Source: Bilabrum cf. latius (taxonomy: Eukaryota). Taken from it: a stretch of DNA of 64,000 nucleotides. Where the stretch lies: positions 682,001 through 746,000 of the forward strand of contig OZ237754.1 of assembly GCA_965178125.1 (NCBI GenBank), read 5' to 3'. Under the pieces are notes generated by a model that was not told where the DNA came from, did not search any database, and was given only the letters and a program-made list of their open reading frames with translations. The position numbers and the translations under genes are program-made. Below are positions 1 to 64,000 of this stretch, one piece after another (positions within the stretch are counted from its first letter, which is position 1; every line of letters starts with the position of its first letter).

Positions 1-1
1 T

Positions 2-643
2 GCTTGGATCGCGCTAGAGCCCGCAGACAAGGAGAACGGCTGCATGCACGTCATACCTAGAAGCCACAAGCTAGGCCCGCGCCCGCACTACTGCGACCTG
101 GACTGCATGCTACATGATGACGAGTGGCTCGCGGCGGCAGCATCCTCATCGGCAGAAGAGTCCAAGGAGAAGGAGGGCAAGGAAGGAGGCGAAGAGGGCA
201 AGGAAGGACTAGGCAAGGAAGGAGGCGAAGAGGGCAAGGAAGGACTAGGCAAGGAAGGAGGCGAAGAGGGCAAGGAAGGACTAGGCAAGGAAGGAGGCGA
301 AGCTGCCGATTCTCCGCCACTGGAAGGCATCGTGGAGGTAAAGCTGGACCCGGGGGACGTCCTCTTGTTCTCTGATCTGATCTTCCACGCCACGCCCCCG
401 AACGATTCGGACCGTGGGCGCACTGCGCTGCAATTCCACTACAGGGCCCCATGGGCGGAGGAGATATCGCTGGAGGAGCACGGGAAGATCTTCCACGACG
501 AGAGAGGGACGGCCAGCTGCATCACCACGAGGCCAATGAGTGACAGGCCGGCTTTATCCAACGTGGACGGCATCACTGCAAGCGGCGTGGGTGCCGCGGG
601 CGCTGCTGAGGGGGGATGTGGGTCCGAGAATGCGCCCACTTGA
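2..643 (+). CDS. Phytanoyl-CoA dioxygenase (PhyH) family Fe(II)/2OG dioxygenase, 5'-truncated by window edge
   Basis: Frame from nt 2 reads AWIALEPADKENGCMHVIPRSHK...VKLDPGDVLLFSDLIFHATPPNDSDRGRTALQFHY, the typical PhyH motifs (W-I-A-L, NGC-x-x-VIPGSH, GD-x-L-F...H...N-x-S...R). Ends at TGA 641-643. Confidence 0.85.
   Translation, partial: AWIALEPADKENGCMHVIPRSHKLGPRPHYCDLDCMLHDDEWLAAAASSSAEESKEKEGKEGGEEGKEGLGKEGGEEGKEGLGKEGGEEGKEGLGKEGGEAADSPPLEGIVEVKLDPGDVLLFSDLIFHATPPNDSDRGRTALQFHYRAPWAEEISLEEHGKIFHDERGTASCITTRPMSDRPALSNVDGITASGVGAAGAAEGGCGSENAPT
176..301 (+). repeat. 36-bp coding tandem repeat (GKEGGEEGKEGL x~3.5) inside the PhyH gene
   Basis: Unit ggcaaggaaggaggcgaagagggcaaggaaggacta at 176, 212, 248 and a partial copy at 284. 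Confidence 0.9.
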
Positions 644-795
644 CGCAAGCGTGAGAGATTCAGTGGTGCAGAGCGGCGCGGTGAACGAGCGGGGGCGTAG
701 TCGTACCACGTCTCAATTCTGTAAGTATGCTCGCGTGCGTGCGTGCGCATGCCAACTGGCGGAGTAACCTAGAGGACATCTTGGGCGAAACTCAT

Positions 796-1315
796 TCAGA
801 AACCACCGCGAAGTGCCAGCACCATATGCACAGTGTTACCTCCTGCAACACCAGCTGCCTCCATACTCTACGAATCGTCCATCTTCTTGCCCTTGAAAAC
901 CAATCGGATCTGCTTCGCATCAATCCCCTCCTTCTCCTGCAGGCTCAACTTCAGCTCTTGCATCGTTGTCGTTCCCTCCACCTCCATAGGTGACTTACGT
1001 CCAGACAGAGTCTGCGAAGCCATTGAATACATGAGGGCGTGACGGTGGAGTGGCGTTCTGGCACTGCTCAAAATGCAACAACTTGGAAGCAAAGAGACTG
1101 CCACGAAGGGCCCTGGAGATTCAGGTGAAGACTAAACTGAAACTGGTCGAGTCGATGTGGTGTCATTGTTAGTTTCACGATATCAACCAGGTTTGCGCAA
1201 CGCGAGAACGCATCAAGGCCATGGCCTGTTGCTCTATTGAGCGATTAGCTTGTTCTTTTAAACGGACCATTGGTAGTTCACTGCATTTAATTCTTACCTT
1301 TACAAAAATCTGCAT
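796..1315 (-). CDS. NEDD8: NEDD8/RUB1-like ubiquitin-family protein (77 aa, 2 exons, 1 in-frame TAG)
   Basis: Exon 1 1315-1298 (MQIFVK), GT-AG intron 1297-1012, exon 2 1011-796: TLSGRK...QIRLVFKGKKMDDS[TAG 868-870]SMEAAGVAGGNTVHMVLALRGG-F-TGA. A 76-aa Ubl ending LALRGG (Ala72, NEDD8-type) forms only if TAG is read through. Confidence 0.8.
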
Positions 1316-1448
1316 GTTGTGATCTTTGTCGCAGCCAGTGTGCTGGTTCCAGATTGATTTCGTAAAAATCTGTAAAATCAATTGTAAAGTCCTGTTTTGC
1401 CAGCGTCCCGACGGCGGTCCCGATGATGCTCTTGTAATCTGCAAACCA

Positions 1449-3440
1449 TCACTTCCCCATGCAGAACTCTTTAAATACCACGTCTAAGACATCCTCAGCG
1501 TCGATATGCCCCAGCAAGGCACCAAGCCTGCCAGCACACGCCCGCAGCTCCTCCGCGACCGCCACGAGATCCCCCTCGGCACCCCCCAGCGCAAGCGCCC
1601 TCTCCACGGGGTCCTCCAGCCCAAGCCGGAGACGGTCCTCACCCGCGGCATTTTCCAGCCCTAGCAATGCGGCAGCAACTGTCGCGTGATGCAGCGCAAG
1701 CCGCACGGATTCCCTGTGTCTTTCTCGCAGAAGCAGACGCCCATCCGTCTCAGCGGAGTGGCCAGCGGCGGCTGCAGCAGTGGGTGAGTTTGCGTTGGCC
1801 GACGCGCTGGCCAGCAGCTCAGCCAGGCCGGTCACCCCTCCTTCCTGTTGAGCACTGGTTGCAACCGCCCCCAGCACCTGCAACTCGCTGGGAATCGGCG
1901 CATCAGCACCTGGCCCGCACGCGGCCGCAACAGCCAGGTCCCACTGGCGCCGCATGGTAGCCAGCAGCTCGGGCACCGAACCATCACGAACGTTCGCTTC
2001 AACTAGATCCGTCTTGCTCAGCACTAGCACAACTCCCCGGGAGCCCCCACCCCCACCCCCACCCCCAGCCCCGCATGCGCCTGCACCAACCCCTCCGATG
2101 GATCCACCCGATGCCCTCGCCCTCGCCCTCGCACAGGCATCCATGGATCGGATCCATTCCGAGCAGCCATCTAACCCCTTTGACCACCCACTGACGTCTC
2201 TGTAGTCCGCAACCACGACCACCATGTCCGCAGCGGCAGCCGCCTGCTAGGCCCTTCGTATCCCCTCGGCTTCCACCGGCCCGATCGGCTCAGCGCCCTC
2301 GTCGTGGTCCTGCCCCTGCTCGCTGGGGCTGCTGTCTCCAGGGCTCTATCTTTCTGACTGCTCCGTAGTGCGATCCACCAGTGTTCCCCGCATCCCGGCG
2401 GTGTCAAGCAGCCGAGCACCCGCTCCTCCCAGCTCCACGTGGGCCTCCACGGCGTCCCGCGTGGTGCCGGCCTCACTCGTCACGATGGACGCATCCCTTT
2501 GCAGCAGCGCGTTGAACAAGGAAGACTTGCCCGCGTTGGGGGGTCCCGCGAGCACCACAGAGTGTGACGAGTGCATCGAGGCTCGGTTCCTCAGCAGGGA
2601 GCTCGCCCTCAGGCTGCCCCCGAGCTCTAGGACCAGCCGCTTCACGATGGCACCCAGCTGTCCCTCGGCACCTTGTTCCCCAACGTCGGCCTCTTCGTCC
2701 CCGAAATCCAGGATGGCCTCCGTCATGGCGATCGCGCGGGTGGTCGCCTCCAGCCAGGCCCTTCCCTGCCGCTCCAGGGCGCCCTCCATAACGTGCATTG
2801 CACTGCGGCGCTGCTCCACCGTGTCGGCTTCCAGCAGGCTCCCAAGGCCCTCCACTCGAGTGAGATCGAGCTTGCCGTTCGACAGGGCGCGCCGGGAGAA
2901 CTCGCCTGGACGAGCATATCGCACGACGCCGTCCGTCTGACTCTGTACGTGGGGTTGGCACTGCAGAATTGCTTCCTCTACTGCATCACGGACGGCGAGG
3001 CTGCCATGGGAGTGAATCTCGAGCACGTCCTCGCCAGTGTAGGAGCGAGGACCAGCAAAGAATACGCCCATGCCCCGGTCGATCAATTCTTTCTTCGATG
3101 TTTCGCATGCCATTGATTCATTCGCAGCATAATATGCTAATTTGCTGGCTGGCTGCGCAGCTGGTTGGCCAAACTGGGAGCTACTCCCGACGATTGCAGT
3201 CGGCAGCAGGCGACCGGGCTACAGCAGAACTTTGCGCCCCCGCTGCAGCATTTCGTGTGCAATGCATGAAGCGCCTGGACCAGAAATTCTATGAATCTGT
3301 ACACCGTACTTGCCGGAACCCGTGGAGCACGCAAATATTGTATCTCTTGACGAACTGCTGGCGATGGAGGAGGAAGCTCTGTGATACTGGCATTTGAACC
3401 TCAACAGGCCCCACCACCTGAAGCGGCAAATTGCTTGCAT
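1449..3440 (-). CDS. GTPBP3: tRNA modification GTPase MnmE/GTPBP3/MSS1 (mitochondrial), single exon, 3 in-frame TAG
   Basis: One frame joins DTIFACSTG..IHRISGP, FFAGPRSYTGED, GPPNAGKSSL, AGTTRD, DTAG and the C-terminal FKEFCMGK-TGA. TAGs at 3219-3221, 2346-2348 and 2247-2249. The Arg/Ser-rich N-terminus resembles a presequence. Confidence 0.93.
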
Positions 3441-3619
3441 CAAATGATTTGCATCATAACATAGACAGAAGCTGCATGGTTTGGGAAAGGGTTTTCGTTC
3501 GAGAGAAGAAATCTATTTTGAGCTCCGGACGGCGTTTGAATTAAATTACAAAGTGCCCATTTTGTACCTAAACACGGGCAGTAAATTGCGTAGTATCTCC
3601 AGTCCTGGTTATAGTTAGT

Positions 3620-4032
3620 ATGGCTTCGAAGCGTGACGACCTGACACGTCCAAGTGCTGCGCCAACTGAACCAATTTTTGATGGTGATCACGTCGCCATT
3701 CTGTGCAACGGCTCCCCAGGCAAGCAAGAAGACAGACTGGCGCGATTAATTCGATTTTTGGGAGGCACATCAGAATTTACCATATCTGCATCGACCACGG
3801 TAGCTGTTGCGACTGGAATCGTATCTGAGCAAGATAGTAGGCGGGCTGGCGTGTTCGGACACAACATTTATGACAGCAACTACATACTTGCAAGAGTTCA
3901 AACGCAGAGCTCGTCTCTTCCTCCTGTGAGCTAATTTCCGACGTGTTTTCAACTCCAAGACCAGTGCGATACCATTTAACTGCGGTTCTGTTGCAGATCT
4001 CCACCGTGCGCAGGGCCCTTTCCTGCGAATGA
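3620..4032 (+). CDS. Small hypothetical protein, possibly BRCT-like (2 exons proposed)
   Basis: PIFDGDHVAILC...LARLIRFLGG...TTVAV resembles the BRCT pattern. Putative intron 3926-3996 (GTGAG...TTGCAG); exon 2 ISTVRRALSCE-TGA. Confidence 0.4.
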
Positions 4033-4357
4033 AGGCCGCAGAATCGTGGGCACACCCCGCCTCTGGAGTGCGCGAAAGCGATAAAGTAGTTGTTTCTTTG
4101 CCCCACGTAGCAGGTGCATCGATGCGCACAGCTGCTAGGGTCGCTGGCCGAGCGCCAGTGGTAGCCACCGGTCCGCTTGAGGCCGCAGCCATCACTGAGG
4201 GCTAGCTGAAGTGATGCGGAGAAGGCAACCCTTACCAATAGTGGTGCAGTGCGATTATATGATACATAACTAAATTCCTGTTCCAAGAGTGTCTGCCGGC
4301 TGGCTGGAATCAAAGGCACCCCCGCCAGTCGATTCGAGTCGATCGAGCAGGTCCTCA

Positions 4358-7300
4358 TCACTCGCTCGCAAAAGCATCGGCTCGGGGGAATGCACCTCGA
4401 GCAAGTGCGCGCAAGCTCCCCGCAGCCTCCGCTCCACCCTGGAGCCCGCCCAAGAACCGCACCGCCTCATCCGCCTCCTGCCACGTGCACCCGGCAGGAA
4501 GCGAGGACCCGTCCCCCAGCACCAGGCTGCAGGCAGCCAAGGCATCCTGCCCGCAGGCCACGGCAGCCCTTCCGCGCGCCAACCTCCACGCCAAGGAGTC
4601 CTTCCCTTCCCCACTCATCCCAGCCAGCGCACTAGACGCGTCCTTGGACCCGCCGGACACCCGCTCGTCCGCCAGAGCAGCCTCAAGCGCGGCCTTAGCA
4701 GAGGCTCGAAGCGGCTTGGCGGCCGTGGCACCGCCGCTGCCGCTGTCCCCGGCCGCCCCGCCAGTCGCGGCCCCAGGGTCCGCACCAGCAGCGGCGCCCT
4801 CCCCTGGTTGCTCCCTATCGAGCGCTTCCCTGGCAGCCTGCAGCACCCTCACGCGCAGCAGCGCCACTCTGGGGGAGGTTGGGCACAGCTCCTGCGCCTG
4901 CAGAAGCGCCGACACGGCCTGCAAGACCTTGCCTCGCAGCAGGGCCACGTCAACCTGGGCTTCCAGCGTGTCGATGGACGGCGATTCGTGCTGAGCGAGG
5001 TCTTTGGCCAGCTTGCCTGCGTACCCTAGCGGGTCCTTGGTCTCAAGCATGCGCCAGCCATCCACGTCCACCTCGGGATCCTTCAGCCCGAAGTTCTTCT
5101 CGGCAACCCTGCGAATACCCTTGTGTTGCTTCACTTGTTCCCTGTAGGCAGCGTCGTAGGCCGCTTTTTGTTCCCTGTCCTTGATCACCGCGAGACCGGC
5201 CGCAGTGAGGTGCTGCGCCTCGAGTGGTATCTCCTTGAGCAGCCCCTCCTGCTCCCGACTCAGGCGGATCATGCACCTGATCAGCCCCACCGCTGCCTCC
5301 TGCGGCCCCCTGAACTCTGCCAGCCCGTTCATCCAGCTCATCATCCTCTCGAAGTGTATCATGCGGCCCCCGCGCAGCGTGAAGTGGTGGAAATCCAGCT
5401 CGTCCTCCCGGAGCCGCTTCACGAAGCCCAGGCAATCCGCGTAGCACCGCAGTGCGATGCGCAGGGGCCCGTGCTGCTCGGCCATCTTCGCCAGGGCGAG
5501 GTACACCCAGAACACGTGGCAGTTCTCCAGCGTGGTCATCTGGTACTCCTTGCCGTGGACGAACTTGAACACGACGGCGCGCACCTCGTCCGCGGTGGCG
5601 GTCCCTGCCCTTGCCAGGTACTCCGCGTGCTTCGTGTTCACGTACCTGTCGTCTGCGTCCAGCGCCGCTGCAGTGGCAGCGCTCTCGGAAGCGGCCCTGA
5701 GGGCCCCCTGGTGCTTAAGGCATCGAGCCAGGGCGTGGTGCGCATCCGGCGAGGTGCTCGTGTGATCTACCGCCTCCCTGAGTACCTTCTCGGCCTCCGC
5801 GGAGCAGCCCCACCTGTCCAGGTGCTGCCCTTTCCACAGCAGAAGCAGGAACTGGTGCGCGGGGGTGATGGACAGGCTCGTGGGAGCCCCCTCGATGGAA
5901 GGCATGCCCGCCAGCAGCTCGTCCAAGATGCCTTCCAGGAGCGCGGCCTTGCCGGCCTGCGCCGAGCCAGCGGGCAGGTCAAGCCTCCCTCCGCCCCTGG
6001 CAGACTGTTCCCTAGGCGGGTAGAAGGACTTCAGGTCGGCCACCAGTGTCGTGGAGGACCGCTGCAGCTGCTTGAGCACGTAGTCTCGGAGCATGGGCCG
6101 GAACCCAGCGGAGGACGCAGGCAGCACGTCTAGCCTCACGCGGAGGAGGGCGCGGCTCGAGGGGAACTCCTTGCGGAACCCCTCGATTTCCTCAAGAAGC
6201 TTCCCGGACTCTTCCTCTGGCAAGGGGTCGTCGCACCCCCGCTGGGATAGATCGCGGTAGCTCCACCGACCGAGCACGCCGGCGGCAGGCGGTGCGGCGT
6301 CTGCGCTGCCCGCCGGTCCCGTCCTCCTGAGTCCAAACGCAGGCAGGGGCCTGCCAGTGATGGCCCTGCACAGCCCGGCGATGGACCCCCAGTGTTCGGG
6401 GTTGGACCGCAGCGTGTAGCGGAACCGACCCAGGGCTTCCTCGCGGCGCCCCAGGTGCAGCAGGCAGTGCCCCTCTTGCTCCCTGGCCAGCGTGCGGTTC
6501 TGGATGCGGCCGTGTGCCATGGCGGTCCGCAGCGCCTGCACCGCTGCCTCGTGCCTCCCCGCCCCGGCGAGAACATATGCCTTGTACTGCTCCAGCTGGT
6601 CGAGCACCCTGCAGTTGGTGGGGTCCTTCTTGAGCCACTCGTCCATGTCCAAAGAGGCAAGGTAGACGTCGATGGACTTCAGGGATAGGTCAGTGTTCCC
6701 CAGCATGTGAGTGGCGCAGGCGTAGGCGAACCAGTCGGTCGGCTGCGAACGGTGCTCCGAGGAGCTGAGGACCTCCATGATAGACTGGGACCAGCCGAGC
6801 ATGTCTCGAGTGAGCAGCTACAAGCCACCTAGATCGCGAAGTACCTGTGTGTTGCTACCATGAAGCCGCTTCGCTTGCTAATACCCCTTGAGGGCCACCG
6901 CGTAGTTGCTACGAGAGTTCGAAACCAGGTGGAATGGACGCGCTCTGCATTTGGGTGCTGGCGCAGTTCGCGATTGAGCCATCACTGTCAACCCAGTCTT
7001 ACCCTGCATTTCTGTTGATGATTCCATATATGTGCCACGGGTATACAGACTTTGGGGCAGTTCGCAAAGCAAGGTTGATTTGTTTCATGGCCTCAGCCGA
7101 GTTGCCTTTTCCATTGTGAAAGAGGGCTTTCATTGCCATGGTATCTGCGCAGCAATACGGCTATACATACTATTAATTATGAATATCGGGCGCTGGATCC
7201 TCGCGTGTGATTGGTCACTGGGCCATTCATTCGCTCACCTCCGTGCATGGGATAGGTTTTTAGGAGATCATCGCATAGACGCATGCCAGGGTCATACTAC

Positions 7301-7487
7301 TTGCTATCATAAAATTTCTGCGAATGGATAGGAGACAAATAGACGGGCAGTATAATGCGCAGTATGAGATGTGTAGTAACCGGCAGAGAGGACAACATCA
7401 ACATGAACCAGCCCAGCTCACAGAAAGCTGCAGGAAACGCCTGTGATCGGAGGCAGACAGCTTCTGCTCGGAACGTGTACCTGACAT
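4358..7487 (-). CDS. NAA15: N-alpha-acetyltransferase NatA auxiliary subunit NAA15/NAT1 (TPR), 4 exons, 3 in-frame TAG
   Basis: Exons 7487-7422, 7317-7239, 7144-7003, 6908-4358, all GT-AG. Motifs FYDSK[TAG]Y (KQY), HGDTMAMKA, WHIYG, LRDLGGL[TAG] (LRDLSLLQ), LDADDRYVNTK, EDELDFHHFTLR, VDVDG..L...KDPL. Ends TGA TGA. Confidence 0.93.
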
Positions 7488-7723
7488 AGTAGCAGCTTGT
7501 CGAAAGTGAGAAACTCAGCGAGATAGCTGCTAACTTTCGTGTTTGCTGGTGTGTCTGGTTGCGTGTAGTATTGATGTGAAACGAAGGTTCATCCACGAGG
7601 TTCGTTCGGCACTTCCGGTGTGCTCGACTCGGGCACTTCGGCTCTTGCAACACAATAAATTAAGGTGGGACTTTACGCGACTGATACCCGATAAGTTGCG
7701 AAATAATCTAAACTTGGCGAAAG

Positions 7724-10700
7724 ATGGCCGCACCGCCCCCGCCACCTGCTCCAGCGGCAGGCAAATCGAGCGGCTTGTCACCTCCGCCTGCACCGCCAGC
7801 AAGCAAACCGCCCATAGCAGGGCGAGAGCCGCCACTACCGGCACCACCAGCACCACGATCTGGTGCGCACGCATATCAACATCACGACAGCGAAGGAGAG
7901 AGTGACTTTGACGATGATATGAGCCTGCCATCGTCTGACGACATGTCGAGCGTGGGGTCTGTTCGGCAACGATTGGATCGGACACCACAGCTACAACCCA
8001 TGTCTCCATTAGTTCAGGGAACTTCGAACCAAACTACAGAAGTGACAAGTAAGGGCGATCCTATCACTGCACAGGAAAATATTCCAGGGGCTGAACAACC
8101 AAAGGATAGAACATCGGCCGAGTCAACAGCAGGTGGCACTGTGGCACACCAGGGACACAATCAAGTACAAAGCCCAGCTGACTACAACCTTGCTTCCCGA
8201 AACGCAAAACATGCTGCACCGCCAGCTCCGGCAGCGCCCGCCAAGACTGCGGCAAGGGCAGATGGGGCAGCACCGCCAGCTCCGGCAGCGCCCGCCAAGA
8301 CTGCGGCAAGTGCAGATGGGGCAGCACCGCCAGCTCCGGCAGCGCCCGCCAAGACTGCGGCAGGGGCTGGACCCGGTGCTGCACCGCCAGCTCCGGCAGC
8401 GCGCGCCAAGACTGCGGCAAGTGCAGATGGGGCAGCACCGCCAGCTCCGGCAGCGCCCGCCAAGACTGCGGCAGGGGCTGGACCCGATGCTGCACCGCCA
8501 GCTCCGGCAGCGCCCGCCAAGACTGCGGCAGGGGCTGGACCCGGTGCTGCACCGCCAGCTCCGGCAGCGCCCGCCAAGACTGCGGCAGGGGCTGGACAAG
8601 GTGCTGCACCGCCAGCTCCGGCAGCGCCCGCCAAGACTGCGGCAAGGGCAGATGGGGCAGCACCGCCAGCTCCGGCAGCGCCCGCCAAGACTGCGGCAAG
8701 TGCAGATGGGGCAGCACCGCCAGCTCCGGCAGCACCCGCCAAGACTGCGGCAGGGGCTGGACAAGGTGCTGCACCGCCAGCTCCGGCAGCTCCCGCCAAG
8801 ACTGCGGCAAGTGCAGATGGGGCAGCACCGCCAGCTCCGGCAGCGCCCGCCAAGACTGCGGCAAGTGCAGATGGGGCAGCACCGCCAGCTCCGGCAGCGC
8901 CCGCCAAGACTGCGGCAAGTGCAGATGGGGCAGCACCGCCAGCTCCGGCAGCGCCCGCCAAGACTGCGGCAAGTGCAGATGGGGCAGCACCGCCAGCTCC
9001 GGCAGCGCCCGCCTAGACTGCGGCAAGTGCAGATGGGGCAGCACCGCCAGCTCCGGCAGCGCCCGCCAAGACTGCGGCAAGGGCAGATGGGGCAGCACCG
9101 CCAGCTCCGGCAGCGCCCGCCAAGACTGCGGCAAGGGCAGATGGGGCAGCACCGCCAGCTCCGGCAGCGCCCGCCAAGACTGCGGCAAGTGCAGATGGGG
9201 CAGCACCGCCAGCTCCGGCAGCGCCCGCCAAGACTGCGGCAGGGGCTGGACCCGGTGCTGCACCGCCAGCTCCAGCAGCGCCCGCCAAGACTGCGGCAAG
9301 TGCAGATGGGGCAGCACCGCCAGCTCCGGCAGCGCCCGCCAAGACTGCGGCAAGGGATGGACCCGGTGCTGCACCGCCAGCTCCGGCAGCGCCCGCCAAG
9401 ACTGCGGCAAGGGCAGATGGGGCAGCACCGCCAGCTCCGGCAGCGCCCGCCAAGACTGCGGCAGGGGCTGGACCCGGTGCTGCACCGCCAGCTCCGGCAG
9501 CGCCCGCCAAGACTGCGGCAGGGGCAGATGGGGCAGCACCGCCAGCTCCGGCAGCACCCGCCAAGACTGCGGCAAGGGCAGATGGGGCAGCACCGCCAGC
9601 TCCGGCAGCGCCCGCCAAGACTGCGGCAGGGGCTGGACCCGGTGCTGCACCGCCAGCTCCGGCAGCGCCCGCCAAGACTGCGGCAAGTGCAGATGGGGCA
9701 GCACCGCCAGCTCCGGCAGCGCCCGCCAAGACTGCGGCAGGGGCTGGACAAGGCGCTGCACCGCCAGCTCCGGCAGCGCCCGCCAAGACTGCGGCAAGGG
9801 CAGATGGGGCAGCACCGCCAGCTCCAGCAGCGCCCGCCAAGACTACGGCAAGTGCAGATGGGGCAGCACCGCCAGCTCCGGCAGCGCCCGCCAAGACTGC
9901 GGCAAGGGCAGATGGGGCAGCACCGCCAGCTCCGGCAGCACCCGCCAAGACTGCGGCAGGGGCTGGACCCGGTGCTGCACCGCCAGCTCCGGCAGCACCC
10001 GCCAAGACTGCGGCAGGGGCTGGACCCGGTGCTGCACCGCCAGCTCCGGCAGCGCCCGCCAAGACTGCGGCAAGTGCAGATGGGGCAGCACCGCCAGCTC
10101 CGGCAGCACCCGCCACGACTGCGGCAAGGGCAGATGGGGCAGCACCGCCAGCTCCGGCAGCGCCCGCCAAGACTGCGGCAAGGGCAGATGGGGCAGCACC
10201 GCCAGCTCCGGCAGCGCCCGCCAAGACTGCGGCAAGGGCAGATGGGGCAGCACCGCCAGCTCCGGCAGCGCCCGCCAAGACTGCGGCAAGTGCAGATGGG
10301 GCAGCACCGCCAGCTCCGGCAGCGCCCGCCAAGACTGCGGCACGGGCAGATGGGGCAGCACCGCCAGCTCCAGCAGCGCCCGCCAAGACTGCGGCAAGTG
10401 CAGATGGGGCAGCACCGCCAGCTCCGGCAGCGCCCGCCAAGACTGCGGCAGGGGCTGGACCCGGTGCTGCACCGCCAGCTCCGGCAGCGCCCGCCTAGAC
10501 TGCGGCAAGGGCTGGACCCGATGCTGCACCGCCAGCTCCGGCAGCGCCCGCCAAGACTGCGGCAAGGGCTGGACCCGGTGCTGCACCGCCAGCTCCGGCA
10601 GCGCCCGCCAAGACTGCGGCAAGTGCAGATGGGGCAGCACCACCAGCTCCGGCAGCGCCCGCCAAGACTGCGGCAGGGGCTGGACAAGGTGCTGCACCGC

Positions 10701-13700
10701 CAGCTCCGGCAGCGCCCGCCAAGACTGCGGCAAGGGCAGATGGGGCAGCACCGCCAGCTCCGGCAGCGCCCGCCAAGACTGCGGCAAGTGCAGATGGGGC
10801 AGCACCGCCAGCTCCGGCAGCGCCCGCCAAGACTGCGGCAAGTGCAGATGGGGCAGCACCGCCAGCTCCGGCAGCGCCCGCCAAGACTGCGGCAAGGGCA
10901 GATGGGGCAGCACCGCCAGCTCCGGCAGCGCCCGCCAAGACTGCGGCAAGTGCAGATGGGGCAGCCCCGCCAGCTCCGGCAGCGCCCGCCAAGACTGCGG
11001 CAAGTGCAGATGGGGCAGCACCGCCAGCTCCGGCAGCGCCCGCCAAGACTGCGGCAGGGGCTGGACCCGGTGCTGCACCGCCAGCTCCGGCAGCGCCCGC
11101 CAAGACTGCGGCAAGGGCAGATGGGGCAGCACCGCCAGCTCCGGCAGCGCCCGCCAAGACTGCGGCAAGGGCAGATGGGGCAGCACCGCCAGCTCCGGCA
11201 GCGCCCGCCAAGACTGCGGCAAGGGCAGATGGGGCAGCACCGCCAGCTCCAGCAGCGCCCGCCAAGACTGCGGCAAGTGCAGATGGGGCAGCACCGCCAG
11301 CTCCGGCAGCGCCCGCCAAGACTGCGGCAAGGGCAGATGGGGCAGCACCGCCAGCTCCGGCAGCGCCCGCCAAGACTGCGGCAAGGGCAGATGGGGCAGC
11401 ACCGCCAGCTCCGGCAGCGCCCGCCAAGACTGCGGCAAGTGCAGATGGGGCAGCACCGCCAGCTCCGGCAGCGCCCGCCAAGACTGCGGCAGGGGCTGGA
11501 CAAGGTGCTGCACCGCCAGCTCCGGCAGCGCCCGCCAAGACTGCGGCACGGGCAGATGGGGCAGCACCGCCAGCTCCGGCAGCGCCCGCCAAGACTGCGG
11601 CAAGTGCAGATGGGGCAGCACCGCCAGCTCCGGCAGCGCCCGCCACGACTGCGGCAAGGGCAGATGGGGCAGCACCGCCAGCTCCGGCAGCGCCTGCCAA
11701 GACTGCGGCAAGTGCAGATGGGGCAGCACCGCCAGCTCCGGCAGCGCCCGCCAAGACTGCGGCAAGTGCAGATGGGGCAGCCCCGCCAGCTCCGGCAGCG
11801 CCCGCCAAGACTGCGGCAAGGGCAGATGGGGCAGCACCGCCAGCTCCGGCAGCGCCCGCCAAGACTGCGGCAAGGGCAGATGGGGCAGCACCGCCAGCTT
11901 TGACAGTGCCCACCAGAGCTGTGCACAGCGAAAAGCTAAAACGATCTGCTGTGCGGATTCAGGCTTGGTGGAGGTTCTGCGTGGCATCCGCGAGCTTCAA
12001 GCGGTTCCGTACTGCCGTTCATCGGATAACTGCAGGTATCCGGGGCATGCAGGCCAGAGGTGTGGTCCGACGCAGGCGAGCTGCTTCTCACAAGCTCGGT
12101 TTGTGGGGCAAGATGGCTGCTACCAGAGCCCGGTTCAAGCAAGAGAAGGAGCAGGCCGCCAGTGCCGTGAGTGCAATTGGTGCCATGTACCGCGCCAAGC
12201 GAGCCCAGCAAGAGGCCAACAAGCGCCGCGAGGCCATGGGAATGGTCAACATGTGGGCAGCGTCGAGGGTTGTGCGGAAGAAATTCAGGCGAAGTAGGGC
12301 GGCAGCCACGAAAAGCCAATCCGTGGTGCGGGCTTGGCAAGCTCGCAGAGAGTTCGCCACGATGAGAAAGCGGGTCATCAGAGTGCAGGCGCAAGTGCGC
12401 CGATTTGTTGCGAAGCTCAAGCTGAGGGTGGCTCAACGAGCCGCTACGAGGCTTGCAGCCACGTTTCGAAGAGCCAAGGCATCCAAGCACTACTAGCGGC
12501 AGAAGTAGGCGGCCGTGCATATGTAGCGGCACATACGAGGCAGGCGCATGCGATTGCAATACGCTGACTAGCTTGGTCGCACAGTGAGGGTTCAGGCCCT
12601 AGTGCGGCGCTTCATCGATCGTGTGCGATACAGGAAGCAGCGCCGAGCTGCCATCTTGCTGCAGTCCCTCGGTCGAGGATGGAGAGCCAAGCGTGAGTTT
12701 GGGGGCACGCGCTCTTTGACCATCCGGGCGCAGGCCATAGTGCGTCGGTTTCTGGCCAAGCTGGCACTGCGCCGGGCAAAGCGAGCCGAGACAGTCATTG
12801 CAGCGGCCATGCGCATGCGGCTGAGTAGGTTAAGGTTCTTGGATATTCGCAGGTCAGTGGTCGTATGCCAGTCCGTAGCTCGCATGCACTTTGTGCGCCT
12901 ATGGTTCAAGCACTTGCGCTAGTGCACGATCCGTGTGCAAGCTCAGGCTCGCCGGCTTATTGCCCGATCTAGCTTACACAGGGTAAAGCGAGCCACTGTG
13001 TTGTTGCAGACGGGCATTCGTGGGCGGTTGGCCAGAACTCTGTCCAGGCGCAGGTCAACAGCTGTGCAATCCATGCAGCTGTGGGCCAGCGCTCGCCTCG
13101 CTAGGCAGGACTTCGTGCGCAAGAAAGATGCGGCCACGGCGATCGCAGCAAGAGTCAGGGCGGTGCAAGGCAAGAAAAAGTACGCGCAAAAGCGGAGGGC
13201 GTCTACTCTCCTGGCGGCAGCTGCGCGAAGGCATTCGGCCCGCAAGGAGTACGGCAGAGTGCGGTACTTGACCACCAAGGTGCAGGCGCAGGTGAGGGGC
13301 TGGATCGAAAGGGCAAGGCGGCGCCTTGTGGCAGAATCAGTGACCAAGATAGCCTCTCGATTCCGGGCTTACCTACACCAGCAAGAGTTTCAGAGGTTGC
13401 GATACTTAATCACCTCCATCGCAGCGCACTGGCGGGGCCTGGTGGTGCGCCGCGTGTTCCGCAGGATGCGATGGGTGGTGGTGAAGCTGCAGGCGTATGC
13501 CAGGCGCTCACGCTGCATGCGACTCATCAAGGTGCTTGCGCAGCAGGATTTGCGGTAGAAATTTGGCGGATCTGCTGCTGTAGAACGGCGCGTCGTGAAC
13601 AAGCCAGTGGCGACTGGCTCCTAGGTGTATGGATTGGATGCAGGGGCCTTGTACCCCAGGAGCGCGTATCCGGGAGCACCGTCTGAAGGGCGTACGGAGG

Positions 13701-16249
13701 GGCCACCTCGTCCAAAAGCGTTTTACCGGTCGCACGTAGGTGATGTGGTACTGGGCAACCTGCGGCGGCATGCCAGCATTGGAGTGCTGCGAGGTACAAG
13801 AACGGTCGCAAAGAAACCAGGCAAAGCTGCTCTCATTGGAATGGCCGTAGAGCGCGAGGCAGCCGCCATGGAGGCAATCGAGCTGAACAGCAGCGGGGTT
13901 GATCGCGCCATGGGACTTGATGCGGCTCATGGTGCTGCAGGAACGGTGGAGAATGGGCATCACAGCCACGGGCGGACGCACTGGAGCAAGCGCGGTGTGC
14001 GGGTGACCCGGACCCCAGATACCAGCAAGGAATACGAGCGGCTGCAGTTCGTTCTGGGCGAGCTCAAGAGCATTCGCGATGCCGCTGCGACGCTTCGGGC
14101 TGCGGACGGCGGCTCCAAGCGCCAACGTGCAATGGGTGAATCCACAGTCCCTGCAGGATCCACCCGACAGGAGCAGCTCCCTCTCACAAACAGCACTTCA
14201 TTTCTCGACGAACAGGCCATGCCAGCGGACGCACCCTCCATCGTGTTCATGCAGCAGCAGGCGGAGTACTCTGCCAGAGCCCCTTCGCCTGTCAAGCACT
14301 CGCGGTCGCCCCCTCCACCGCTTCAGATCCGGCGCACCCTACCAGGTGACTCTGAAGAGCAAAACCAGCAACCAGCGACCCGAGAGAGGGAAAGAGATGA
14401 AGCCGGCTAGTCACCATGGAACAGAGACGCAATCAGATCAAAGCAGTTCCGGGGCGTACAGAGCCGGCAGTATACTCCTAAGTGCCAGTGGAAGCGTATG
14501 GATGAGAGGCAGTACGAGCAGCGGGTTGGCGTGGCACATGGGCACTAGCCCCTGCAGCTCGAGGGCGCACATGACGAGGGCATGCTGCTTGACAGGGCGC
14601 AGCGAGCGGCGCAATTTGCAGCAGAAATTGCGATGGAGCGGGAGACAGGCAGCCTGTCGTCATCCGCCCGCACCCGCGAGGAGGTTGAGGACATGGCTGC
14701 ATTGGCTGTGAGAGCCACGAGCGGTGGCATGTCTCCAGTGTCTTTGGCTTCCTCTGTTGACACTATGTCTCCTAGACACCAAGTTTCGTTCGGTGAGATG
14801 CCAGACGGGCAAGAAGCAAGTGAGAGAGGACGGGAGAGGGAGCAAGGCGCGGCTCTGGGTAGCAGGCGAGACAGAAGTCCACACCTTAGAGACAGGGACG
14901 GCAAGCATGGCGACCAGCTGCTGTCTCCTGGAGGCAGCAGGTACATCGGTTTGAAGGAGTACCGGCTGCCTGGATCGATGTAGAGCGACTCCCAAGGAAC
15001 GCCTGTGAAAATGGGGGGTCTCAGTGACAGAAAGGGCATCGAGTCCGTGCCACCTGGGGCAGTGGGGTTTCCCGGAGATGCTGGGTGGGAGGGAGCGATG
15101 AATGCGTCTGGCAGGCCAAGGGGGGCACTGGGTGCCACCTCCAAGGAACGAAGGAAAATGTACAGGGCGCAATCGGTGGAGTCGCTGGGTGCGGCACCCG
15201 TTACCGAGGACGCTGGCTTACTGTGGGGCAAAGGGGGACCAAGGCGTAAATCGTCGGGGCGGGAAGGCGATGGTGAGGCTGGTACGATTCCATATAGATA
15301 GGAGGAGGGCAGGCCTACAGAACCAGCGAGTGCGCACTACTCGCATGGACCCATCATACCGGAGGCAGCTGAGTACTCGGACAGCGCATACGGCTCTGCA
15401 GCGAGCGGAGAGGACGGTGTGCGGGCCGTGGTTCTTACCCATCACAGGCAAGATCGCGAGTCTCCTAGGAGCAAGACTAAAAGGACCGAAGCAAGCCACA
15501 GGCCCAGCCAGGACGCTGTGCATTGGAGTCCAAGTCGAACTGGCGAGCCCAGGCCCAGCCAGACCCGGCCCCCGCCGCCTCCACCGCCAGGGCAGCCCCC
15601 TTCCCAGCGCAAGAGGCGCTCTCCAGCCGGTGCGGTGGAACGTCAGGAACACGGCTATGTGACGTCAGGATCGGATCAGCCTTGGGGTCAAGATCTCCGC
15701 CCTTCAAGCTCTGCGCGCAACAGGACCGAGGAACAGTACAGCGCCGTGCTGGGCATGGGCACCAGGCTGAGCCGGCCTTCAAGGCCTCGGCCAGGAGGAA
15801 GAGGCGGAGGTGCAGCCAGCGGGAGCCCGGTGGGGGCAGGCACTAGTTCCCCTACGGGGGTGCAGGCGTAGTACCAGGGCCAGGGCCGGGGCCAGTCTTC
15901 CACCGAGTCTTCTCCAGGCGGTGCGGCAGGAGGAGCAGGCATGGCGGGATTGGACAGGTATGTCAGCGTGCACGTGCGGAAGGGGAGCGCCGCGCTGAGC
16001 AGGTCTCGGAGCCGGTCCAGGAGTCGGATGAGGAGGGAGAGGGCGAGCAGCAGGGGGCAAGGGAGGGGTAGGTCCCACCTGAGTCCCGCAGAGAGTCGCG
16101 ACGATGCTTCCCCCGTGTCGATGAGGGCGGCTGGGCCCGAGGTCACCAGGAGCAAGCGGGGGCACAGGATGACGGTAGCGAGCGTCAGGGCCGCCTCCCA
16201 GGGCCGGCTGCGAGTGCCACCGGCCTTCCAGGCGCTGTTCAAGAGCTGA
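7724..16249 (+). CDS. Giant (2841 aa) intronless protein: Pro/Ala tandem repeat, IQ calmodulin-binding array, disordered C-terminus
   Basis: Track ORFs at 7724, 11900, 12584, 12935, 13625, 14582, 15005, 15419 and 15941 share one frame. They are separated only by TAG (14 counted), with no TAA/TGA until TGA 16247-16249. Many IQxxxRG-type motifs lie at 11950-13550. Confidence 0.85.
8213..11899 (+). repeat. ~3.7 kb coding minisatellite, 54/57-bp units (AAPPAPAAPAKTAA-SADG/RADG/GAGPG/GAGQG), ~67 copies
   Basis: Core gcaccgccagctccggcagcgcccgccaagactgcggca repeats with 54- and 57-bp variants; frame is preserved throughout. Confidence 0.97.
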
Positions 16250-16401
16250 ACAGCATTGTGTGCCTACCTCGGCTACTGGCAGTCGGCAAGCAAGCTGCCA
16301 GCACGGCCACTGTTCGGCTCGTTCGTCACACGTGCAAGAAGTGTGCGTGGCAGGTTGTGGGCTATTCAATAAAATTGACGGTGCTACACCCTAAATGTTT
16401 A

Positions 16402-17393
16402 ATGGTGTTGACCCTGTATTCGCATGCACTGTGGCTTGGCTTGATAATGTCTTCGGCCAGCTTGATCAGCGGCTCGCAGCTTTCACAAGCTCAACGCATG
16501 CTGCACAGAGCGCACAGGAAAGCTAAGGTGCTTCAGCATTAGCGGTCTGCTCTGGACATGGACATACACGAAATTAAGCAAAAAGCTGAGCAGGCACCTA
16601 GGTATATGTAGCGTCAAGACTGTGACCCAGCGGGTGATTGCAAGCATCTTGGAGTTACAGCTGTCCTTCATGACAATCACGGCATGGTGTGGTGCAAAGA
16701 TTGCTCCGATCCAGAAGCTGCTGGCGCGTTTAGTAAGCATAGTATTCATTGGCGTTGCGATGTGCGCCAACAAGTCTCACATAGTTGCTGGTTGTGCTCC
16801 ACAACTCTCTTCGTGCAGCCGACACTTGGCAGACAGCTCATTGTCCCGTAGGGTATAGAGTTCAGGGCCGTAAGTAACTTAATCTTCTGTGTTCGAAGCA
16901 TACTGGTTGCATAGACATTTGTTTCATTTCCCAGATCGCCTGGGAGTTGTGCGAGCAACTGCTCCAGGCTGTGCATAGCTCAACCTGGCCACCTGAGCAA
17001 TTCTAGACCTAGAGCTTTCACCACGCAGCTATTGTATGGGCTGTACCGAATCACCTGGAAGCAGATGTAGCCAACCCAATCGGAGGCGCTATCGCCATGG
17101 TGCATCGCGGAAACGTGCCAGTCGTTACGAAAGCGCAGAGGGCCCAGGCAGCGGGCGCTACAGCCCTCATTGTCGTCGACAGCGGGAATTGTGATGAAGA
17201 ATTCAATTGTGATGGCCGGCTGGGCAGTCGAAGCGACGGCCCTTTGGCAGCGAACGACAGCAGGGGGGCGTGGGACAGAATATTCATCCCGGTGGTTCTC
17301 GTGACGAAGGCTTCGGGCCAGAGGCTTCTTGCCCAACTCAATGTACGAGAGATGGACATGCCAGGCTTTGGGATGCAAAAATTCGTCGCTTGA
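16402..17393 (+). CDS. Secreted PA (protease-associated) domain protein, 3 exons, 2 in-frame TAG
   Basis: Proposed exons 16402-16732, 16819-16869, 17029-17393 (GTAAG donors, CAG acceptors). Hydrophobic N-terminus; GPIVWAVPNH...GAIAMVHRG..VVTKAQRAQAAGATALIVVD...IFIPVVLV is a PA domain. TGA stop. Confidence 0.72.
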
Positions 17394-17770
17394 TTGCGCC
17401 CCTGGTGAACAAAGCACCCCACACAGGAAGTGTGTGCAGACCCAAACCGATCTGGGAGGTGAGCATTTGCTCCCGCATTCAACTCTCTCGGCTGTACATC
17501 ATGGCTATACCTTTGTTTGGGAGGCTTTGGTGGTGTGTGCTCAAACGAGCAACGTTTTACACATTCGAATGGTCGAGATATCACTAGGTGGTAGCCCTCC
17601 CGCAGCAGGGGCACGGTGGCATCGCGGCAACAGAAAAATACAATCGTTAGCTCAATATATTGATCTGCAATACTGTAGCACAATGAACATTGCATTGATT
17701 GAAGTCTACGTGCAGCGGCTAGCTCCGAATTCTGATTGGCAAGGGTAGTATTCGTCAAGCACTCAGGATC

Positions 17771-19525
17771 ATGCTCGCAGCACTGGCTATGATTGCTGGA
17801 CTTGTATCTGCTACAGACAACGGCAGAGCTGATCGTGAGCCGTTCTCAAGTCCGACACTACGTAGACTGTACTTGTATTTCGTGACAACTGCAACTACAG
17901 ATAGTCTTGCATATATCTCTTCAAGACCCTCCACATCCATTAACAAGATACGCCTGATACTATATATTCAATTTGCAGTACCTCCAATGGGCTGGCGCTC
18001 GTGAGTGGCGAATTCGTAGCTGGTACCGGTGGTCATGACGTCGTCGGATCCAACCGTACCATTCGTCGTTTTCGACATATAACTATTTCGCAGGTGGAAC
18101 TGCTACCACGCGAACGTCAATCAAACTCTGATGGAACGGGTGTACGACGCAATGGCAGAGCGAAAGCTGACGGTGAACGGCAAACCAACATCGCTTCTAG
18201 ACCTCGGCTATGACACTGTCGGTCTCGACGATAACTGGCAAGACTGTGGAGCTGGCCCAAACAACACGTTCCATTCTGCCACTGGTACTCCACTCGTCAA
18301 CACCAAAACCTTCCCAAGCCTGAAAGGCATGGTCTCTTACGGCAAGTCCAAGGGCCTCAAGAGCGGCTTCTACTCCAACAACTGCATCTGCCACGAGCAC
18401 CTACCCATCATGGGGGCAGAGGCCATTCGAAACCTGAAAGGAGACGCCCAGCTTGCCATTGACGCTGGTTTCGAGGCGCTCAAGGCAGACGGGTGCGGGC
18501 CTGAGAAGGACCTGCAGCTCTGGACGCAGCTGCTCAATGCCTCCGGTGTCGCCTTTGAGCTCGAGAAGTGAGGACATAGTATAAGATCAGCTGCGAAAAT
18601 GGTCCACTCTACTCATGTGTAACACGCGCTTCTATTTTGGCTAGGATTTTCTGCACCAGTATCGCACCTCTCCGTCCCCGCAGCTGCCACAATGGCGGGG
18701 TGCCTTCCATCCCTGCCGACTTCCCCCTGAACCAGCCAGTGCCCGCCTCTATCTGCCCCATGACCAGGTACCGGAGCTCAACGGACATAAACGCGCACTG
18801 GGGGTCCATCTGGCACAATCTGCAGACTGTGGTGCAGTATACCGACAAGGACGCTCCCAACTCGAGGCCTGGGTGCTGGGCATACCCTGGTGAGCAGCAG
18901 ATCAGAGTCTTGCGCGCACTTGTTGATTGCCACATTGCAGCAGCGATGGACGCAGACGTGGGCACGCAAATGTCTGTTGGCGTATTCGTGTCATATTTGG
19001 TATCAAAGTTATGCCCATGGCACCCTTGCCCTCCCCTACTTTCGCCCGCTCGCAGACATGCTCGAGGTGGGGCACCTCACGGGTCCCCTCAACTACACAG
19101 AATCCAGGTCGCACTTCGGGGCCTGGTGCATCGTCTCGTCGCCCCTCACACTAGGATACGATGTGACTAATCCCACCCTCATGCAGGAGGTATGGCCCAT
19201 CATCAGCAACACCGAGGCCATCGCAGTATCCCAGTCCTGGCACAACCACCCCGGCCGTCTCGTAAAGGCTTATCCCGCCAGCCCTGCAGAGGCACAGTGG
19301 CAGGTGTGGGCCAAGCCACAGGCCAATGGGGCCATTGCAGTGCTCATGGTCAGCAACTCCGATAATGATGTCTCGGCCAGCGTGGACATGTCCGAGCTGG
19401 GGCTGCCTTCCACCGTCAAGGTGAGGGACATCTGGAAGCACGAGGACGCTGGCACCGTGACCGGCACGCTCAAGGCGACGTTGTCCACGCATGACTCGCA
19501 CTTTGTGGTGTTGTCACCGCAATGA
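17771..19525 (+). CDS. Alpha-galactosidase / alpha-N-acetylgalactosaminidase, glycoside hydrolase family 27, 5 exons
   Basis: Exons 17771-17834, 17979-18000 (22 nt), 18094-18567, 18684-18889, 19056-19525 give signal peptide + DNG..LPPMGWRSWNCY, VGLDDNWQ, LKADGC, ENCH, RSSTDI, WAYPDMLEVG, RSHFGAWCIVSSPL. TGA stop. Confidence 0.93.
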
Positions 19526-19824
19526 ACGTTGTTGCTAAAGCTATCAGTGGGAGTGCCAGTCGTGATTTACTTGCGTAGTTTCGCAGCGCCTGCACTTGCC
19601 TTTGCAGTTACCTTTATCGGCGATGAGTGGTACCATTGTAAGCCCATTCTCGCGGAGTCTTGCGTAAACGTACTTATGATAATTCAGTTTTAGTATCTAC
19701 TAGCCCAAGTCGATGCTTTTGCACTGAAGAATGGCTGCAAGCCAGCAGTTGCAGTTCGCCGAATCCGAGTTTATCCTGGACTTGGTTGGTTCATCTATTA
19801 AATCACTATTTCATAGTAGAAACA

Positions 19825-22800
19825 ATGGCCTAGACACATCAAAGTATGCTCTTTGATACTGTTGTAATGTAGGACCGACGTTAGACAGAATACTGGTACT
19901 TGCAATCGTGCAGGGTAGCGATCGGCATTTTCTGCGATATTTCTCTTGAGGCATGATCTGCTCGTTCGCAGGCATACGGAGGCGGATTGCCTCATATATG
20001 GACTTACAGTCATTTTCATCATTGCGTATTACAAGCAACAGTTGCTATGAATCCTTAAAATTGTCTGATTTGGGTAGTTTGGCGATCAAGTAGCATGTTA
20101 GCAAGGTTGCATTGGTTCGCGCAGGCTTTGCCGCATCAGAACCACTATAGGAATCTGTTAAGTCTATTATCAACTGTGGAGTTGACCTGGTGCGACTCTT
20201 AAGGAACTTAAAGGGCCCGTAGCTGCCAGTACGTCATGTGCTATCAAGCGGACATTTTGAGGATTCTTCGGGTCCCAATAGAAACGGCAAGGCTTCCCGA
20301 GACAGTACGTGTGGGGCTTTTATTCGCTCAGTACCTAAATATCGCGCTGGGGATGAGCTGCTTCAGCAGAGGTGGAGGGCATCCACCATCCAAGGTATGG
20401 CGAGAGATCTGCTCCCCGTCATCCACCTCGGCGAAATAATACAGAAAGCATCCAATAGCCGTGTGCGTACTGGTTTACTCATAGGTAAGCATGCAAGCGT
20501 TGCAAATTTGGCATCACGAGCTGGCCGTGATGCTGAGCTGGCAGCTGCTGCGATTCCTTGTGGCGCTGCATTCGTTGCTTTGCAAGGCGTAATGCCTCAA
20601 ATCGGGCTCTCTACCCCTGATGTGTTCCCCTCGACGTACTGGCGCGGGCAAGAAGACATGCTCCATTCCAGGCCTAGTTGGTACAGGCAAGCCACTGGAT
20701 TTCTGCGCTCTGGGGTGGTGCAGCCATTGCCTTTGCCTGTTGTCCCGAGTTTACCCCATCATGATACGGGTGCACCGGGCCGAATGCGAGAAACCGGGTT
20801 GCCTCAACAAGATTCTTCTGTAATACGTCGGCATGGAGTGTTAGCAAGTGTTGTACCAAGTGATTGCCCGGCAATGCTCTCAGGTGATGAGCAGCAGACA
20901 GATAGCCCCACTGGCATTTGTCATGGGCCGCCTGTACCAGGTCTTCAATCCTCTCGATGCTATGGTGTAAGTGCAGATTGCTCCAAAAACTCTGCAGCAG
21001 AAGTTACTGCGCATACTCAAGCATAGCCTCGGCTCGCAGAGCCTACTGACGAACTGCTATTTTCGTCTTGGTACAACACCCAGGCCAAATTGCTAGATAA
21101 CAGGGAGTCGGAGGCCAGTGATGCTCGAGATCCGCACTAGTGGTTTGACCTGTGGGGCAGAATGCACTGCAAGGGCGATAGAGAGTATGGGCGAAGGATG
21201 GCATTAACTCCAAGCCCAGACCTAGAGCGTGTCCATTGCTGTGGCTGTAACGTAGGAGGCTGCGTCGCATCCCAGATATGCTTGTGCCAGCTCTTTCTGC
21301 TACTTGCCCTGACTGCGGTTGCCAGTTATTTGATACAAGACGTGTGGAGGCCCGCCTGCATCCGAAATGCATTGGCTATTGGGCTGTCCAGTAGTAGCAG
21401 CAATAGCGCCGTTGGCAGGTGGATGCAGTCAGGTACCAACGTTCGCATTCCTGAGACAGCTAGTCTCGCCAGTCTGCCACAACTGGAGGAAAACGAGACG
21501 TTGCGGGCAGATATCGTGCATCAATCTGCGCGGTACTGCAACTTGCCCTCGACTCCCAAGTAGTGGCAAGCCCAAGGCGAACAACTTTTCGTTGAGTTAG
21601 CCGATATCACTCCTGTGTCAAGTGTTGATGTGTGCATACTAGTATTGCTTGGTGCAGGTATGCTACAGATTATAGCTGCGTGCATGTATCACGGCGTGAG
21701 AGCGAAAAAGCCCTGTGCGCCTGCTTCAATGGCGTGGACGTGTTTGCTGCAGGCTCTTGTTTGCGGGCGAGACGGCGATCGGTTGTCCCCAATCGTCACC
21801 ATTGACAAACTGCCTGTGAAAGCACCGGTGCTGTTAGGCGGAATCAGCGGGCGCAGTGTGGCGGCACTTTTCTGGATTGTTTCGGCACTCACAGTTTTGA
21901 TTGCACGGCCCTTGGCGCACGCAGCGGACACAGCTTTTGCTGAGCGAAGACCAATTCCACATAGTAACCTAGGAAGCATAGCCGCTATCGGCACACTCGG
22001 TGGCTGTGCTGGCGCTCTTCTTCCGCTTGTATTTGACCTGCTTCCGCATCCCAATCGATTGTACTAGACTGCGATCATGCTTGCGTCAGCTGAACATTTG
22101 TACTGGCCCATGACAGGCAGGCGGAAGCTCTCTGTGCCTGGGTATGCGGAGCCAAAGTAGGCATACGTCGGCTAGTCGCTGTTTTGTTCTAGGTCGTTGC
22201 AGCACGTTGGCTATGCATTCGCAGTATTGTTGTCGGGCGCTCCTGTCGCAATTATTTTGGCTACGGATAGATTCGAAGTGCAGGGGACTAGCTCTCATCT
22301 GCTGCAGACGCTACCACTCCTGCTATTTGCGCTCACTTGGTTGGTTGCAAATTTATGTGCGACGTTCGTACGAGTAGGCGAGCGGCCACCGATTTCAGCT
22401 GATTTTGTGCTTGGTCGCGCATCAGCTGGAGAGCACATTCCGAATTGTAACAGCTGGTTCTGGCCGTAGTGTGAATCAGTCTTTCCAGATCACCCATCAC
22501 ATGCTAGTCGGACAAAATTGTGTTGTAAGGCCACATCATACGCCTTGAGTGGAGCCATTTGGCTTACTGTTCAGTTGGTGTGGATGACAGCTGCTTTCTA
22601 GGGTCCTGTTGGCCCATCCGGCACTCTGCATGTGGTGCTTGGAGGTGCCATTCCCTTGATGTGCGTATACGTCGGGGCCATATGCTCGCGTCAACAGTGG
22701 CGCGCGTATCACAATCGAGCCGCTTCTCATACTGTACGCTTCGGCCATACAATTATTTCAAGAGACTTTGGCCAGTTGCGAGACAGGACTCGGCTCGTAG

Positions 22801-23771
22801 AGTCTGTATCGAGTCTGGCCGTTGGCATTCTCTCGAAGATCGGCTCGACAGAGTCGCTGCTACGAGACGCACGGGCTCAATCTTAGGTAACGGCCCAACG
22901 GGGGCTGAGTTTACCGTCAAGGATTAATCCAGTACGTGGTTTTGGCCGCTTGTTGATCAGCTACCAAGGCGACCAGCCGACTGCCATCCCACTATCAACA
23001 GGCTCCAGTCTGAGTTCAACTTCTGCGGCTACCATGATGAGCACATGGGATCACTCTAACATGATCTAGGTTCTAGATCTGCCTACAAGCAGATCTATTT
23101 GTCGGGTACTAGACAGCGTGCTGCTGTGTATGGGATTGCTCCAGGCGTGTGACTCCAAGGCGGATCATATAGTGGCACGTGCACATGAGCAATCGACGAG
23201 TAATTCTGATTCGGACGCAGACTCGAAGACGTCAGAACCAGATATCAGACAATCCGATGCTCGTGTTGCGAATGATATGGTAATATCTGGTGCTGCTGGA
23301 GCGTTGGCTGCTGTGGCTCGCTGCTTGGTAGAGGTACTGAAACACCAGCCTTACGTGGAAGCGAATCTCATCAATTTGATCACGCACGAGCAGGCCGAGA
23401 GAGTCTGGAGGTTGGCTGGTCATTCGATCACCCGTGAATGGAACCTGCCTGATGTTGGGTACCAAGAAGGGAGTATTTCGCTTGGCCACCAGCGGTCAGC
23501 AAGCGCTGCTCGTAGTTGCTTATCAACGCTACCAGAACTTGAGCAATTGCAAGTAGCCGTTGCTAGGGCAACACACCCTCTTCAGAGGCACAGAGCTGTA
23601 GAATAGGTCATGAAAGCCCAACCACCGCCACCATCGCAGCCCGTAGGCGATGTTTATTAGTCCCCTGCGCAGAAAGCTGTTGCGCCATTCTAGTCAAGTT
23701 CAAGCTAGAGCCCTTATGTCTGTAGTTTTAAGGTTTGTGAAAAGCTGAAGTGGATGGGCTTGGACACGTGA
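19825..23771 (+). CDS. Large hypothetical multi-pass membrane protein (~1300 aa), possible N-terminal F-box-like motif; both ends uncertain
   Basis: One frame is open from ~19974 to TGA 23769-23771 with only TAG interruptions, linking ORFs 20238, 21162, 21615, 22197, 22632 and 23118. Several hydrophobic segments at 21270-22700. A short first exon from ATG 19825 spliced to acceptor 19971 is proposed; further 3' exons up to ~24500 are possible. Confidence 0.6.
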
Positions 23772-24533
23772 CAGTGTTGCTGCTTGGAGTAAGCTGCACT
23801 GTTGCAGACTAGTGTCCGACGAGCAGTGCAGGGTGTAGACAGTAGCAGCTTAGGTACCATCGCATCTGCACGTATTCCAGTACTGACACTACCACGCTGG
23901 CCGACCTGTCAAGGCAAACCCTGACTGCACTCTGCAGTGGCAGGTGCAGGCCAAGTCACATGGTAGCGGGACCAACCAAGAAAAGGGCGGTCATGCTGCT
24001 GATCAGTACTTAAGACAACTATGTCCTGTCCGTATGAGACAATTCCAAGTTGCGCGGTCAAGCAGCTATTTTGATCCTAACGCCGTATGGGTTTCGGTGC
24101 TGATGCTAGAGTGGGAGCACGGGAACGTCTCGTTGGGTTCCGCTGGCAGTCGCAACCGGGTAGGCGGGTAGCCAACCGCTTGCTTGCGACGAGGCGCATC
24201 CGGGATACCTACCCTCTCTATGTTCAGGAGAGGGGCGAAGATTGGGTAATTTTTGATTTACTAGACTAGGTTGCGCGTGCACTCTGGCATCAGATGAGAG
24301 ACATATGGAAGGGCAAGGATGCTGGCACATCGTCTTGCACAGTCAAGGCATCCATGGATATGCCCCCATGTATACCATGCTGGGCTCTTGCGGTATTGCG
24401 CCTTTGCAGCAGTGATCGGAACGCAAGGTAGCTCTGGCAATTAAAGGTGGTGCGAGGTGGAAAGAGATTGATTGGTCGCATCATTGGCACTGTATGCGTG
24501 AATTGCTGTCGTGCTTAACTGCAGCCGTTTGCT

Positions 24534-27500
24534 TCAGCCGAGCATTCCAATCGCTTTGGCATGGTCCACGGTGGTTGACAGTTGCGGCCCAAGCTGCATG
24601 CGGACGCGATTGGCCGAACCCAATCTCTCCCGGCACAGCTACTTCGCACTATTCCCCTGCTTCTACGCGCGCACAGTCCCATCGCTTCTCGCCAGTTCGG
24701 GCCTCCTCGAAAACCCGACAGATCCAGCGGCGGATGGCTGCATCCCTACTGGCCTTCGAGGCAGCAGCGGGTGCCTCCCGTCCCTGCACGCTGATGCCCG
24801 CTCCCAGGTGCTCATGAGGTCGAGCAACTCGGGTGCGACCATCTCGCGATACGCCTCCATCGTCAGGGGCCCTGTGCCTCCCGCCGATGACAGCAGCCTC
24901 AGCTGGTCTTTCTCGTGGTCCCACGCTTCTTGCGCCTGCTTTGCAGTGCCTCGCAAGTCATCAGCTGCCGCCGCACGCTTGGATTCGCTTCTTGCCGCAG
25001 GATCGGGCCGAAGCGCAGGCGTGTGGTCCTTCGCTGCTGATCGGGTGCCAACGACCTGCCTGGTATTGGATGAGGCCTTCTTCCTAGCCATCCGACCTGG
25101 CAAACGATGCAGATGTGCGCCAGACGCCTTGTTCGTCCTCTTGGCCGCCCGAATGCTACGCTTCAGCCGCCGTAGGCCGCGCTTCCTGTGCCGTCGCGCT
25201 TTCTTACTCAGTGCAAGCACTCGCTCAATCCCAGTGACTGGTGGCTACAGGGTCCGGTGCCTCTGCTTCGACTTGGTCTCAAGAGCTGCGGTTGACCATG
25301 GATCTTCCGCAGGGTTTCTACCGCTGACTGGATGCTGCTCACTGCCCTGATCCAGCGAGTGCATTAACTAGGAAGCGCTATCAAGCCCGACAAGACTACT
25401 ACTTGGACCAAACATGCTAGGGTCGCGCTCCCCAGGTACGCCATGGACCACCGCAGCTCCGAGCGTGAGTTGTCGCCTCTGGTGCTCCAGTGCCATCTTT
25501 CGGACCTCGATGGACTGCACGCTGCGCAGGGCGCTAGCACCACCACCCCCCCTCAAGGACAGGCTCTGTTCCACGTGCTCCATCATCTTCTGCACGCGCT
25601 CTTGCACCCGGGCGAGAATGCCAAGGTCATCGATTGTGATGCTGTCCTCGCCGGCGAGAAGGTGCTCCACGCCGTCATCCAGCCCTATGCCGAGCGCAAA
25701 GTGCGGCAGGAAGATGCCATCGCGAGGATCAACCTCCACGTTGTACTCAGGTTCGAGCATCGTGGCTGCCCTGTCCTCCACAAAGGTCTGGATGGACTCT
25801 CTCAGCTCCTCATTGTTCTCCTCGGCGTCCAGGAGTGCCTGCACTGCCATGGACTCGTGATCTACAGGCTTACTAATCGGTACAGCAGCATTTTCATGCA
25901 TACTGGTCGTACGGCTTGCCGACTGTGTAGTTGTTGCAGGCACTGGCTCGGCACGTGCAAGCCTGCTCTAGTCAGCAGACCCTGGTCGAGAGCTGAGACT
26001 ACTTGCTGACGACGGACTTGCGCTGCGAGACATGCTCCGCACACTGCCCCTGCTCGCCGATGACACGCTGCTCTCCTCCCACGGCATGATGCCCTCAAGC
26101 TGGCTCGTGGCAATCGAAGTCTGCCGCAAATCTGCCAGCATCTCATCGACCAGGCCAGTGCGCCTTGCTAGCCCCTCTACCTTGGCTGCAGCGTCTGACA
26201 GAATGGAGCTCACGTCAAGAATGCAGTGCTCCACTTCACCTGCAATACTATGATTGCTGCCAAGGGTCAGTTTCAGGGCTTTCGTTGCCTTAACTATGAG
26301 ACGGAGTCTAGCGATATTCTGGCGGGTGGTATTCTGGTGCAATCGCCTTTCGGTCCGGCGGCGGTGCCTCCGTGCCACCCTCCGCTCTCGCCGTCGTTGG
26401 TACGCCTCGTCGTCCTCGATCATTGAAAGGACGGCATGATCTTCGTCATCGCTTCCGCTAGAACCCGAGTCGGTTGTGGACTCGCTGGCTGCGACACTGT
26501 TTGCAGCACTGGAAGGCAACGGGCGTTCGGGCCGTTGCTTTCTAGCGGATTCGAAATTCTGTTGCACGTCAACAGCCCTCCCAATCTGCTGCAGGTGGGT
26601 ATTCAGGAGAGACACCTGCCTCACGACCCGCTCCCATCTCTCCCTTTGCTCTCCTTCCGGCCGCAGCAGCCGCTCCTGCTCTTCGGGCGACATCTCGGTG
26701 CCTGCAGCCAGTGCATCTTCCACCGTCATTGCAACGGAAGCGGTATCTGTTTCACCTTTCTCAAGTAACCTCACTCCACGCACCCCATCCATGTATGCGA
26801 TCCGCTCATCAACCTATGCTCCGCCCTCAATAGCCTCCCCGAATTCGTCTCTGGGAGCTGCGGCCCACTGCTGCACGTTGAGAGTGTACTTACGGTAGGG
26901 ATCCGAGGAGTGCACTGCGATGTAGTACGTGGGCGCACCTCCCAAAATAGGCACTGCCATGGGGTCAATGTATCCTTCATCGGATGGGCTGAAGCGAAGA
27001 GTTCCTGCCTTGGCCCCTGTAGCCACAGACCTCCACTGGTGGTCCTCCAAGGTTGGAATCGTCACGGTGGACGCAACAAGTGTGAAGGCTCTCGAGTCCT
27101 CCTCGACCCTGTTGCCCGAGGCACGGATGAACACTACTGGTCTTGAGTCCAGCTACCTAGGCGTGAGCTTGAACAGCCTCCACCCGTCGCTCCACGGCGT
27201 GACCTCTAGCTTACAATTAGGCGGAATTGGCACGATGTCCGAGTTGGAGGCATTGGCCACAAATGCTCGCAGGGCAATGCGCCTTTCCCTGATGCTGCTG
27301 ATCGAGTCAGGAATCTAGGCGAGGTACTCACCCATGCTGCTCATGATCTCAGCCATGGAATCCAACGGTGGGTTGATGGCATCGACATGGGCGCCTGCCT
27401 ACGTGCCGGTCTGCAGCGGGTCAGCTTGGTGAAGCATCCGCAGCGTAGGAATGACTTCCTCGTCCGATGAGCCAGACGTGGCCGAATCGTCTGAATCGAG

Positions 27501-30500
27501 GGAGCTCGATGGTCTAGCTCCATTTGCTGAGGATGGCTTTGACCGCCCCTTGCTCAACCCAATCGGTGATGCGCGTAGGCTTGTGCTAGTGTAGCCGGCA
27601 CCCTGCGGCTGCAGCAATGGTGCAAAACCGTCCACATGTACATCTCCGCGGCTATCGAGTTCTCGCGCAGTTTGACGAAGCAGCTGGAGCGCATCCTTCT
27701 CTTCATTTTCGAGCACTCGCTTTCCCGCCTTCTTGATACGACGGAGCTCCTCATCGTAGTCTTCTCGGTAGTGCCTCAGCTTGTTGGTCACCCTGTCAAA
27801 GTACTGGTCCCAGGGGAGCTTGTACTGGAGCGAGAGAGGGGGCCACTACGCGATTTCTTCATCCCGATAATTGATGGCCATTAGTGCCTTCAGTTGCCAG
27901 CTCTTCCTTGCGGCAGTGGAAGCGCCAAGCTCAGATCGAATGGCGGCACCATCAACGGACTTCGTGGCAGCTACGGAGACTTGCGGGACTCCCTAGGGAC
28001 GGCGCTTCCCGTGCCTGTCTGGTTGCGAGTTTGCTTCAGGGACGGTAGGTTGCTCACGGCCAGCAGCAGCTTGGTGATCCTGGGCTCTGCGATGGTCTTG
28101 GATTGGACCTTCCGAATGTGGCACGCAGTGCGGTGATACCTTAGCAGGTGGCCCACCCCCGCTACTGTCAAGTTGACCGATAGCACGGACATTACTGCCT
28201 GATGGCTTCGACTGCAGCGATGCCGCCGGAACTGGTGCAGCTGCCCCGGCATGACTACCTGCTAGCTTCGATCGCGACGTTGCCGCCGGAATTGGTGTAG
28301 CTGCCCCGGCATGGCTACCTGCTTGCTTCGATCGCGACGCTGCCGCCGGAACTGGTGCAGCGCGTTGCCCTGTTTTTGGGCTAGCAGCGCTTGACATCCC
28401 ATCTGTCTACATCCCATCCGGCACATTTGATGTCTCTGCGTTGCCTCCCATGCGTAGACTCATTGCAAGCGACTTGAGAACAGATAGCACTTTTCTCACT
28501 AGCATTGCCTTTCGGGTAGATCGAGCCAACTTTCTCATACCAGTAGCATTTGTGGCTGCTTCACTGACGGCAGCCTGCAGCCGCAGCTGCTCTGGAAGGG
28601 GCTTCAGCCTGGTTCGGTTGGGGTCTCCTCTGCGTATCTGCATTGTGGCTGCCCATATCGTATAGAATGGCTCCCTCCCAGGACGATCCGATGACTGCAG
28701 CAGCAGCTTCACCTGCCTGGTTGAGGCAGAGGGCACCTCTGCAGTGCGTGCGTGTACTACAGCAAACGCGGCCTGCACGATCCCATGGATACCAGTCTCT
28801 CTCTCGCGGCTTTGGATCGTCAGCGCATCTTTGGCCTGCGACAAAGATGAAACGTACGGCCGTGCCAGCCTTGGGTAGATCTGCAGCTGGTCTCCGTCCT
28901 GCGTCACCCCGGTGCACTGGGCAGACAGGCCCAGGCACCTTCCCCGGAAGCTAGCCTCCTGCAGAGCATGTGCGAATCCTGCCACAAGATCATCGGTATG
29001 AGATGGATGCAACAGTGGTACGAGGTGTGTTCCTGGCTAGAACTGCAGCGTGTTAAGCCCTGCGACCAGGAGCAGCGACTCATAGGCCCATTGCGAGACT
29101 CCGCCGGTGGGTGGGTCACAAGTGCCCCCGGTCTCCACCTCGCCACTTGGCACTGAAATACAACGAACCCGCACTACAATCAGATAGCAGGGTCTCCTGT
29201 TCGGCCCCAGACTGCTCGTGTCATTCAGATTAAGCTATAGGAAGTTGGCTGCATTCAGCATCGCTTGCACGCCACATTCACCCCATATCACTAGCCTTCT
29301 TGGGGACGTGTGGACTCTGCAGCCAGCCGGCACGTCACTGGATGGGAAGCGCAACTTGAAGCGTTCCGCTGCTACCTGCGCTGATTGTCCGGGAATGTCA
29401 ATAAAGTCCAGCGTGCACTCCAGTGCGCACCCAATAGGCGGTGGCTTGGAGCTGCCGGGGTATGTGCTACCTGCCGACGCAACTGGCGTGCTCAAGTTTG
29501 GGCGTATGTGCCACGCCTTCGCCTCGATCGGGTCCCACACTGCCCTCGATACTTTTAAGTAGTCTGTCAGCGATCCGTTGGTGGGCAATCTCCAGTCTGG
29601 CTTTGCGTGCTACAGCTGATCGAGGGCTCGGCCGGATGCAGTCTTGGGAGCGAGGCCCAGCACGGCCTGGTCTCGCGGCTGGTGGCTGGGCGGGTGGTTG
29701 TCTTTGGCTTGGTTGCTCGGAATCGACGTCACTGCTGTAGATCTGCCAGACTCAACCGCATCGTTTGCGCCTAGCACCGACCCCTCCTGCTGAGCAGAAC
29801 CTGGGCCATCATGGCTACCGAAGCCGTCGCGTGCGCTAGTGCCAGCGCTGTTCGAGAACGATCGTGACCCTGTGTCACTAGTCTGGGGATCAACGTCTTG
29901 AGCTTGATGCTAGCGCCTGCGGTTTTGATGCCTCTATTTTCCATGGCGACCTGAGGCAGGCCTGGCGCCCCCTTGCTCTTCACCTGTGGCCCGTTTCCTG
30001 CCTCTCTTGCCCTCCCTTGACCTTCCTCCGGGCGGTCCTTTCGCTGAGCTCCGAGTCGCCTCTGTATCCGTGCTTGGGCGGCTGTCTCCAAGAGCACTAT
30101 CTAGGCGGGCATCCGGTCGCCTGCTGTCTGGCCGCGACCGCAGTTTTGCTTCAGCCTCCCCGTATCGAAGGGCGCTTGAGCCGGATGTCGGTCGCGATGT
30201 CGCGCGGGGAGCGGCTGCACTTCTGTTGGCACTACCCCTCTAGACATCTGTGCTGAAAGTGGCCCGAAAAAGACTAGATAGGTCGTTTAATTCCTTCTTC
30301 GGCCCCGTGCTCTCGTCCTCCTCGGACCGATGCGTAGACACCTCCACAGGTGGCTCAGGGGTCGTGTCCAGGACCTAGGACGCGCCGTCACCGATCATTT
30401 TCTTCTTTCTCTTCTTCAATGCCCGTGCCCGACTTTTAAACATCATGAGTGCCTTAAACATGCTTCCGAGCACGTGCCACGGTCGATTGCGAGCAATCTT

Positions 30501-31232
30501 CCCGCCGTCCGTCTCGTACGGGATGCTGCTCGGTTTCTCGGGCACACGCTCGATCGAGGGCAACGATGATGCCCGGCGTTCTATTTCATCGCCACTACTC
30601 GAGCTGCGCGATCGATATGAAGGCATGGGTGAATTGCTCTAGTCCCAGCCTCCCATCGTACCAGCTGAATCGAGAGTGGCGGACGCCTTGCCGAAGCGTG
30701 ACGGTGACTGAGACGCGCCAGACAGATCCCAGGAGCCCGACACGTTCGATCGAGAGGAAACACCTCGAAGCAATGGCAGTTTCTACTATTTCCTCTTCCG
30801 AACTCGAGACAGCCGTCTTCGAATTGCAGCCTTCGCGCCGGGTGGCACCCAAAACGCACCGGTTGCTGTCTAGTCAGCTTTTGCATCTGACGAGACCGCG
30901 GGGGCTGAGGCCGACGCATTCTCGCTGCTCGCAACCTTTGCTCCGACCTATGATTGTAAGGTCGCTTGGTGCGGCTCCGGCCGCACCAGGTGAGCACGGG
31001 TATTCTGAACGACTCGCATGAACCTGCGACCGACGTCTTGTGTCACAGCTGAGTGCAGCTGTCGATTGCTTGAGTTGCTCTGCTAGATCTGCAGTCGAGC
31101 AACTCTGCGGACGGCAGCGGTCATGCTGCGATGAGCTACTGCAGCACCAACGTCCGAGTTGGGCCCTGCGTGCTGGATGACGCGCTCAACGTCGGAGACG
31201 TGTCGACCTCTTGTGCCATCGGAACTGTCCAT
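24534..31232 (-). CDS. Large intronless hypothetical protein (~2232 aa, ~25 in-frame TAG)
   Basis: I read the frame from ATG 31232 to TGA 24534-24536 and found no TAA/TGA. It joins ORFs 31083, 30375, 29235, 28407, 27993, 27399, 26814, 25968, 25368 and 24663. Mostly disordered or coiled, with beta-rich segments near 26850-27250 and 28600-29550. Confidence 0.8.
28201..28361 (-). repeat. 60-bp coding tandem repeat (~2.6 copies, AAPVPAAASRSKQAGSHAGA-like)
   Basis: tgccgccgga(a) recurs at 28221, 28281 and 28341 with conserved flanks. Confidence 0.8.
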
Positions 31233-31400
31233 TAAATCAAGGATGCGAAAGCTTAAGCAAGTATCATTCGAAACAATACGGGCAAAATGCGCTCTCAAGA
31301 GCTGAGCACGAACGAACGAACGGATCTCCGTAGAATGGAACGTTCCATACGACACAGTCGCAACGATTTCACATTTCCGCATACCATCTCACCGTATTTG

Positions 31401-34400
31401 ATGAAATTGGCATTTACCGTCTTAGCTGCAGTTGCTATAGCTAGGCCGCGGGTGCTGCCAAGGCCGAATCTGTATTTTGGCACCACAACTGGTGGTCAAG
31501 CACCTGTGGTGTCCGGGATGATGTGGATGAATGCTGGTAACACAGACAACCTCCGTCACCAGGCCAAATAGTACCCAGAGTTCACTAAATGGGCTTGGAA
31601 TGTTCATGACGGGAGGGGATTTGGGCAGGCTCATTTGAACGATATCCGAACAGGGCTAGTGAGGCTGTAGCATCCGCGATCAAATATGCTGGCTTGTCTT
31701 TGTTTCCTCAACGTTGGATTGTATACTACCACATCTTACTCCTTCGCAGAATGCATCTCTAACATTTGTATCCGACACCACCGAAACCTCAGCAGGAACC
31801 TGGAGGGCCCGCCTGTCGTCCCAGTGCTCTCGGGACCAGGTCCAATAGCCACAGGGCATCATGTCGCTATTTCTGTACGCCGCAGCATACTCGTATGAGA
31901 ATGATGTAGCCTCTGAATCAGTCAACATCGGCTCGGTACGCCCCCTAAGGGTCTTGCCAGGCGTGCTGCCCGGCACTGGCAACGTGGCATCGTCTGATGC
32001 TGCCTTGCTGGTGCGTCCGGCAGGCACATAGTCGGACCAAAGCGACGATACCATTGGTAGAAGCATTAATAGCACTACACCGGCTGGATCGGGCATGTCG
32101 CCTCAGATCCAGGCCGGGGTTATGGTGGTGAAGCCTCGGCTGCTAGGGCCAGCAGAGTCAGATTCCGTGCACCTCCCGAGAGTCGTCACGGAGGAAAGGG
32201 GCGACCTGCTTGTGCCAAGGAACAAGGAGATCGTACCAATGGAGAGCAAGCTGCCCATCACGCGAGTGTTTTCCTACCTCGAGTCTGACCCGGGCCGGGT
32301 GTGGGAGGTCGAGGAGAGGGTCAGACAGGAGCTGGGGCAGGCTCTCTCTCGGGCTTCTCCTCAGTGGCAGAAGGCTTTCAAGGAGGAGCAAGAGAAGAAA
32401 GAAGAAGATAGGAGGCAGGTGGAGCGGCTGGGGCTGCTGTCCAGTCGTCTGCTGGGCGATGGGTGCGATTCGAATGTGGCGGTGGTGCAGGTGGTGGTGC
32501 CAACATGCGGATTTGAGGTGGATGTGGTTTGGGTTGCTGGGGCCGGTGACCTGGGCCGAGCGGTGCGTACTGGTGGCAGGGGTATAGGCGGTGCAAGAGA
32601 AGGTGACACGTCTGGATGGAGCGATTTCGGTTCGCTGGAGTCAGTCAGCTAGCGAGTGTGCCTTGCAGAAGAACGGCTGCTGGAGGCAGGCGGGCGGAGA
32701 TTGGCTGAGAAATTGGAGGGGGGGGACAAAGGAGGATAGAAGGAGGGACAGGGGGAGGGGGGTGGCAGGCGCGGGCGGCGTGCAAGGGCCAGGGGCGGCG
32801 GCAGTGCAGTGCACCCTGCGCCTCGCACAGCGGAAGATTTGATTCGGCAGACGGGCGAATGGAGCTCAGAGGAGCTAGCGCAAGCCGCGGGGTCTGAAGG
32901 AACGAGTGGCAGCCAAGCAGGACAAGCCCTGGAGGAACTCGCCGTGACAATGGACAGGGCTGCCACTGCTATAACGCGCGGGGCCTCGGGTGTCCTCGCC
33001 GTGCCTGGGCCAGCGGGGGAAGCGGAGGGGGAAAGAGGCCCCGATGGCTTTGACCGGGCAGCTGCACTGCGGCGGCTCTCAGCACGGAGGCAGATCCGCG
33101 CGGCGCTAGGTCTATCCAAGGAGAAGGCAGGGGAGTCCATGGGGGTGTGCGAAGGCAGTGCGGGGGGACGCGACGAACGTTCGCTGGAAGCCGCTGTGTC
33201 CATGTCGGAGTCGGCCGTGAGCAACCTCTTGGGCAGCGTGACGGAGTTCACGGGGCGGCAGGTGATCGAGAAGAGGACCGCGGACATGGCGCTCGTTCCC
33301 GGACAGCTGGCACCCAGGAGCTACGGAGAGCGCGGCAGCGACAGCTTCGAGACTGAGGTGCAGACGCTGTACACCGGCTGCCCGTCCAGGGCGGTGTTCC
33401 CTCGTGGGTTCCTTTGGGACGAGGGGTTCCACGCCGCGGTGGCTGCGGCAGTGGACCCCGCAGTGTCGGCGGACGTGTTCCGCGCGTGGATGTCGACGAT
33501 GAACGGCAAGGGGTGGATTCCCAGGGAACAAATCCTGGGGGCGGAGGCCAGGGGGGCCGTGCCTCCCGCGTTTAGGGTGCAGAGGCGCCTCGTGGCGAAC
33601 CCTCCGGCCATGCTGCTTGGGGTGTCCGACACGGTGAAGGCGCTCTCGTCACACGGTCTCAGGGAACAAGTAGAGGCGGGGTGGAGGCGTGGGGCGCTGC
33701 TGAGCGCTGCCTGGAAGCTCGGACCTGGAAGTAGCAGGCAAGGCGAGCAGGCCGAGGTCGACGCAGCGGGGGCCCTGGCTGGTGTGGGAGCCAGCAGCGG
33801 GGGGGCTGCCAGCTGCGTGCATGCAGCGCTAGAGGGTTGGGATGGGTCGGAGGAAGGGGCCTGGGCTGTGCTGGATACACTCATGAATGAATGTGACGGG
33901 GAAGGGCTTGGGACAGGTGCATCGCACGGTGGTGCCATTGCGCCTCTGCCCGCCCCCGAGGCCCGCTGGCCCTCTGCAGACGAGCTCAAGGCGTTCGCCC
34001 TGCGAAAGATGCTGAGGCACTACCGGTGGCTCGTGCGGACGCAGGCAGGCGCTACGGTGGGAGGCACACAGGTGGCTAAAGTGGCGGTGGATCCTGCAAG
34101 GTACGGCGTCCTGAAGGCAGAGGTGAAGCCAGGCGCACCGACCGCAGCCGAGCGCGCCAAGGAGGCCGCAGACCGCTGGCACTCGTCACACTGGACATTT
34201 CGCTGGAGGGGTGACGAGTGGTTCCGAGGCAACCACACGTTCCCATCGGGACTGGACGACTGGCCCCGCGGCGTGGTGCACACAACCGAGGACGCGCACG
34301 CCGACCTTGGCGCCTGGCTGGCTTGGACAGCTGGCGTGCTGGCTGGCTGGGCCTAGGATCTGGGGCACGAAGCAATGGCGCGGGCGCTGCGGGAGGACAG

Positions 34401-35346
34401 AGCCAGGATCATGGAGGGGCTGGAGTTGCTGTGGGACGAGACCACGGGGCTGTACTGCGACTGGGGACTGCAGGAGGCAGACGATCCCACCGCACACGCG
34501 GCGGGCTAGCGGCTGCACAACCAGCCCGTGCAGTCGGCGCCTCTTCTGGGAGATGCGCTGGGCCGCAGGCTAGGGGCGGGGACTGGCGTAGAGGCGGGCT
34601 GCTCGGCTGCGGGCGGCGGGAGGGCAGCGGAGCTGGAGCCCTTCTACAGCAGGTACATGCGCAGGGGCAAGGGCGTGCGCGGTCCTGCCGCGCGGTTCGG
34701 GTGCGTGTGTCACGAGGGGTACGCTAGCCTGCTGCCTGCGGTGCTGGGGCTGTTGGAGGATGATGGGGGCAGGGACAGCGACCGTCTCCGCAGGCAGCTG
34801 CAGATCCTGTCATCCACGGAAGGCATGATGTCGTCGTGCGGGCTGCGGTCACTCAGCAAGGGGAGGGGCATGGGGGGATACGCTGACGCCGAGGACGAGC
34901 GCAGGGTGAAGGGCATGTACCGCGATGCGGAGGATTATTGGAGGGGGAAGGTGTGGATGAATCTGAACTTCCTGGCTCTCAGGTCGGCGCGAAGGTACGC
35001 CGCGGGGGGCGGGCCCAACGCGGAGCTGGCTCGCGGGCTGGGTGAGATGCTTCGGTGCCGGATGGCGGGGTGCGTGACAGCCTCGTGGCAGTCGCAGGGG
35101 GAGATGCACGAGAACTTCGACGGGGATGTGACGAGTGCAGCGGGTGGTGATGCGGGTGCCGGTGGCGCGAGCTGGGTGGGTGGAATGCTGGCAAGCGTGA
35201 TTGGGGGTGGGGACGGCGGGGATGTGGCGAGTGAAGTCTGGACGCCGCGAGAGGCGGGTACCGGGGCCCATCCATTCACGGGATGGAGCGCGCTGGCAGC
35301 CAGGGTCGTGGCTGGCCGGATCGGGGAGGAGGAGGACTGGCAGTGA
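31401..35346 (+). CDS. MOGS: Mannosyl-oligosaccharide glucosidase (glucosidase I, GH63), 2 exons, 7 in-frame TAG
   Basis: RPNLYFG...SGMMW...LRHQAK[TAG]...WNVHDGRGFG; intron 31659-31749; PSRAVFPRGFLWDEGFH, GWIPREQILG, ANPP, FRWRG, FPSGLDDWPR, GLRSLS, YWRGKVWMNLNFL, HPFTGWSAL. TGA stop. Confidence 0.94.
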
Positions 35347-35562
35347 GCGCGGCGCAGTGAACTGGCGGGCCTGCTGATGTTTGGTGCGCTAACCTTGCTT
35401 GCACCGATGGTTAGGATAACAACATGCCGGACGAGCATCGAGCGTGCAAGCGCCCTGAGTGAGTGTGTATACTTATAATCTTGGGGTTTTTTGGTGCATT
35501 GAACGACAGCGCACCGAGACGCGTCATGGGGGACGGATCGCAGTATCTTGACGCTGCCGTAG

Positions 35563-37292
<1,730 letters not shown>

Positions 37293-38126
37293 CTATTCTA
37301 AGCGGTGATTGATTGGGCAAAACAATTTTTTTCAAGTCTCGTCGACTATTTTAGTTATTCCAAAAGAGCAGCCTGCTTTTGCTTTACTGACTCGATAACC
37401 GATGAAAAATTCGACGTTTCAGTCTCAAATAACCCATCAGCTGCTGCTCGTTCCTCCTAAAGGTCTTACTTCAGCTCTTTCAGATTTCTCTGCAGAATAT
37501 ATTGCCAAGTTCAAGGAGTACGTTATGCGGTATACCGGTCTTCATTAATTTCCACATCAGATACCTTTTCTATTGATAAACAATTGACACTATGCCTGTG
37601 CAGCTTTGATAGGTGCTGATATAATGGCGTTCTTTGTGCGTCCGATCATGTTTGATTCAAACTCGGATCAAACAAAATACATTAAAATGCAAGACAATTG
37701 TTTTGATTCAAGTCGATTTATTAAACTACGCTGTTGGGTTGCATAATGCAATGTTTCAACTTCAAGCAGTCAGCTTGTTCACAATATTATTTATGCTGCA
37801 GTTATATAACTGCGATGTCAAATCAAGAGGAAATAGCTTAGTGATGGTCTTTTTACGCCGTTTTGGGTTCAATGTAGATATCAGAGTGAAAGTGTGGAAT
37901 GTCTCGTTGGTTCCGCTGGCGATCGCAACTAGGAAGGTGCAACCAAACCAACAGATTGCTTTGTGATTAATAGCCTAACCTGTTTGTGTTCAGGAGATGG
38001 AGGGAGATTGAGTATTCATACCGCAATAAATGTATCACTAATTGCACCAATATTTATATGAGAAATCAGTTACATTTAAGAGAATGATAAGATTGACTAC
38101 ACAGTTTTGAACCGAATTCACGTAGA

Positions 38127-39399
38127 TCAAACCAAATCATTATCCTGCAACGTGTCGTTAAGCAGCTTTGATGCGACCGCTTCAAATACTCTCTTGACAT
38201 TCCTAGTATCCAACGCTGTCACTGCATATGTTGCGATGGGCAGCTAAACCTACGTATGCTCTCTGTGCTCAATGATCTCTGGCGTGATGAACTGGTTCTA
38301 CAAATACTCAAACGCGTCATCATAGTCGTTTGGCCTCCCGTCGTAGTCATCAAATTGAAACTCTGGAATGAGTTCGCCGTCGGCATCAATTGGTTCTTCA
38401 CCTTTTTCGGTTAAATGCTGATACATGGGGTTCTTAACTTGACCAATGCCAACCTTCTCAATCTTCTACTGGAAAAGGTCATCCTTGTTCAGGAACAGTG
38501 TAATTCCAGACGAATCAAAATACTTCCCGGACCGTACGATGGAGTCAAATAACTCAGCTGCTTCGACAATGCGATTCATGGTACTGTCTTCGAACAGAAC
38601 TTGGTCATACTCCGAAGAGGCAGCAATGAAGAGGACGATATCCACGTCTGCGAAGAAGCGAAACCACTTACGGCGCTCTGCCCTCTGCCCCCCAACATCA
38701 CACACAGTCATGACAACTCCTCGAAAGTCGATCTTCTGCTCGTGCATACCAGTGGTGCGAACACGCGATCGTACAAAATCGTTCTTGTTCGGCATGTAGT
38801 CTTCGCGTGCAATGGTGTCGATTCTATCGAGGAAGTAGTCGGTCGTGTCCATCAATTGATAGTTTGCCCGCTCCTCGAATGCTTTCTTCATGGCCGGGTC
38901 AGCCCACAATGTCTTCATTGCCGCTGCGACTTCAGCCGTGAGCCCGTCCGGGCGCGCCAGGTCTTTCTCAGCGGCTTCGAATTCAGCGAGAGCCTCCTAG
39001 GATGCAGACCCCAGCTCGTACTCCTTGGCTTTGCAGTATTCCAGCATTGCCTGCATCCCACTAGCAGCGTTGCCTCGGATAGCAGAAATACGCTCGCGGA
39101 AATCTTTCTCTGTGTACTCAGCTCCAAAGTTGATGCGCATCTGCTTCATGACAGTAGACTTTCCGGATTCACCGGCACCTGGGAGGAAAGCATAGCACAG
39201 AGCTAGAGTTGCCATGCATGCGGGCGGGGGACAAGCAGAGTGCATTGCAGGCACCGTGACGGCAGATATAAATGAAGGCGTGCTCACCGAGCAGCAGAAC
39301 CTTGTGCTCCTGGGAAGAAGCTCGCTCCGCCTCCCTCAGCTACGATTCGAGTTCGGTATCAAACTTTGATGCAGCATCGGAACTTGCGCAGAGCCCCAT
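38127..39399 (-). CDS. Heterotrimeric G-protein alpha subunit, 2 exons, 6 in-frame TAG
   Basis: MGLCAS (myristoylation/palmitoylation site); intron 39287-39179; KVLLLG|AGESGKST, RVRTTG, DVGGQRAERRKW, LFLNKDDLF, TALDT.NVKRVF. TAGs at 39340, 38997, 38466, 38298, 38250 and 38244. TGA stop. Confidence 0.95.
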
Positions 39400-39705
39400 G
39401 ACTTTGTGCTGTGTTCTTGGGCAGCTGTGCAGCGAACCCAAATCTGGAAAACGATCCGGGAACGGCTTGCAGCACAGGAAAGGCAGACCAACAGGAAATA
39501 ATCCAGTCTCCACTTCGTTTCAATCGAATCGACCTGGGTAGCTAGTCTTGCTCGATTCTACTTGGCCCGAGCAATCCGGGGGGAGTTTGGGTGCGATTCG
39601 AGCGCTTGGACTCGTTCGTTGGGTAGCGGAACCATTGACCAAGCAGTGCGCGGCGCCTACAGGAACCTGCACAAATTGCACATCAAGAGCCAGCAAGACG
39701 CCGGA

Positions 39706-42700
39706 ATGTCATCGTCCCATCTTTCACGGCTAGAACACCTCGATTTAATTAGCAGAGTGTGCAGTGAGCTCGATGCAACGCTTGGCATGGCTGATCGGGA
39801 CCTGGCCGAGTTTATTGTCCAACTGGCGAAGGACAACCCCAGTGAATCGTCATTTGCGAAAGAATTGTCGGAAATGGACTCAGACATTAGTAGATAGGTA
39901 GCGGCAAGGCTATTTCGCACGGCGTCTGGAGCCGCGGGTGGTGCGCAAGGGCCGTAGGCTGCCAGCCGCGGGGGCACCACGGTCACGCTGCCCCGTGGGC
40001 CGGCTTCGGACACGCCCCGCCCACCCACAGAGGATGGCTCTCGGTAGGGTACAAGTAGGCGGCGGTCGAGGTTCGGGCCCGCGGCGGACGATGCCGCGGA
40101 GGGTGGCGACAGCCGGGAGCGGCGACACCAGGGGGCAGTCCCGCCTTCGCTCCCAGCTCTCAACGGCAGCGCAGCGGGTCCCCCAAGCCATGGTGCGAGC
40201 CGCCCAGCAGGCAGGCTACCGCCATCCGGAACTGCCACCATTGCCCCGCGGGCCGTCCTCCGCGGCACCATCTCGGCGCACTCGCCCTATGGGGCCTTTG
40301 TGAGGCTGCACGGGACTAGCGCGCCGGGCCCCGACGGTGGGGAGGGCGAGGGACTCGTGCCTCTGCGGAACCTGCCCGGCGCCGCGGCCACCGCCGCCGA
40401 CTTGCCGCCGGTGGGCACGCAGGTGTGGGTGCGCGTTGCCTCTGTGGCTGCGGGCGGCGAGCGGGTGACCCTGTCCATGCGGGGGCTGGACCAGGCATCG
40501 GGGGCCGAGGTGGAAGAGACCCGCGGCGCCGCGACGGGTAGTTCCGCAACCGGCGGTGCGCCGACGTACGGCTCCCTTCCCCCGGCATCTTCGGGCGCTG
40601 GGACATACCCACCGCACAACTCTTCCTCGTCCTCGTCCTCGTCCTCGTCGTACGCTGCTGTGGGTCGGCCGGGTGCCCATCCCGGCTCGGGATCGGGATC
40701 GGGGTCGGGCGCGGTGGGCGGCGCCGAGGCAGCGGCGCTGGCTGCCGCAGCGGCCCGCACCCGCCGCGCCCGCAAGCGCGTCCCCTCCCCTGAGCGGTTC
40801 GAGGTGGAGCAGCTGATCGCCTCTGGCGTGCTGCCCCCCGAGGCACACCCTGAGTACGACGAGGAGCACGGGCTGATGCACGTGGAGGAGAAAGGGGCCG
40901 ACGAGGAATTCGAGGTGGAGCTGGTGGAAGACGTGCCCGCTTTCCTGGAGAACATCTCGCAGGACAGGCAGGCGCGGGAGATGTCCCCCGTGCAGGTGGT
41001 GCGCAACCCCGACGGCACCCTGCAGCGCGCGGCCATGACCCAGTCGGCGCTGGTCAAGGAGAGGAGGGAGCTCAAGTACGTGCAGCACCAGCAGCTGCTC
41101 GAGTCCATCCCCAAGGACCTCTCGAGGCCTTGGGCAGACCCCATGTCCGGGGAGCAGGACAAGCACCTGGCGGCGGAGCTGGCGGGCGTGGGTGCGAGCT
41201 TCAACGGGCCGGCCTGGAAAGAGGAGCAGATGAAGAAGGCGGTGGCGTACGGCAAGCAGTCCTCGCAGCCCTTGCAGGAACAGAGGCGCAGCCTGCCAGT
41301 GTACCGGCAGAGGCCCGAGCTCATGTCCGCGATCCGAGGGAACCAGGTGCTGGTGGTCGTGGGCGAGACGGGCAGCGGCAAGACGACCCAGATGCCTCAG
41401 TACTTGCTGGAAGATGGGTATGCGCACGGCGGGGGAATCATCGGGTGCACGCAGCCCAGGAGAGTGGCAGCCACCTCGGTGGCGAAGCGTGTGTCGGAGG
41501 AGGTGGGGTGCAGGCTTGGGGAACAGGTGGGGTATTCGATCCGGTTCGAAGACTGCACCAGCAAGGAGACTTTGATCAAGTACATGACAGACGGCATGCT
41601 CATGCGTGAGTACCTCGCAGACGCGCGGCTGGGCCGCTACAACGTGCTCATCTTGGACGAGGCGCACGAGCGCACCATCAACACGGACATCCTCATGGGG
41701 CTGCTCAAGGACCTTCTGCGCGCCCGGCGCGATCTCAGGCTCATCGTCACGTCGGCCACTCTCGAGGCCAAGAAGTTCTCCGATTTCTTCTTCGGATGTC
41801 CCGTGCTCAAGATCCCCGGGCGCACCTTCGACGTCAAGACGCTCCACGTCAAGGAGCCCGAGGAGGACTACGTGGAGGCGGCGCTCCGGACCGTCATGCA
41901 CATCCACGTCAAGGAACCGAAGGGCGACATCCTCGTCTTCCTCACGGGGCAGGAGGAAATCGACTACGCCTGCGAGAAGCTCCACCAGCGCATGCAGGAG
42001 CTACCCAAGGACGTCCCCGAGCTCATCATCCTGCCCGTCTACGGGGCCCAGCCATCCGAGATGCAGTCCAGGATCTTTGAGCCCGCGCCCCCGCTCACCC
42101 GCAAGTGCATCGTGGCCACCAACATCGCCGAGGCATCGCTGACCATCGACGGGATCTACTACGTCGTGGACCCGGGCTTCTGCAAGCAGAAGGTGTACAA
42201 CGCGAAGCTCGGCATGGACTCGCTGCAGGTGGTGCCCATCTCGCAGGCCAGCGCGATGCAGAGGGCAGGGCGCGCGGGCCGCACGGGGCCCGGCAAGTGC
42301 TTCAGGCTATACACCAAGGCAGCCTTCGAGACGGAGATGCTGCCCGCCAGCGTGCCCGAGATCCAGCGCAGCAACCTCGCCCAGGTGTGCCTCCAGCTCA
42401 AAGCTATGGGCGTGCATGACGTCAGCAAGTTCGGGTTCATGGACCCCCCCACGGACCAGGTGCTGGCGGCCGCCCTCGAGCGGCTGTACGTGCTGGGGGC
42501 CCTGGACGAGGAGGGGCTGCTCACTCGCATTGGGAGGCGCATGGCGGAGTTCCCGCTGGACCCCGCCCTGGCCAAGGTGCTGATCCTGTCGGTGGACCTG
42601 GGGTGCAGCGAGGAGGTGCTCACCGTGGTGGCAATGCTCTCGGTGGACCAGGTCTTCTACCGGCCCAAGGACAAGCAGAGCGCCGCCGACCAGAGGCACG

Positions 42701-43260
42701 CGCAGTTCTACACCGCGGAAGGGGATCACATCACGCTGCTCAACGTGTACAAGAAATGGGAGGCCGCCAAGTTCAACACGGGCTGGTGCTTCGAGAACTT
42801 CCTGCAGGCCCGCTCCCTTCGCAAGGCGGCCGATGTCCGCAAGCAGCTGCTGGGCATCATGGACAGGCACAAGCTGGACGTCGTGTCATGCGGCCGCAAG
42901 CACGACCTGGTCCGCAAGGCCATCGTGGCGGGCTATTTCCCCAACGCCGCCAAGAAGGACCCCACGGAGGGGTACAAGACCCTGGCGGACGGACACCCCG
43001 TGTACATCCACCCCGGGTCGAGCCTGTTCCAGAGGCAGCCCGAGTGGGTCATCTACCACGAGCTCGTGCTCACCTCCAAGGAGTACATGCGCTCCGTGAT
43101 GGCCGTGGATGCCAGGTGGCTCGTGGAGCTCGCACCCCGCTTCTTCCAGAAGGCAGACGCCACGAGGCTCAGCCGCCGCAAGCGCCGCGAGAAGATCGAG
43201 CCGCTGTACGACCGGTTCAACCCGCCCGACCAGTGGCGCCTCTCCAAGCGGATGCAGTAA
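39706..43260 (+). CDS. DHX8: Pre-mRNA splicing DEAH-box helicase DHX8/PRP22 (PWI-like N-terminus, S1 domain), 3 in-frame TAG
   Basis: [25 protein letters not shown]-terminus, S1 (RGTIS..PYGAFV), [55 protein letters not shown]. TAGs at 39895, 39955 and 40045. TAA stop 43258-43260. Confidence 0.97.
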
Positions 43261-43389
43261 CCGCGAGTAGTGCGGGTACGGGCCTGGCTCTGGCTTCCTG
43301 TCTGCGTCCCGTTCGTGTGTGTTTGCATGTAGGTTTCTACGGAACGGATCGACTGTCTCTAACAGCTTACCATTCTGCCGCGGCGCCCG

Positions 43390-43773
43390 TCACACGGCTA
43401 GAATCATTGCCGTAACGCTCGCATGCACCTCAGAGTTTGCCGTGTGCACGTACTCGATAATCCCGTCGCTTGACGCATCCATGTACGACGATGTGGCGTC
43501 GTGCACGCCGGCTCCGGAGCCACCTTCAAAGACAGTCGTGTGCAAGACAACCTTCAAGTTCGATCCCTTCCGTCGCATCCTTTCCATCACTAGGGCGCTA
43601 ATTCGGTCCGCCAACTCTCTCGCTTCGCTGTGGTCGTACGACTTTTCCTTGAGCACGTGAGAGCACACCCGTTTGAGCAGCTTGGTGGCGTACTCTTCAA
43701 CATCGGCGAACTCGTACGCTTCATCCTCCACTGATTCCTTCTCTTGGTGGCTGGTCTTTGACTCTGAAGCCAT
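43390..43773 (-). CDS. Tctex-1 family dynein light chain
   Basis: 127 aa: VCSHVLKEKSYDHSEARELADRIS...LKVVLHTTVFE..GAGVHDATSSYMDASSDG matches the Tctex-1 pattern. TGA stop. Confidence 0.75.
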   Translation of the reverse strand: MASESKTSHQEKESVEDEAYEFADVEEYATKLLKRVCSHVLKEKSYDHSEARELADRISALVMERMRRKGSNLKVVLHTTVFEGGSGAGVHDATSSYMDASSDGIIEYVHTANSEVHASVTAMILAV

Positions 43774-43965
43774 TTTAGACGCAACTGGCAAGCTGCAAGC
43801 TAATACTAGTCAGGCCTGCAACTGGCTGACAATTTAGATCCCACGAACCGAAACGACGGATTACAGGTGTGATGAGTGTACTGCAATTGGTAAAGATGAA
43901 GCTAAATATCAGATGCGTCCGGCTTCCTTCGACACCCATTAACGTATCTTTGAACGAATTTTGGA

Positions 43966-46746
43966 ATGTGTGGAATCATTGCATTCATGTAAGTATAAAA
44001 TTAGGTGCAAATTGGCCGATATTTTGACTGAACCGATGGGAAGGGGATGAACCCCGAGTTTCTGAATTGGCGGTTTCGGCGCAAGGTGCGGGTGGTCTCA
44101 TGTAGCCCTTGCATGTTGAGGGTGGCACGGCTTTAAGCTGTTGAGGACTACAGCGTAGTATGATCAACTGGATATGAGGAGCCTGCGTGCTAACTCTGGC
44201 AGTGCCTTGAAGCCAGAGATGTGTCGCATGGTGGAGTTGGCGCTGCGTGCCCAAAGCGCAAAGCGGCTGCACATGGAGCTGCGCAGCCTCTTGTCGCGAG
44301 TTTATCGCCTGCAAGTGAATACACGCTATAGTCCACGCGAATGAATGGGCATTCTTGAGTGTCGGGTCTATCCCCTTTGGTGCACAGCGTTACCGGCACC
44401 GCTCGGCGAGCTGCTTCGATCAGTCGGCCTATCATGCACCCCACGGTCACTTCTCTCGCTCCCCGCTCTCTATCAGAATATACTTTACCTCGCAGTGGTA
44501 GCCGCCAGGCCCTGGAACTCCTCATCAAGGGTCTGGTGCGCATGGAGTACCGGGGCTACGATTCCTCCGGGGTAGGCATTCTGAAGCGCGGAGCCGAGGG
44601 GGAGCCGAACACGATCCAGGTGGTCAAGAGGAAGGGTAAGATCGTAAACCTGAAGAGCGCGGTAAGCGGCGGCCTGGAAGGCACCCTCGGGGTGGCGCAC
44701 ACCCGCTGGGCCACTCACGGGGCCGCCAACGACGTGAACGCGCACCCGCACTGCTCCCCCGACGGACAGGTGTGCGTGGTGCACAACGGCGTGATCGAGA
44801 ACCACGCCCTCCTCCGCAGCGTGCTGCAGGGCAAGGGCTACAAGTTCCGGTCCGAGACCGACACCGAGGTGCTCTGCAACCTCATCCACGACGTGCGGGC
44901 CAGCGCCCCCATGCTCACTCCCGAGGAGGTGGTGACCGCCGCGCTGTCACAGGTGGAGGGGGCATTCGGGATCGGGGTCATCTTCGCGGACCAGCCCGAC
45001 GTGCTCATCGGCGCGCGGCGAGGCTCTCCGCTGATCCTGGGCATAGTCAGCGATGGGACGGAGGGGGAAGGCAAGGAGGGCGAGGGCAAGGGGCACGAGT
45101 ACATCCTGGCCTCTGACGCCACTGCGATTCTCGAGTACACCAAGCGGGTGGTGTACCTGGGCGAGGGCGAATTGGTGCGTGCCACGAGGACGGGCATGGA
45201 GCTGTTCTCTCTGGATGTGGACGAGTCTGGGCACATCCACCACGCCGGGCACGAGTCTGCCAAGGAGGTCGCGGGGGTCGAGGGGGGGGAACAGGCGGAG
45301 GAGGGGGAGGGGGAGATGGGTGGTGGCGATGGACCCGCGAGCGGGGCTGGTCATGCCACGGCCGGATTGGGCGTGGTGGGTCGGATGTCTCCCCTGCTGA
45401 AGCCCAAGCCCAAGGGGGACGGGGAGGCGGCAGGGGGCGACCGCAAGAAGCAGGCCAGGCAGTCGCTGAAGGGTCTCTCCAGGCGCATCCCAGAGATCCA
45501 CCGCCTGGAGATGGACCTGCAGAAGATCGAGAGGGGCGGACACAAGCACTTCATGCTCAAGGAGATCTTCGAGCAGCCCGAGGTGCTGAGGAACTGCATG
45601 CGGGGGAGGGTTGACGCAGAGGCGGGGTCCATCCGCATTGGGGCCATGAGCGAGAGGCTGCCCCCCAGGGCGGGGGCGGGGACCGGCGGGGCAGCCACGG
45701 GGGGTGCTGGTGCTGCGGCGGCAGCTGCAGGGGAGGGAGTGGAGGTCGGGCCCACCGTCCTGGAGCGGTTCCTGGCTGCGCGGCGCCTTGTGATCGTGGC
45801 CTGCGGAACCTCCTTCCACTCGGGCCTGGTGGGCGAGTACCTGATCGAGAGCCTCGCACGCATCAATGTGGAGGTGGAGTACGCCTCTGAGTTCAGGTAC
45901 AGGAATCCGCTGCTGGACGAGAACGACGTGGTGATTGCCGTGTCCCAATCGGGGGAGACGGCGGACACGCTCGCAGCCATCCGGCTCGCGCAGGAGCGGG
46001 GCGCGCTCACCTTTGGGCTTGTCAACGTCATCGGGTCTAGCATCGCAAGGGAGACAGACGCAGGGGCCTACCTGAGGGTGGGTCCCGAGATCGGGGTGGC
46101 TTCCACCAAGGCCTTTACCGCCCAGGTGTGCGTATTCACTATGCTTGCCCTGCTGCTGGGCAAGGAGAAGGGCACCATGTCCGATGAAGACTTCAAGGCG
46201 GGGGCGGCGGCTCTGTGGGCCATCCCCGACACGATCGAGAGGGTCCTGACGGAGAACAAGGGACCTGTCATGGAGGTCAGCAGGAGCTTCCGTTTCGCTC
46301 AGAGCTTCTTGTACCTGGGTCGGGGGTACAACTACCCTGTGGCGCTGGAGGGTGCCCTGAAGCTCAAGGAAATCTCGTATATCCACGCAGAGGGGTATGC
46401 CGCCGCGGAGATGAAGCACGGGCCCATCGCGCTGATCGATGAGTTCATGCCCGTTGTGATGATCCTGCCGTCCTCTGACCCGACCTACGACAAGATCAAG
46501 AGCAATCTGGCAGAGGTGCGGGCCAGGTCAGGGGTGGTCATCTGCGTCACGGAGGAGAGCAACGAGCACATCGACGAGCTGGAGGCCCTGTGCGACTCGG
46601 TGATCACCGTGCCGGAGGTGCAGGACTGGCTGTCACCGCTCGTGACAGTGGTGCCTCTGCAGCTGCTGTCCTACTACATCGCGGACCTGAGGGGTTGCCC
46701 CGTGGACCAGCCCAGGAACTTGGCCAAGGCAGTCACCGTGGAATGA
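43966..46746 (+). CDS. glmS: Glutamine--fructose-6-phosphate aminotransferase (isomerizing), bacterial GlmS-like, 2 exons
   Basis: Exon 1 43966-43988 (MCGIIAF), intron 43989-44495 (GTAAGT...CGCAG), then IGSRQAL..KGL.RMEYRGYDSSG, AHTRWATHG, VHNG, SETDTEV, SQSGETADT, GVASTKAFT, ALKLKEISYIHAEG, PRNLAKAVTVE-TGA. Confidence 0.96.
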
Positions 46747-47036
46747 TTGTGGGAGGGGCGGTTGGTGAGCGGCGGGCACGGGGCGGCAAGGCCGCCAGGG
46801 GGGTTTGTTTGCTTCCCTCGTGCGCGGAACCTAGCGAATGCGGATCGAATCGAACGCATGCGCGGTCCTCGCGAGGGATGAAGAAACGCGCCATCGGAAG
46901 CATGGGCTGGTTTCAAAAAGAGTCAGAAGCCCTGCATGTGTCAGCGTGGATTGGTTGCAAAGTGATGTGTTTCGCAGCCATGCACTGCATCGATTCTGAA
47001 AAGACGGTCGAAACTGCAATGAAACTGGATGTTGAG

Positions 47037-47512
47037 TCAGCCACCGTGCACAATGATCCGGTTCTCCCTCTGTACGTAGATGCCCTCCTTGTACAGCCAG
47101 TCTCGGATTGCGACTCTGTGGTCACCCATTAGAATGATGGTGGGCCCGTGCACCCTGTCCGACTTCACAGTCGTAGAACAATGCAGCAACTTGCCCAAAC
47201 ACTTTGCCATATATTTCAAGTCCAAACTGCGTGCATGAAGCGGCACCAATTGTGTACAAAGCTAGCGTGCAACAATGCCCTGGTCTTCAAGGACGGCAAC
47301 CTGCTCTGCAGGGCTCGAATCGGCGCAAACTGATTCGATAGGGGCGCACCCCATTCTCACTCTTCATCCAAGCCAGTAACCGAGGTAATGGCCTTGCGCC
47401 GCGTTCGCTGCTGCGAGCGAATGTGCACCTTTGGAAGGTCTGTTCTTGTCCCCTGCGGGGCTGATTCCACGTTCATCAACTCCATTGTTCCACCTTCTGC
47501 TGCGCTTGACAT
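47037..47512 (-). CDS. Translation initiation factor eIF1/SUI1-like protein (divergent), 2 exons
   Basis: Exons 47512-47361 and 47226-47037: KVHIRSQQRTRRKAITSVTGLDEDLDLK..AK.L.K..HCSTTV...G..I.LMGDHR..IRDWL...I.VHGG-TGA. Confidence 0.85.
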
Positions 47513-47695
47513 GCTACTGCTTGATTCACTAATACTTTTACGGGTTGTACGACTCTTTATTCTTAGCTTAATCAGGTATAGAAGAGCAAGCCGCTGGATG
47601 TTGACATAACATCACACTACTGCCCCTACTTCCGGATTTTCGCATGGAAAACCAGACGGAACCGTGGACCCAAACCGACCTGCGAACTGGTGGGT

Positions 47696-48226
47696 ATGCC
47701 GAGTAAATTCGATGTCGATGTTAGTAAATAGAAGTCAACTGCGGAGGAGAAGGAGCCGCTGACTGCCCCGGCAGCAACGGGCGCGGGTGAATCGGGTGCA
47801 ACAGCACCGCCCGAGAGTTTCTAGCCGAGCAACTCTCCTTCTACAACGCCATCAAATCCCAAGGGGATACAAAACGCAATCTACTAGGCTACTATTGGTG
47901 AAGGTTTGCATCTGGGCAACGTATTTGTCCCTGCTGGGGTGCTCGCAGTTGGGGCCGCTGGTGCTGGTTTCTTGGTTGGAGGTCTGCCGGTAGCAGGGTT
48001 CTGCGCACTGCTTGGGGTCGCATTTCTTGCTATTCGAGCTGGGGCACACATGCCCGCAGGGAGCTCGAGCGGTGGCGGCGGTGGTTCGATGTCGAACGGA
48101 CGCGCGAACCGGAGGGGCAGGCGGGGGGGAGCGCGTGGAGGTGGCTCTGCTGGCGGCAAGCGGACCATGACGCTCCAGGACCTGCCGAGGGCCCCTGTCC
48201 GCAGCTGAGGCGGTGGGGCATGCTAA
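47696..48226 (+). CDS. Putative SelK/SelS-like membrane selenoprotein (3 TAG=Gln, candidate Sec TGA 48206-48208, TAA stop)
   Basis: Single frame from ATG 47696: hydrophobic segment(s), Gly/Arg-rich tail, then RTMTLQDLPRAPVRS-TGA-GGGAC-TAA. SECIS-like stem-loops lie downstream. If TGA is a stop, the CDS ends at 48208. Confidence 0.6.
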
Positions 48227-48545
48227 GCACGATGTACGATGCTGTGCCAGGCGCCCGTAAGGGGGATGTGAAGGCTTCAGCGCCACCCCTCCCCCTAGCA
48301 CGGCCTGGCACTCTCTCGATTATCGATCGTCGTGCTCTGCATGCCCCCCTGTCGCCCTCGCGGTGGTGGCTTTGATTCTCGCAGGATTGGGGTTAAGCGG
48401 TAGAGAGCCTATGGAGCATCGAATTGTAGCGTGCTCTTTCTTGCCGCCCCGTTCTCCTTGCCACCGTGCGCCGAAATAGGCAGGTACTAGGCTACCCACA
48501 CACTCATTGCATGCACCGGCACGACTATCGGAGACGTTCAGTCGT

Positions 48546-48683
48546 GCGGTGCATCACCGATGACGGCCGCCACGTCACGGCCTATTGGCCCTCTCTTGCT
48601 CCTTCCGAATCCGATCGGGGAGGGCGGAGCAAGTGAGGGCTGGCAGCGTGACGGCCTGAGGTCAAAGAGGTGCGGTGTGCTGC
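48546..48683 (+). promoter_or_regulatory. Candidate SECIS-like stem-loop in the 3' region of the putative selenoprotein gene
   Basis: Helix I gcggtgcatcacc / ggtgcggtgtgctgc; core ATGAC (48560) / TGAG (48657); helix II ggccgccacg / cgtgacggcc. The apical part is unusually long and has no obvious AAR. Confidence 0.4.
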
Positions 48684-48987
48684 ATTCGGCGCAGCATTCT
48701 TTTGGTGCCATTCTGTTGAAATGGAATATATCTTCTGCATTTCCGCCCCCGGAGCGATCAAATCAATCCACAACTTGAATGCAATCACGATGCGCGCTCT
48801 CGTCACGCCGTCGCCTGCGGTGTCGGGGGTGCTGTGCAGGGAGCTCCGCGACCGGCATTACCCATCTCGGTCACGCGGCATTGCCTTCCTAGCCTGGTTG
48901 CGATCGTTCATTGGCTGATCTGAGTTACAGGAAGAGGCGGCCGCACGCACTAGCACCAAGTGTATCCACTGCTGCTGCCACTTTGCA

Positions 48988-51900
48988 ATGGCAAAGGCAA
49001 CCGGCCGTACCGTCGACGTGACATTCAAAGAGTAGCTCCTGGGCATGTTTTTGCTCCCAGTCGTCCATGGGTAGGCGGAAGAAGACCCGCACCTGGGCGC
49101 ATACGTCGAGCGACTTGAGTCGAAGAAAGGAGGCAAGACGGAGGCGCAAACCAGCGGCAAGATCCTGCCAGGGATGCAGATTGTTGCGATCAATGGAGAG
49201 AGTACAGAGTTTTAGGACTTCGAATCTGTAATAGACAAGCTTAAGTCAAGCCCTCGGCCTCTGGTAGTCACGTTTCGTCATTTAGTCGATCTTGATTTTC
49301 GGGATGCGTACGATTTTAGCGTCTCGGAACAGAACTGCAGGCTAGAAAAACAGTACGCCGCATCCCAGAACGAGAGCATTCAAGCAAGAGACTAGTCCTG
49401 GTTCCAGTTCCTGAAGGAGCTCGGCGAAGACGGCCGGGACCCCGGCTAGCCGAGTGCGCAGCCGGTGCAAATGGGAATCCGGCGGCTGCACCGCACCGCG
49501 GAGGGTCTGATCCCCCTGGCCCGTCGCCCACAAGAATCCCGCACCGTCACAGACACCGTGCAGGAGGTCCGCACCGACTCTGCTCTCCGGCTCCTGGACA
49601 TGCACGCGGGGCCCTCGCTCTTCCCCGTGCCCGGCGTGGAGGCCCAGCCAAACCCGGGGCTCAGGGCCAGGGCCTCCACCACGGGGAGCAGCGGGGCCAC
49701 ACCTGCATCTGCAAGGAGCGGCGGGGTCGCGTCCACTTCGCCCGCGGGCGCACACGACGGTCCCGGCGCCGCCTCCCCTGCCCCTGCCCCTGCCCCTGCC
49801 CCTGCCACTGCTGGGGCCCACGCCCGGGCGGTCCCGTCGTCCGGCTCCGAGTCATTCGAAGCCGCGACAGCGGATCCGTCCACGTCCATGTTCAAGCGGT
49901 TCTGGTCCGAGGGTGGCGTCGGGGGCCGCATCCCGGACTGGCGGTCGCACGTGGCCCAGGCCATGGAGCTCCACCGGCACGAGAGGTCGGTGGTGGACAA
50001 GGCCATGGCCGTGCAGCAGCAGGCCGCCGACTGTGCCACACCCTCGGGTCTGTCCACCCCACGAAGCCAGGCATCGGGTGCACTGAACGGCGGTGCGGCG
50101 GTGGGGAACGGCCGCTCCACGCCGACCCCCTTGCCGAGCACACCTGTGCCGGCCAGCCCCTCCGCCGCCTCTGCCCCTGCCCCTTCCGCCGCTGGAGAGG
50201 CCTCGTCGGGCGGGGACAGCAGCGGGGCGGGCGCAGAGGGGGGAGAGCCTGGCACCCGTCGCTCAGCACCGGGTGATGAGGAGCCGCCCACGCCTGACCT
50301 GCGCATCCACACCCCCCAGGCCTCGGCCTCCACCCCGGCTCGCAGCACGTCAGGCGGGGGCCGTCGCGTGGCCGGCGGCACCCTCCCACCGGCAGGGAAC
50401 TAGACGTACGCGGCGGGCAGCAGCCCCGTGCACACGGCAGACGAGGACGCATTGGAGCTGCAGCGGGTGCTGGGCGCGGGCGGGTAGGGCCCCAAGCGGC
50501 ACACGCGCAAGGTCAGCGGGCAGTTCGAGGGAATCGGGGGCCCGGCACAGCAGAGGCGCCTCTTCCGCCTGCAGCGGCTGGTGCTGGCGGGGGTGCCAGC
50601 CCTGTATCGGCCAGCAATCTGGCTGGAGCTGAGCGGAGCCAACGCCAAGAAGGCACTGCACCCCGACGGGTACTACGATTCGCTGGTGAGCTGCGGTCCC
50701 GCCGAGGACGTGAGGTATGCCATCGGGAAGGACGTGAAGAGGACCTTCCCCGGGCAGCCCTTCCTCTCCAGCAAGAAGGGGCTGGACGCTCTGAGCAGGC
50801 TGCTGGGGGCGGTGGCCGTGCACAACAAGGAAGTGGGGTATTGCCAGAGCCTCAACTTCGTGGCTGCGGTGCTGCTGGTGCTGCTGCCCACGGAGGAGGA
50901 CGCTTTCTGGGTGATGGACGCGATGGTGAACGAGGTGCTCCCGGAGAACTACTTCGCCTCTCCCATGCTGGGGCTGAGGGCAGACCAGGAGGTGCTGGGC
51001 AAGGTCATCGACTAGAGGCTGCCTGCCGTGGGCACCGCCCTCCGCAAGACCGGCGTGCAGCTGCGGCTCTTCACGAGCGAGTGGTTCCTTGCCCTCTTCT
51101 GCTCCACGCTGCCCATGCACACGGTGCTCAGGGTCTGGGACGCCCTCTTTCTGTTCGGGGGCGAGGCCATCTTCAGGGTGGCGGTGACGCTGCTGTGGCT
51201 CAACCGACAGAAGATCGCGAAGGCCTCGGGGGATTTTGTGGGCATGTTCGCTGCCCTCCGCGGGTGCTGCGGCATACCAGAGGCGCACGACGAGCAGTTG
51301 ATCATGCAGGCAGCCTTCTCTGACAAGATGGCGGGGCCGGGGCGGGCTCGAGGCAGGGCCGGTGCGAGGAGGGAGGACGTGCCAGTGGACTGGAAGGGCT
51401 TCGGGATGGAGATGCTGACCAAGCTGCGGGCCGAGGCAGCGGAGGAGGTGGTGGACGAGCACAGGCAGCTGGTCCTGGAAGCCGAGCAGAAGAGAGCCAG
51501 GGCGGAGGAGAGACTGGCTCGGGCGCAAAAGAAAGCTGCTGAGCTGGCAAACAGGGAGGAGGAGGCAGGGGCGGCCAGTGCTGCTGGGGGCCGGGATTTG
51601 GAAGGCGGGGCTCAGGGGAGGGAGGAAGAGGCGGAGGAAGAGGAGGAAGAGGAGGCGGCTCGTAAGCAGGCCCAGAAGGAGCAGGAAGAGGAGGCGGCTC
51701 GCAAGCAGGCCCAGAAGGAGCAGGAAGAGGAGGCGGCTCGTAAGCAGGCCCAGAAGGAGCAGGAAGAGGAGGCGGCTCGTAAGCAGGCCCAGAAGGAGGA
51801 GGAAGAGGAGGCGGCTCGCAAGCAGGCCCAGAAGGAGCAGGAAGAGGAGGCGGCTCGTAAGCAGGCCCAGAAGGAGGAGGAAGAGGAGGCGGCTCGTAAG

Positions 51901-52944
51901 CAGGCCCAGAAGGAGCAGGAAGAGGAGGCGGCTCGTAAGCAGGCCCAGAAGGAGGAGGAAGAGGAGGCGGCTCGCAAGCAGGCCCAGAAGGAGCAGGAAG
52001 AGGAGGCGGCTCGTAAGCAGGCCCAGAAGGAGGAGGAAGAGGAGGCGGCTCGTAAGCAGGCCCAGAAGGAGGAGGAAGAGGAGGCGGCTCGTAAGCAGGC
52101 CCAGAAGGAGGAGGAAGAGGAGGCGGCTCGCAAGCAGGCCCAGAAGGAGCAGGAAGAGGAGGCGGCTCGCAAGCAGGCCCAGAAGGAGGAGGAAGAGGAG
52201 GCGGCTCGTAAGCAGGCCCAGAAGGAGGAGGAAGAGGAGGCGGCTCGTAAGCAGGCCCAGAAGGAGGAGGAAGAGGAGGCGGCTCGTAAGCAGGCCCAGA
52301 AGGAGGAGGAAGAGGAGGCGGCTCGCAAGCAGGCCCAGAAGGAGGAGGAAGAGGAGGCGGCTCGTAAGCAGGCCCAGAAGGAGGAGGAAGAGGAGGCGGC
52401 TCGTAAGCAGGCCCAGAAGGAGCAGGAAGAGGAGGCGGCTCGTAAGCAGGCCCAGAAGGAGGAGGAAGAGGAGGCGGCTCGCAAGCAGGCCCAGAAGGAG
52501 GAGGAAGAGGAGGCGGCTCGTAAGCAGGCCCAGAAGGAGCAGGAAGAGGAGGCGGCTCGTAAGCAGGCCCAGAAGGAGGAGGAAGAGGAGGCGGCTCGTA
52601 AGCAGGCCCAGAAGGAGCAGGAAGAGGAGGCGGCTCGTAAGCAGGCCCAGAAGGAGCAGGAAGAGGAGGCGGCTCGTAAGCAGGCCCAGAAGGAGGAGGA
52701 AGAGGAGGCGGCTCGTAAGCAGGCTCAGAAGGAACAGGAAGAGGGTGAAGAAAGTGGTGTCGCTGAACAGGTTAGCGCTACAGACGGCTTGGCGGAAAAG
52801 GCCGAAGTTGGTGAGGATGATGACCAGGATGGAGATAGTGGGGCAGACGACGGCGCTGACGGGACCGCTGCTGCCGGTGATGAAGCTGCCGCGAAGACGG
52901 GCGGGGACAAAAAGGGGAAGCGTCGCCGTCGACGGAGGAAGTGA
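48988..52944 (+). CDS. PDZ + TBC (RabGAP) domain protein with C-terminal charged helical repeat, 8 in-frame TAG
   Basis: PDZ: VDVTFKE[TAG]LLGM...SGKILPGMQIVAINGE...FESVIDKLKSSPRPLVVTF. TBC: LVLAGVPALYRPAIWLELSGA, IGKDVKRTFP, GYCQSLNFVAA, EEDAFW, WFLALF, LRVWD. One frame, TGA stop. Confidence 0.92.
51643..52743 (+). repeat. 39-bp coding tandem repeat (E/Q-EEEAARKQAQKE, ~28 copies)
   Basis: gaagaggaggcggctcg(t/c)aagcaggcccagaaggag(g/c)ag repeats with only two variable positions. Confidence 0.96.
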
Positions 52945-53129
52945 AATCGTCTCGAGTCTTCCGAGGATCGTACCTTGACCAAGCATGGGAAAGTAAGCCT
53001 GTCGATGCGCGGATCTAGACGATGCGTCAATCCAGTACAGAACTGAATCGCAGAAAGAATTATTTCAATTTTCAAGCATGCTCTGAGACGCCTCGGTCGA
53101 TCCTCAACCGCCGCGCAATTGAGCGTGGG

Positions 53130-55312
53130 TCATGTGCCCCGCTTCACCTGCGCTGCACCGCCCCTTGCTTGCATCAATGCCCAACCCCCCACCAGGACAG
53201 CAGCGGCCACCGCCGCCCCGATGAGCCCCGGCACCAAAACCCCGGCCCCGCCGCCGACAGCAGCACCCGTCTTCTCCCCACTGCTGCTAGCCCCAGCCCC
53301 AGCCTGGCTCTTCCTCCGGCCGCTGGCCTCGGACCCCACGTTCGCCCCCGAGTCGAGGTCCACTGCAAGCTCCTCCGTGGGCACCCAGTCCTTGGCCGCC
53401 GCGTTCCCCACCTTGCGGTCAAGCCCCATCGCCTCGCACGCCTCCTGCAGCGCCCCTCGGAGTGCCTCGCACGCCTCTGCTGCGTTCTCCTCCGTGAAGA
53501 CCATGGGCGGCTTGAACTTGAGCACGTTCTCCGCAGGCCCGTCTCTAGAGACGAGCACCCTCCTCGCCCTGAGCCCCAGCGCCACCCTCCTCCCCAGCTC
53601 CGTGGAGGGCCTCCTCGAGGCGCTGCTCTCCACGAGGTCGACTCCCACAAAGAGACCCAGGCCCCGCACATCGCCCACCACCCCGGGGAAGTCTGCCTGC
53701 ACCGTCTTCACGCCCTTGAGCAGCGCAGCTCCCACCGTGCGTGCCCTGGCCATGAGTCCCATCCGGTCGATCTCGTCCATCACCGCCATGGCCGCAGACA
53801 GGCTGGCCGGGTTACCGCCGTACGTGTTGAAATACGACATGCCGTTGTCAAAGCTCTCGGCCACTGCACGAGTCGTCACCACGGCCGCCACTGGGAAACC
53901 GTTGCCCATGGGCTTTCCCATGGTCACGATGTCAGGCACCGCCCCCTGTTCCCCGGGAGTGCCAGAGGCACCCACAGCCTAGAACGCCCAGAAGTGTGAG
54001 CCCACTCTGCCGAAGCCCACCTGCACCTCGTCCGAGATGCAGACACCCCCTGCCCGCCTGACCCTTTCGAACACATCCTTTAGGTAACCCTTGGGCGGTA
54101 TCACCTGCCCACCGCAGCTGATCATGCTCTCGCAGTAGAATGCCGCCACCTTGCGCCCCCGGGCAACCGCCGCGTCGATCACGCGACCCGCGTCCGCAGC
54201 GTACGCCTTCCCCACCGCCTCGTCCTGCCAGCTGCCGCGGTGCGGGCCCCTGTACGCGTCTGGGAGCGGCACCTTGTGCACCCAATCCTTCTGCGAGTGC
54301 CCCCCCGAGCCCTCGTACTTGTAGGGGGAGAACTAAACCACGGTCTGCGTGTGCCCGTGGTAGGCGTGGTCCACCACCACCACGTCCTCGTGCTTGGTGT
54401 GCGCCCGGGCCAGACGGAGGGCCAGGTCGTTTGCCTCAGACCCGCTGTTCACGAAGTAGACAACGCACAGTTCCTTGGGCAAAGTGGCGAGGAGCCTCTT
54501 GGCGTAGCGGGCCATGGTCGGGTGCAGGTACCTGGAGTTGGTGTTCAGCACCTCCAGCTGCTTGCCGACGGTCTTTGCCACGTGCTTATTGCCGTGACCG
54601 ACATGTGCTACGTTGTTCTGCGCGTCTAAAAAGCGCTCTCCCTTTTCGTTGATGAGGTACTGCCCTTCGCCGCGTACCGCCAGCAGCGGATCGTGTGCGT
54701 GGTGGAGACTGCGAGAAAGAATGGCTCAAAATGATAAATTTCGTTCACTGCACGTTGGCAACTCAACTTAAACAGTGATAAGAACAGGCTGACAGTCGCT
54801 ACCAAAAGTAAGCCGGAGGCAGAGAGCTGGCTGCTACCGGCGGATTGATGTTGCGGGAACATCCCAACCGATTCAATGGCAAGTCAGCGCTCCAAACCGC
54901 AGATAAGGGCATGATATCGGATCGTACGAACTTCTACCGCAATGAAGCATGCATTTACACCCTAAGAAGCTTAAATACCGTGTGTAGGTCCGGGATGCAA
55001 CCCTAGAAGCTGGTATCAAACTTGCATCGGCAGCCAGTGTTCCCAGCAGCGCAATTTCGATCGCCTAAAGTTACTACAAACTTTATCCGCGATATCTAAT
55101 CCAATAGCTGCGTTGTACCAAACCACGGCTGTTACATCGATCCAAACCGCGACAGAAACTAGCGCCGAAGTTCGAACTCACGTCACATTGGGTCCAACCA
55201 GAGCCTTGCGAAGGGCTAAAATCTCGGCCTTATCCATAGGTCCATCCACCCCCTCGTTCTTTTGCTTGGTTTCAATCTCCAAAGTCGGTGAATCGTAACC
55301 AGAAGCCGCCAT
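53130..55312 (-). CDS. Class-III PLP aminotransferase fold, PHYKPL/ETNPPL (AGXT2L)-like phospho-lyase, 2 exons, 2 in-frame TAG
   Basis: Exon 1 55312-55182 ([17 protein letters not shown]), intron 55181-54709, then VRGEGQYL...[62 protein letters not shown][TAG], [36 protein letters not shown] stop. Confidence 0.93.
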
Positions 55313-55613
55313 GCTTGTCGTATTTTGCTGCAAGATGCGTACCAAAATTCGACAGAGAATGCACTGATCACACCAAATTGCCGAGCAGAATCCGAAGCAA
55401 CTGGCGCACCGTGGCCGTTGGGCTGCTATTTCTGGTGCCCGCCGAAGTCACAATGTCGCCCGGCATGCAATGAATGCTCGTCTGGACATACTGGCAGGTG
55501 CGACTCGGATGCTCCCACCGGTGGAGCCAGTGGCATCAGCCTCTGAAGGAGACAGCGGAAAGCGCGCCCGCTCCAAACCGAGTCGGGTTGCTGGACCCTT
55601 TTACCCGCAAGCA

Positions 55614-56129
55614 TCACTCCGACTTGCTAGCGCCCTCAGGCACGTGCCGCATCACAGCCACAAACCTCGGCCAGTCAAGCAGCCTGTGCCGTATCATAGC
55701 GGCAGCAAACAAACGCGCCGTGGCAAATGCAATTTGCACAGTTGCTGGGACAACAGCGCTCAATATTGCACCCCATGTACTGATACTTTCTAAGGTGACT
55801 CCATCGACCCTGTCTATGGAGCATGCCGACAGAAGAGCGACAGCCACGACTAGGCTCGCCAACGATGGAGCCTTGCCAGCCTCAGTCAAACTGTCAGAGA
55901 AAACCATCAGCATCGCAGAATGAATGAAAATACGATAAAATGCAGAAATTGAGCCCCATGCATGATCAGCTATGCACTGGTGGGCTGACTGAAAAATCGG
56001 TGACGTGTCAATCGCATCAAGAGCTCCAAGCTCAGCGCGACAAATAATGTATTCCGAGCCTGCAACGGCAGTGGATGCAATAATAGTATAAAACAAATAA
56101 CTACCTGATATCTCCCACGGTGACAGCAT
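55614..56129 (-). CDS. Hypothetical small membrane protein (171 aa)
   Basis: ATG-to-TGA ORF with several hydrophobic stretches, divergent from the SDR gene. No family recognised. Confidence 0.4.
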   Translation of the reverse strand: MLSPWEISGSYLFYTIIASTAVAGSEYIICRAELGALDAIDTSPIFQSAHQCIADHAWGSISAFYRIFIHSAMLMVFSDSLTEAGKAPSLASLVVAVALLSACSIDRVDGVTLESISTWGAILSAVVPATVQIAFATARLFAAAMIRHRLLDWPRFVAVMRHVPEGASKSE

Positions 56130-56242
56130 GGAATACGGTCAGCAAATGTTGCAGTTTGCCGCATTTTCGTCTGGGGTTCCGGTTTAGGTCGGCTTGGGTG
56201 ACGTAGCATCCGAACCCCATTTAGAGGAACTTCCGGGACGGT

Positions 56243-57607
56243 ATGCTTAACTTCTTCAGATAGCAGCCGTACTATGCAGTCGGTGGCGCAGTTGCACTTG
56301 CGACTGGCCTGTATGCTGTCCGGAGATACTTTGCTGGCGGTGTCAATTCGTATGTTGCGGGGGACCAAAACTCTAGGCATTGCGGCGGCTCTGTCGTCGT
56401 AATAACTGGTGGTAACACCGGGATAGGGTTCGAAAGTGCAATCGATATGAGAAAGTGAGCAAATGCACCAACATGACTTCCCGTTGAGCGCGTTACATTG
56501 GGCTACGTGCATAGCTGTTCTGCACAATCGTTGTTCTGGCGCAGGCGTGGAGCGCACGTAGTTCTCGCATGCCGCTCAAAGGAGAGGGCATCTGCTGCAC
56601 AGAAACGTTTGGATGCGATGAAGCTGCCAGGTTCCAGCGAAACGATGCAGCTGGATCTCGCGGACCTCGATTCCGTTCGGTCGTTCGCCAGAGACTTCCA
56701 GGCCAAGTTCGATCGGCTCGACACGCTGATGAACAACGCGGGCGTGATGCACGTGGTTGGAACAGAGCGAGAGGAGACGAAGGACGGATTCGAGCTGCAG
56801 CTGGGCACCAATCACGCTGGGCACGCCCTGCTCACTCTGCTGCTCATGCCAGTGCTGCGAGCCACGGCTGCAGCTGCAGCAAGCAGCAGCGGCGGCAAGC
56901 CAAAGGATGGCCCTGCATCGGGAGCCGGCAGCAGCCGGGCAGATGGTGACCCGGTTGCAACCGCGGACGTCCGCATCATCAGCGTGGCCTCTCTGGCGCA
57001 CGAGACCGGCAAGGTGGAGGAGCGCGACCCGCACTGGCTGCGCCCGGGTGCCTACAAGCCATGGCTAGCCTACTCTCAGTCGAAGCTCGCCAACCTGCTC
57101 TTCGCCTGGGAGATGCAGCGCCGCTTCGACAGCGGCGTGGACCCCGCCGCCGCCCCCCTGCGTGCCTTCTCCTGCCACCCCGGCGTGGTCATGACCGAGC
57201 TAGACCGGAACATCCCCAACATTGCCTGGCTGCGCCCCATCATGTACTCTGTGCTGGGCATCTTCCTGAAGACCCCCTCAGAGGGCGCACAGACCCAGCT
57301 GTACCTGGCCACAGCCCCCAAGAAAGTGCTGGACACGCACAGGGGAAGGTACTTCTCCGACTGCGCGAGGAAGCCGTCTCCCAACCCTCAGGCCGAAGAC
57401 CCGGCGTATGCCAAGAAGATGTGGGACCTGACGCTGCCCATGCTGGGGCTGAGCGAGGAGGAGGCAGAGGCAGCCGGCCTTGGTGTGGCCAAGGACTGCA
57501 AGCGGCTGGGCGTGCGCTGGGGGGAGCGTGTGGTGAAGCAGCCGGAGGCTGGGGAAGAAGGAGAGACGAAGAGCAGCCAATCGTCAGAATCAAAGAAAGA
57601 AGTCTAA
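56243..57607 (+). CDS. Short-chain dehydrogenase/reductase, retinol dehydrogenase RDH11-14-like, 2 exons, 1 in-frame TAG
   Basis: MLNFFR[TAG]Q + N-terminal TM + VVITGGNTGIG; intron 56455-56544; GAHVVLACR, LDLADLDSV, NNAGVM, GFELQLGTNH.GH, YSQSKLAN, HPGVVMTEL, GAQT. TAA stop. Confidence 0.93.
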
Positions 57608-57844
57608 GAGGCTATGGTAGGTTGATATTTTCTTTAACTGTGTATGTCGTCACTGATGGCATGCGGATTGTTTGGTCGTGGTTGCAGTTTCGGGATCCAT
57701 GCTTTGCGTAGTACGTAGGAGCCAATTGGAACCAAAATCTGGCGTCATGATTATGGATCAGTGAAACTATTCAATATTTGGATTCAAGCCATCAAATCTC
57801 TTTGTGATATGCACTACTGCGCCAGGCCGACCAAGATCCGAGAA

Positions 57845-58117
57845 TCAAGCAGGTGGTCCAACCTGAACGGGATCCTCCACCATGTAGTGCACTGAGGATA
57901 TTCGAATGAACATGTCTCGCACTTTTTCCAGCGCCGACTTTTGGGGGTGCGTGTAGGTTCTCTGGTCAGGCTCGCCACCAGCAATCCCGACCGCGTCTAC
58001 CCACTGCGGAGGGGTTCCACACTCCTCTACTGCTCTAGCATGTAAGCCATCGGGCGGGATAGGGCTTACGGTGATCTTATAGACAATTTCTTTGGGAGCT
58101 GAAGAACTACTGGCCAT
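57845..58117 (-). CDS. Small hypothetical protein (90 aa)
   Basis: ATG 58117 to TGA; plausible composition, but no recognisable motif. Confidence 0.35.
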   Translation of the reverse strand: MASSSSAPKEIVYKITVSPIPPDGLHARAVEECGTPPQWVDAVGIAGGEPDQRTYTHPQKSALEKVRDMFIRISSVHYMVEDPVQVGPPA

Positions 58118-58293
58118 CTGTAGCACAAAATAGAACCCCAAGTATGCTGTTGCTCGGGGAGCATTCCCGGACGTGTGCACGAAAAATACAAGAACAGCCG
58201 GCGGCCACTCCGGCTGGCACCTGTATCTGGAAAACGCCTCAGGCAGCCTGGCAGTAGGAGCCATGACTACCCTCAAAGCCCAACCGAGCCTCT

Positions 58294-61200
58294 TCAATGC
58301 AAGGGCTTGGCCCTCTCCTGTTCGGGAAGCGCAACGGCCTGGCCAGCAGATGCCGGCACCAGCACTGGGCGCTGCAGCTATCGTTCTCTGCCATACAGGT
58401 AGGGCATTCGGCGTCTCCTATCTTGTTCCGCCCTGAAACGGTCCATAACCCGCTCATTGGCCCGCTGCCTCTCCTCTAGCTTCACCTTGCTCCACTTGAG
58501 CACTGCCCCCTTAGATGCCTGCATGCTAGGCACGCCCGCCAGCTCGCACACGGCCGCCCCACCGGGCAAGCGCACCTCGTTCAGCAGAGACATCTGCTTT
58601 GAATCCACCTTGGGCCTGCGCTCAGACTCATCTTCGTCATCGTCATCGTCCATCGCACTGCTACCGTACTCGCGTTTTGCCAGCCTCACCATGGCAGCCC
58701 CCTCCGTACGACCAGACAGCGCTGCCGCTGCATGCGCACCATGCGTCACTAAGGCAGTCCGACGAGGCGCCCATGCAGCGCTGTCCCTGTCTTCTGCCGC
58801 CATGGCCTTAACCTCTTGCATGCGCCTCAGCTCGGCCTCCAGCCTCTGTACTTCATCGGCTGCCTCCAAGTGCCGACTGGCCGCCTCTTGCTCCACATCC
58901 CCATGCAGCCTGTAACTCTACTCGGAATCCCTCAGCACAGCAGCGCACTCTTCTGCACCGGCTCGATCTGCCCAGACCGCAGCGGTAGCCCCGTCACTGC
59001 TGGTCTCTCGAGGGTCCATGCCGAGGGCAAGCAGAACCTCCACAGCGGTGGTGCATCCGCTGGCAGCGGCTGCCATGAGCACAGTGCACGCATTGCTTCT
59101 ATATGTGCCTTGCCGAACGCCACTAGCAACACTCGATGCAGCAGAGGCAGACAGCGATGTCGCTGCCAAGGCAGCCCCTCTACCAGCCGTGGATCTGACT
59201 CGCCCATCCCTGTAGCCTCCTCCCATGGCCTCACCTGATGCCACTGTCATTGGTTGCTTCTCCAAGAGCGCACCGGCCTCCACTCCAAGAAGCAGAGACT
59301 TTCGAAGGCTCCGCATATTGCCCCGTCGCGCCCACGTCCAGGCCTGCGTGCCCACAGAGTGCACGAGGTTGGTCCTGCGCCAGGCCGCCAGGTGGTGCTG
59401 CCTCTCCAAGTTGCCGCCCATTTCACGGTACACGTCGCTAGGCAACTTTCTGTCCCCGAGAAGGCGCGTCTTGATGCCATCCATATCTTGTTGGATGAGC
59501 ATGTTGAGCAGCACGCGGTTCTGCTTCACGTGGCGGTCGTATCTGGTACCGTGCAAAGTCCGCAGAATCTCCTCGCTGAAGACGTCATGTGAGGGGCACA
59601 GCCGAGCCCCTCGCAGGACGAGGAATGTGCTGATTTTGCGGAGATTGAACAGGACGCTCCATGCGAGCGGACTATAAGCTCGCGGCTCGGGAGGGCAACA
59701 CACCCGCTGGAAGCACATTCGCGTGAGCATTTCGACCAGGTGCCCCTTGGACACCGGGTGGGACAGCTGTTGGGACATCGTGAAGGGAATCCACTCAGCG
59801 AGCTGTTGGATTGGTCTGTTGCATCGGTTGCCCAACCCAACAACGACTTGTGCGATGCAGGCTGCCAGTGGTGCTGGTGGCATGGACAGGTCACGAGTGT
59901 CGCGCACGAGACCATGCCGCAGGAGATGCGACACCGAGCGGTGTTGGCACAGCTGGCGACTCATCATCTGCCAAGCCGTGCCGCTATCGTAGCAAAGACT
60001 ACCTTCACAGAGATTGATCAAAGCTGCGCCAACGTCGCGCAGGCCAGGCACGTATCCGTGATGTATCGCTCCGACGAGCACTCGCCGGGAGGGGTATTGC
60101 GTGACTGCTGGAGCGAGGACGGATGGGTCGATCAGGCCTCGCTGAAGCAATGCAAACGTGGCCCGCTCTGCCCTGCGGTCATACGGACGAGGAACGGTCG
60201 GACCGTTGAACGACACGTAGTTGCGCATGCCTTTGACAAGCCACGGCACCCCTACTAGACCCGTAGAGTGAAGACCATCAAGGTACGCCCCAATGCATCG
60301 CTTGGGCCACTCGTGGTCCAAGAGGTCGTCGAGCACCTCATCAAATCCTCGGTGGTGCGAGACCGCAATGTGCAGGAGCTGTTGGCCTGCCCAGACATCC
60401 GTATGCATGGTCCTATCCAGCGTAGTCATATCTGGCTCGAAACCCATCAGGGCGACGCATATTGCGCTTTGCCACTCTCCTTGCAGACCCAATGCCAGCA
60501 GCTCGCCCCAATCGTCTCCATCGTATCGATTGCCCGCGCCGTACTCACTCACAAGGAGCTCCAAACCGCTGGAAGACGGGGCGTTGAGACACTGCGCCAG
60601 TGGGTTCTTCCCAGCTGCACTTACCTTCGTCCCGGGCTTGATCTTGAGCACATCTGCGCAGAATCGGATCATCTCGGGCTGCGAGGCCAAGCAAGCCTCG
60701 TGCATGACAGTCCATCCAAGTCTTTTCACCTCCACCCCCGCATCCAGCAGTGCCTGCAGTGCCTCCACGCAGCCTGTCTTGGCAGCCAGAATGGGCAGGC
60801 CGTAGTTGGTGCCCTACAGCTTGGCTTCACGCAGGAACTGCAGCCCGAAGCCTGACGGGTGACACACCTGGCGACGCTTTAACCTGCTTGCGCCCCTTTT
60901 GCTCGTTCTCCAGACGGACTCGGTGTCGGCCGCTGCAGCCCGAATCATGTTCCCTACCCCCGGCAGATTGCGGCCAATGGCCAGGGTGATGGGGTGCTGG
61001 GGCAGGCTGCAGCCGCGTTCACCCAACCTGGTACTCTGGTGGCAGCAGTCCAAGGCTGTCTTGAAGTAAGGTGAATCTGCACCGCCGCAGATCTCTATGA
61101 CGATCCGGAGGCACTCGCCGAACCTTCGCTTGGCTTCGGCCACAGTCATCAGCACCGTCCCATCGCGTAGCCAGGCCGTGTCTGGGTTCGCCTGCGCGTC

Positions 61201-61596
61201 ATCACGCAATGGGATCATGCGCATGATTAATTTAGCTCCAGCTTCTTTGAATGAGCCTGTCTTGGACTTGAGGTACTCCATGATGTCAGCTCCGCAGTCA
61301 AAGAGGAGCGGGGCCACATCGGCCACCCCCTCGGGCATGCGCATCACAGGATTTCGGTGAACATCACCAAACGTAACGTCCTCGAGATCTTTTGATGAAC
61401 AGTAGTTGTGACGGACATAGAATGCTGCAAACAGAGCCTGCACGATGGAGTGGTTGTGCACGAGCGCTGTGCATACGTCGCGACGACCTACGTCTTCGAT
61501 GATGCTACCGAGCTTCTCTATGTCCAGCTGTCTAGCTGCCTTCCATGCCATACATTTGATCGCATTACTGGATAGTTTTTTGCGCCCGGGCTTCAT
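58294..61596 (-). CDS. Ankyrin-repeat-containing protein (~1100 aa), 3 in-frame TAG
   Basis: ORFs 60814, 58918 and 58378 share a frame and are joined by TAG. Ankyrin-like motifs LAAKTGCVEALQALLDAG, GWTVMHEAC, TVLMAAAASGCTTAVEVLLALGMD, DGATAAVWA. TGA at 58294-58296; start codon uncertain. Confidence 0.75.
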
Positions 61597-61886
61597 TTTA
61601 GAGGTCGTATCTCTAGAAAAGACTGATCGGCCTACAGAGGATAGCAACGGTCACAATATCGCACACGAATGAATGAAGCGTGCCTCAGAAAGATTGAAGT
61701 AGCATCGCGACTTACTAGGAGCAAACTTCTCACTCAAAGACGATAAAATACAAAGATATTTAATCAATTCCTGCTAGTGGTGGTGGTGCATTGCACTGTA
61801 CAACTAGCCCACCCAGGTGACAACGCAAAACTAGAAACAAGTAAACAAAGCAGACATCACTCGGTGCATCAATACACCTACCGCGC

Positions 61887-64000
61887 TCACCCAGGCGCTA
61901 TGAGTGACGACCGCCGCCTCTGCCTACGACCACTGGCAGCCGCCGCCCCTGCTGGCCTCGCGCCTCCCCCAGCAGCGCCTTGCAGGTCCGCCCCCTGCCT
62001 CGCCAGGGCAGCGTTCTGCAGGATCGCCTTCTCCACACGGGCCTCCCACGCAGCAGGCAGCCTGTGCTCCTCCACGAAGGCCCGCGCCAGCCGCCCCGCA
62101 TCGTCCCCTGCCTCCACGCTCAGGGTCGCGGTCTTGCCGCGCGCATACTCTAGCTCGAGATCGAAGGCGACCCCGGCACCCAGCTGGCCGGTCCGGGTGG
62201 TGCGGCCACCGTCGGTACGTCCTGCTGCCGCTCCACTCGTCACACCATCGTCGGCGGGATCCTGTACGAGGTGCTTGCGTGCCGCCTGCGCGACCTTGCC
62301 TGCAAGGGCTTGCTCCATGGCCCGCAGCTGGGCCTCGGACATGGCTGATGCTCCGCGGCTCGCCGCCCCTTTGGCCAGTTTGTGTTCCCTGACGAACGCC
62401 AGGCAGACCTCGTCCACGTCCTGCCCCTCTTTGACCACGAGTCTCTCCGTGCGACCCCTCGACACCTCCAGGTCGAGCTTGAGCACGGTGCGGGGAGGGG
62501 CTGGGGCCGGGGCACCTCCCGAAGTGGGCGAGTCTTGCAGCAACCTGGGGCCCTCTTCACCCACAATGGACCCTCGACGACCGCGGGGCCGCGGCTGCTG
62601 CTCATCGCCCGCGCCGCTGCTGCCATCACCAGCACCGGACCGTGCCTGCCTCTCGTTGAGGGCAGAGGCCGCCACGCTCTGTCTCGCCAGCTGCATGGCA
62701 ACCACTACCTCAGAGGCCTGCGCGGGGTCCAGCCCGTGCCTCACGCAGAAATCTCGCGCCAGCATCAGGTCTCTTGCGTCGTCGTCTCCCCTCATCACCT
62801 CCACAGGGGCTCGCTTGCCCTCTGCGTACTCAAGCTCAAGCTTCACCAGCAGCTCGTCCGAAGCACTCGAAGCATCGTCATCGTCATCGTCATCGTGCCC
62901 ATCGGCATCGCCCCCCTCACCCACCTTCCCTGAGGCTCTCCCCACCAGAGCACCGACCCCATCGCCGGCCCCCGCCCCATCCTCGCCCTCGTCACCCACA
63001 ATCTCTCTCACCAGCGCCTCCCCGCCAGCCCGCGTGAGGCTAGCGCGGTACCTCCTGGACCGCATCCCCGCCCCCCGAATTGCCCTTAAGGTGCCATCCA
63101 CCCCGGCTTGCTGCTCACGGGCCTCTGCACGGTCGGCGTCAGTGGCTGGCCGGATCCCTCGCACGCTGACCGGGCTACGCGGGGGCCCGGGGCTGCCTCC
63201 AGCTGCCTGGCCCGCGGCGCCACCCTTCCTTTGTTCCCTGGCTCCAAGGTCCACTGCGGTAGACCGCGCACTCCAGGCGTTGCGGGCCGCTTTGTCCACC
63301 GCCCTCGCCACTCTGGCCACGTCGATCGCTGGCAGCCCATGACGCCTGGCAAACGAGGCAGCCAGCCTGACAGCCCACGCGCTCGAGGACCGGCCCGGCT
63401 CGGCATACCCCCTGCCCGCGTCGATCTTCCTCATCTCCGGCTCTGCAACCGCGAGCGGCACGCTGAGCGTGGCGGTGGACCCGCCCGGGAGCTTGAGTTC
63501 GATGGCGCACAGGCTAGGCCCCCCTGTACGCAGGCCGGCGTCGATCTCCGCCGCCGTGACCTCCACGGCTGCATCGGCGGCAGACACTGACCCGGCGGCC
63601 CGCCTCTGTGCCGGTTGCGGGGCCTGCGTCTGCTGCGGGTCTTGGTCCCTGACCGCTTGTTCCATGGCTTTCGCTGCGTCTGCTGCTGTGCCTGTGACGA
63701 TCGAGGTCCGCACCCTCCTGGCCCTGCCTCTTGATTTCTTGTTCTACTTGTTCTTCTTCTCCACCCCGCCCCTGGCCTCCCCGCTGCTGCTGCTTTCTTC
63801 TCCAGTTCCCTGGCCCGGCCCGTCGGCCCCACCGAACATGTCGTGCGCCTGCTGCACGAGCACCTGCACTTTAGGCGCCAGCTCATCGGACAGCCCCATG
63901 GATCGCACAAAGTCAAGCGCGGCCTCTTCGGGTGTCACGTCCGACTCGACCCGCAGCATCTCGATCCTGCCCTACTCCACCTCGATCTCGAGCACGGCCA
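61887..64000 (-). CDS. Hypothetical protein with >=5 copies of a ~45-aa module (LxLE-x3-G-x3-LxVxxGDDxxxLAxxFxxxHGL), 5'-truncated, 2 in-frame TAG
   Basis: Frame open from the window end to TGA 61887-61889 apart from TAG at 63972 and 63744. Module copies near 63890-64000, 63340-63510, 62730-62850, 62380-62490 and 62060-62170. Confidence 0.75.

Follow-up and report, generated by a model that had tools for sequence, protein, structure and literature searches.

We analyzed a 64-kb window (the whole stretch of 64,000 nucleotides), which has a GC content of ~60% and a conventional gene layout with genes on both strands. The frames and stop codons that bear on its genetic code are listed below by window position.

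1449..3545, minus strand: TrmE/MnmE-like GTPase, 4 TAG, TGA end
7712..16249, plus strand: giant repetitive protein frame, 2845 codons stop to stop, 14 TAG, no TAA or TGA, TGA end
19950..23771, plus strand: unannotated frame, 1273 codons, 17 TAG, TGA end
24534..31388, minus strand: unannotated frame, 2284 codons, 25 TAG, no TAA or TGA, TGA end
31663..35346, plus strand: glycosyl hydrolase 63, 6 TAG, TGA end
36411..37289, plus strand: last exon of enolase, four in-frame TAG (36432, 36912, 37146, 37197)
37290..37292, plus strand: TAA terminator of enolase; alignments with PDB enolases reach to within 2-5 residues of the codon
38127..39173, minus strand: exon of a G-protein alpha subunit, 5 TAG, TGA end (Pfam G-alpha, E 3.8e-87)
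39502..43257, plus strand: DHX8/PRP22 helicase frame, 3 TAG, all in the non-conserved N-terminal part
43258..43260, plus strand: TAA terminator of DHX8/PRP22; human DHX8 aligned through query residue 750 of 752 and its own residue 1216 of 1220
48206..48226, plus strand: end of a small glycine-rich membrane protein, a candidate selenoprotein, with TGA (48206-48208) and then TAA (48224-48226) 5 codons on
48919..52944, plus strand: TBC RabGAP, 8 TAG, TGA end
57605..57607, plus strand: TAA, first in-frame stop of an SDR (RDH/POR-like) gene, a weak case

UAG is a sense codon in the window. Across 15 frames that are confidently coding (15,992 codons), 95 TAGs were found in frame, 56 of them in the three long frames without a Pfam match, and their share of the Gln codons is ~13% (CAA 158, CAG 480). 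The same frames contain no TAA and no TGA, a zero that for TAA is partly by construction, as TAA and TGA were used to set the limits of the frames, whereas the two other reading frames of the same regions hold 35 and 71 TAAs. If TAA were synonymous with TAG and followed the CAA:CAG ratio, ~31 would be expected (Poisson P 2.6e-14, binomial 1.8e-12); in the Pfam-supported subset (11 frames, 8,887 codons, 37 TAG), the expectation is 6.9 and P is ~1e-3. Independent of how the frames were delimited, they match full-length homologues, and the DNA beyond each TAA is not coding-like. A scan for coding-like flanks gave a similar negative for TAA: among 77 TAAs flanked on each side by 40 open codons, 2 passed, one of them antisense to an aminotransferase gene, against a TGA background of 14/283. 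The scan separates poorly (33/287 TAGs pass vs 14/283 TGAs) and was used solely as this negative check.

The two longest frames, at 7712-16249 and 24534-31388, had no match in Pfam; in the first of them, a 54-nt unit occurs 67 times at 8216-11899. The preliminary description had assigned the pair ~39 TAGs and zero TAA, which is borne out by our count of 14 + 25 = 39 TAGs with no TAA or TGA. Its length of 2841 codons is correct for the giant frame counted from the first Met, while its "~2232" for the other should be ~2282.

The enolase gene bears on both codons. In the last exon, Q occupies the columns of the second, third, and fourth TAGs in 117/117, 109/117, and 117/117 homologues, respectively, and the column of the first TAG is variable. 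The last TAG lies 30 codons from the end, with conserved sequence downstream. None of 102 homologues extends past the C terminus encoded in the window, and the 108 codons from the TAA to the next in-frame TGA have a coding score of -0.04, compared with 0.30 for the gene body. A relative with 83% identity (P0005) has Q at all four TAG sites and the same C terminus. A closer one with 98% identity (P0004) shares Q with three of them and stops exactly ahead of the fourth Gln site, an end where TAG is expected and where TAA would count against the claim in that relative. P0004, an enolase of the protein collection, appears to be shortened by standard-code gene calling, which breaks genes at each TAG. 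Scanning metagenomes with the enolase exon gave at least 593 confirmed relatives, of which the best 80 were kept; the closest among the matches listed was 66% identical, and P0005 was absent from those listed. Ten of the 11 metagenome loci translated had no in-frame stop and are thus uninformative on the code; the eleventh (L064) contains 3 TAA and 14 TGA in its matched frame, which we take as a sign of a split match with gaps.

The DHX8/PRP22 gene behaved in the same manner at its TAA, with 117 of 120 homologues ending within -1 to +3 residues and a 70-codon extension beyond the stop that scores -0.19, compared with 0.38 for the body. The SDR gene is far less telling: its homology stops ~50 residues upstream of the TAA, and a TGA lies 6 codons beyond, so that read-through would add just 6 residues. 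The preliminary description had placed TAA at the expected C termini of enolase, DHX8/PRP22, the SDR, and the candidate selenoprotein. All four codons are indeed TAA, but the placement is strong for enolase and DHX8/PRP22, weak for the SDR, and conditional for the selenoprotein, whose TAA counts as a terminator only if the TGA at 48206-48208 is read as Sec. The description's other statement, that all other genes end in TGA, is true of 16 further genes. Altogether, the 20 recognizable gene ends comprise 16 TGA, 3 TAA, 1 TGA or TAA (the selenoprotein candidate), and no TAG. UGA is therefore kept as a terminator, with 16/20 gene ends and no in-frame TGA in the 15 frames, besides the possible Sec-TGA at 48206. 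UAA, for its part, is missing from the coding frames and yet closes conserved proteins, "never internal" being a statement about 64 kb and 20 gene ends and not about the whole genome.

The TAGs were also followed into RNA. Contigs from three runs have the introns of enolase and the G-protein alpha gene removed and cover 4 and 5 TAG codons, respectively, with no other letter at any of them; the RNA nature of these runs (X5-X7) rests on the spliced contigs themselves. For enolase, the GT..AG introns 35818-35936, 36069-36167, and 36312-36410 are spliced out, and contigs span 36411-37254 and 36411-37317. For the G-protein alpha gene, contigs lie over 38085-39175, and the intron 39176-39284 is removed. 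As the spliced contigs keep the TAGs unchanged, mature RNA carries these codons without editing. UAG stands at invariant Gln positions and is kept unedited in spliced RNA contigs.

In our view, this DNA very probably comes from the nucleus of a GC-rich protist (probably a stramenopile) in which cytoplasmic ribosomes translate UAG as Gln and terminate only at UAA and UGA, more often at UGA. The preliminary description had likewise proposed UAG as sense and UAA as a dedicated stop, and this is backed by the codon statistics, the invariant Gln columns, the conserved C termini, and the RNA contigs. Since UAA is a stop separate from sense UAG, the code is not code 6. That ordinary code 6 applies, with both TAA and TAG meaning Gln and TAA merely rare through GC richness, seems very improbable. 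Such a view could draw on the GC content of ~60%, on A-ending codons being the minority among Gln codons, and on TAA stops being seen just 3-4 times. However, the expectation of 31 TAAs already includes the GC bias, the enolase and DHX8/PRP22 TAAs lie at conserved ends past which enolase homologues never continue, and neither read-through extension is coding-like. The standard code, with the TAGs as stops in pseudogenes or in unrecognized introns or as codons edited to CAG, is a formal possibility to which we give practically no credence. Three TAG-rich frames without a known domain leave it some room, but frames of 2845, 2284, and 1273 codons that lack TAA and TGA and hold 14, 25, and 17 TAGs argue against it, as do the TAGs at invariant enolase Q columns. 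For enolase and the G-protein alpha gene the standard code is refuted, the spliced RNA contigs keeping the TAGs with no differences.

Two other possibilities concern what UAG means. In other reassignments, UAG has been given to Leu, Ser, Glu, Lys, or Tyr, and the G-protein alpha gene might seem to point that way, as V/I, E, or D prevail among homologues in its TAG columns, which do not alone indicate Gln. These columns are variable, however, and carry little weight. A search with the G-protein alpha sequence gave no close relative and no named near hit (best identity, 35-43%) and was thus of no help for taxonomy. The three enolase columns with Q in 109-117 of 117 homologues, together with Q at the matching sites of the 98% and 83% relatives, make a residue other than Gln hardly credible. 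On the other hand, UAG might be dual and context dependent, a sense codon within genes and a stop near the mRNA end; Condylostoma and Blastocrithidia give such a dual stop/sense meaning to other codons. We regard this as unlikely. Minority UAG stops could escape a sample of 20 genes; the chance of finding TAG at 0/20 ends is 0.003-0.04 if TAG were 15-25% of stops. Transcript contigs end near stops, as a position-dependent mechanism would suit, but assembled contigs cannot show RNA ends, and we used contig ends neither for nor against it. Against duality, all the conserved C termini that we checked are closed by TGA or TAA, and the last enolase TAG has conserved sequence after it.

For UAG as Gln with UAA and UGA as stops, wobble rules lead to a standard mechanism. 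A tRNA-Gln with anticodon CUA, probably derived from tRNA-Gln(CUG), would decode UAG but not UAA, with whose A its C34 could not pair. The eRF1 of the organism would have lost or weakened recognition of G at the third position of the stop codon while keeping UAA and UGA. In the accounts that we cite, C34 pairs only with G, and changes in the eRF1 N-domain accompany such codes (PMC5304391, PMC11687900); a like eRF1/tRNA(CUA) proposal is published there for Iotanema (PMC5304391) and for ciliates (PMC11687900). Within the 64-kb window, no tRNA gene was found, no eRF1 gene was present among the genes, and Rfam gave no match at gathering scores.

This code, a rare split, is already in print for a few other protists. 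Separate meanings of UAG and UAA were long considered constrained, and the split has been shown by a handful of lineages, according to the sections cited (PMC5304391, PMC11687900), with the decoupling published since 2017 (PMC5304391). Iotanema spirale (Fornicata), as described by Panek et al. in 2017, assigns all three codons as in the window, with UAG as Gln and UAA and UGA as stops, and with tRNA-Gln(CUA) and an altered eRF1 likewise proposed; UAG is a minority Gln codon in both, at ~8% there and 13% here (PMC5304391). Iotanema is, however, an anaerobic metamonad known from its transcriptome with UAA as the main stop (PMC5304391), whereas the window is GC-rich, carries a TrmE-type GTPase gene, has stramenopile best hits, and uses TGA as its main stop (16-17/20). 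The ciliates Hartmannula sinica, Trochilia petrani, and Protocruzia tuzeti, as reported by McGowan et al. in 2024, also reassign UAG alone to Gln and keep UAA as a stop, but in ciliates the preferred stop is described as firmly fixed on UAA (PMC11687900). With its GC content of ~60%, conventional layout on both strands, and stramenopile best hits, the window is not ciliate-like. NCBI translation table 15 (TAG = Gln), used for recoded phages in the work cited (PMC9523058), describes the coding here as well, although those are viral genomes and the window holds cellular nuclear genes with spliceosomal introns. Code 6 itself is listed for many ciliates, hexamitin diplomonads, some ulvophytes, and Amoeboaphelidium (PMC5304391, PMC11687900); these organisms share UAG as Gln but differ in TAA, which in the window is absent in frame against ~31 expected and terminates conserved proteins.

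The lineage, by best hits probably a stramenopile near bicosoecids, may be new, and the setting differs as well: the genome is GC-rich, and its main stop is TGA rather than TAA. In titles and abstracts, including those of 2025-2026, we found no stramenopile with a code in which UAG alone among the stop codons is Gln. We tentatively suggest, at somewhat less than even chances, that the UAG-only-to-Gln code arose independently in a stramenopile lineage near bicosoecids that had not been sampled before, with a GC-rich genome and UGA as the dominant stop. An origin by codon capture under AT pressure would then be excluded, given the GC richness and the dominance of UGA. The case would also allow the suppressor tRNA and eRF1 to be read directly in a non-ciliate, because genomic DNA and RNA data are already in public runs. 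As a further independent case, in another supergroup and in a GC-rich genome with UGA as main stop, it would be a data point against mechanistic coupling of the two codons, and it would test whether such reassignments require UAG to turn rare first. In practice, standard-code gene callers split the genes of this organism at each TAG, and its annotation needs table 15; the pair of tRNA-Gln(CUA) and eRF1 would be of interest for amber-codon engineering in eukaryotes.

Around the candidate selenoprotein, RNA contigs cover 47681-48745. No SECIS family was matched in Rfam at E up to 10 in 48150-48900, where chance-level miRNA models only were returned, and a stable hairpin lies nearby at 48555-48672. 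Depth between the enolase and G-protein alpha genes was next to nothing in X5-X7 in the bin 37536-38069, where the DNA run X1 continues, the uncovered part being taken as no evidence. The enolase RNA contig of X7 ends at 37317, 25 nt past the TAA, and the G-protein alpha contigs of X5 and X7, which come from one study, end at 38085, 42 nt past the TGA.

Both strands of the window (64 kb, ~60% G+C) carry genes of an ordinary eukaryotic nuclear type. Among these, matches to Pfam identified a TrmE/MnmE-type GTPase, a NatA auxiliary subunit, a PA-domain/alpha-galactosidase gene, glycosyl hydrolase 63, enolase, a G-protein alpha subunit (G-alpha), DHX8/PRP22, a Tctex-1 dynein light chain, glucosamine-fructose-6-phosphate aminotransferase (GFAT), eIF1/SUI1, a TBC RabGAP, a class-III aminotransferase, a short-chain dehydrogenase (SDR), an ankyrin protein, and a ubiquitin-like protein; three very long frames had no known domains. 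The individual features discussed here are as follows:

8216-11899 (+), 54-nt tandem unit, 67 copies with 91% matches, an Ala/Pro-rich 18-residue repeat in the 2845-codon frame
47037-47363 (-), eIF1/SUI1 gene, one intron (47227-47360), excised in three runs
47697-48226 (+), small protein, one membrane stretch predicted, Gly/Arg-rich tail, 3′ UTR to ~48745
51640-52744 (+), 39-nt unit, 28 copies with 97% matches, encoding a repeat rich in Glu/Lys/Gln, TBC RabGAP C-terminal part

Short GT..AG introns (~100-135 nt) were found in enolase, G-alpha, eIF1, and SDR. Those of enolase and G-alpha were exactly excised in contigs of the public runs X5 to X7 that were otherwise identical to the window, and their splice joints were absent from contigs of the public DNA run X1, indicating that the X5-X7 contigs are RNA-derived and belong to the same organism. 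DHX8 (+) and the Tctex-1 dynein light chain (-) are convergent (43258-43392), with stop codons ~130 nt apart, and both were spanned by one X5 contig.

The preliminary description had proposed that UAA is decoupled from UAG, citing TAAs at four gene ends and two long frames rich in TAG and free of TAA. The cited codons were TAA in all four cases, and the two long frames, of 2845 and 2284 codons, carried 14 and 25 TAGs, respectively, with no TAA or TGA. In all, 15 coding frames with a total of 15,992 codons had 95 TAGs, 0 TAA, and 0 TGA, the absence of internal TAA being partly by construction because the frame borders were set by TAA and TGA; the other two reading frames of these stretches had 35 and 71 TAAs. 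Since A-ending glutamine codons were not rare (158 CAA versus 480 CAG), a TAA synonymous with TAG should have occurred ~31 times (P = 2.6e-14, Poisson; 1.8e-12, binomial). When only the 11 Pfam-supported frames were counted, 37 TAGs were found and 6.9 TAAs expected (P ~1e-3).

Two checks are independent of the frame borders, namely, TAG at glutamine columns and TAA at conserved C-termini. Of the four TAGs in the final exon of enolase, three stood at columns with glutamine in 117/117, 109/117, and 117/117 homologues; the column of the remaining one was variable, as were the five G-alpha columns, which were uninformative on the residue. Two enolase relatives from the protein collection agreed: P0005 (83% identity) has Q at all four sites, and P0004 (98% identity) has Q at three and stops immediately short of the fourth, as expected if a gene caller using the standard code met a TAG there. 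At each of these TAGs, four in enolase and five in G-alpha, the RNA contigs had no other letters, so the TAGs are present, unedited, in mature RNA. UAG thus encodes glutamine.

The enolase TAA (37290-37292) lies 2 to 5 residues beyond the point where the alignment with crystallised enolases stops, none of 102 homologues extends beyond this C-terminus, and P0005 ends at the same residue. Likewise, the alignment with human DHX8 reaches 2 residues before the DHX8 TAA (43258-43260), and for 117 of 120 homologues the C-terminus falls at -1 to +3 residues. Both TAAs are therefore where the preliminary description had expected them. Reading through them would add 108 codons to enolase (codon-usage score -0.04 versus 0.30 in the gene body) and 70 to DHX8 (-0.19 versus 0.38), both non-coding by this score. 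The SDR TAA (57605-57607) is present, but its position at an expected C-terminus is weakly founded, as homology stops ~50 residues earlier; a TGA follows 6 codons downstream. Among 20 recognisable gene ends, 16 were TGA and 3 were TAA, with the selenoprotein candidate (47697-48226) ending in TGA or TAA. The eIF1/SUI1 gene ends in TGA directly after its conserved C-terminal motif. A scan of all TAAs with open flanks gave no coding-like flank pairs above the TGA background. UAA and UGA are the stops.

Within the window, code 6, in which UAA and UAG both encode glutamine, is ruled out by zero TAAs against ~31 expected and by the enolase and DHX8 ends; the standard code combined with pseudogenes or RNA editing, by RNA contigs that keep the TAGs; and another amino acid at UAG, by the enolase glutamine columns. 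A rare dual use of UAG, as sense and stop, is possible given 20 gene ends, but none of them was TAG. The decoupling of UAA from UAG is thus upheld, and the code is UAG for glutamine, UAA and UGA being the stops. The mechanism presumably has two parts, a tRNA-Gln with anticodon CUA, which by wobble rules would read UAG and not UAA, and an eRF1 that would lack recognition of UAG; no tRNA or eRF1 genes were found in the 64-kb window.

TAG made up ~13% of glutamine codons over the 15 frames, and its use differed strongly between genes: 17/69 in the 1273-codon frame, where third-position G+C is low, and 0/18 and 0/12 in GFAT and SDR, where it is high. Enolase, presumably highly expressed, nevertheless has four.

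Such decoupling is already known. Panek et al. (2017, PMC5304391) describe exactly this code in Iotanema spirale, argue for a tRNA(CUA), and highlight a T32G change in its eRF1, while McGowan et al. (2024, PMC11687900) add Hartmannula sinica and Trochilia petrani as UAG = Gln and cite Protocruzia tuzeti (UAG = Gln) and Scotinosphaera (UAG = Ser). In Iotanema, Hartmannula, Trochilia, and Protocruzia, the main or fixed stop is UAA, whereas the window organism is GC-rich and TGA-dominated. By title or abstract, the literature searched held no report of UAG = Gln with UAA as stop in a stramenopile, and the lineage and the GC-rich, TGA-dominated setting are probably new.

The selenoprotein candidate has an in-frame TGA at 48206, then five codons and the TAA at 48224-48226, which was confirmed as present and would be the terminator only if this TGA encodes Sec. 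RNA contigs extend ~500 nt past the TGA, far beyond what neighbouring genes show. A stable hairpin lies at 48555-48672 (z -3.84) and carries AUGA and GA motifs; Rfam gave no SECIS match. The gene might encode a SelK/SelS-like selenoprotein.

In the repeat at 8216-11899, all six frames are open and local G+C is ~72%. The C-terminal half of the 2845-codon frame has basic helical repeats, IQ-like by eye, with no Pfam match. Contigs of all four runs were broken, with many loose ends, at 40620-40650 (DHX8), where summed depth was very high, and at 49762-49818 (TBC gene); both stretches are repeats of a simple or dispersed kind. Between enolase and G-alpha, 155 nt (37361-37515) also match a second long contig of the DNA run with 13 differences, representing either a dispersed repeat or another allele.

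The best named matches were stramenopiles: Cafeteria (67%) for enolase, followed by ochrophytes, oomycetes, and Blastocystis, and oomycetes, Pelagomonas, a diatom, and Ectocarpus (67-69%) for DHX8; the collections searched held no named close relative. A tree of 24 enolase rows joined the window sequence, P0004, and P0005 in a clade (support 100/99), with Cafeteria as its weakly supported sister (77/98). This placement is tentative because of the single gene and limited sampling. Sequence of 35400-51400 recurred with 0 differences over long contigs in runs under three coded organism labels (A, B, and C), and two metagenome-labelled runs had small shares of it; the organism may be living alongside others or be a contaminant of their cultures.

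Follow-up and report, generated by a model that had tools for sequence, protein, structure and literature searches.

The window, i.e. the whole 64,000-nt stretch of DNA analysed here, has a GC content of 48-73% in 2-kb windows and belongs to a GC-rich eukaryote with few introns. On its plus strand lies a small open reading frame (ORF) that starts at an ATG (47696), contains three in-frame TAGs (47729-31, 47822-24 and 47885-87) and ends at a TGA, which is followed in the same frame by five codons and a TAA. A long hairpin starts at this TGA (Table 1). The minus strand carries a neighbouring SUI1/eIF1 gene of two exons (47027-47566), both of which match Pfam SUI1 (E 6e-8 and 1.6e-5). The exons are separated by a 134-nt intron (47227-47360, GT..AG on the minus strand), the joint of which is found in the contigs of the three RNA-like runs X5, X6 and X7. 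The small gene and SUI1/eIF1 look like a divergent pair, approximately 115 bp apart.

The same gene order is found in L001, the metagenome locus that encodes P0003, a homologue of the small protein: the end of GFAT, SUI1, the small gene and a RabGAP gene with nine TAGs are syntenic. L001 apparently holds two SUI1 copies (384-757 and 1230-1618; blastn identities of 74-82% and 69-70%) versus one in the window. The RabGAP-TBC gene of the window (48988-52944, +) has eight TAGs. Units resembling EEEEAARKQAQK form a long tandem array that makes up its C-terminal third, and its N-terminal half is conserved in L001.

Table 1. Features of the small gene, its probable transcript and the block and hairpin at the TGA (positions in the window)
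Feature	Position	Strand	Evidence
Probable mRNA of the small gene: 5'UTR of ~15 nt, CDS, 3'UTR of ~520-540 nt	47681..48745	+	Contigs, three RNA-like runs, two studies
CDS, 170 codons + TGA, TAG read as Gln at codons 12, 43 and 64	47696..48208	+	Homologue, codon-position pattern, codon usage
Hydrophobic core, residues ~75-117	47918..48046	+	Hydropathy, alignment, AF2 helix 80-117 (low confidence)
Gly/Arg/Ser-rich tail, ending in conserved M-x-L-x-DLP-x-x-x-VRS	48047..48205	+	Alignment, composition
Most conserved transcript block, 28/29 nt identical to L001	48203..48231	+	Alignment
TGA, also in the relative, paired at the hairpin foot	48206..48208	+	L001 comparison, folds
Long unbranched hairpin starting at the TGA	48206..48360	+	MFE -85.9 kcal/mol, z -7.07, 0/200 shuffles as stable
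Five codons GGC GGT GGG GCA TGC (GGGAC), 4/5 identical in the relative, the fifth synonymous (GCA/GCG)	48209..48223	+	
In-frame TAA, also in the relative	48224..48226	+	L001 comparison

Genetic code of the window

When TAG is read through, fragments fuse into frames of 2841, 2282 and 1272 codons with 14, 25 and 17 TAGs, respectively. Eleven frames were taken as clear genes, eight of them with Pfam domains (GH63, RabGAP-TBC, GFAT, DEAH helicase, ankyrin, TrmE, NatA auxiliary subunit and enolase) and three without. Aligned to solved enolases, the enolase TAGs (n = 4) are located at an invariant Q in three cases and at a K in one. Between the RabGAP proteins of the window and L001, TAG stands opposite Q in 8 of the 12 informative cases, a count that leaves out one TAG-TAG pair and two gaps; the other four are two H, one V and one D. 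TGA is the stop of nine of the eleven genes and TAA that of the other two, in both cases at the proper protein end. The helicase segment that was compared contains no TAG and is uninformative on this codon, but it does place a TAA stop at the proper end of the protein.

Based on the enolase and RabGAP alignments and on the stop counts, the sequences support a code in which TAG encodes Gln, TAA is a stop and TGA is the default stop. For TAG and TAA, this is how the original prediction had read them, and both assignments are borne out by these alignments and by the TAA stops at proper protein ends. Nuclear codes in which UAG alone is reassigned, with UAA and UGA kept as stops, appear to be the kind of code treated in PMC5304391. 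The window resembles those in which UAG encodes Gln, as TAG is likewise a sense codon at Gln positions and TAA and TGA end genes.

The use of TAG tracks GC3: GFAT has no TAGs (GC3 of 0.85) and the DEAH helicase has three (0.86), and two long frames have 17 and 25 (0.50 and 0.61, respectively). CAA follows GC3 likewise across the 11 genes. The 2841-codon frame with its 14 TAGs (7724-16249, +) has dozens of tandem Ala/Pro-rich units (AAPPAPAAPAKTAA...) and, after them, a long region that is basic and rich in Arg and Ala, and no Pfam family matches it. The enolase frame (36336-37292, +) comprises the C-terminal barrel only, from approximately residue 153 of the solved enolases. Its N-terminal half must be on one or more upstream exons, and therefore the genome has introns.

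The small gene and its product

With TAG read as Q, the small ORF encodes 170 residues with the C-terminal end ...TMTLQDLPRAPVRS. Kyte-Doolittle windows of 19 residues score at least 1.6 at window starts 75-99, which marks residues ~75-117 as hydrophobic. A conserved Y-x-ATIGEG-x-H-x-G motif is located directly N-terminal of this core, and the last 54 residues of the protein include 15 G and 9 R. The AF2 model displays a helix at residues 80-117 with low confidence and, with a mean pLDDT of 51.6, was too poor for a fold search. The best explanation is a membrane protein of ~170 aa in which a disordered N-terminus precedes a core of ~43 hydrophobic residues and a Gly/Arg-rich tail with ...DLPxxxVRS at its end. 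Sequence and hydropathy confirm the frame as it was originally described, i.e. an ATG at 47696, three TAGs, a hydrophobic segment and a Gly/Arg-rich tail that runs into ...PVRS-TGA-GGGAC-TAA.

A phmmer search of 1.84 billion representatives identified one true homologue, P0003 (167 aa, E 7e-24), which has 41-45% identity to the small protein and shares the motifs Y-x-ATIGEG-x-H-x-G, GFL-x-GG-x-PVA and terminal DLP-x-x-x-VRS. When the C-terminal ends are aligned, ...AVRS of P0003 stands opposite ...PVRS of the window protein. A second phmmer match, the 598-aa repeat protein P0004 (E 5.4e-4), was discarded as a low-complexity match. Word-indexed protein searches returned nothing at near lengths with a single-protein query, only P0003 with a profile and nothing among shorter proteins. 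The Pfam matches of the small protein at E ≤ 10 are limited to CEND1 (E 0.78) and FoP_duplication (E 6.4), both at chance level, and P0003 has none. The best E in a PDB profile search was 0.13, and the top score of an Atlas search with P0003 was 0.84, a lead only.

The small gene and its relative are 58, 63 and 34% identical at codon positions 1, 2 and 3, respectively, and the codon usage of the frame gives a log-odds of +24.5 bits. Given the homologue, the codon-position pattern and the codon log-odds, the small ORF is, as judged from sequence, a real plus-strand gene and a lineage-restricted orphan, which standard-code gene callers would split at TAG. A spurious ORF, i.e. a chance open frame in GC-rich DNA under TAG readthrough, might be suspected from the several overlapping frames of 150-234 aa that are open here when TAG is read. 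Such an origin is hardly credible for a frame with a homologue at this E-value, this codon-position pattern, conserved synteny and a transcript-like contig.

The mirror frame on the minus strand (48276-47572) is also open, with six TAGs, and reads RAQHAPPPQLRT across the block around the TGA. If it were coding through this block, the conservation described below would therefore be ordinary coding conservation. Aligned between the two species, the mirror frame is 38% identical (E 9e-18), and it has its wobble positions in common with the plus frame. However, the codon log-odds of the mirror frame is -22.6 bits, versus +24.5 bits for the plus frame, and 6 of its 42 third-position changes are non-synonymous (36:6 synonymous to non-synonymous) versus 1 of 43 in the plus frame (42:1). 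The mirror frame also reaches 47572, beyond the RNA-like contig end at 47681, the block is located upstream of its first Met in both species, and its product is Pro-rich and of low complexity. A minus-strand gene is thus considered very unlikely.

The small gene is covered by contigs from the RNA-like runs X5 (47697-48745), X6 (47682-48704) and X7 (47681-48745) with no joints and no differing letters, and the DNA-like run X3 extends without a break from 44000 to 49761. The RNA-like contigs are unstranded, and their ends indicate only weakly where the transcript starts and stops; the strand was derived from codon usage and third-position changes. The small gene is probably expressed, and the first ATG of the transcript is that of the ORF. 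RNA editing of the UGA was considered and rejected, the contigs having no differing letters.

A conserved block and a hairpin at the TGA

The L001 counterpart of the block around the TGA reads AGC TGA GGC GGT GGG GCG TGC TAA GCACG. The best 30-nt window of the 1218-column alignment (28/30 identical, including uninterrupted matches of 17 and 11 nt) contains this block, the limits of which were picked after the data were seen. GFAT and SUI1, which served as controls, lose their blastn match at the stop codon (46746 and 47037, respectively), whereas the match of the small gene extends 26 nt beyond the TGA, to 48234. Homologues that end at the TGA position, with the GGGAC tail not conserved, had been named as evidence against the original prediction; the only homologue keeps the TGA, the GGGAC codons and the TAA (28/29 nt). 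Both species have the TAA in frame, and the single change in the tail, GCA to GCG, is synonymous, a 'synonymous only' pattern that depends on this one change in a comparison of two species. In the other two plus frames across the block, the changes become non-synonymous.

Synonymous sites elsewhere in the gene are saturated, with identity in 19 of the 67 conserved degenerate codons. Four of the five tail codons are identical against this baseline of 28% (binomial P ~0.025), and identity goes on for 5-8 nt past the TAA (GCACG). Since four of five tail codons are identical against this baseline and conservation continues past the TAA, the alignment argues that an RNA-level constraint on the block exists, and the tail itself appears to be under selection. 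Such a constraint could account for the whole pattern even if the tail were untranslated. As a DNA pattern, the block is unique in the window and has no matches in the genome-contig and viral-contig collections. A box C/D snoRNA was rejected on inspection, with the conserved part located downstream of CUGA and not upstream.

The arms of the hairpin in the window are located at 48215-48240 and 48322-48347, with a strong helix from 7 nt after the UGA. Its counterpart in L001 (3502-3640) has a folding energy of -57.8 kcal/mol (z -3.63), and none of 200 shuffles is as stable. The hairpin limits were set after the folds had been seen, and wider segments give z values of -4.07 and -1.21. The loops, the 3' arms and the pairing registers differ between the two hairpins, and forcing the S1/S2 pairing of the window on L001 costs 19 kcal/mol, i.e. 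the folds are not the same in detail. Because the loops and 3' arms differ and the registers are not the same, a second constraint besides pairing apparently acts on the 5' arm of the hairpin. A local GCGUGC-UAA-GCACGC hairpin of L001 was also considered; it is not conserved, as the window has mismatches at two of its pairs.

At gathering thresholds, Rfam has no matches in the whole window. At E ≤ 10, generic miRNA-hairpin models (15-23 bits versus thresholds of 74-168) and a frameshift model (15.8 bits) appear, and both were taken as chance. A second hairpin with a pyrimidine-rich and a purine-rich arm is present in both 3'UTRs (window 48588-48640; L001 3874-4001), with unrelated sequences. 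In the window its arms are 15 nt long and 93% complementary. These second hairpins match one plant miRNA model at 18.7 bits (window) and 16.3 bits (L001), versus a threshold of 79.

How the UGA may be read

The original prediction proposed that the UGA is read as selenocysteine (Sec), which would form a U-x4-C redox pair with the Cys of the tail, such that one mRNA would use TAG for Gln, TGA for Sec and TAA as the stop. On this reading, the C-terminus of the membrane protein would be a flexible selenenylsulfide arm, U-GGGA-C. Conservation of the UGA, tail and TAA at a protein identity of only 41-45% speaks for it, although an RNA-level constraint could mimic this. The 3'UTR is long (~520 nt), and the hairpin just 3' of the UGA recalls Sec-redefinition elements. 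SELENOK and SELENOS are small selenoproteins of the ER membrane; their tail is Gly-rich, basic and disordered, and a UGA precedes the true stop by a few codons. The layout here loosely recalls theirs, with a small membrane protein, a Gly-rich basic tail and a UGA shortly before the TAA. It fails in other respects: SELENOK and SELENOS have a single N-terminal helix, whereas the hydrophobic span here covers residues 75-117 of 170, after an N-terminal region of 70 residues; their UGA is 2-3 codons from the end, whereas here it is the sixth codon from the end; and the window protein has no Pfam sequence match and no SECIS was found here. SelK is widely distributed, according to PMC2375036.

A second resemblance concerns the arm. 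As described in PMC6272602, Plasmodium thioredoxin reductase has a C-terminal redox arm, G-C-GGGK-C-G, with redox residues four apart, and the U-x4-C spacing with GGG matches its Cys-GGGK-Cys. Both are flexible C-terminal X-GGG-x-Cys arms (U/C-GGGA-C here), which is a resemblance only. The Plasmodium arm described there belongs to a large flavoenzyme and is encoded with two Cys codons, whereas here the protein is a small orphan membrane protein and the first residue of the pair is a UGA.

Several results speak against Sec. TGA is the default stop and ends 9 of the 11 genes. A homologue with Cys at the UGA position was not found in the libraries searched, the sole homologue having TGA, and there is no match to any selenoprotein family. 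The tRNA search of the 64-kb window returned no tRNAs. The eukaryotic SECIS is a kink-turn hairpin in the 3'UTR (AUGA ... AA ... GA), and none was detected in either species; a missing SECIS had been listed by the original prediction itself as evidence against it. Rfam at E ≤ 10 detected no SECIS in the window at 47400-49100 and 48200-48760, nor in L001 at 3300-4600 and 3495-4140; the searches of ~560 and ~650 nt list matches down to ~15 bits. Our own scans for a UGA...GA kink-turn core with a helix II, performed with a scanner unvalidated on known SECIS, left no acceptable candidate, neither in the two 3'UTRs nor across the entire window. The SECIS-like survivors of these scans were CTGAG 48657 and ATGAC 48561 (which encloses 84 nt and has a forced G-G pair) in the window, and three in L001, namely TTGAT 3967 with two 3' partners and ATGAT 3573. 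All were rejected because they are without an unpaired AA or a proper helix II.

Selenocysteine at this UGA is thus unsupported and unlikely. The three-meaning reading is partly supported, in that two of its three codon meanings hold while Sec is left without its defining signal. In a variant of this reading the protein would be a selenoprotein without a canonical SECIS, with Sec directed by the long hairpin at the UGA in a bacterial-like or SRE-like placement; we regard this as improbable as well, if anything a shade more so. If it were true, a U-GGGA-C arm would be found on an orphan membrane protein and the three standard stops would have three meanings in one mRNA. If the inserted residue were Sec, the locus would represent a new selenoprotein family with an unusual insertion signal.

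We tentatively favour another reading, in which TGA-GGGAC-TAA and the hairpin form a stop-codon recoding or readthrough cassette. The UGA would act as the usual stop, at which most ribosomes probably terminate. The hairpin, positioned at the mRNA entrance, would disturb termination at the UGA, and a fraction of the ribosomes would continue to the UAA, adding X-GGGAC. The analysis shows the gene to be real, TAG to be read as Gln, the cassette to be conserved and the hairpin to be present in both species; translation of the tail and the residue that would enter at the UGA are inferred. As no SECIS was found in either 3'UTR, near-cognate readthrough (Trp, Cys or Arg) is more likely at the UGA than selenocysteine.

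Viral UGA readthrough signals with a 3' stem-loop are known, as are short functional extensions such as readthrough-added targeting signals. As in programmed readthrough systems, both species display a short in-frame extension that is conserved as far as the following stop, itself conserved, and a stable structure downstream. Such systems differ from the present case in the nucleotide that follows the UGA, which is a G in both species and not the C of the leaky context, and UGA-G is not among the known leaky contexts. They differ further in that the extension here is six residues without a recognised signal, and in that the hairpin is 140-155 nt long, with the stop codon itself in its foot.

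Alternatively, translation may simply terminate at ...VRS, with the block as the 5' arm of an untranslated 3'UTR hairpin element. Such an element could give rise to a small RNA, bind a protein, act on stability or protect a long 3'UTR. Plain termination agrees with the TGA that ends 9 of the 11 clear genes, with the absence of a detected SECIS and with a hairpin that is significant in both species. The over-conserved synonymous sites of the tail and the conservation beyond the TAA likewise point to an RNA-level constraint, and a frozen 5' arm with a divergent loop and 3' arm is what would be expected of a small-RNA precursor; the plant miRNA hairpin model matches are weak and far under threshold. 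Plain termination does not, however, predict a conserved in-frame TAA six codons further on or a tail whose sole substitution is synonymous. Nor should 29 nt stay fixed through pairing alone when the arm they pair with changes, and no known element of this kind is matched in Rfam. We rate plain termination as a serious possibility, held with somewhat less confidence than the recoding cassette. The two are close in odds, and two species cannot separate them.

Even with an untranslated tail, the locus would still show a stop codon overlapped by a hairpin of unusual conservation. With a translated tail, as under the favoured recoding cassette, the UGA, 15 nt, the UAA and the hairpin would together make up a compact, naturally occurring recoding signal. 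Since this eukaryote has already given up UAG as a stop, the locus would be a good site to ask how the remaining stops are read.
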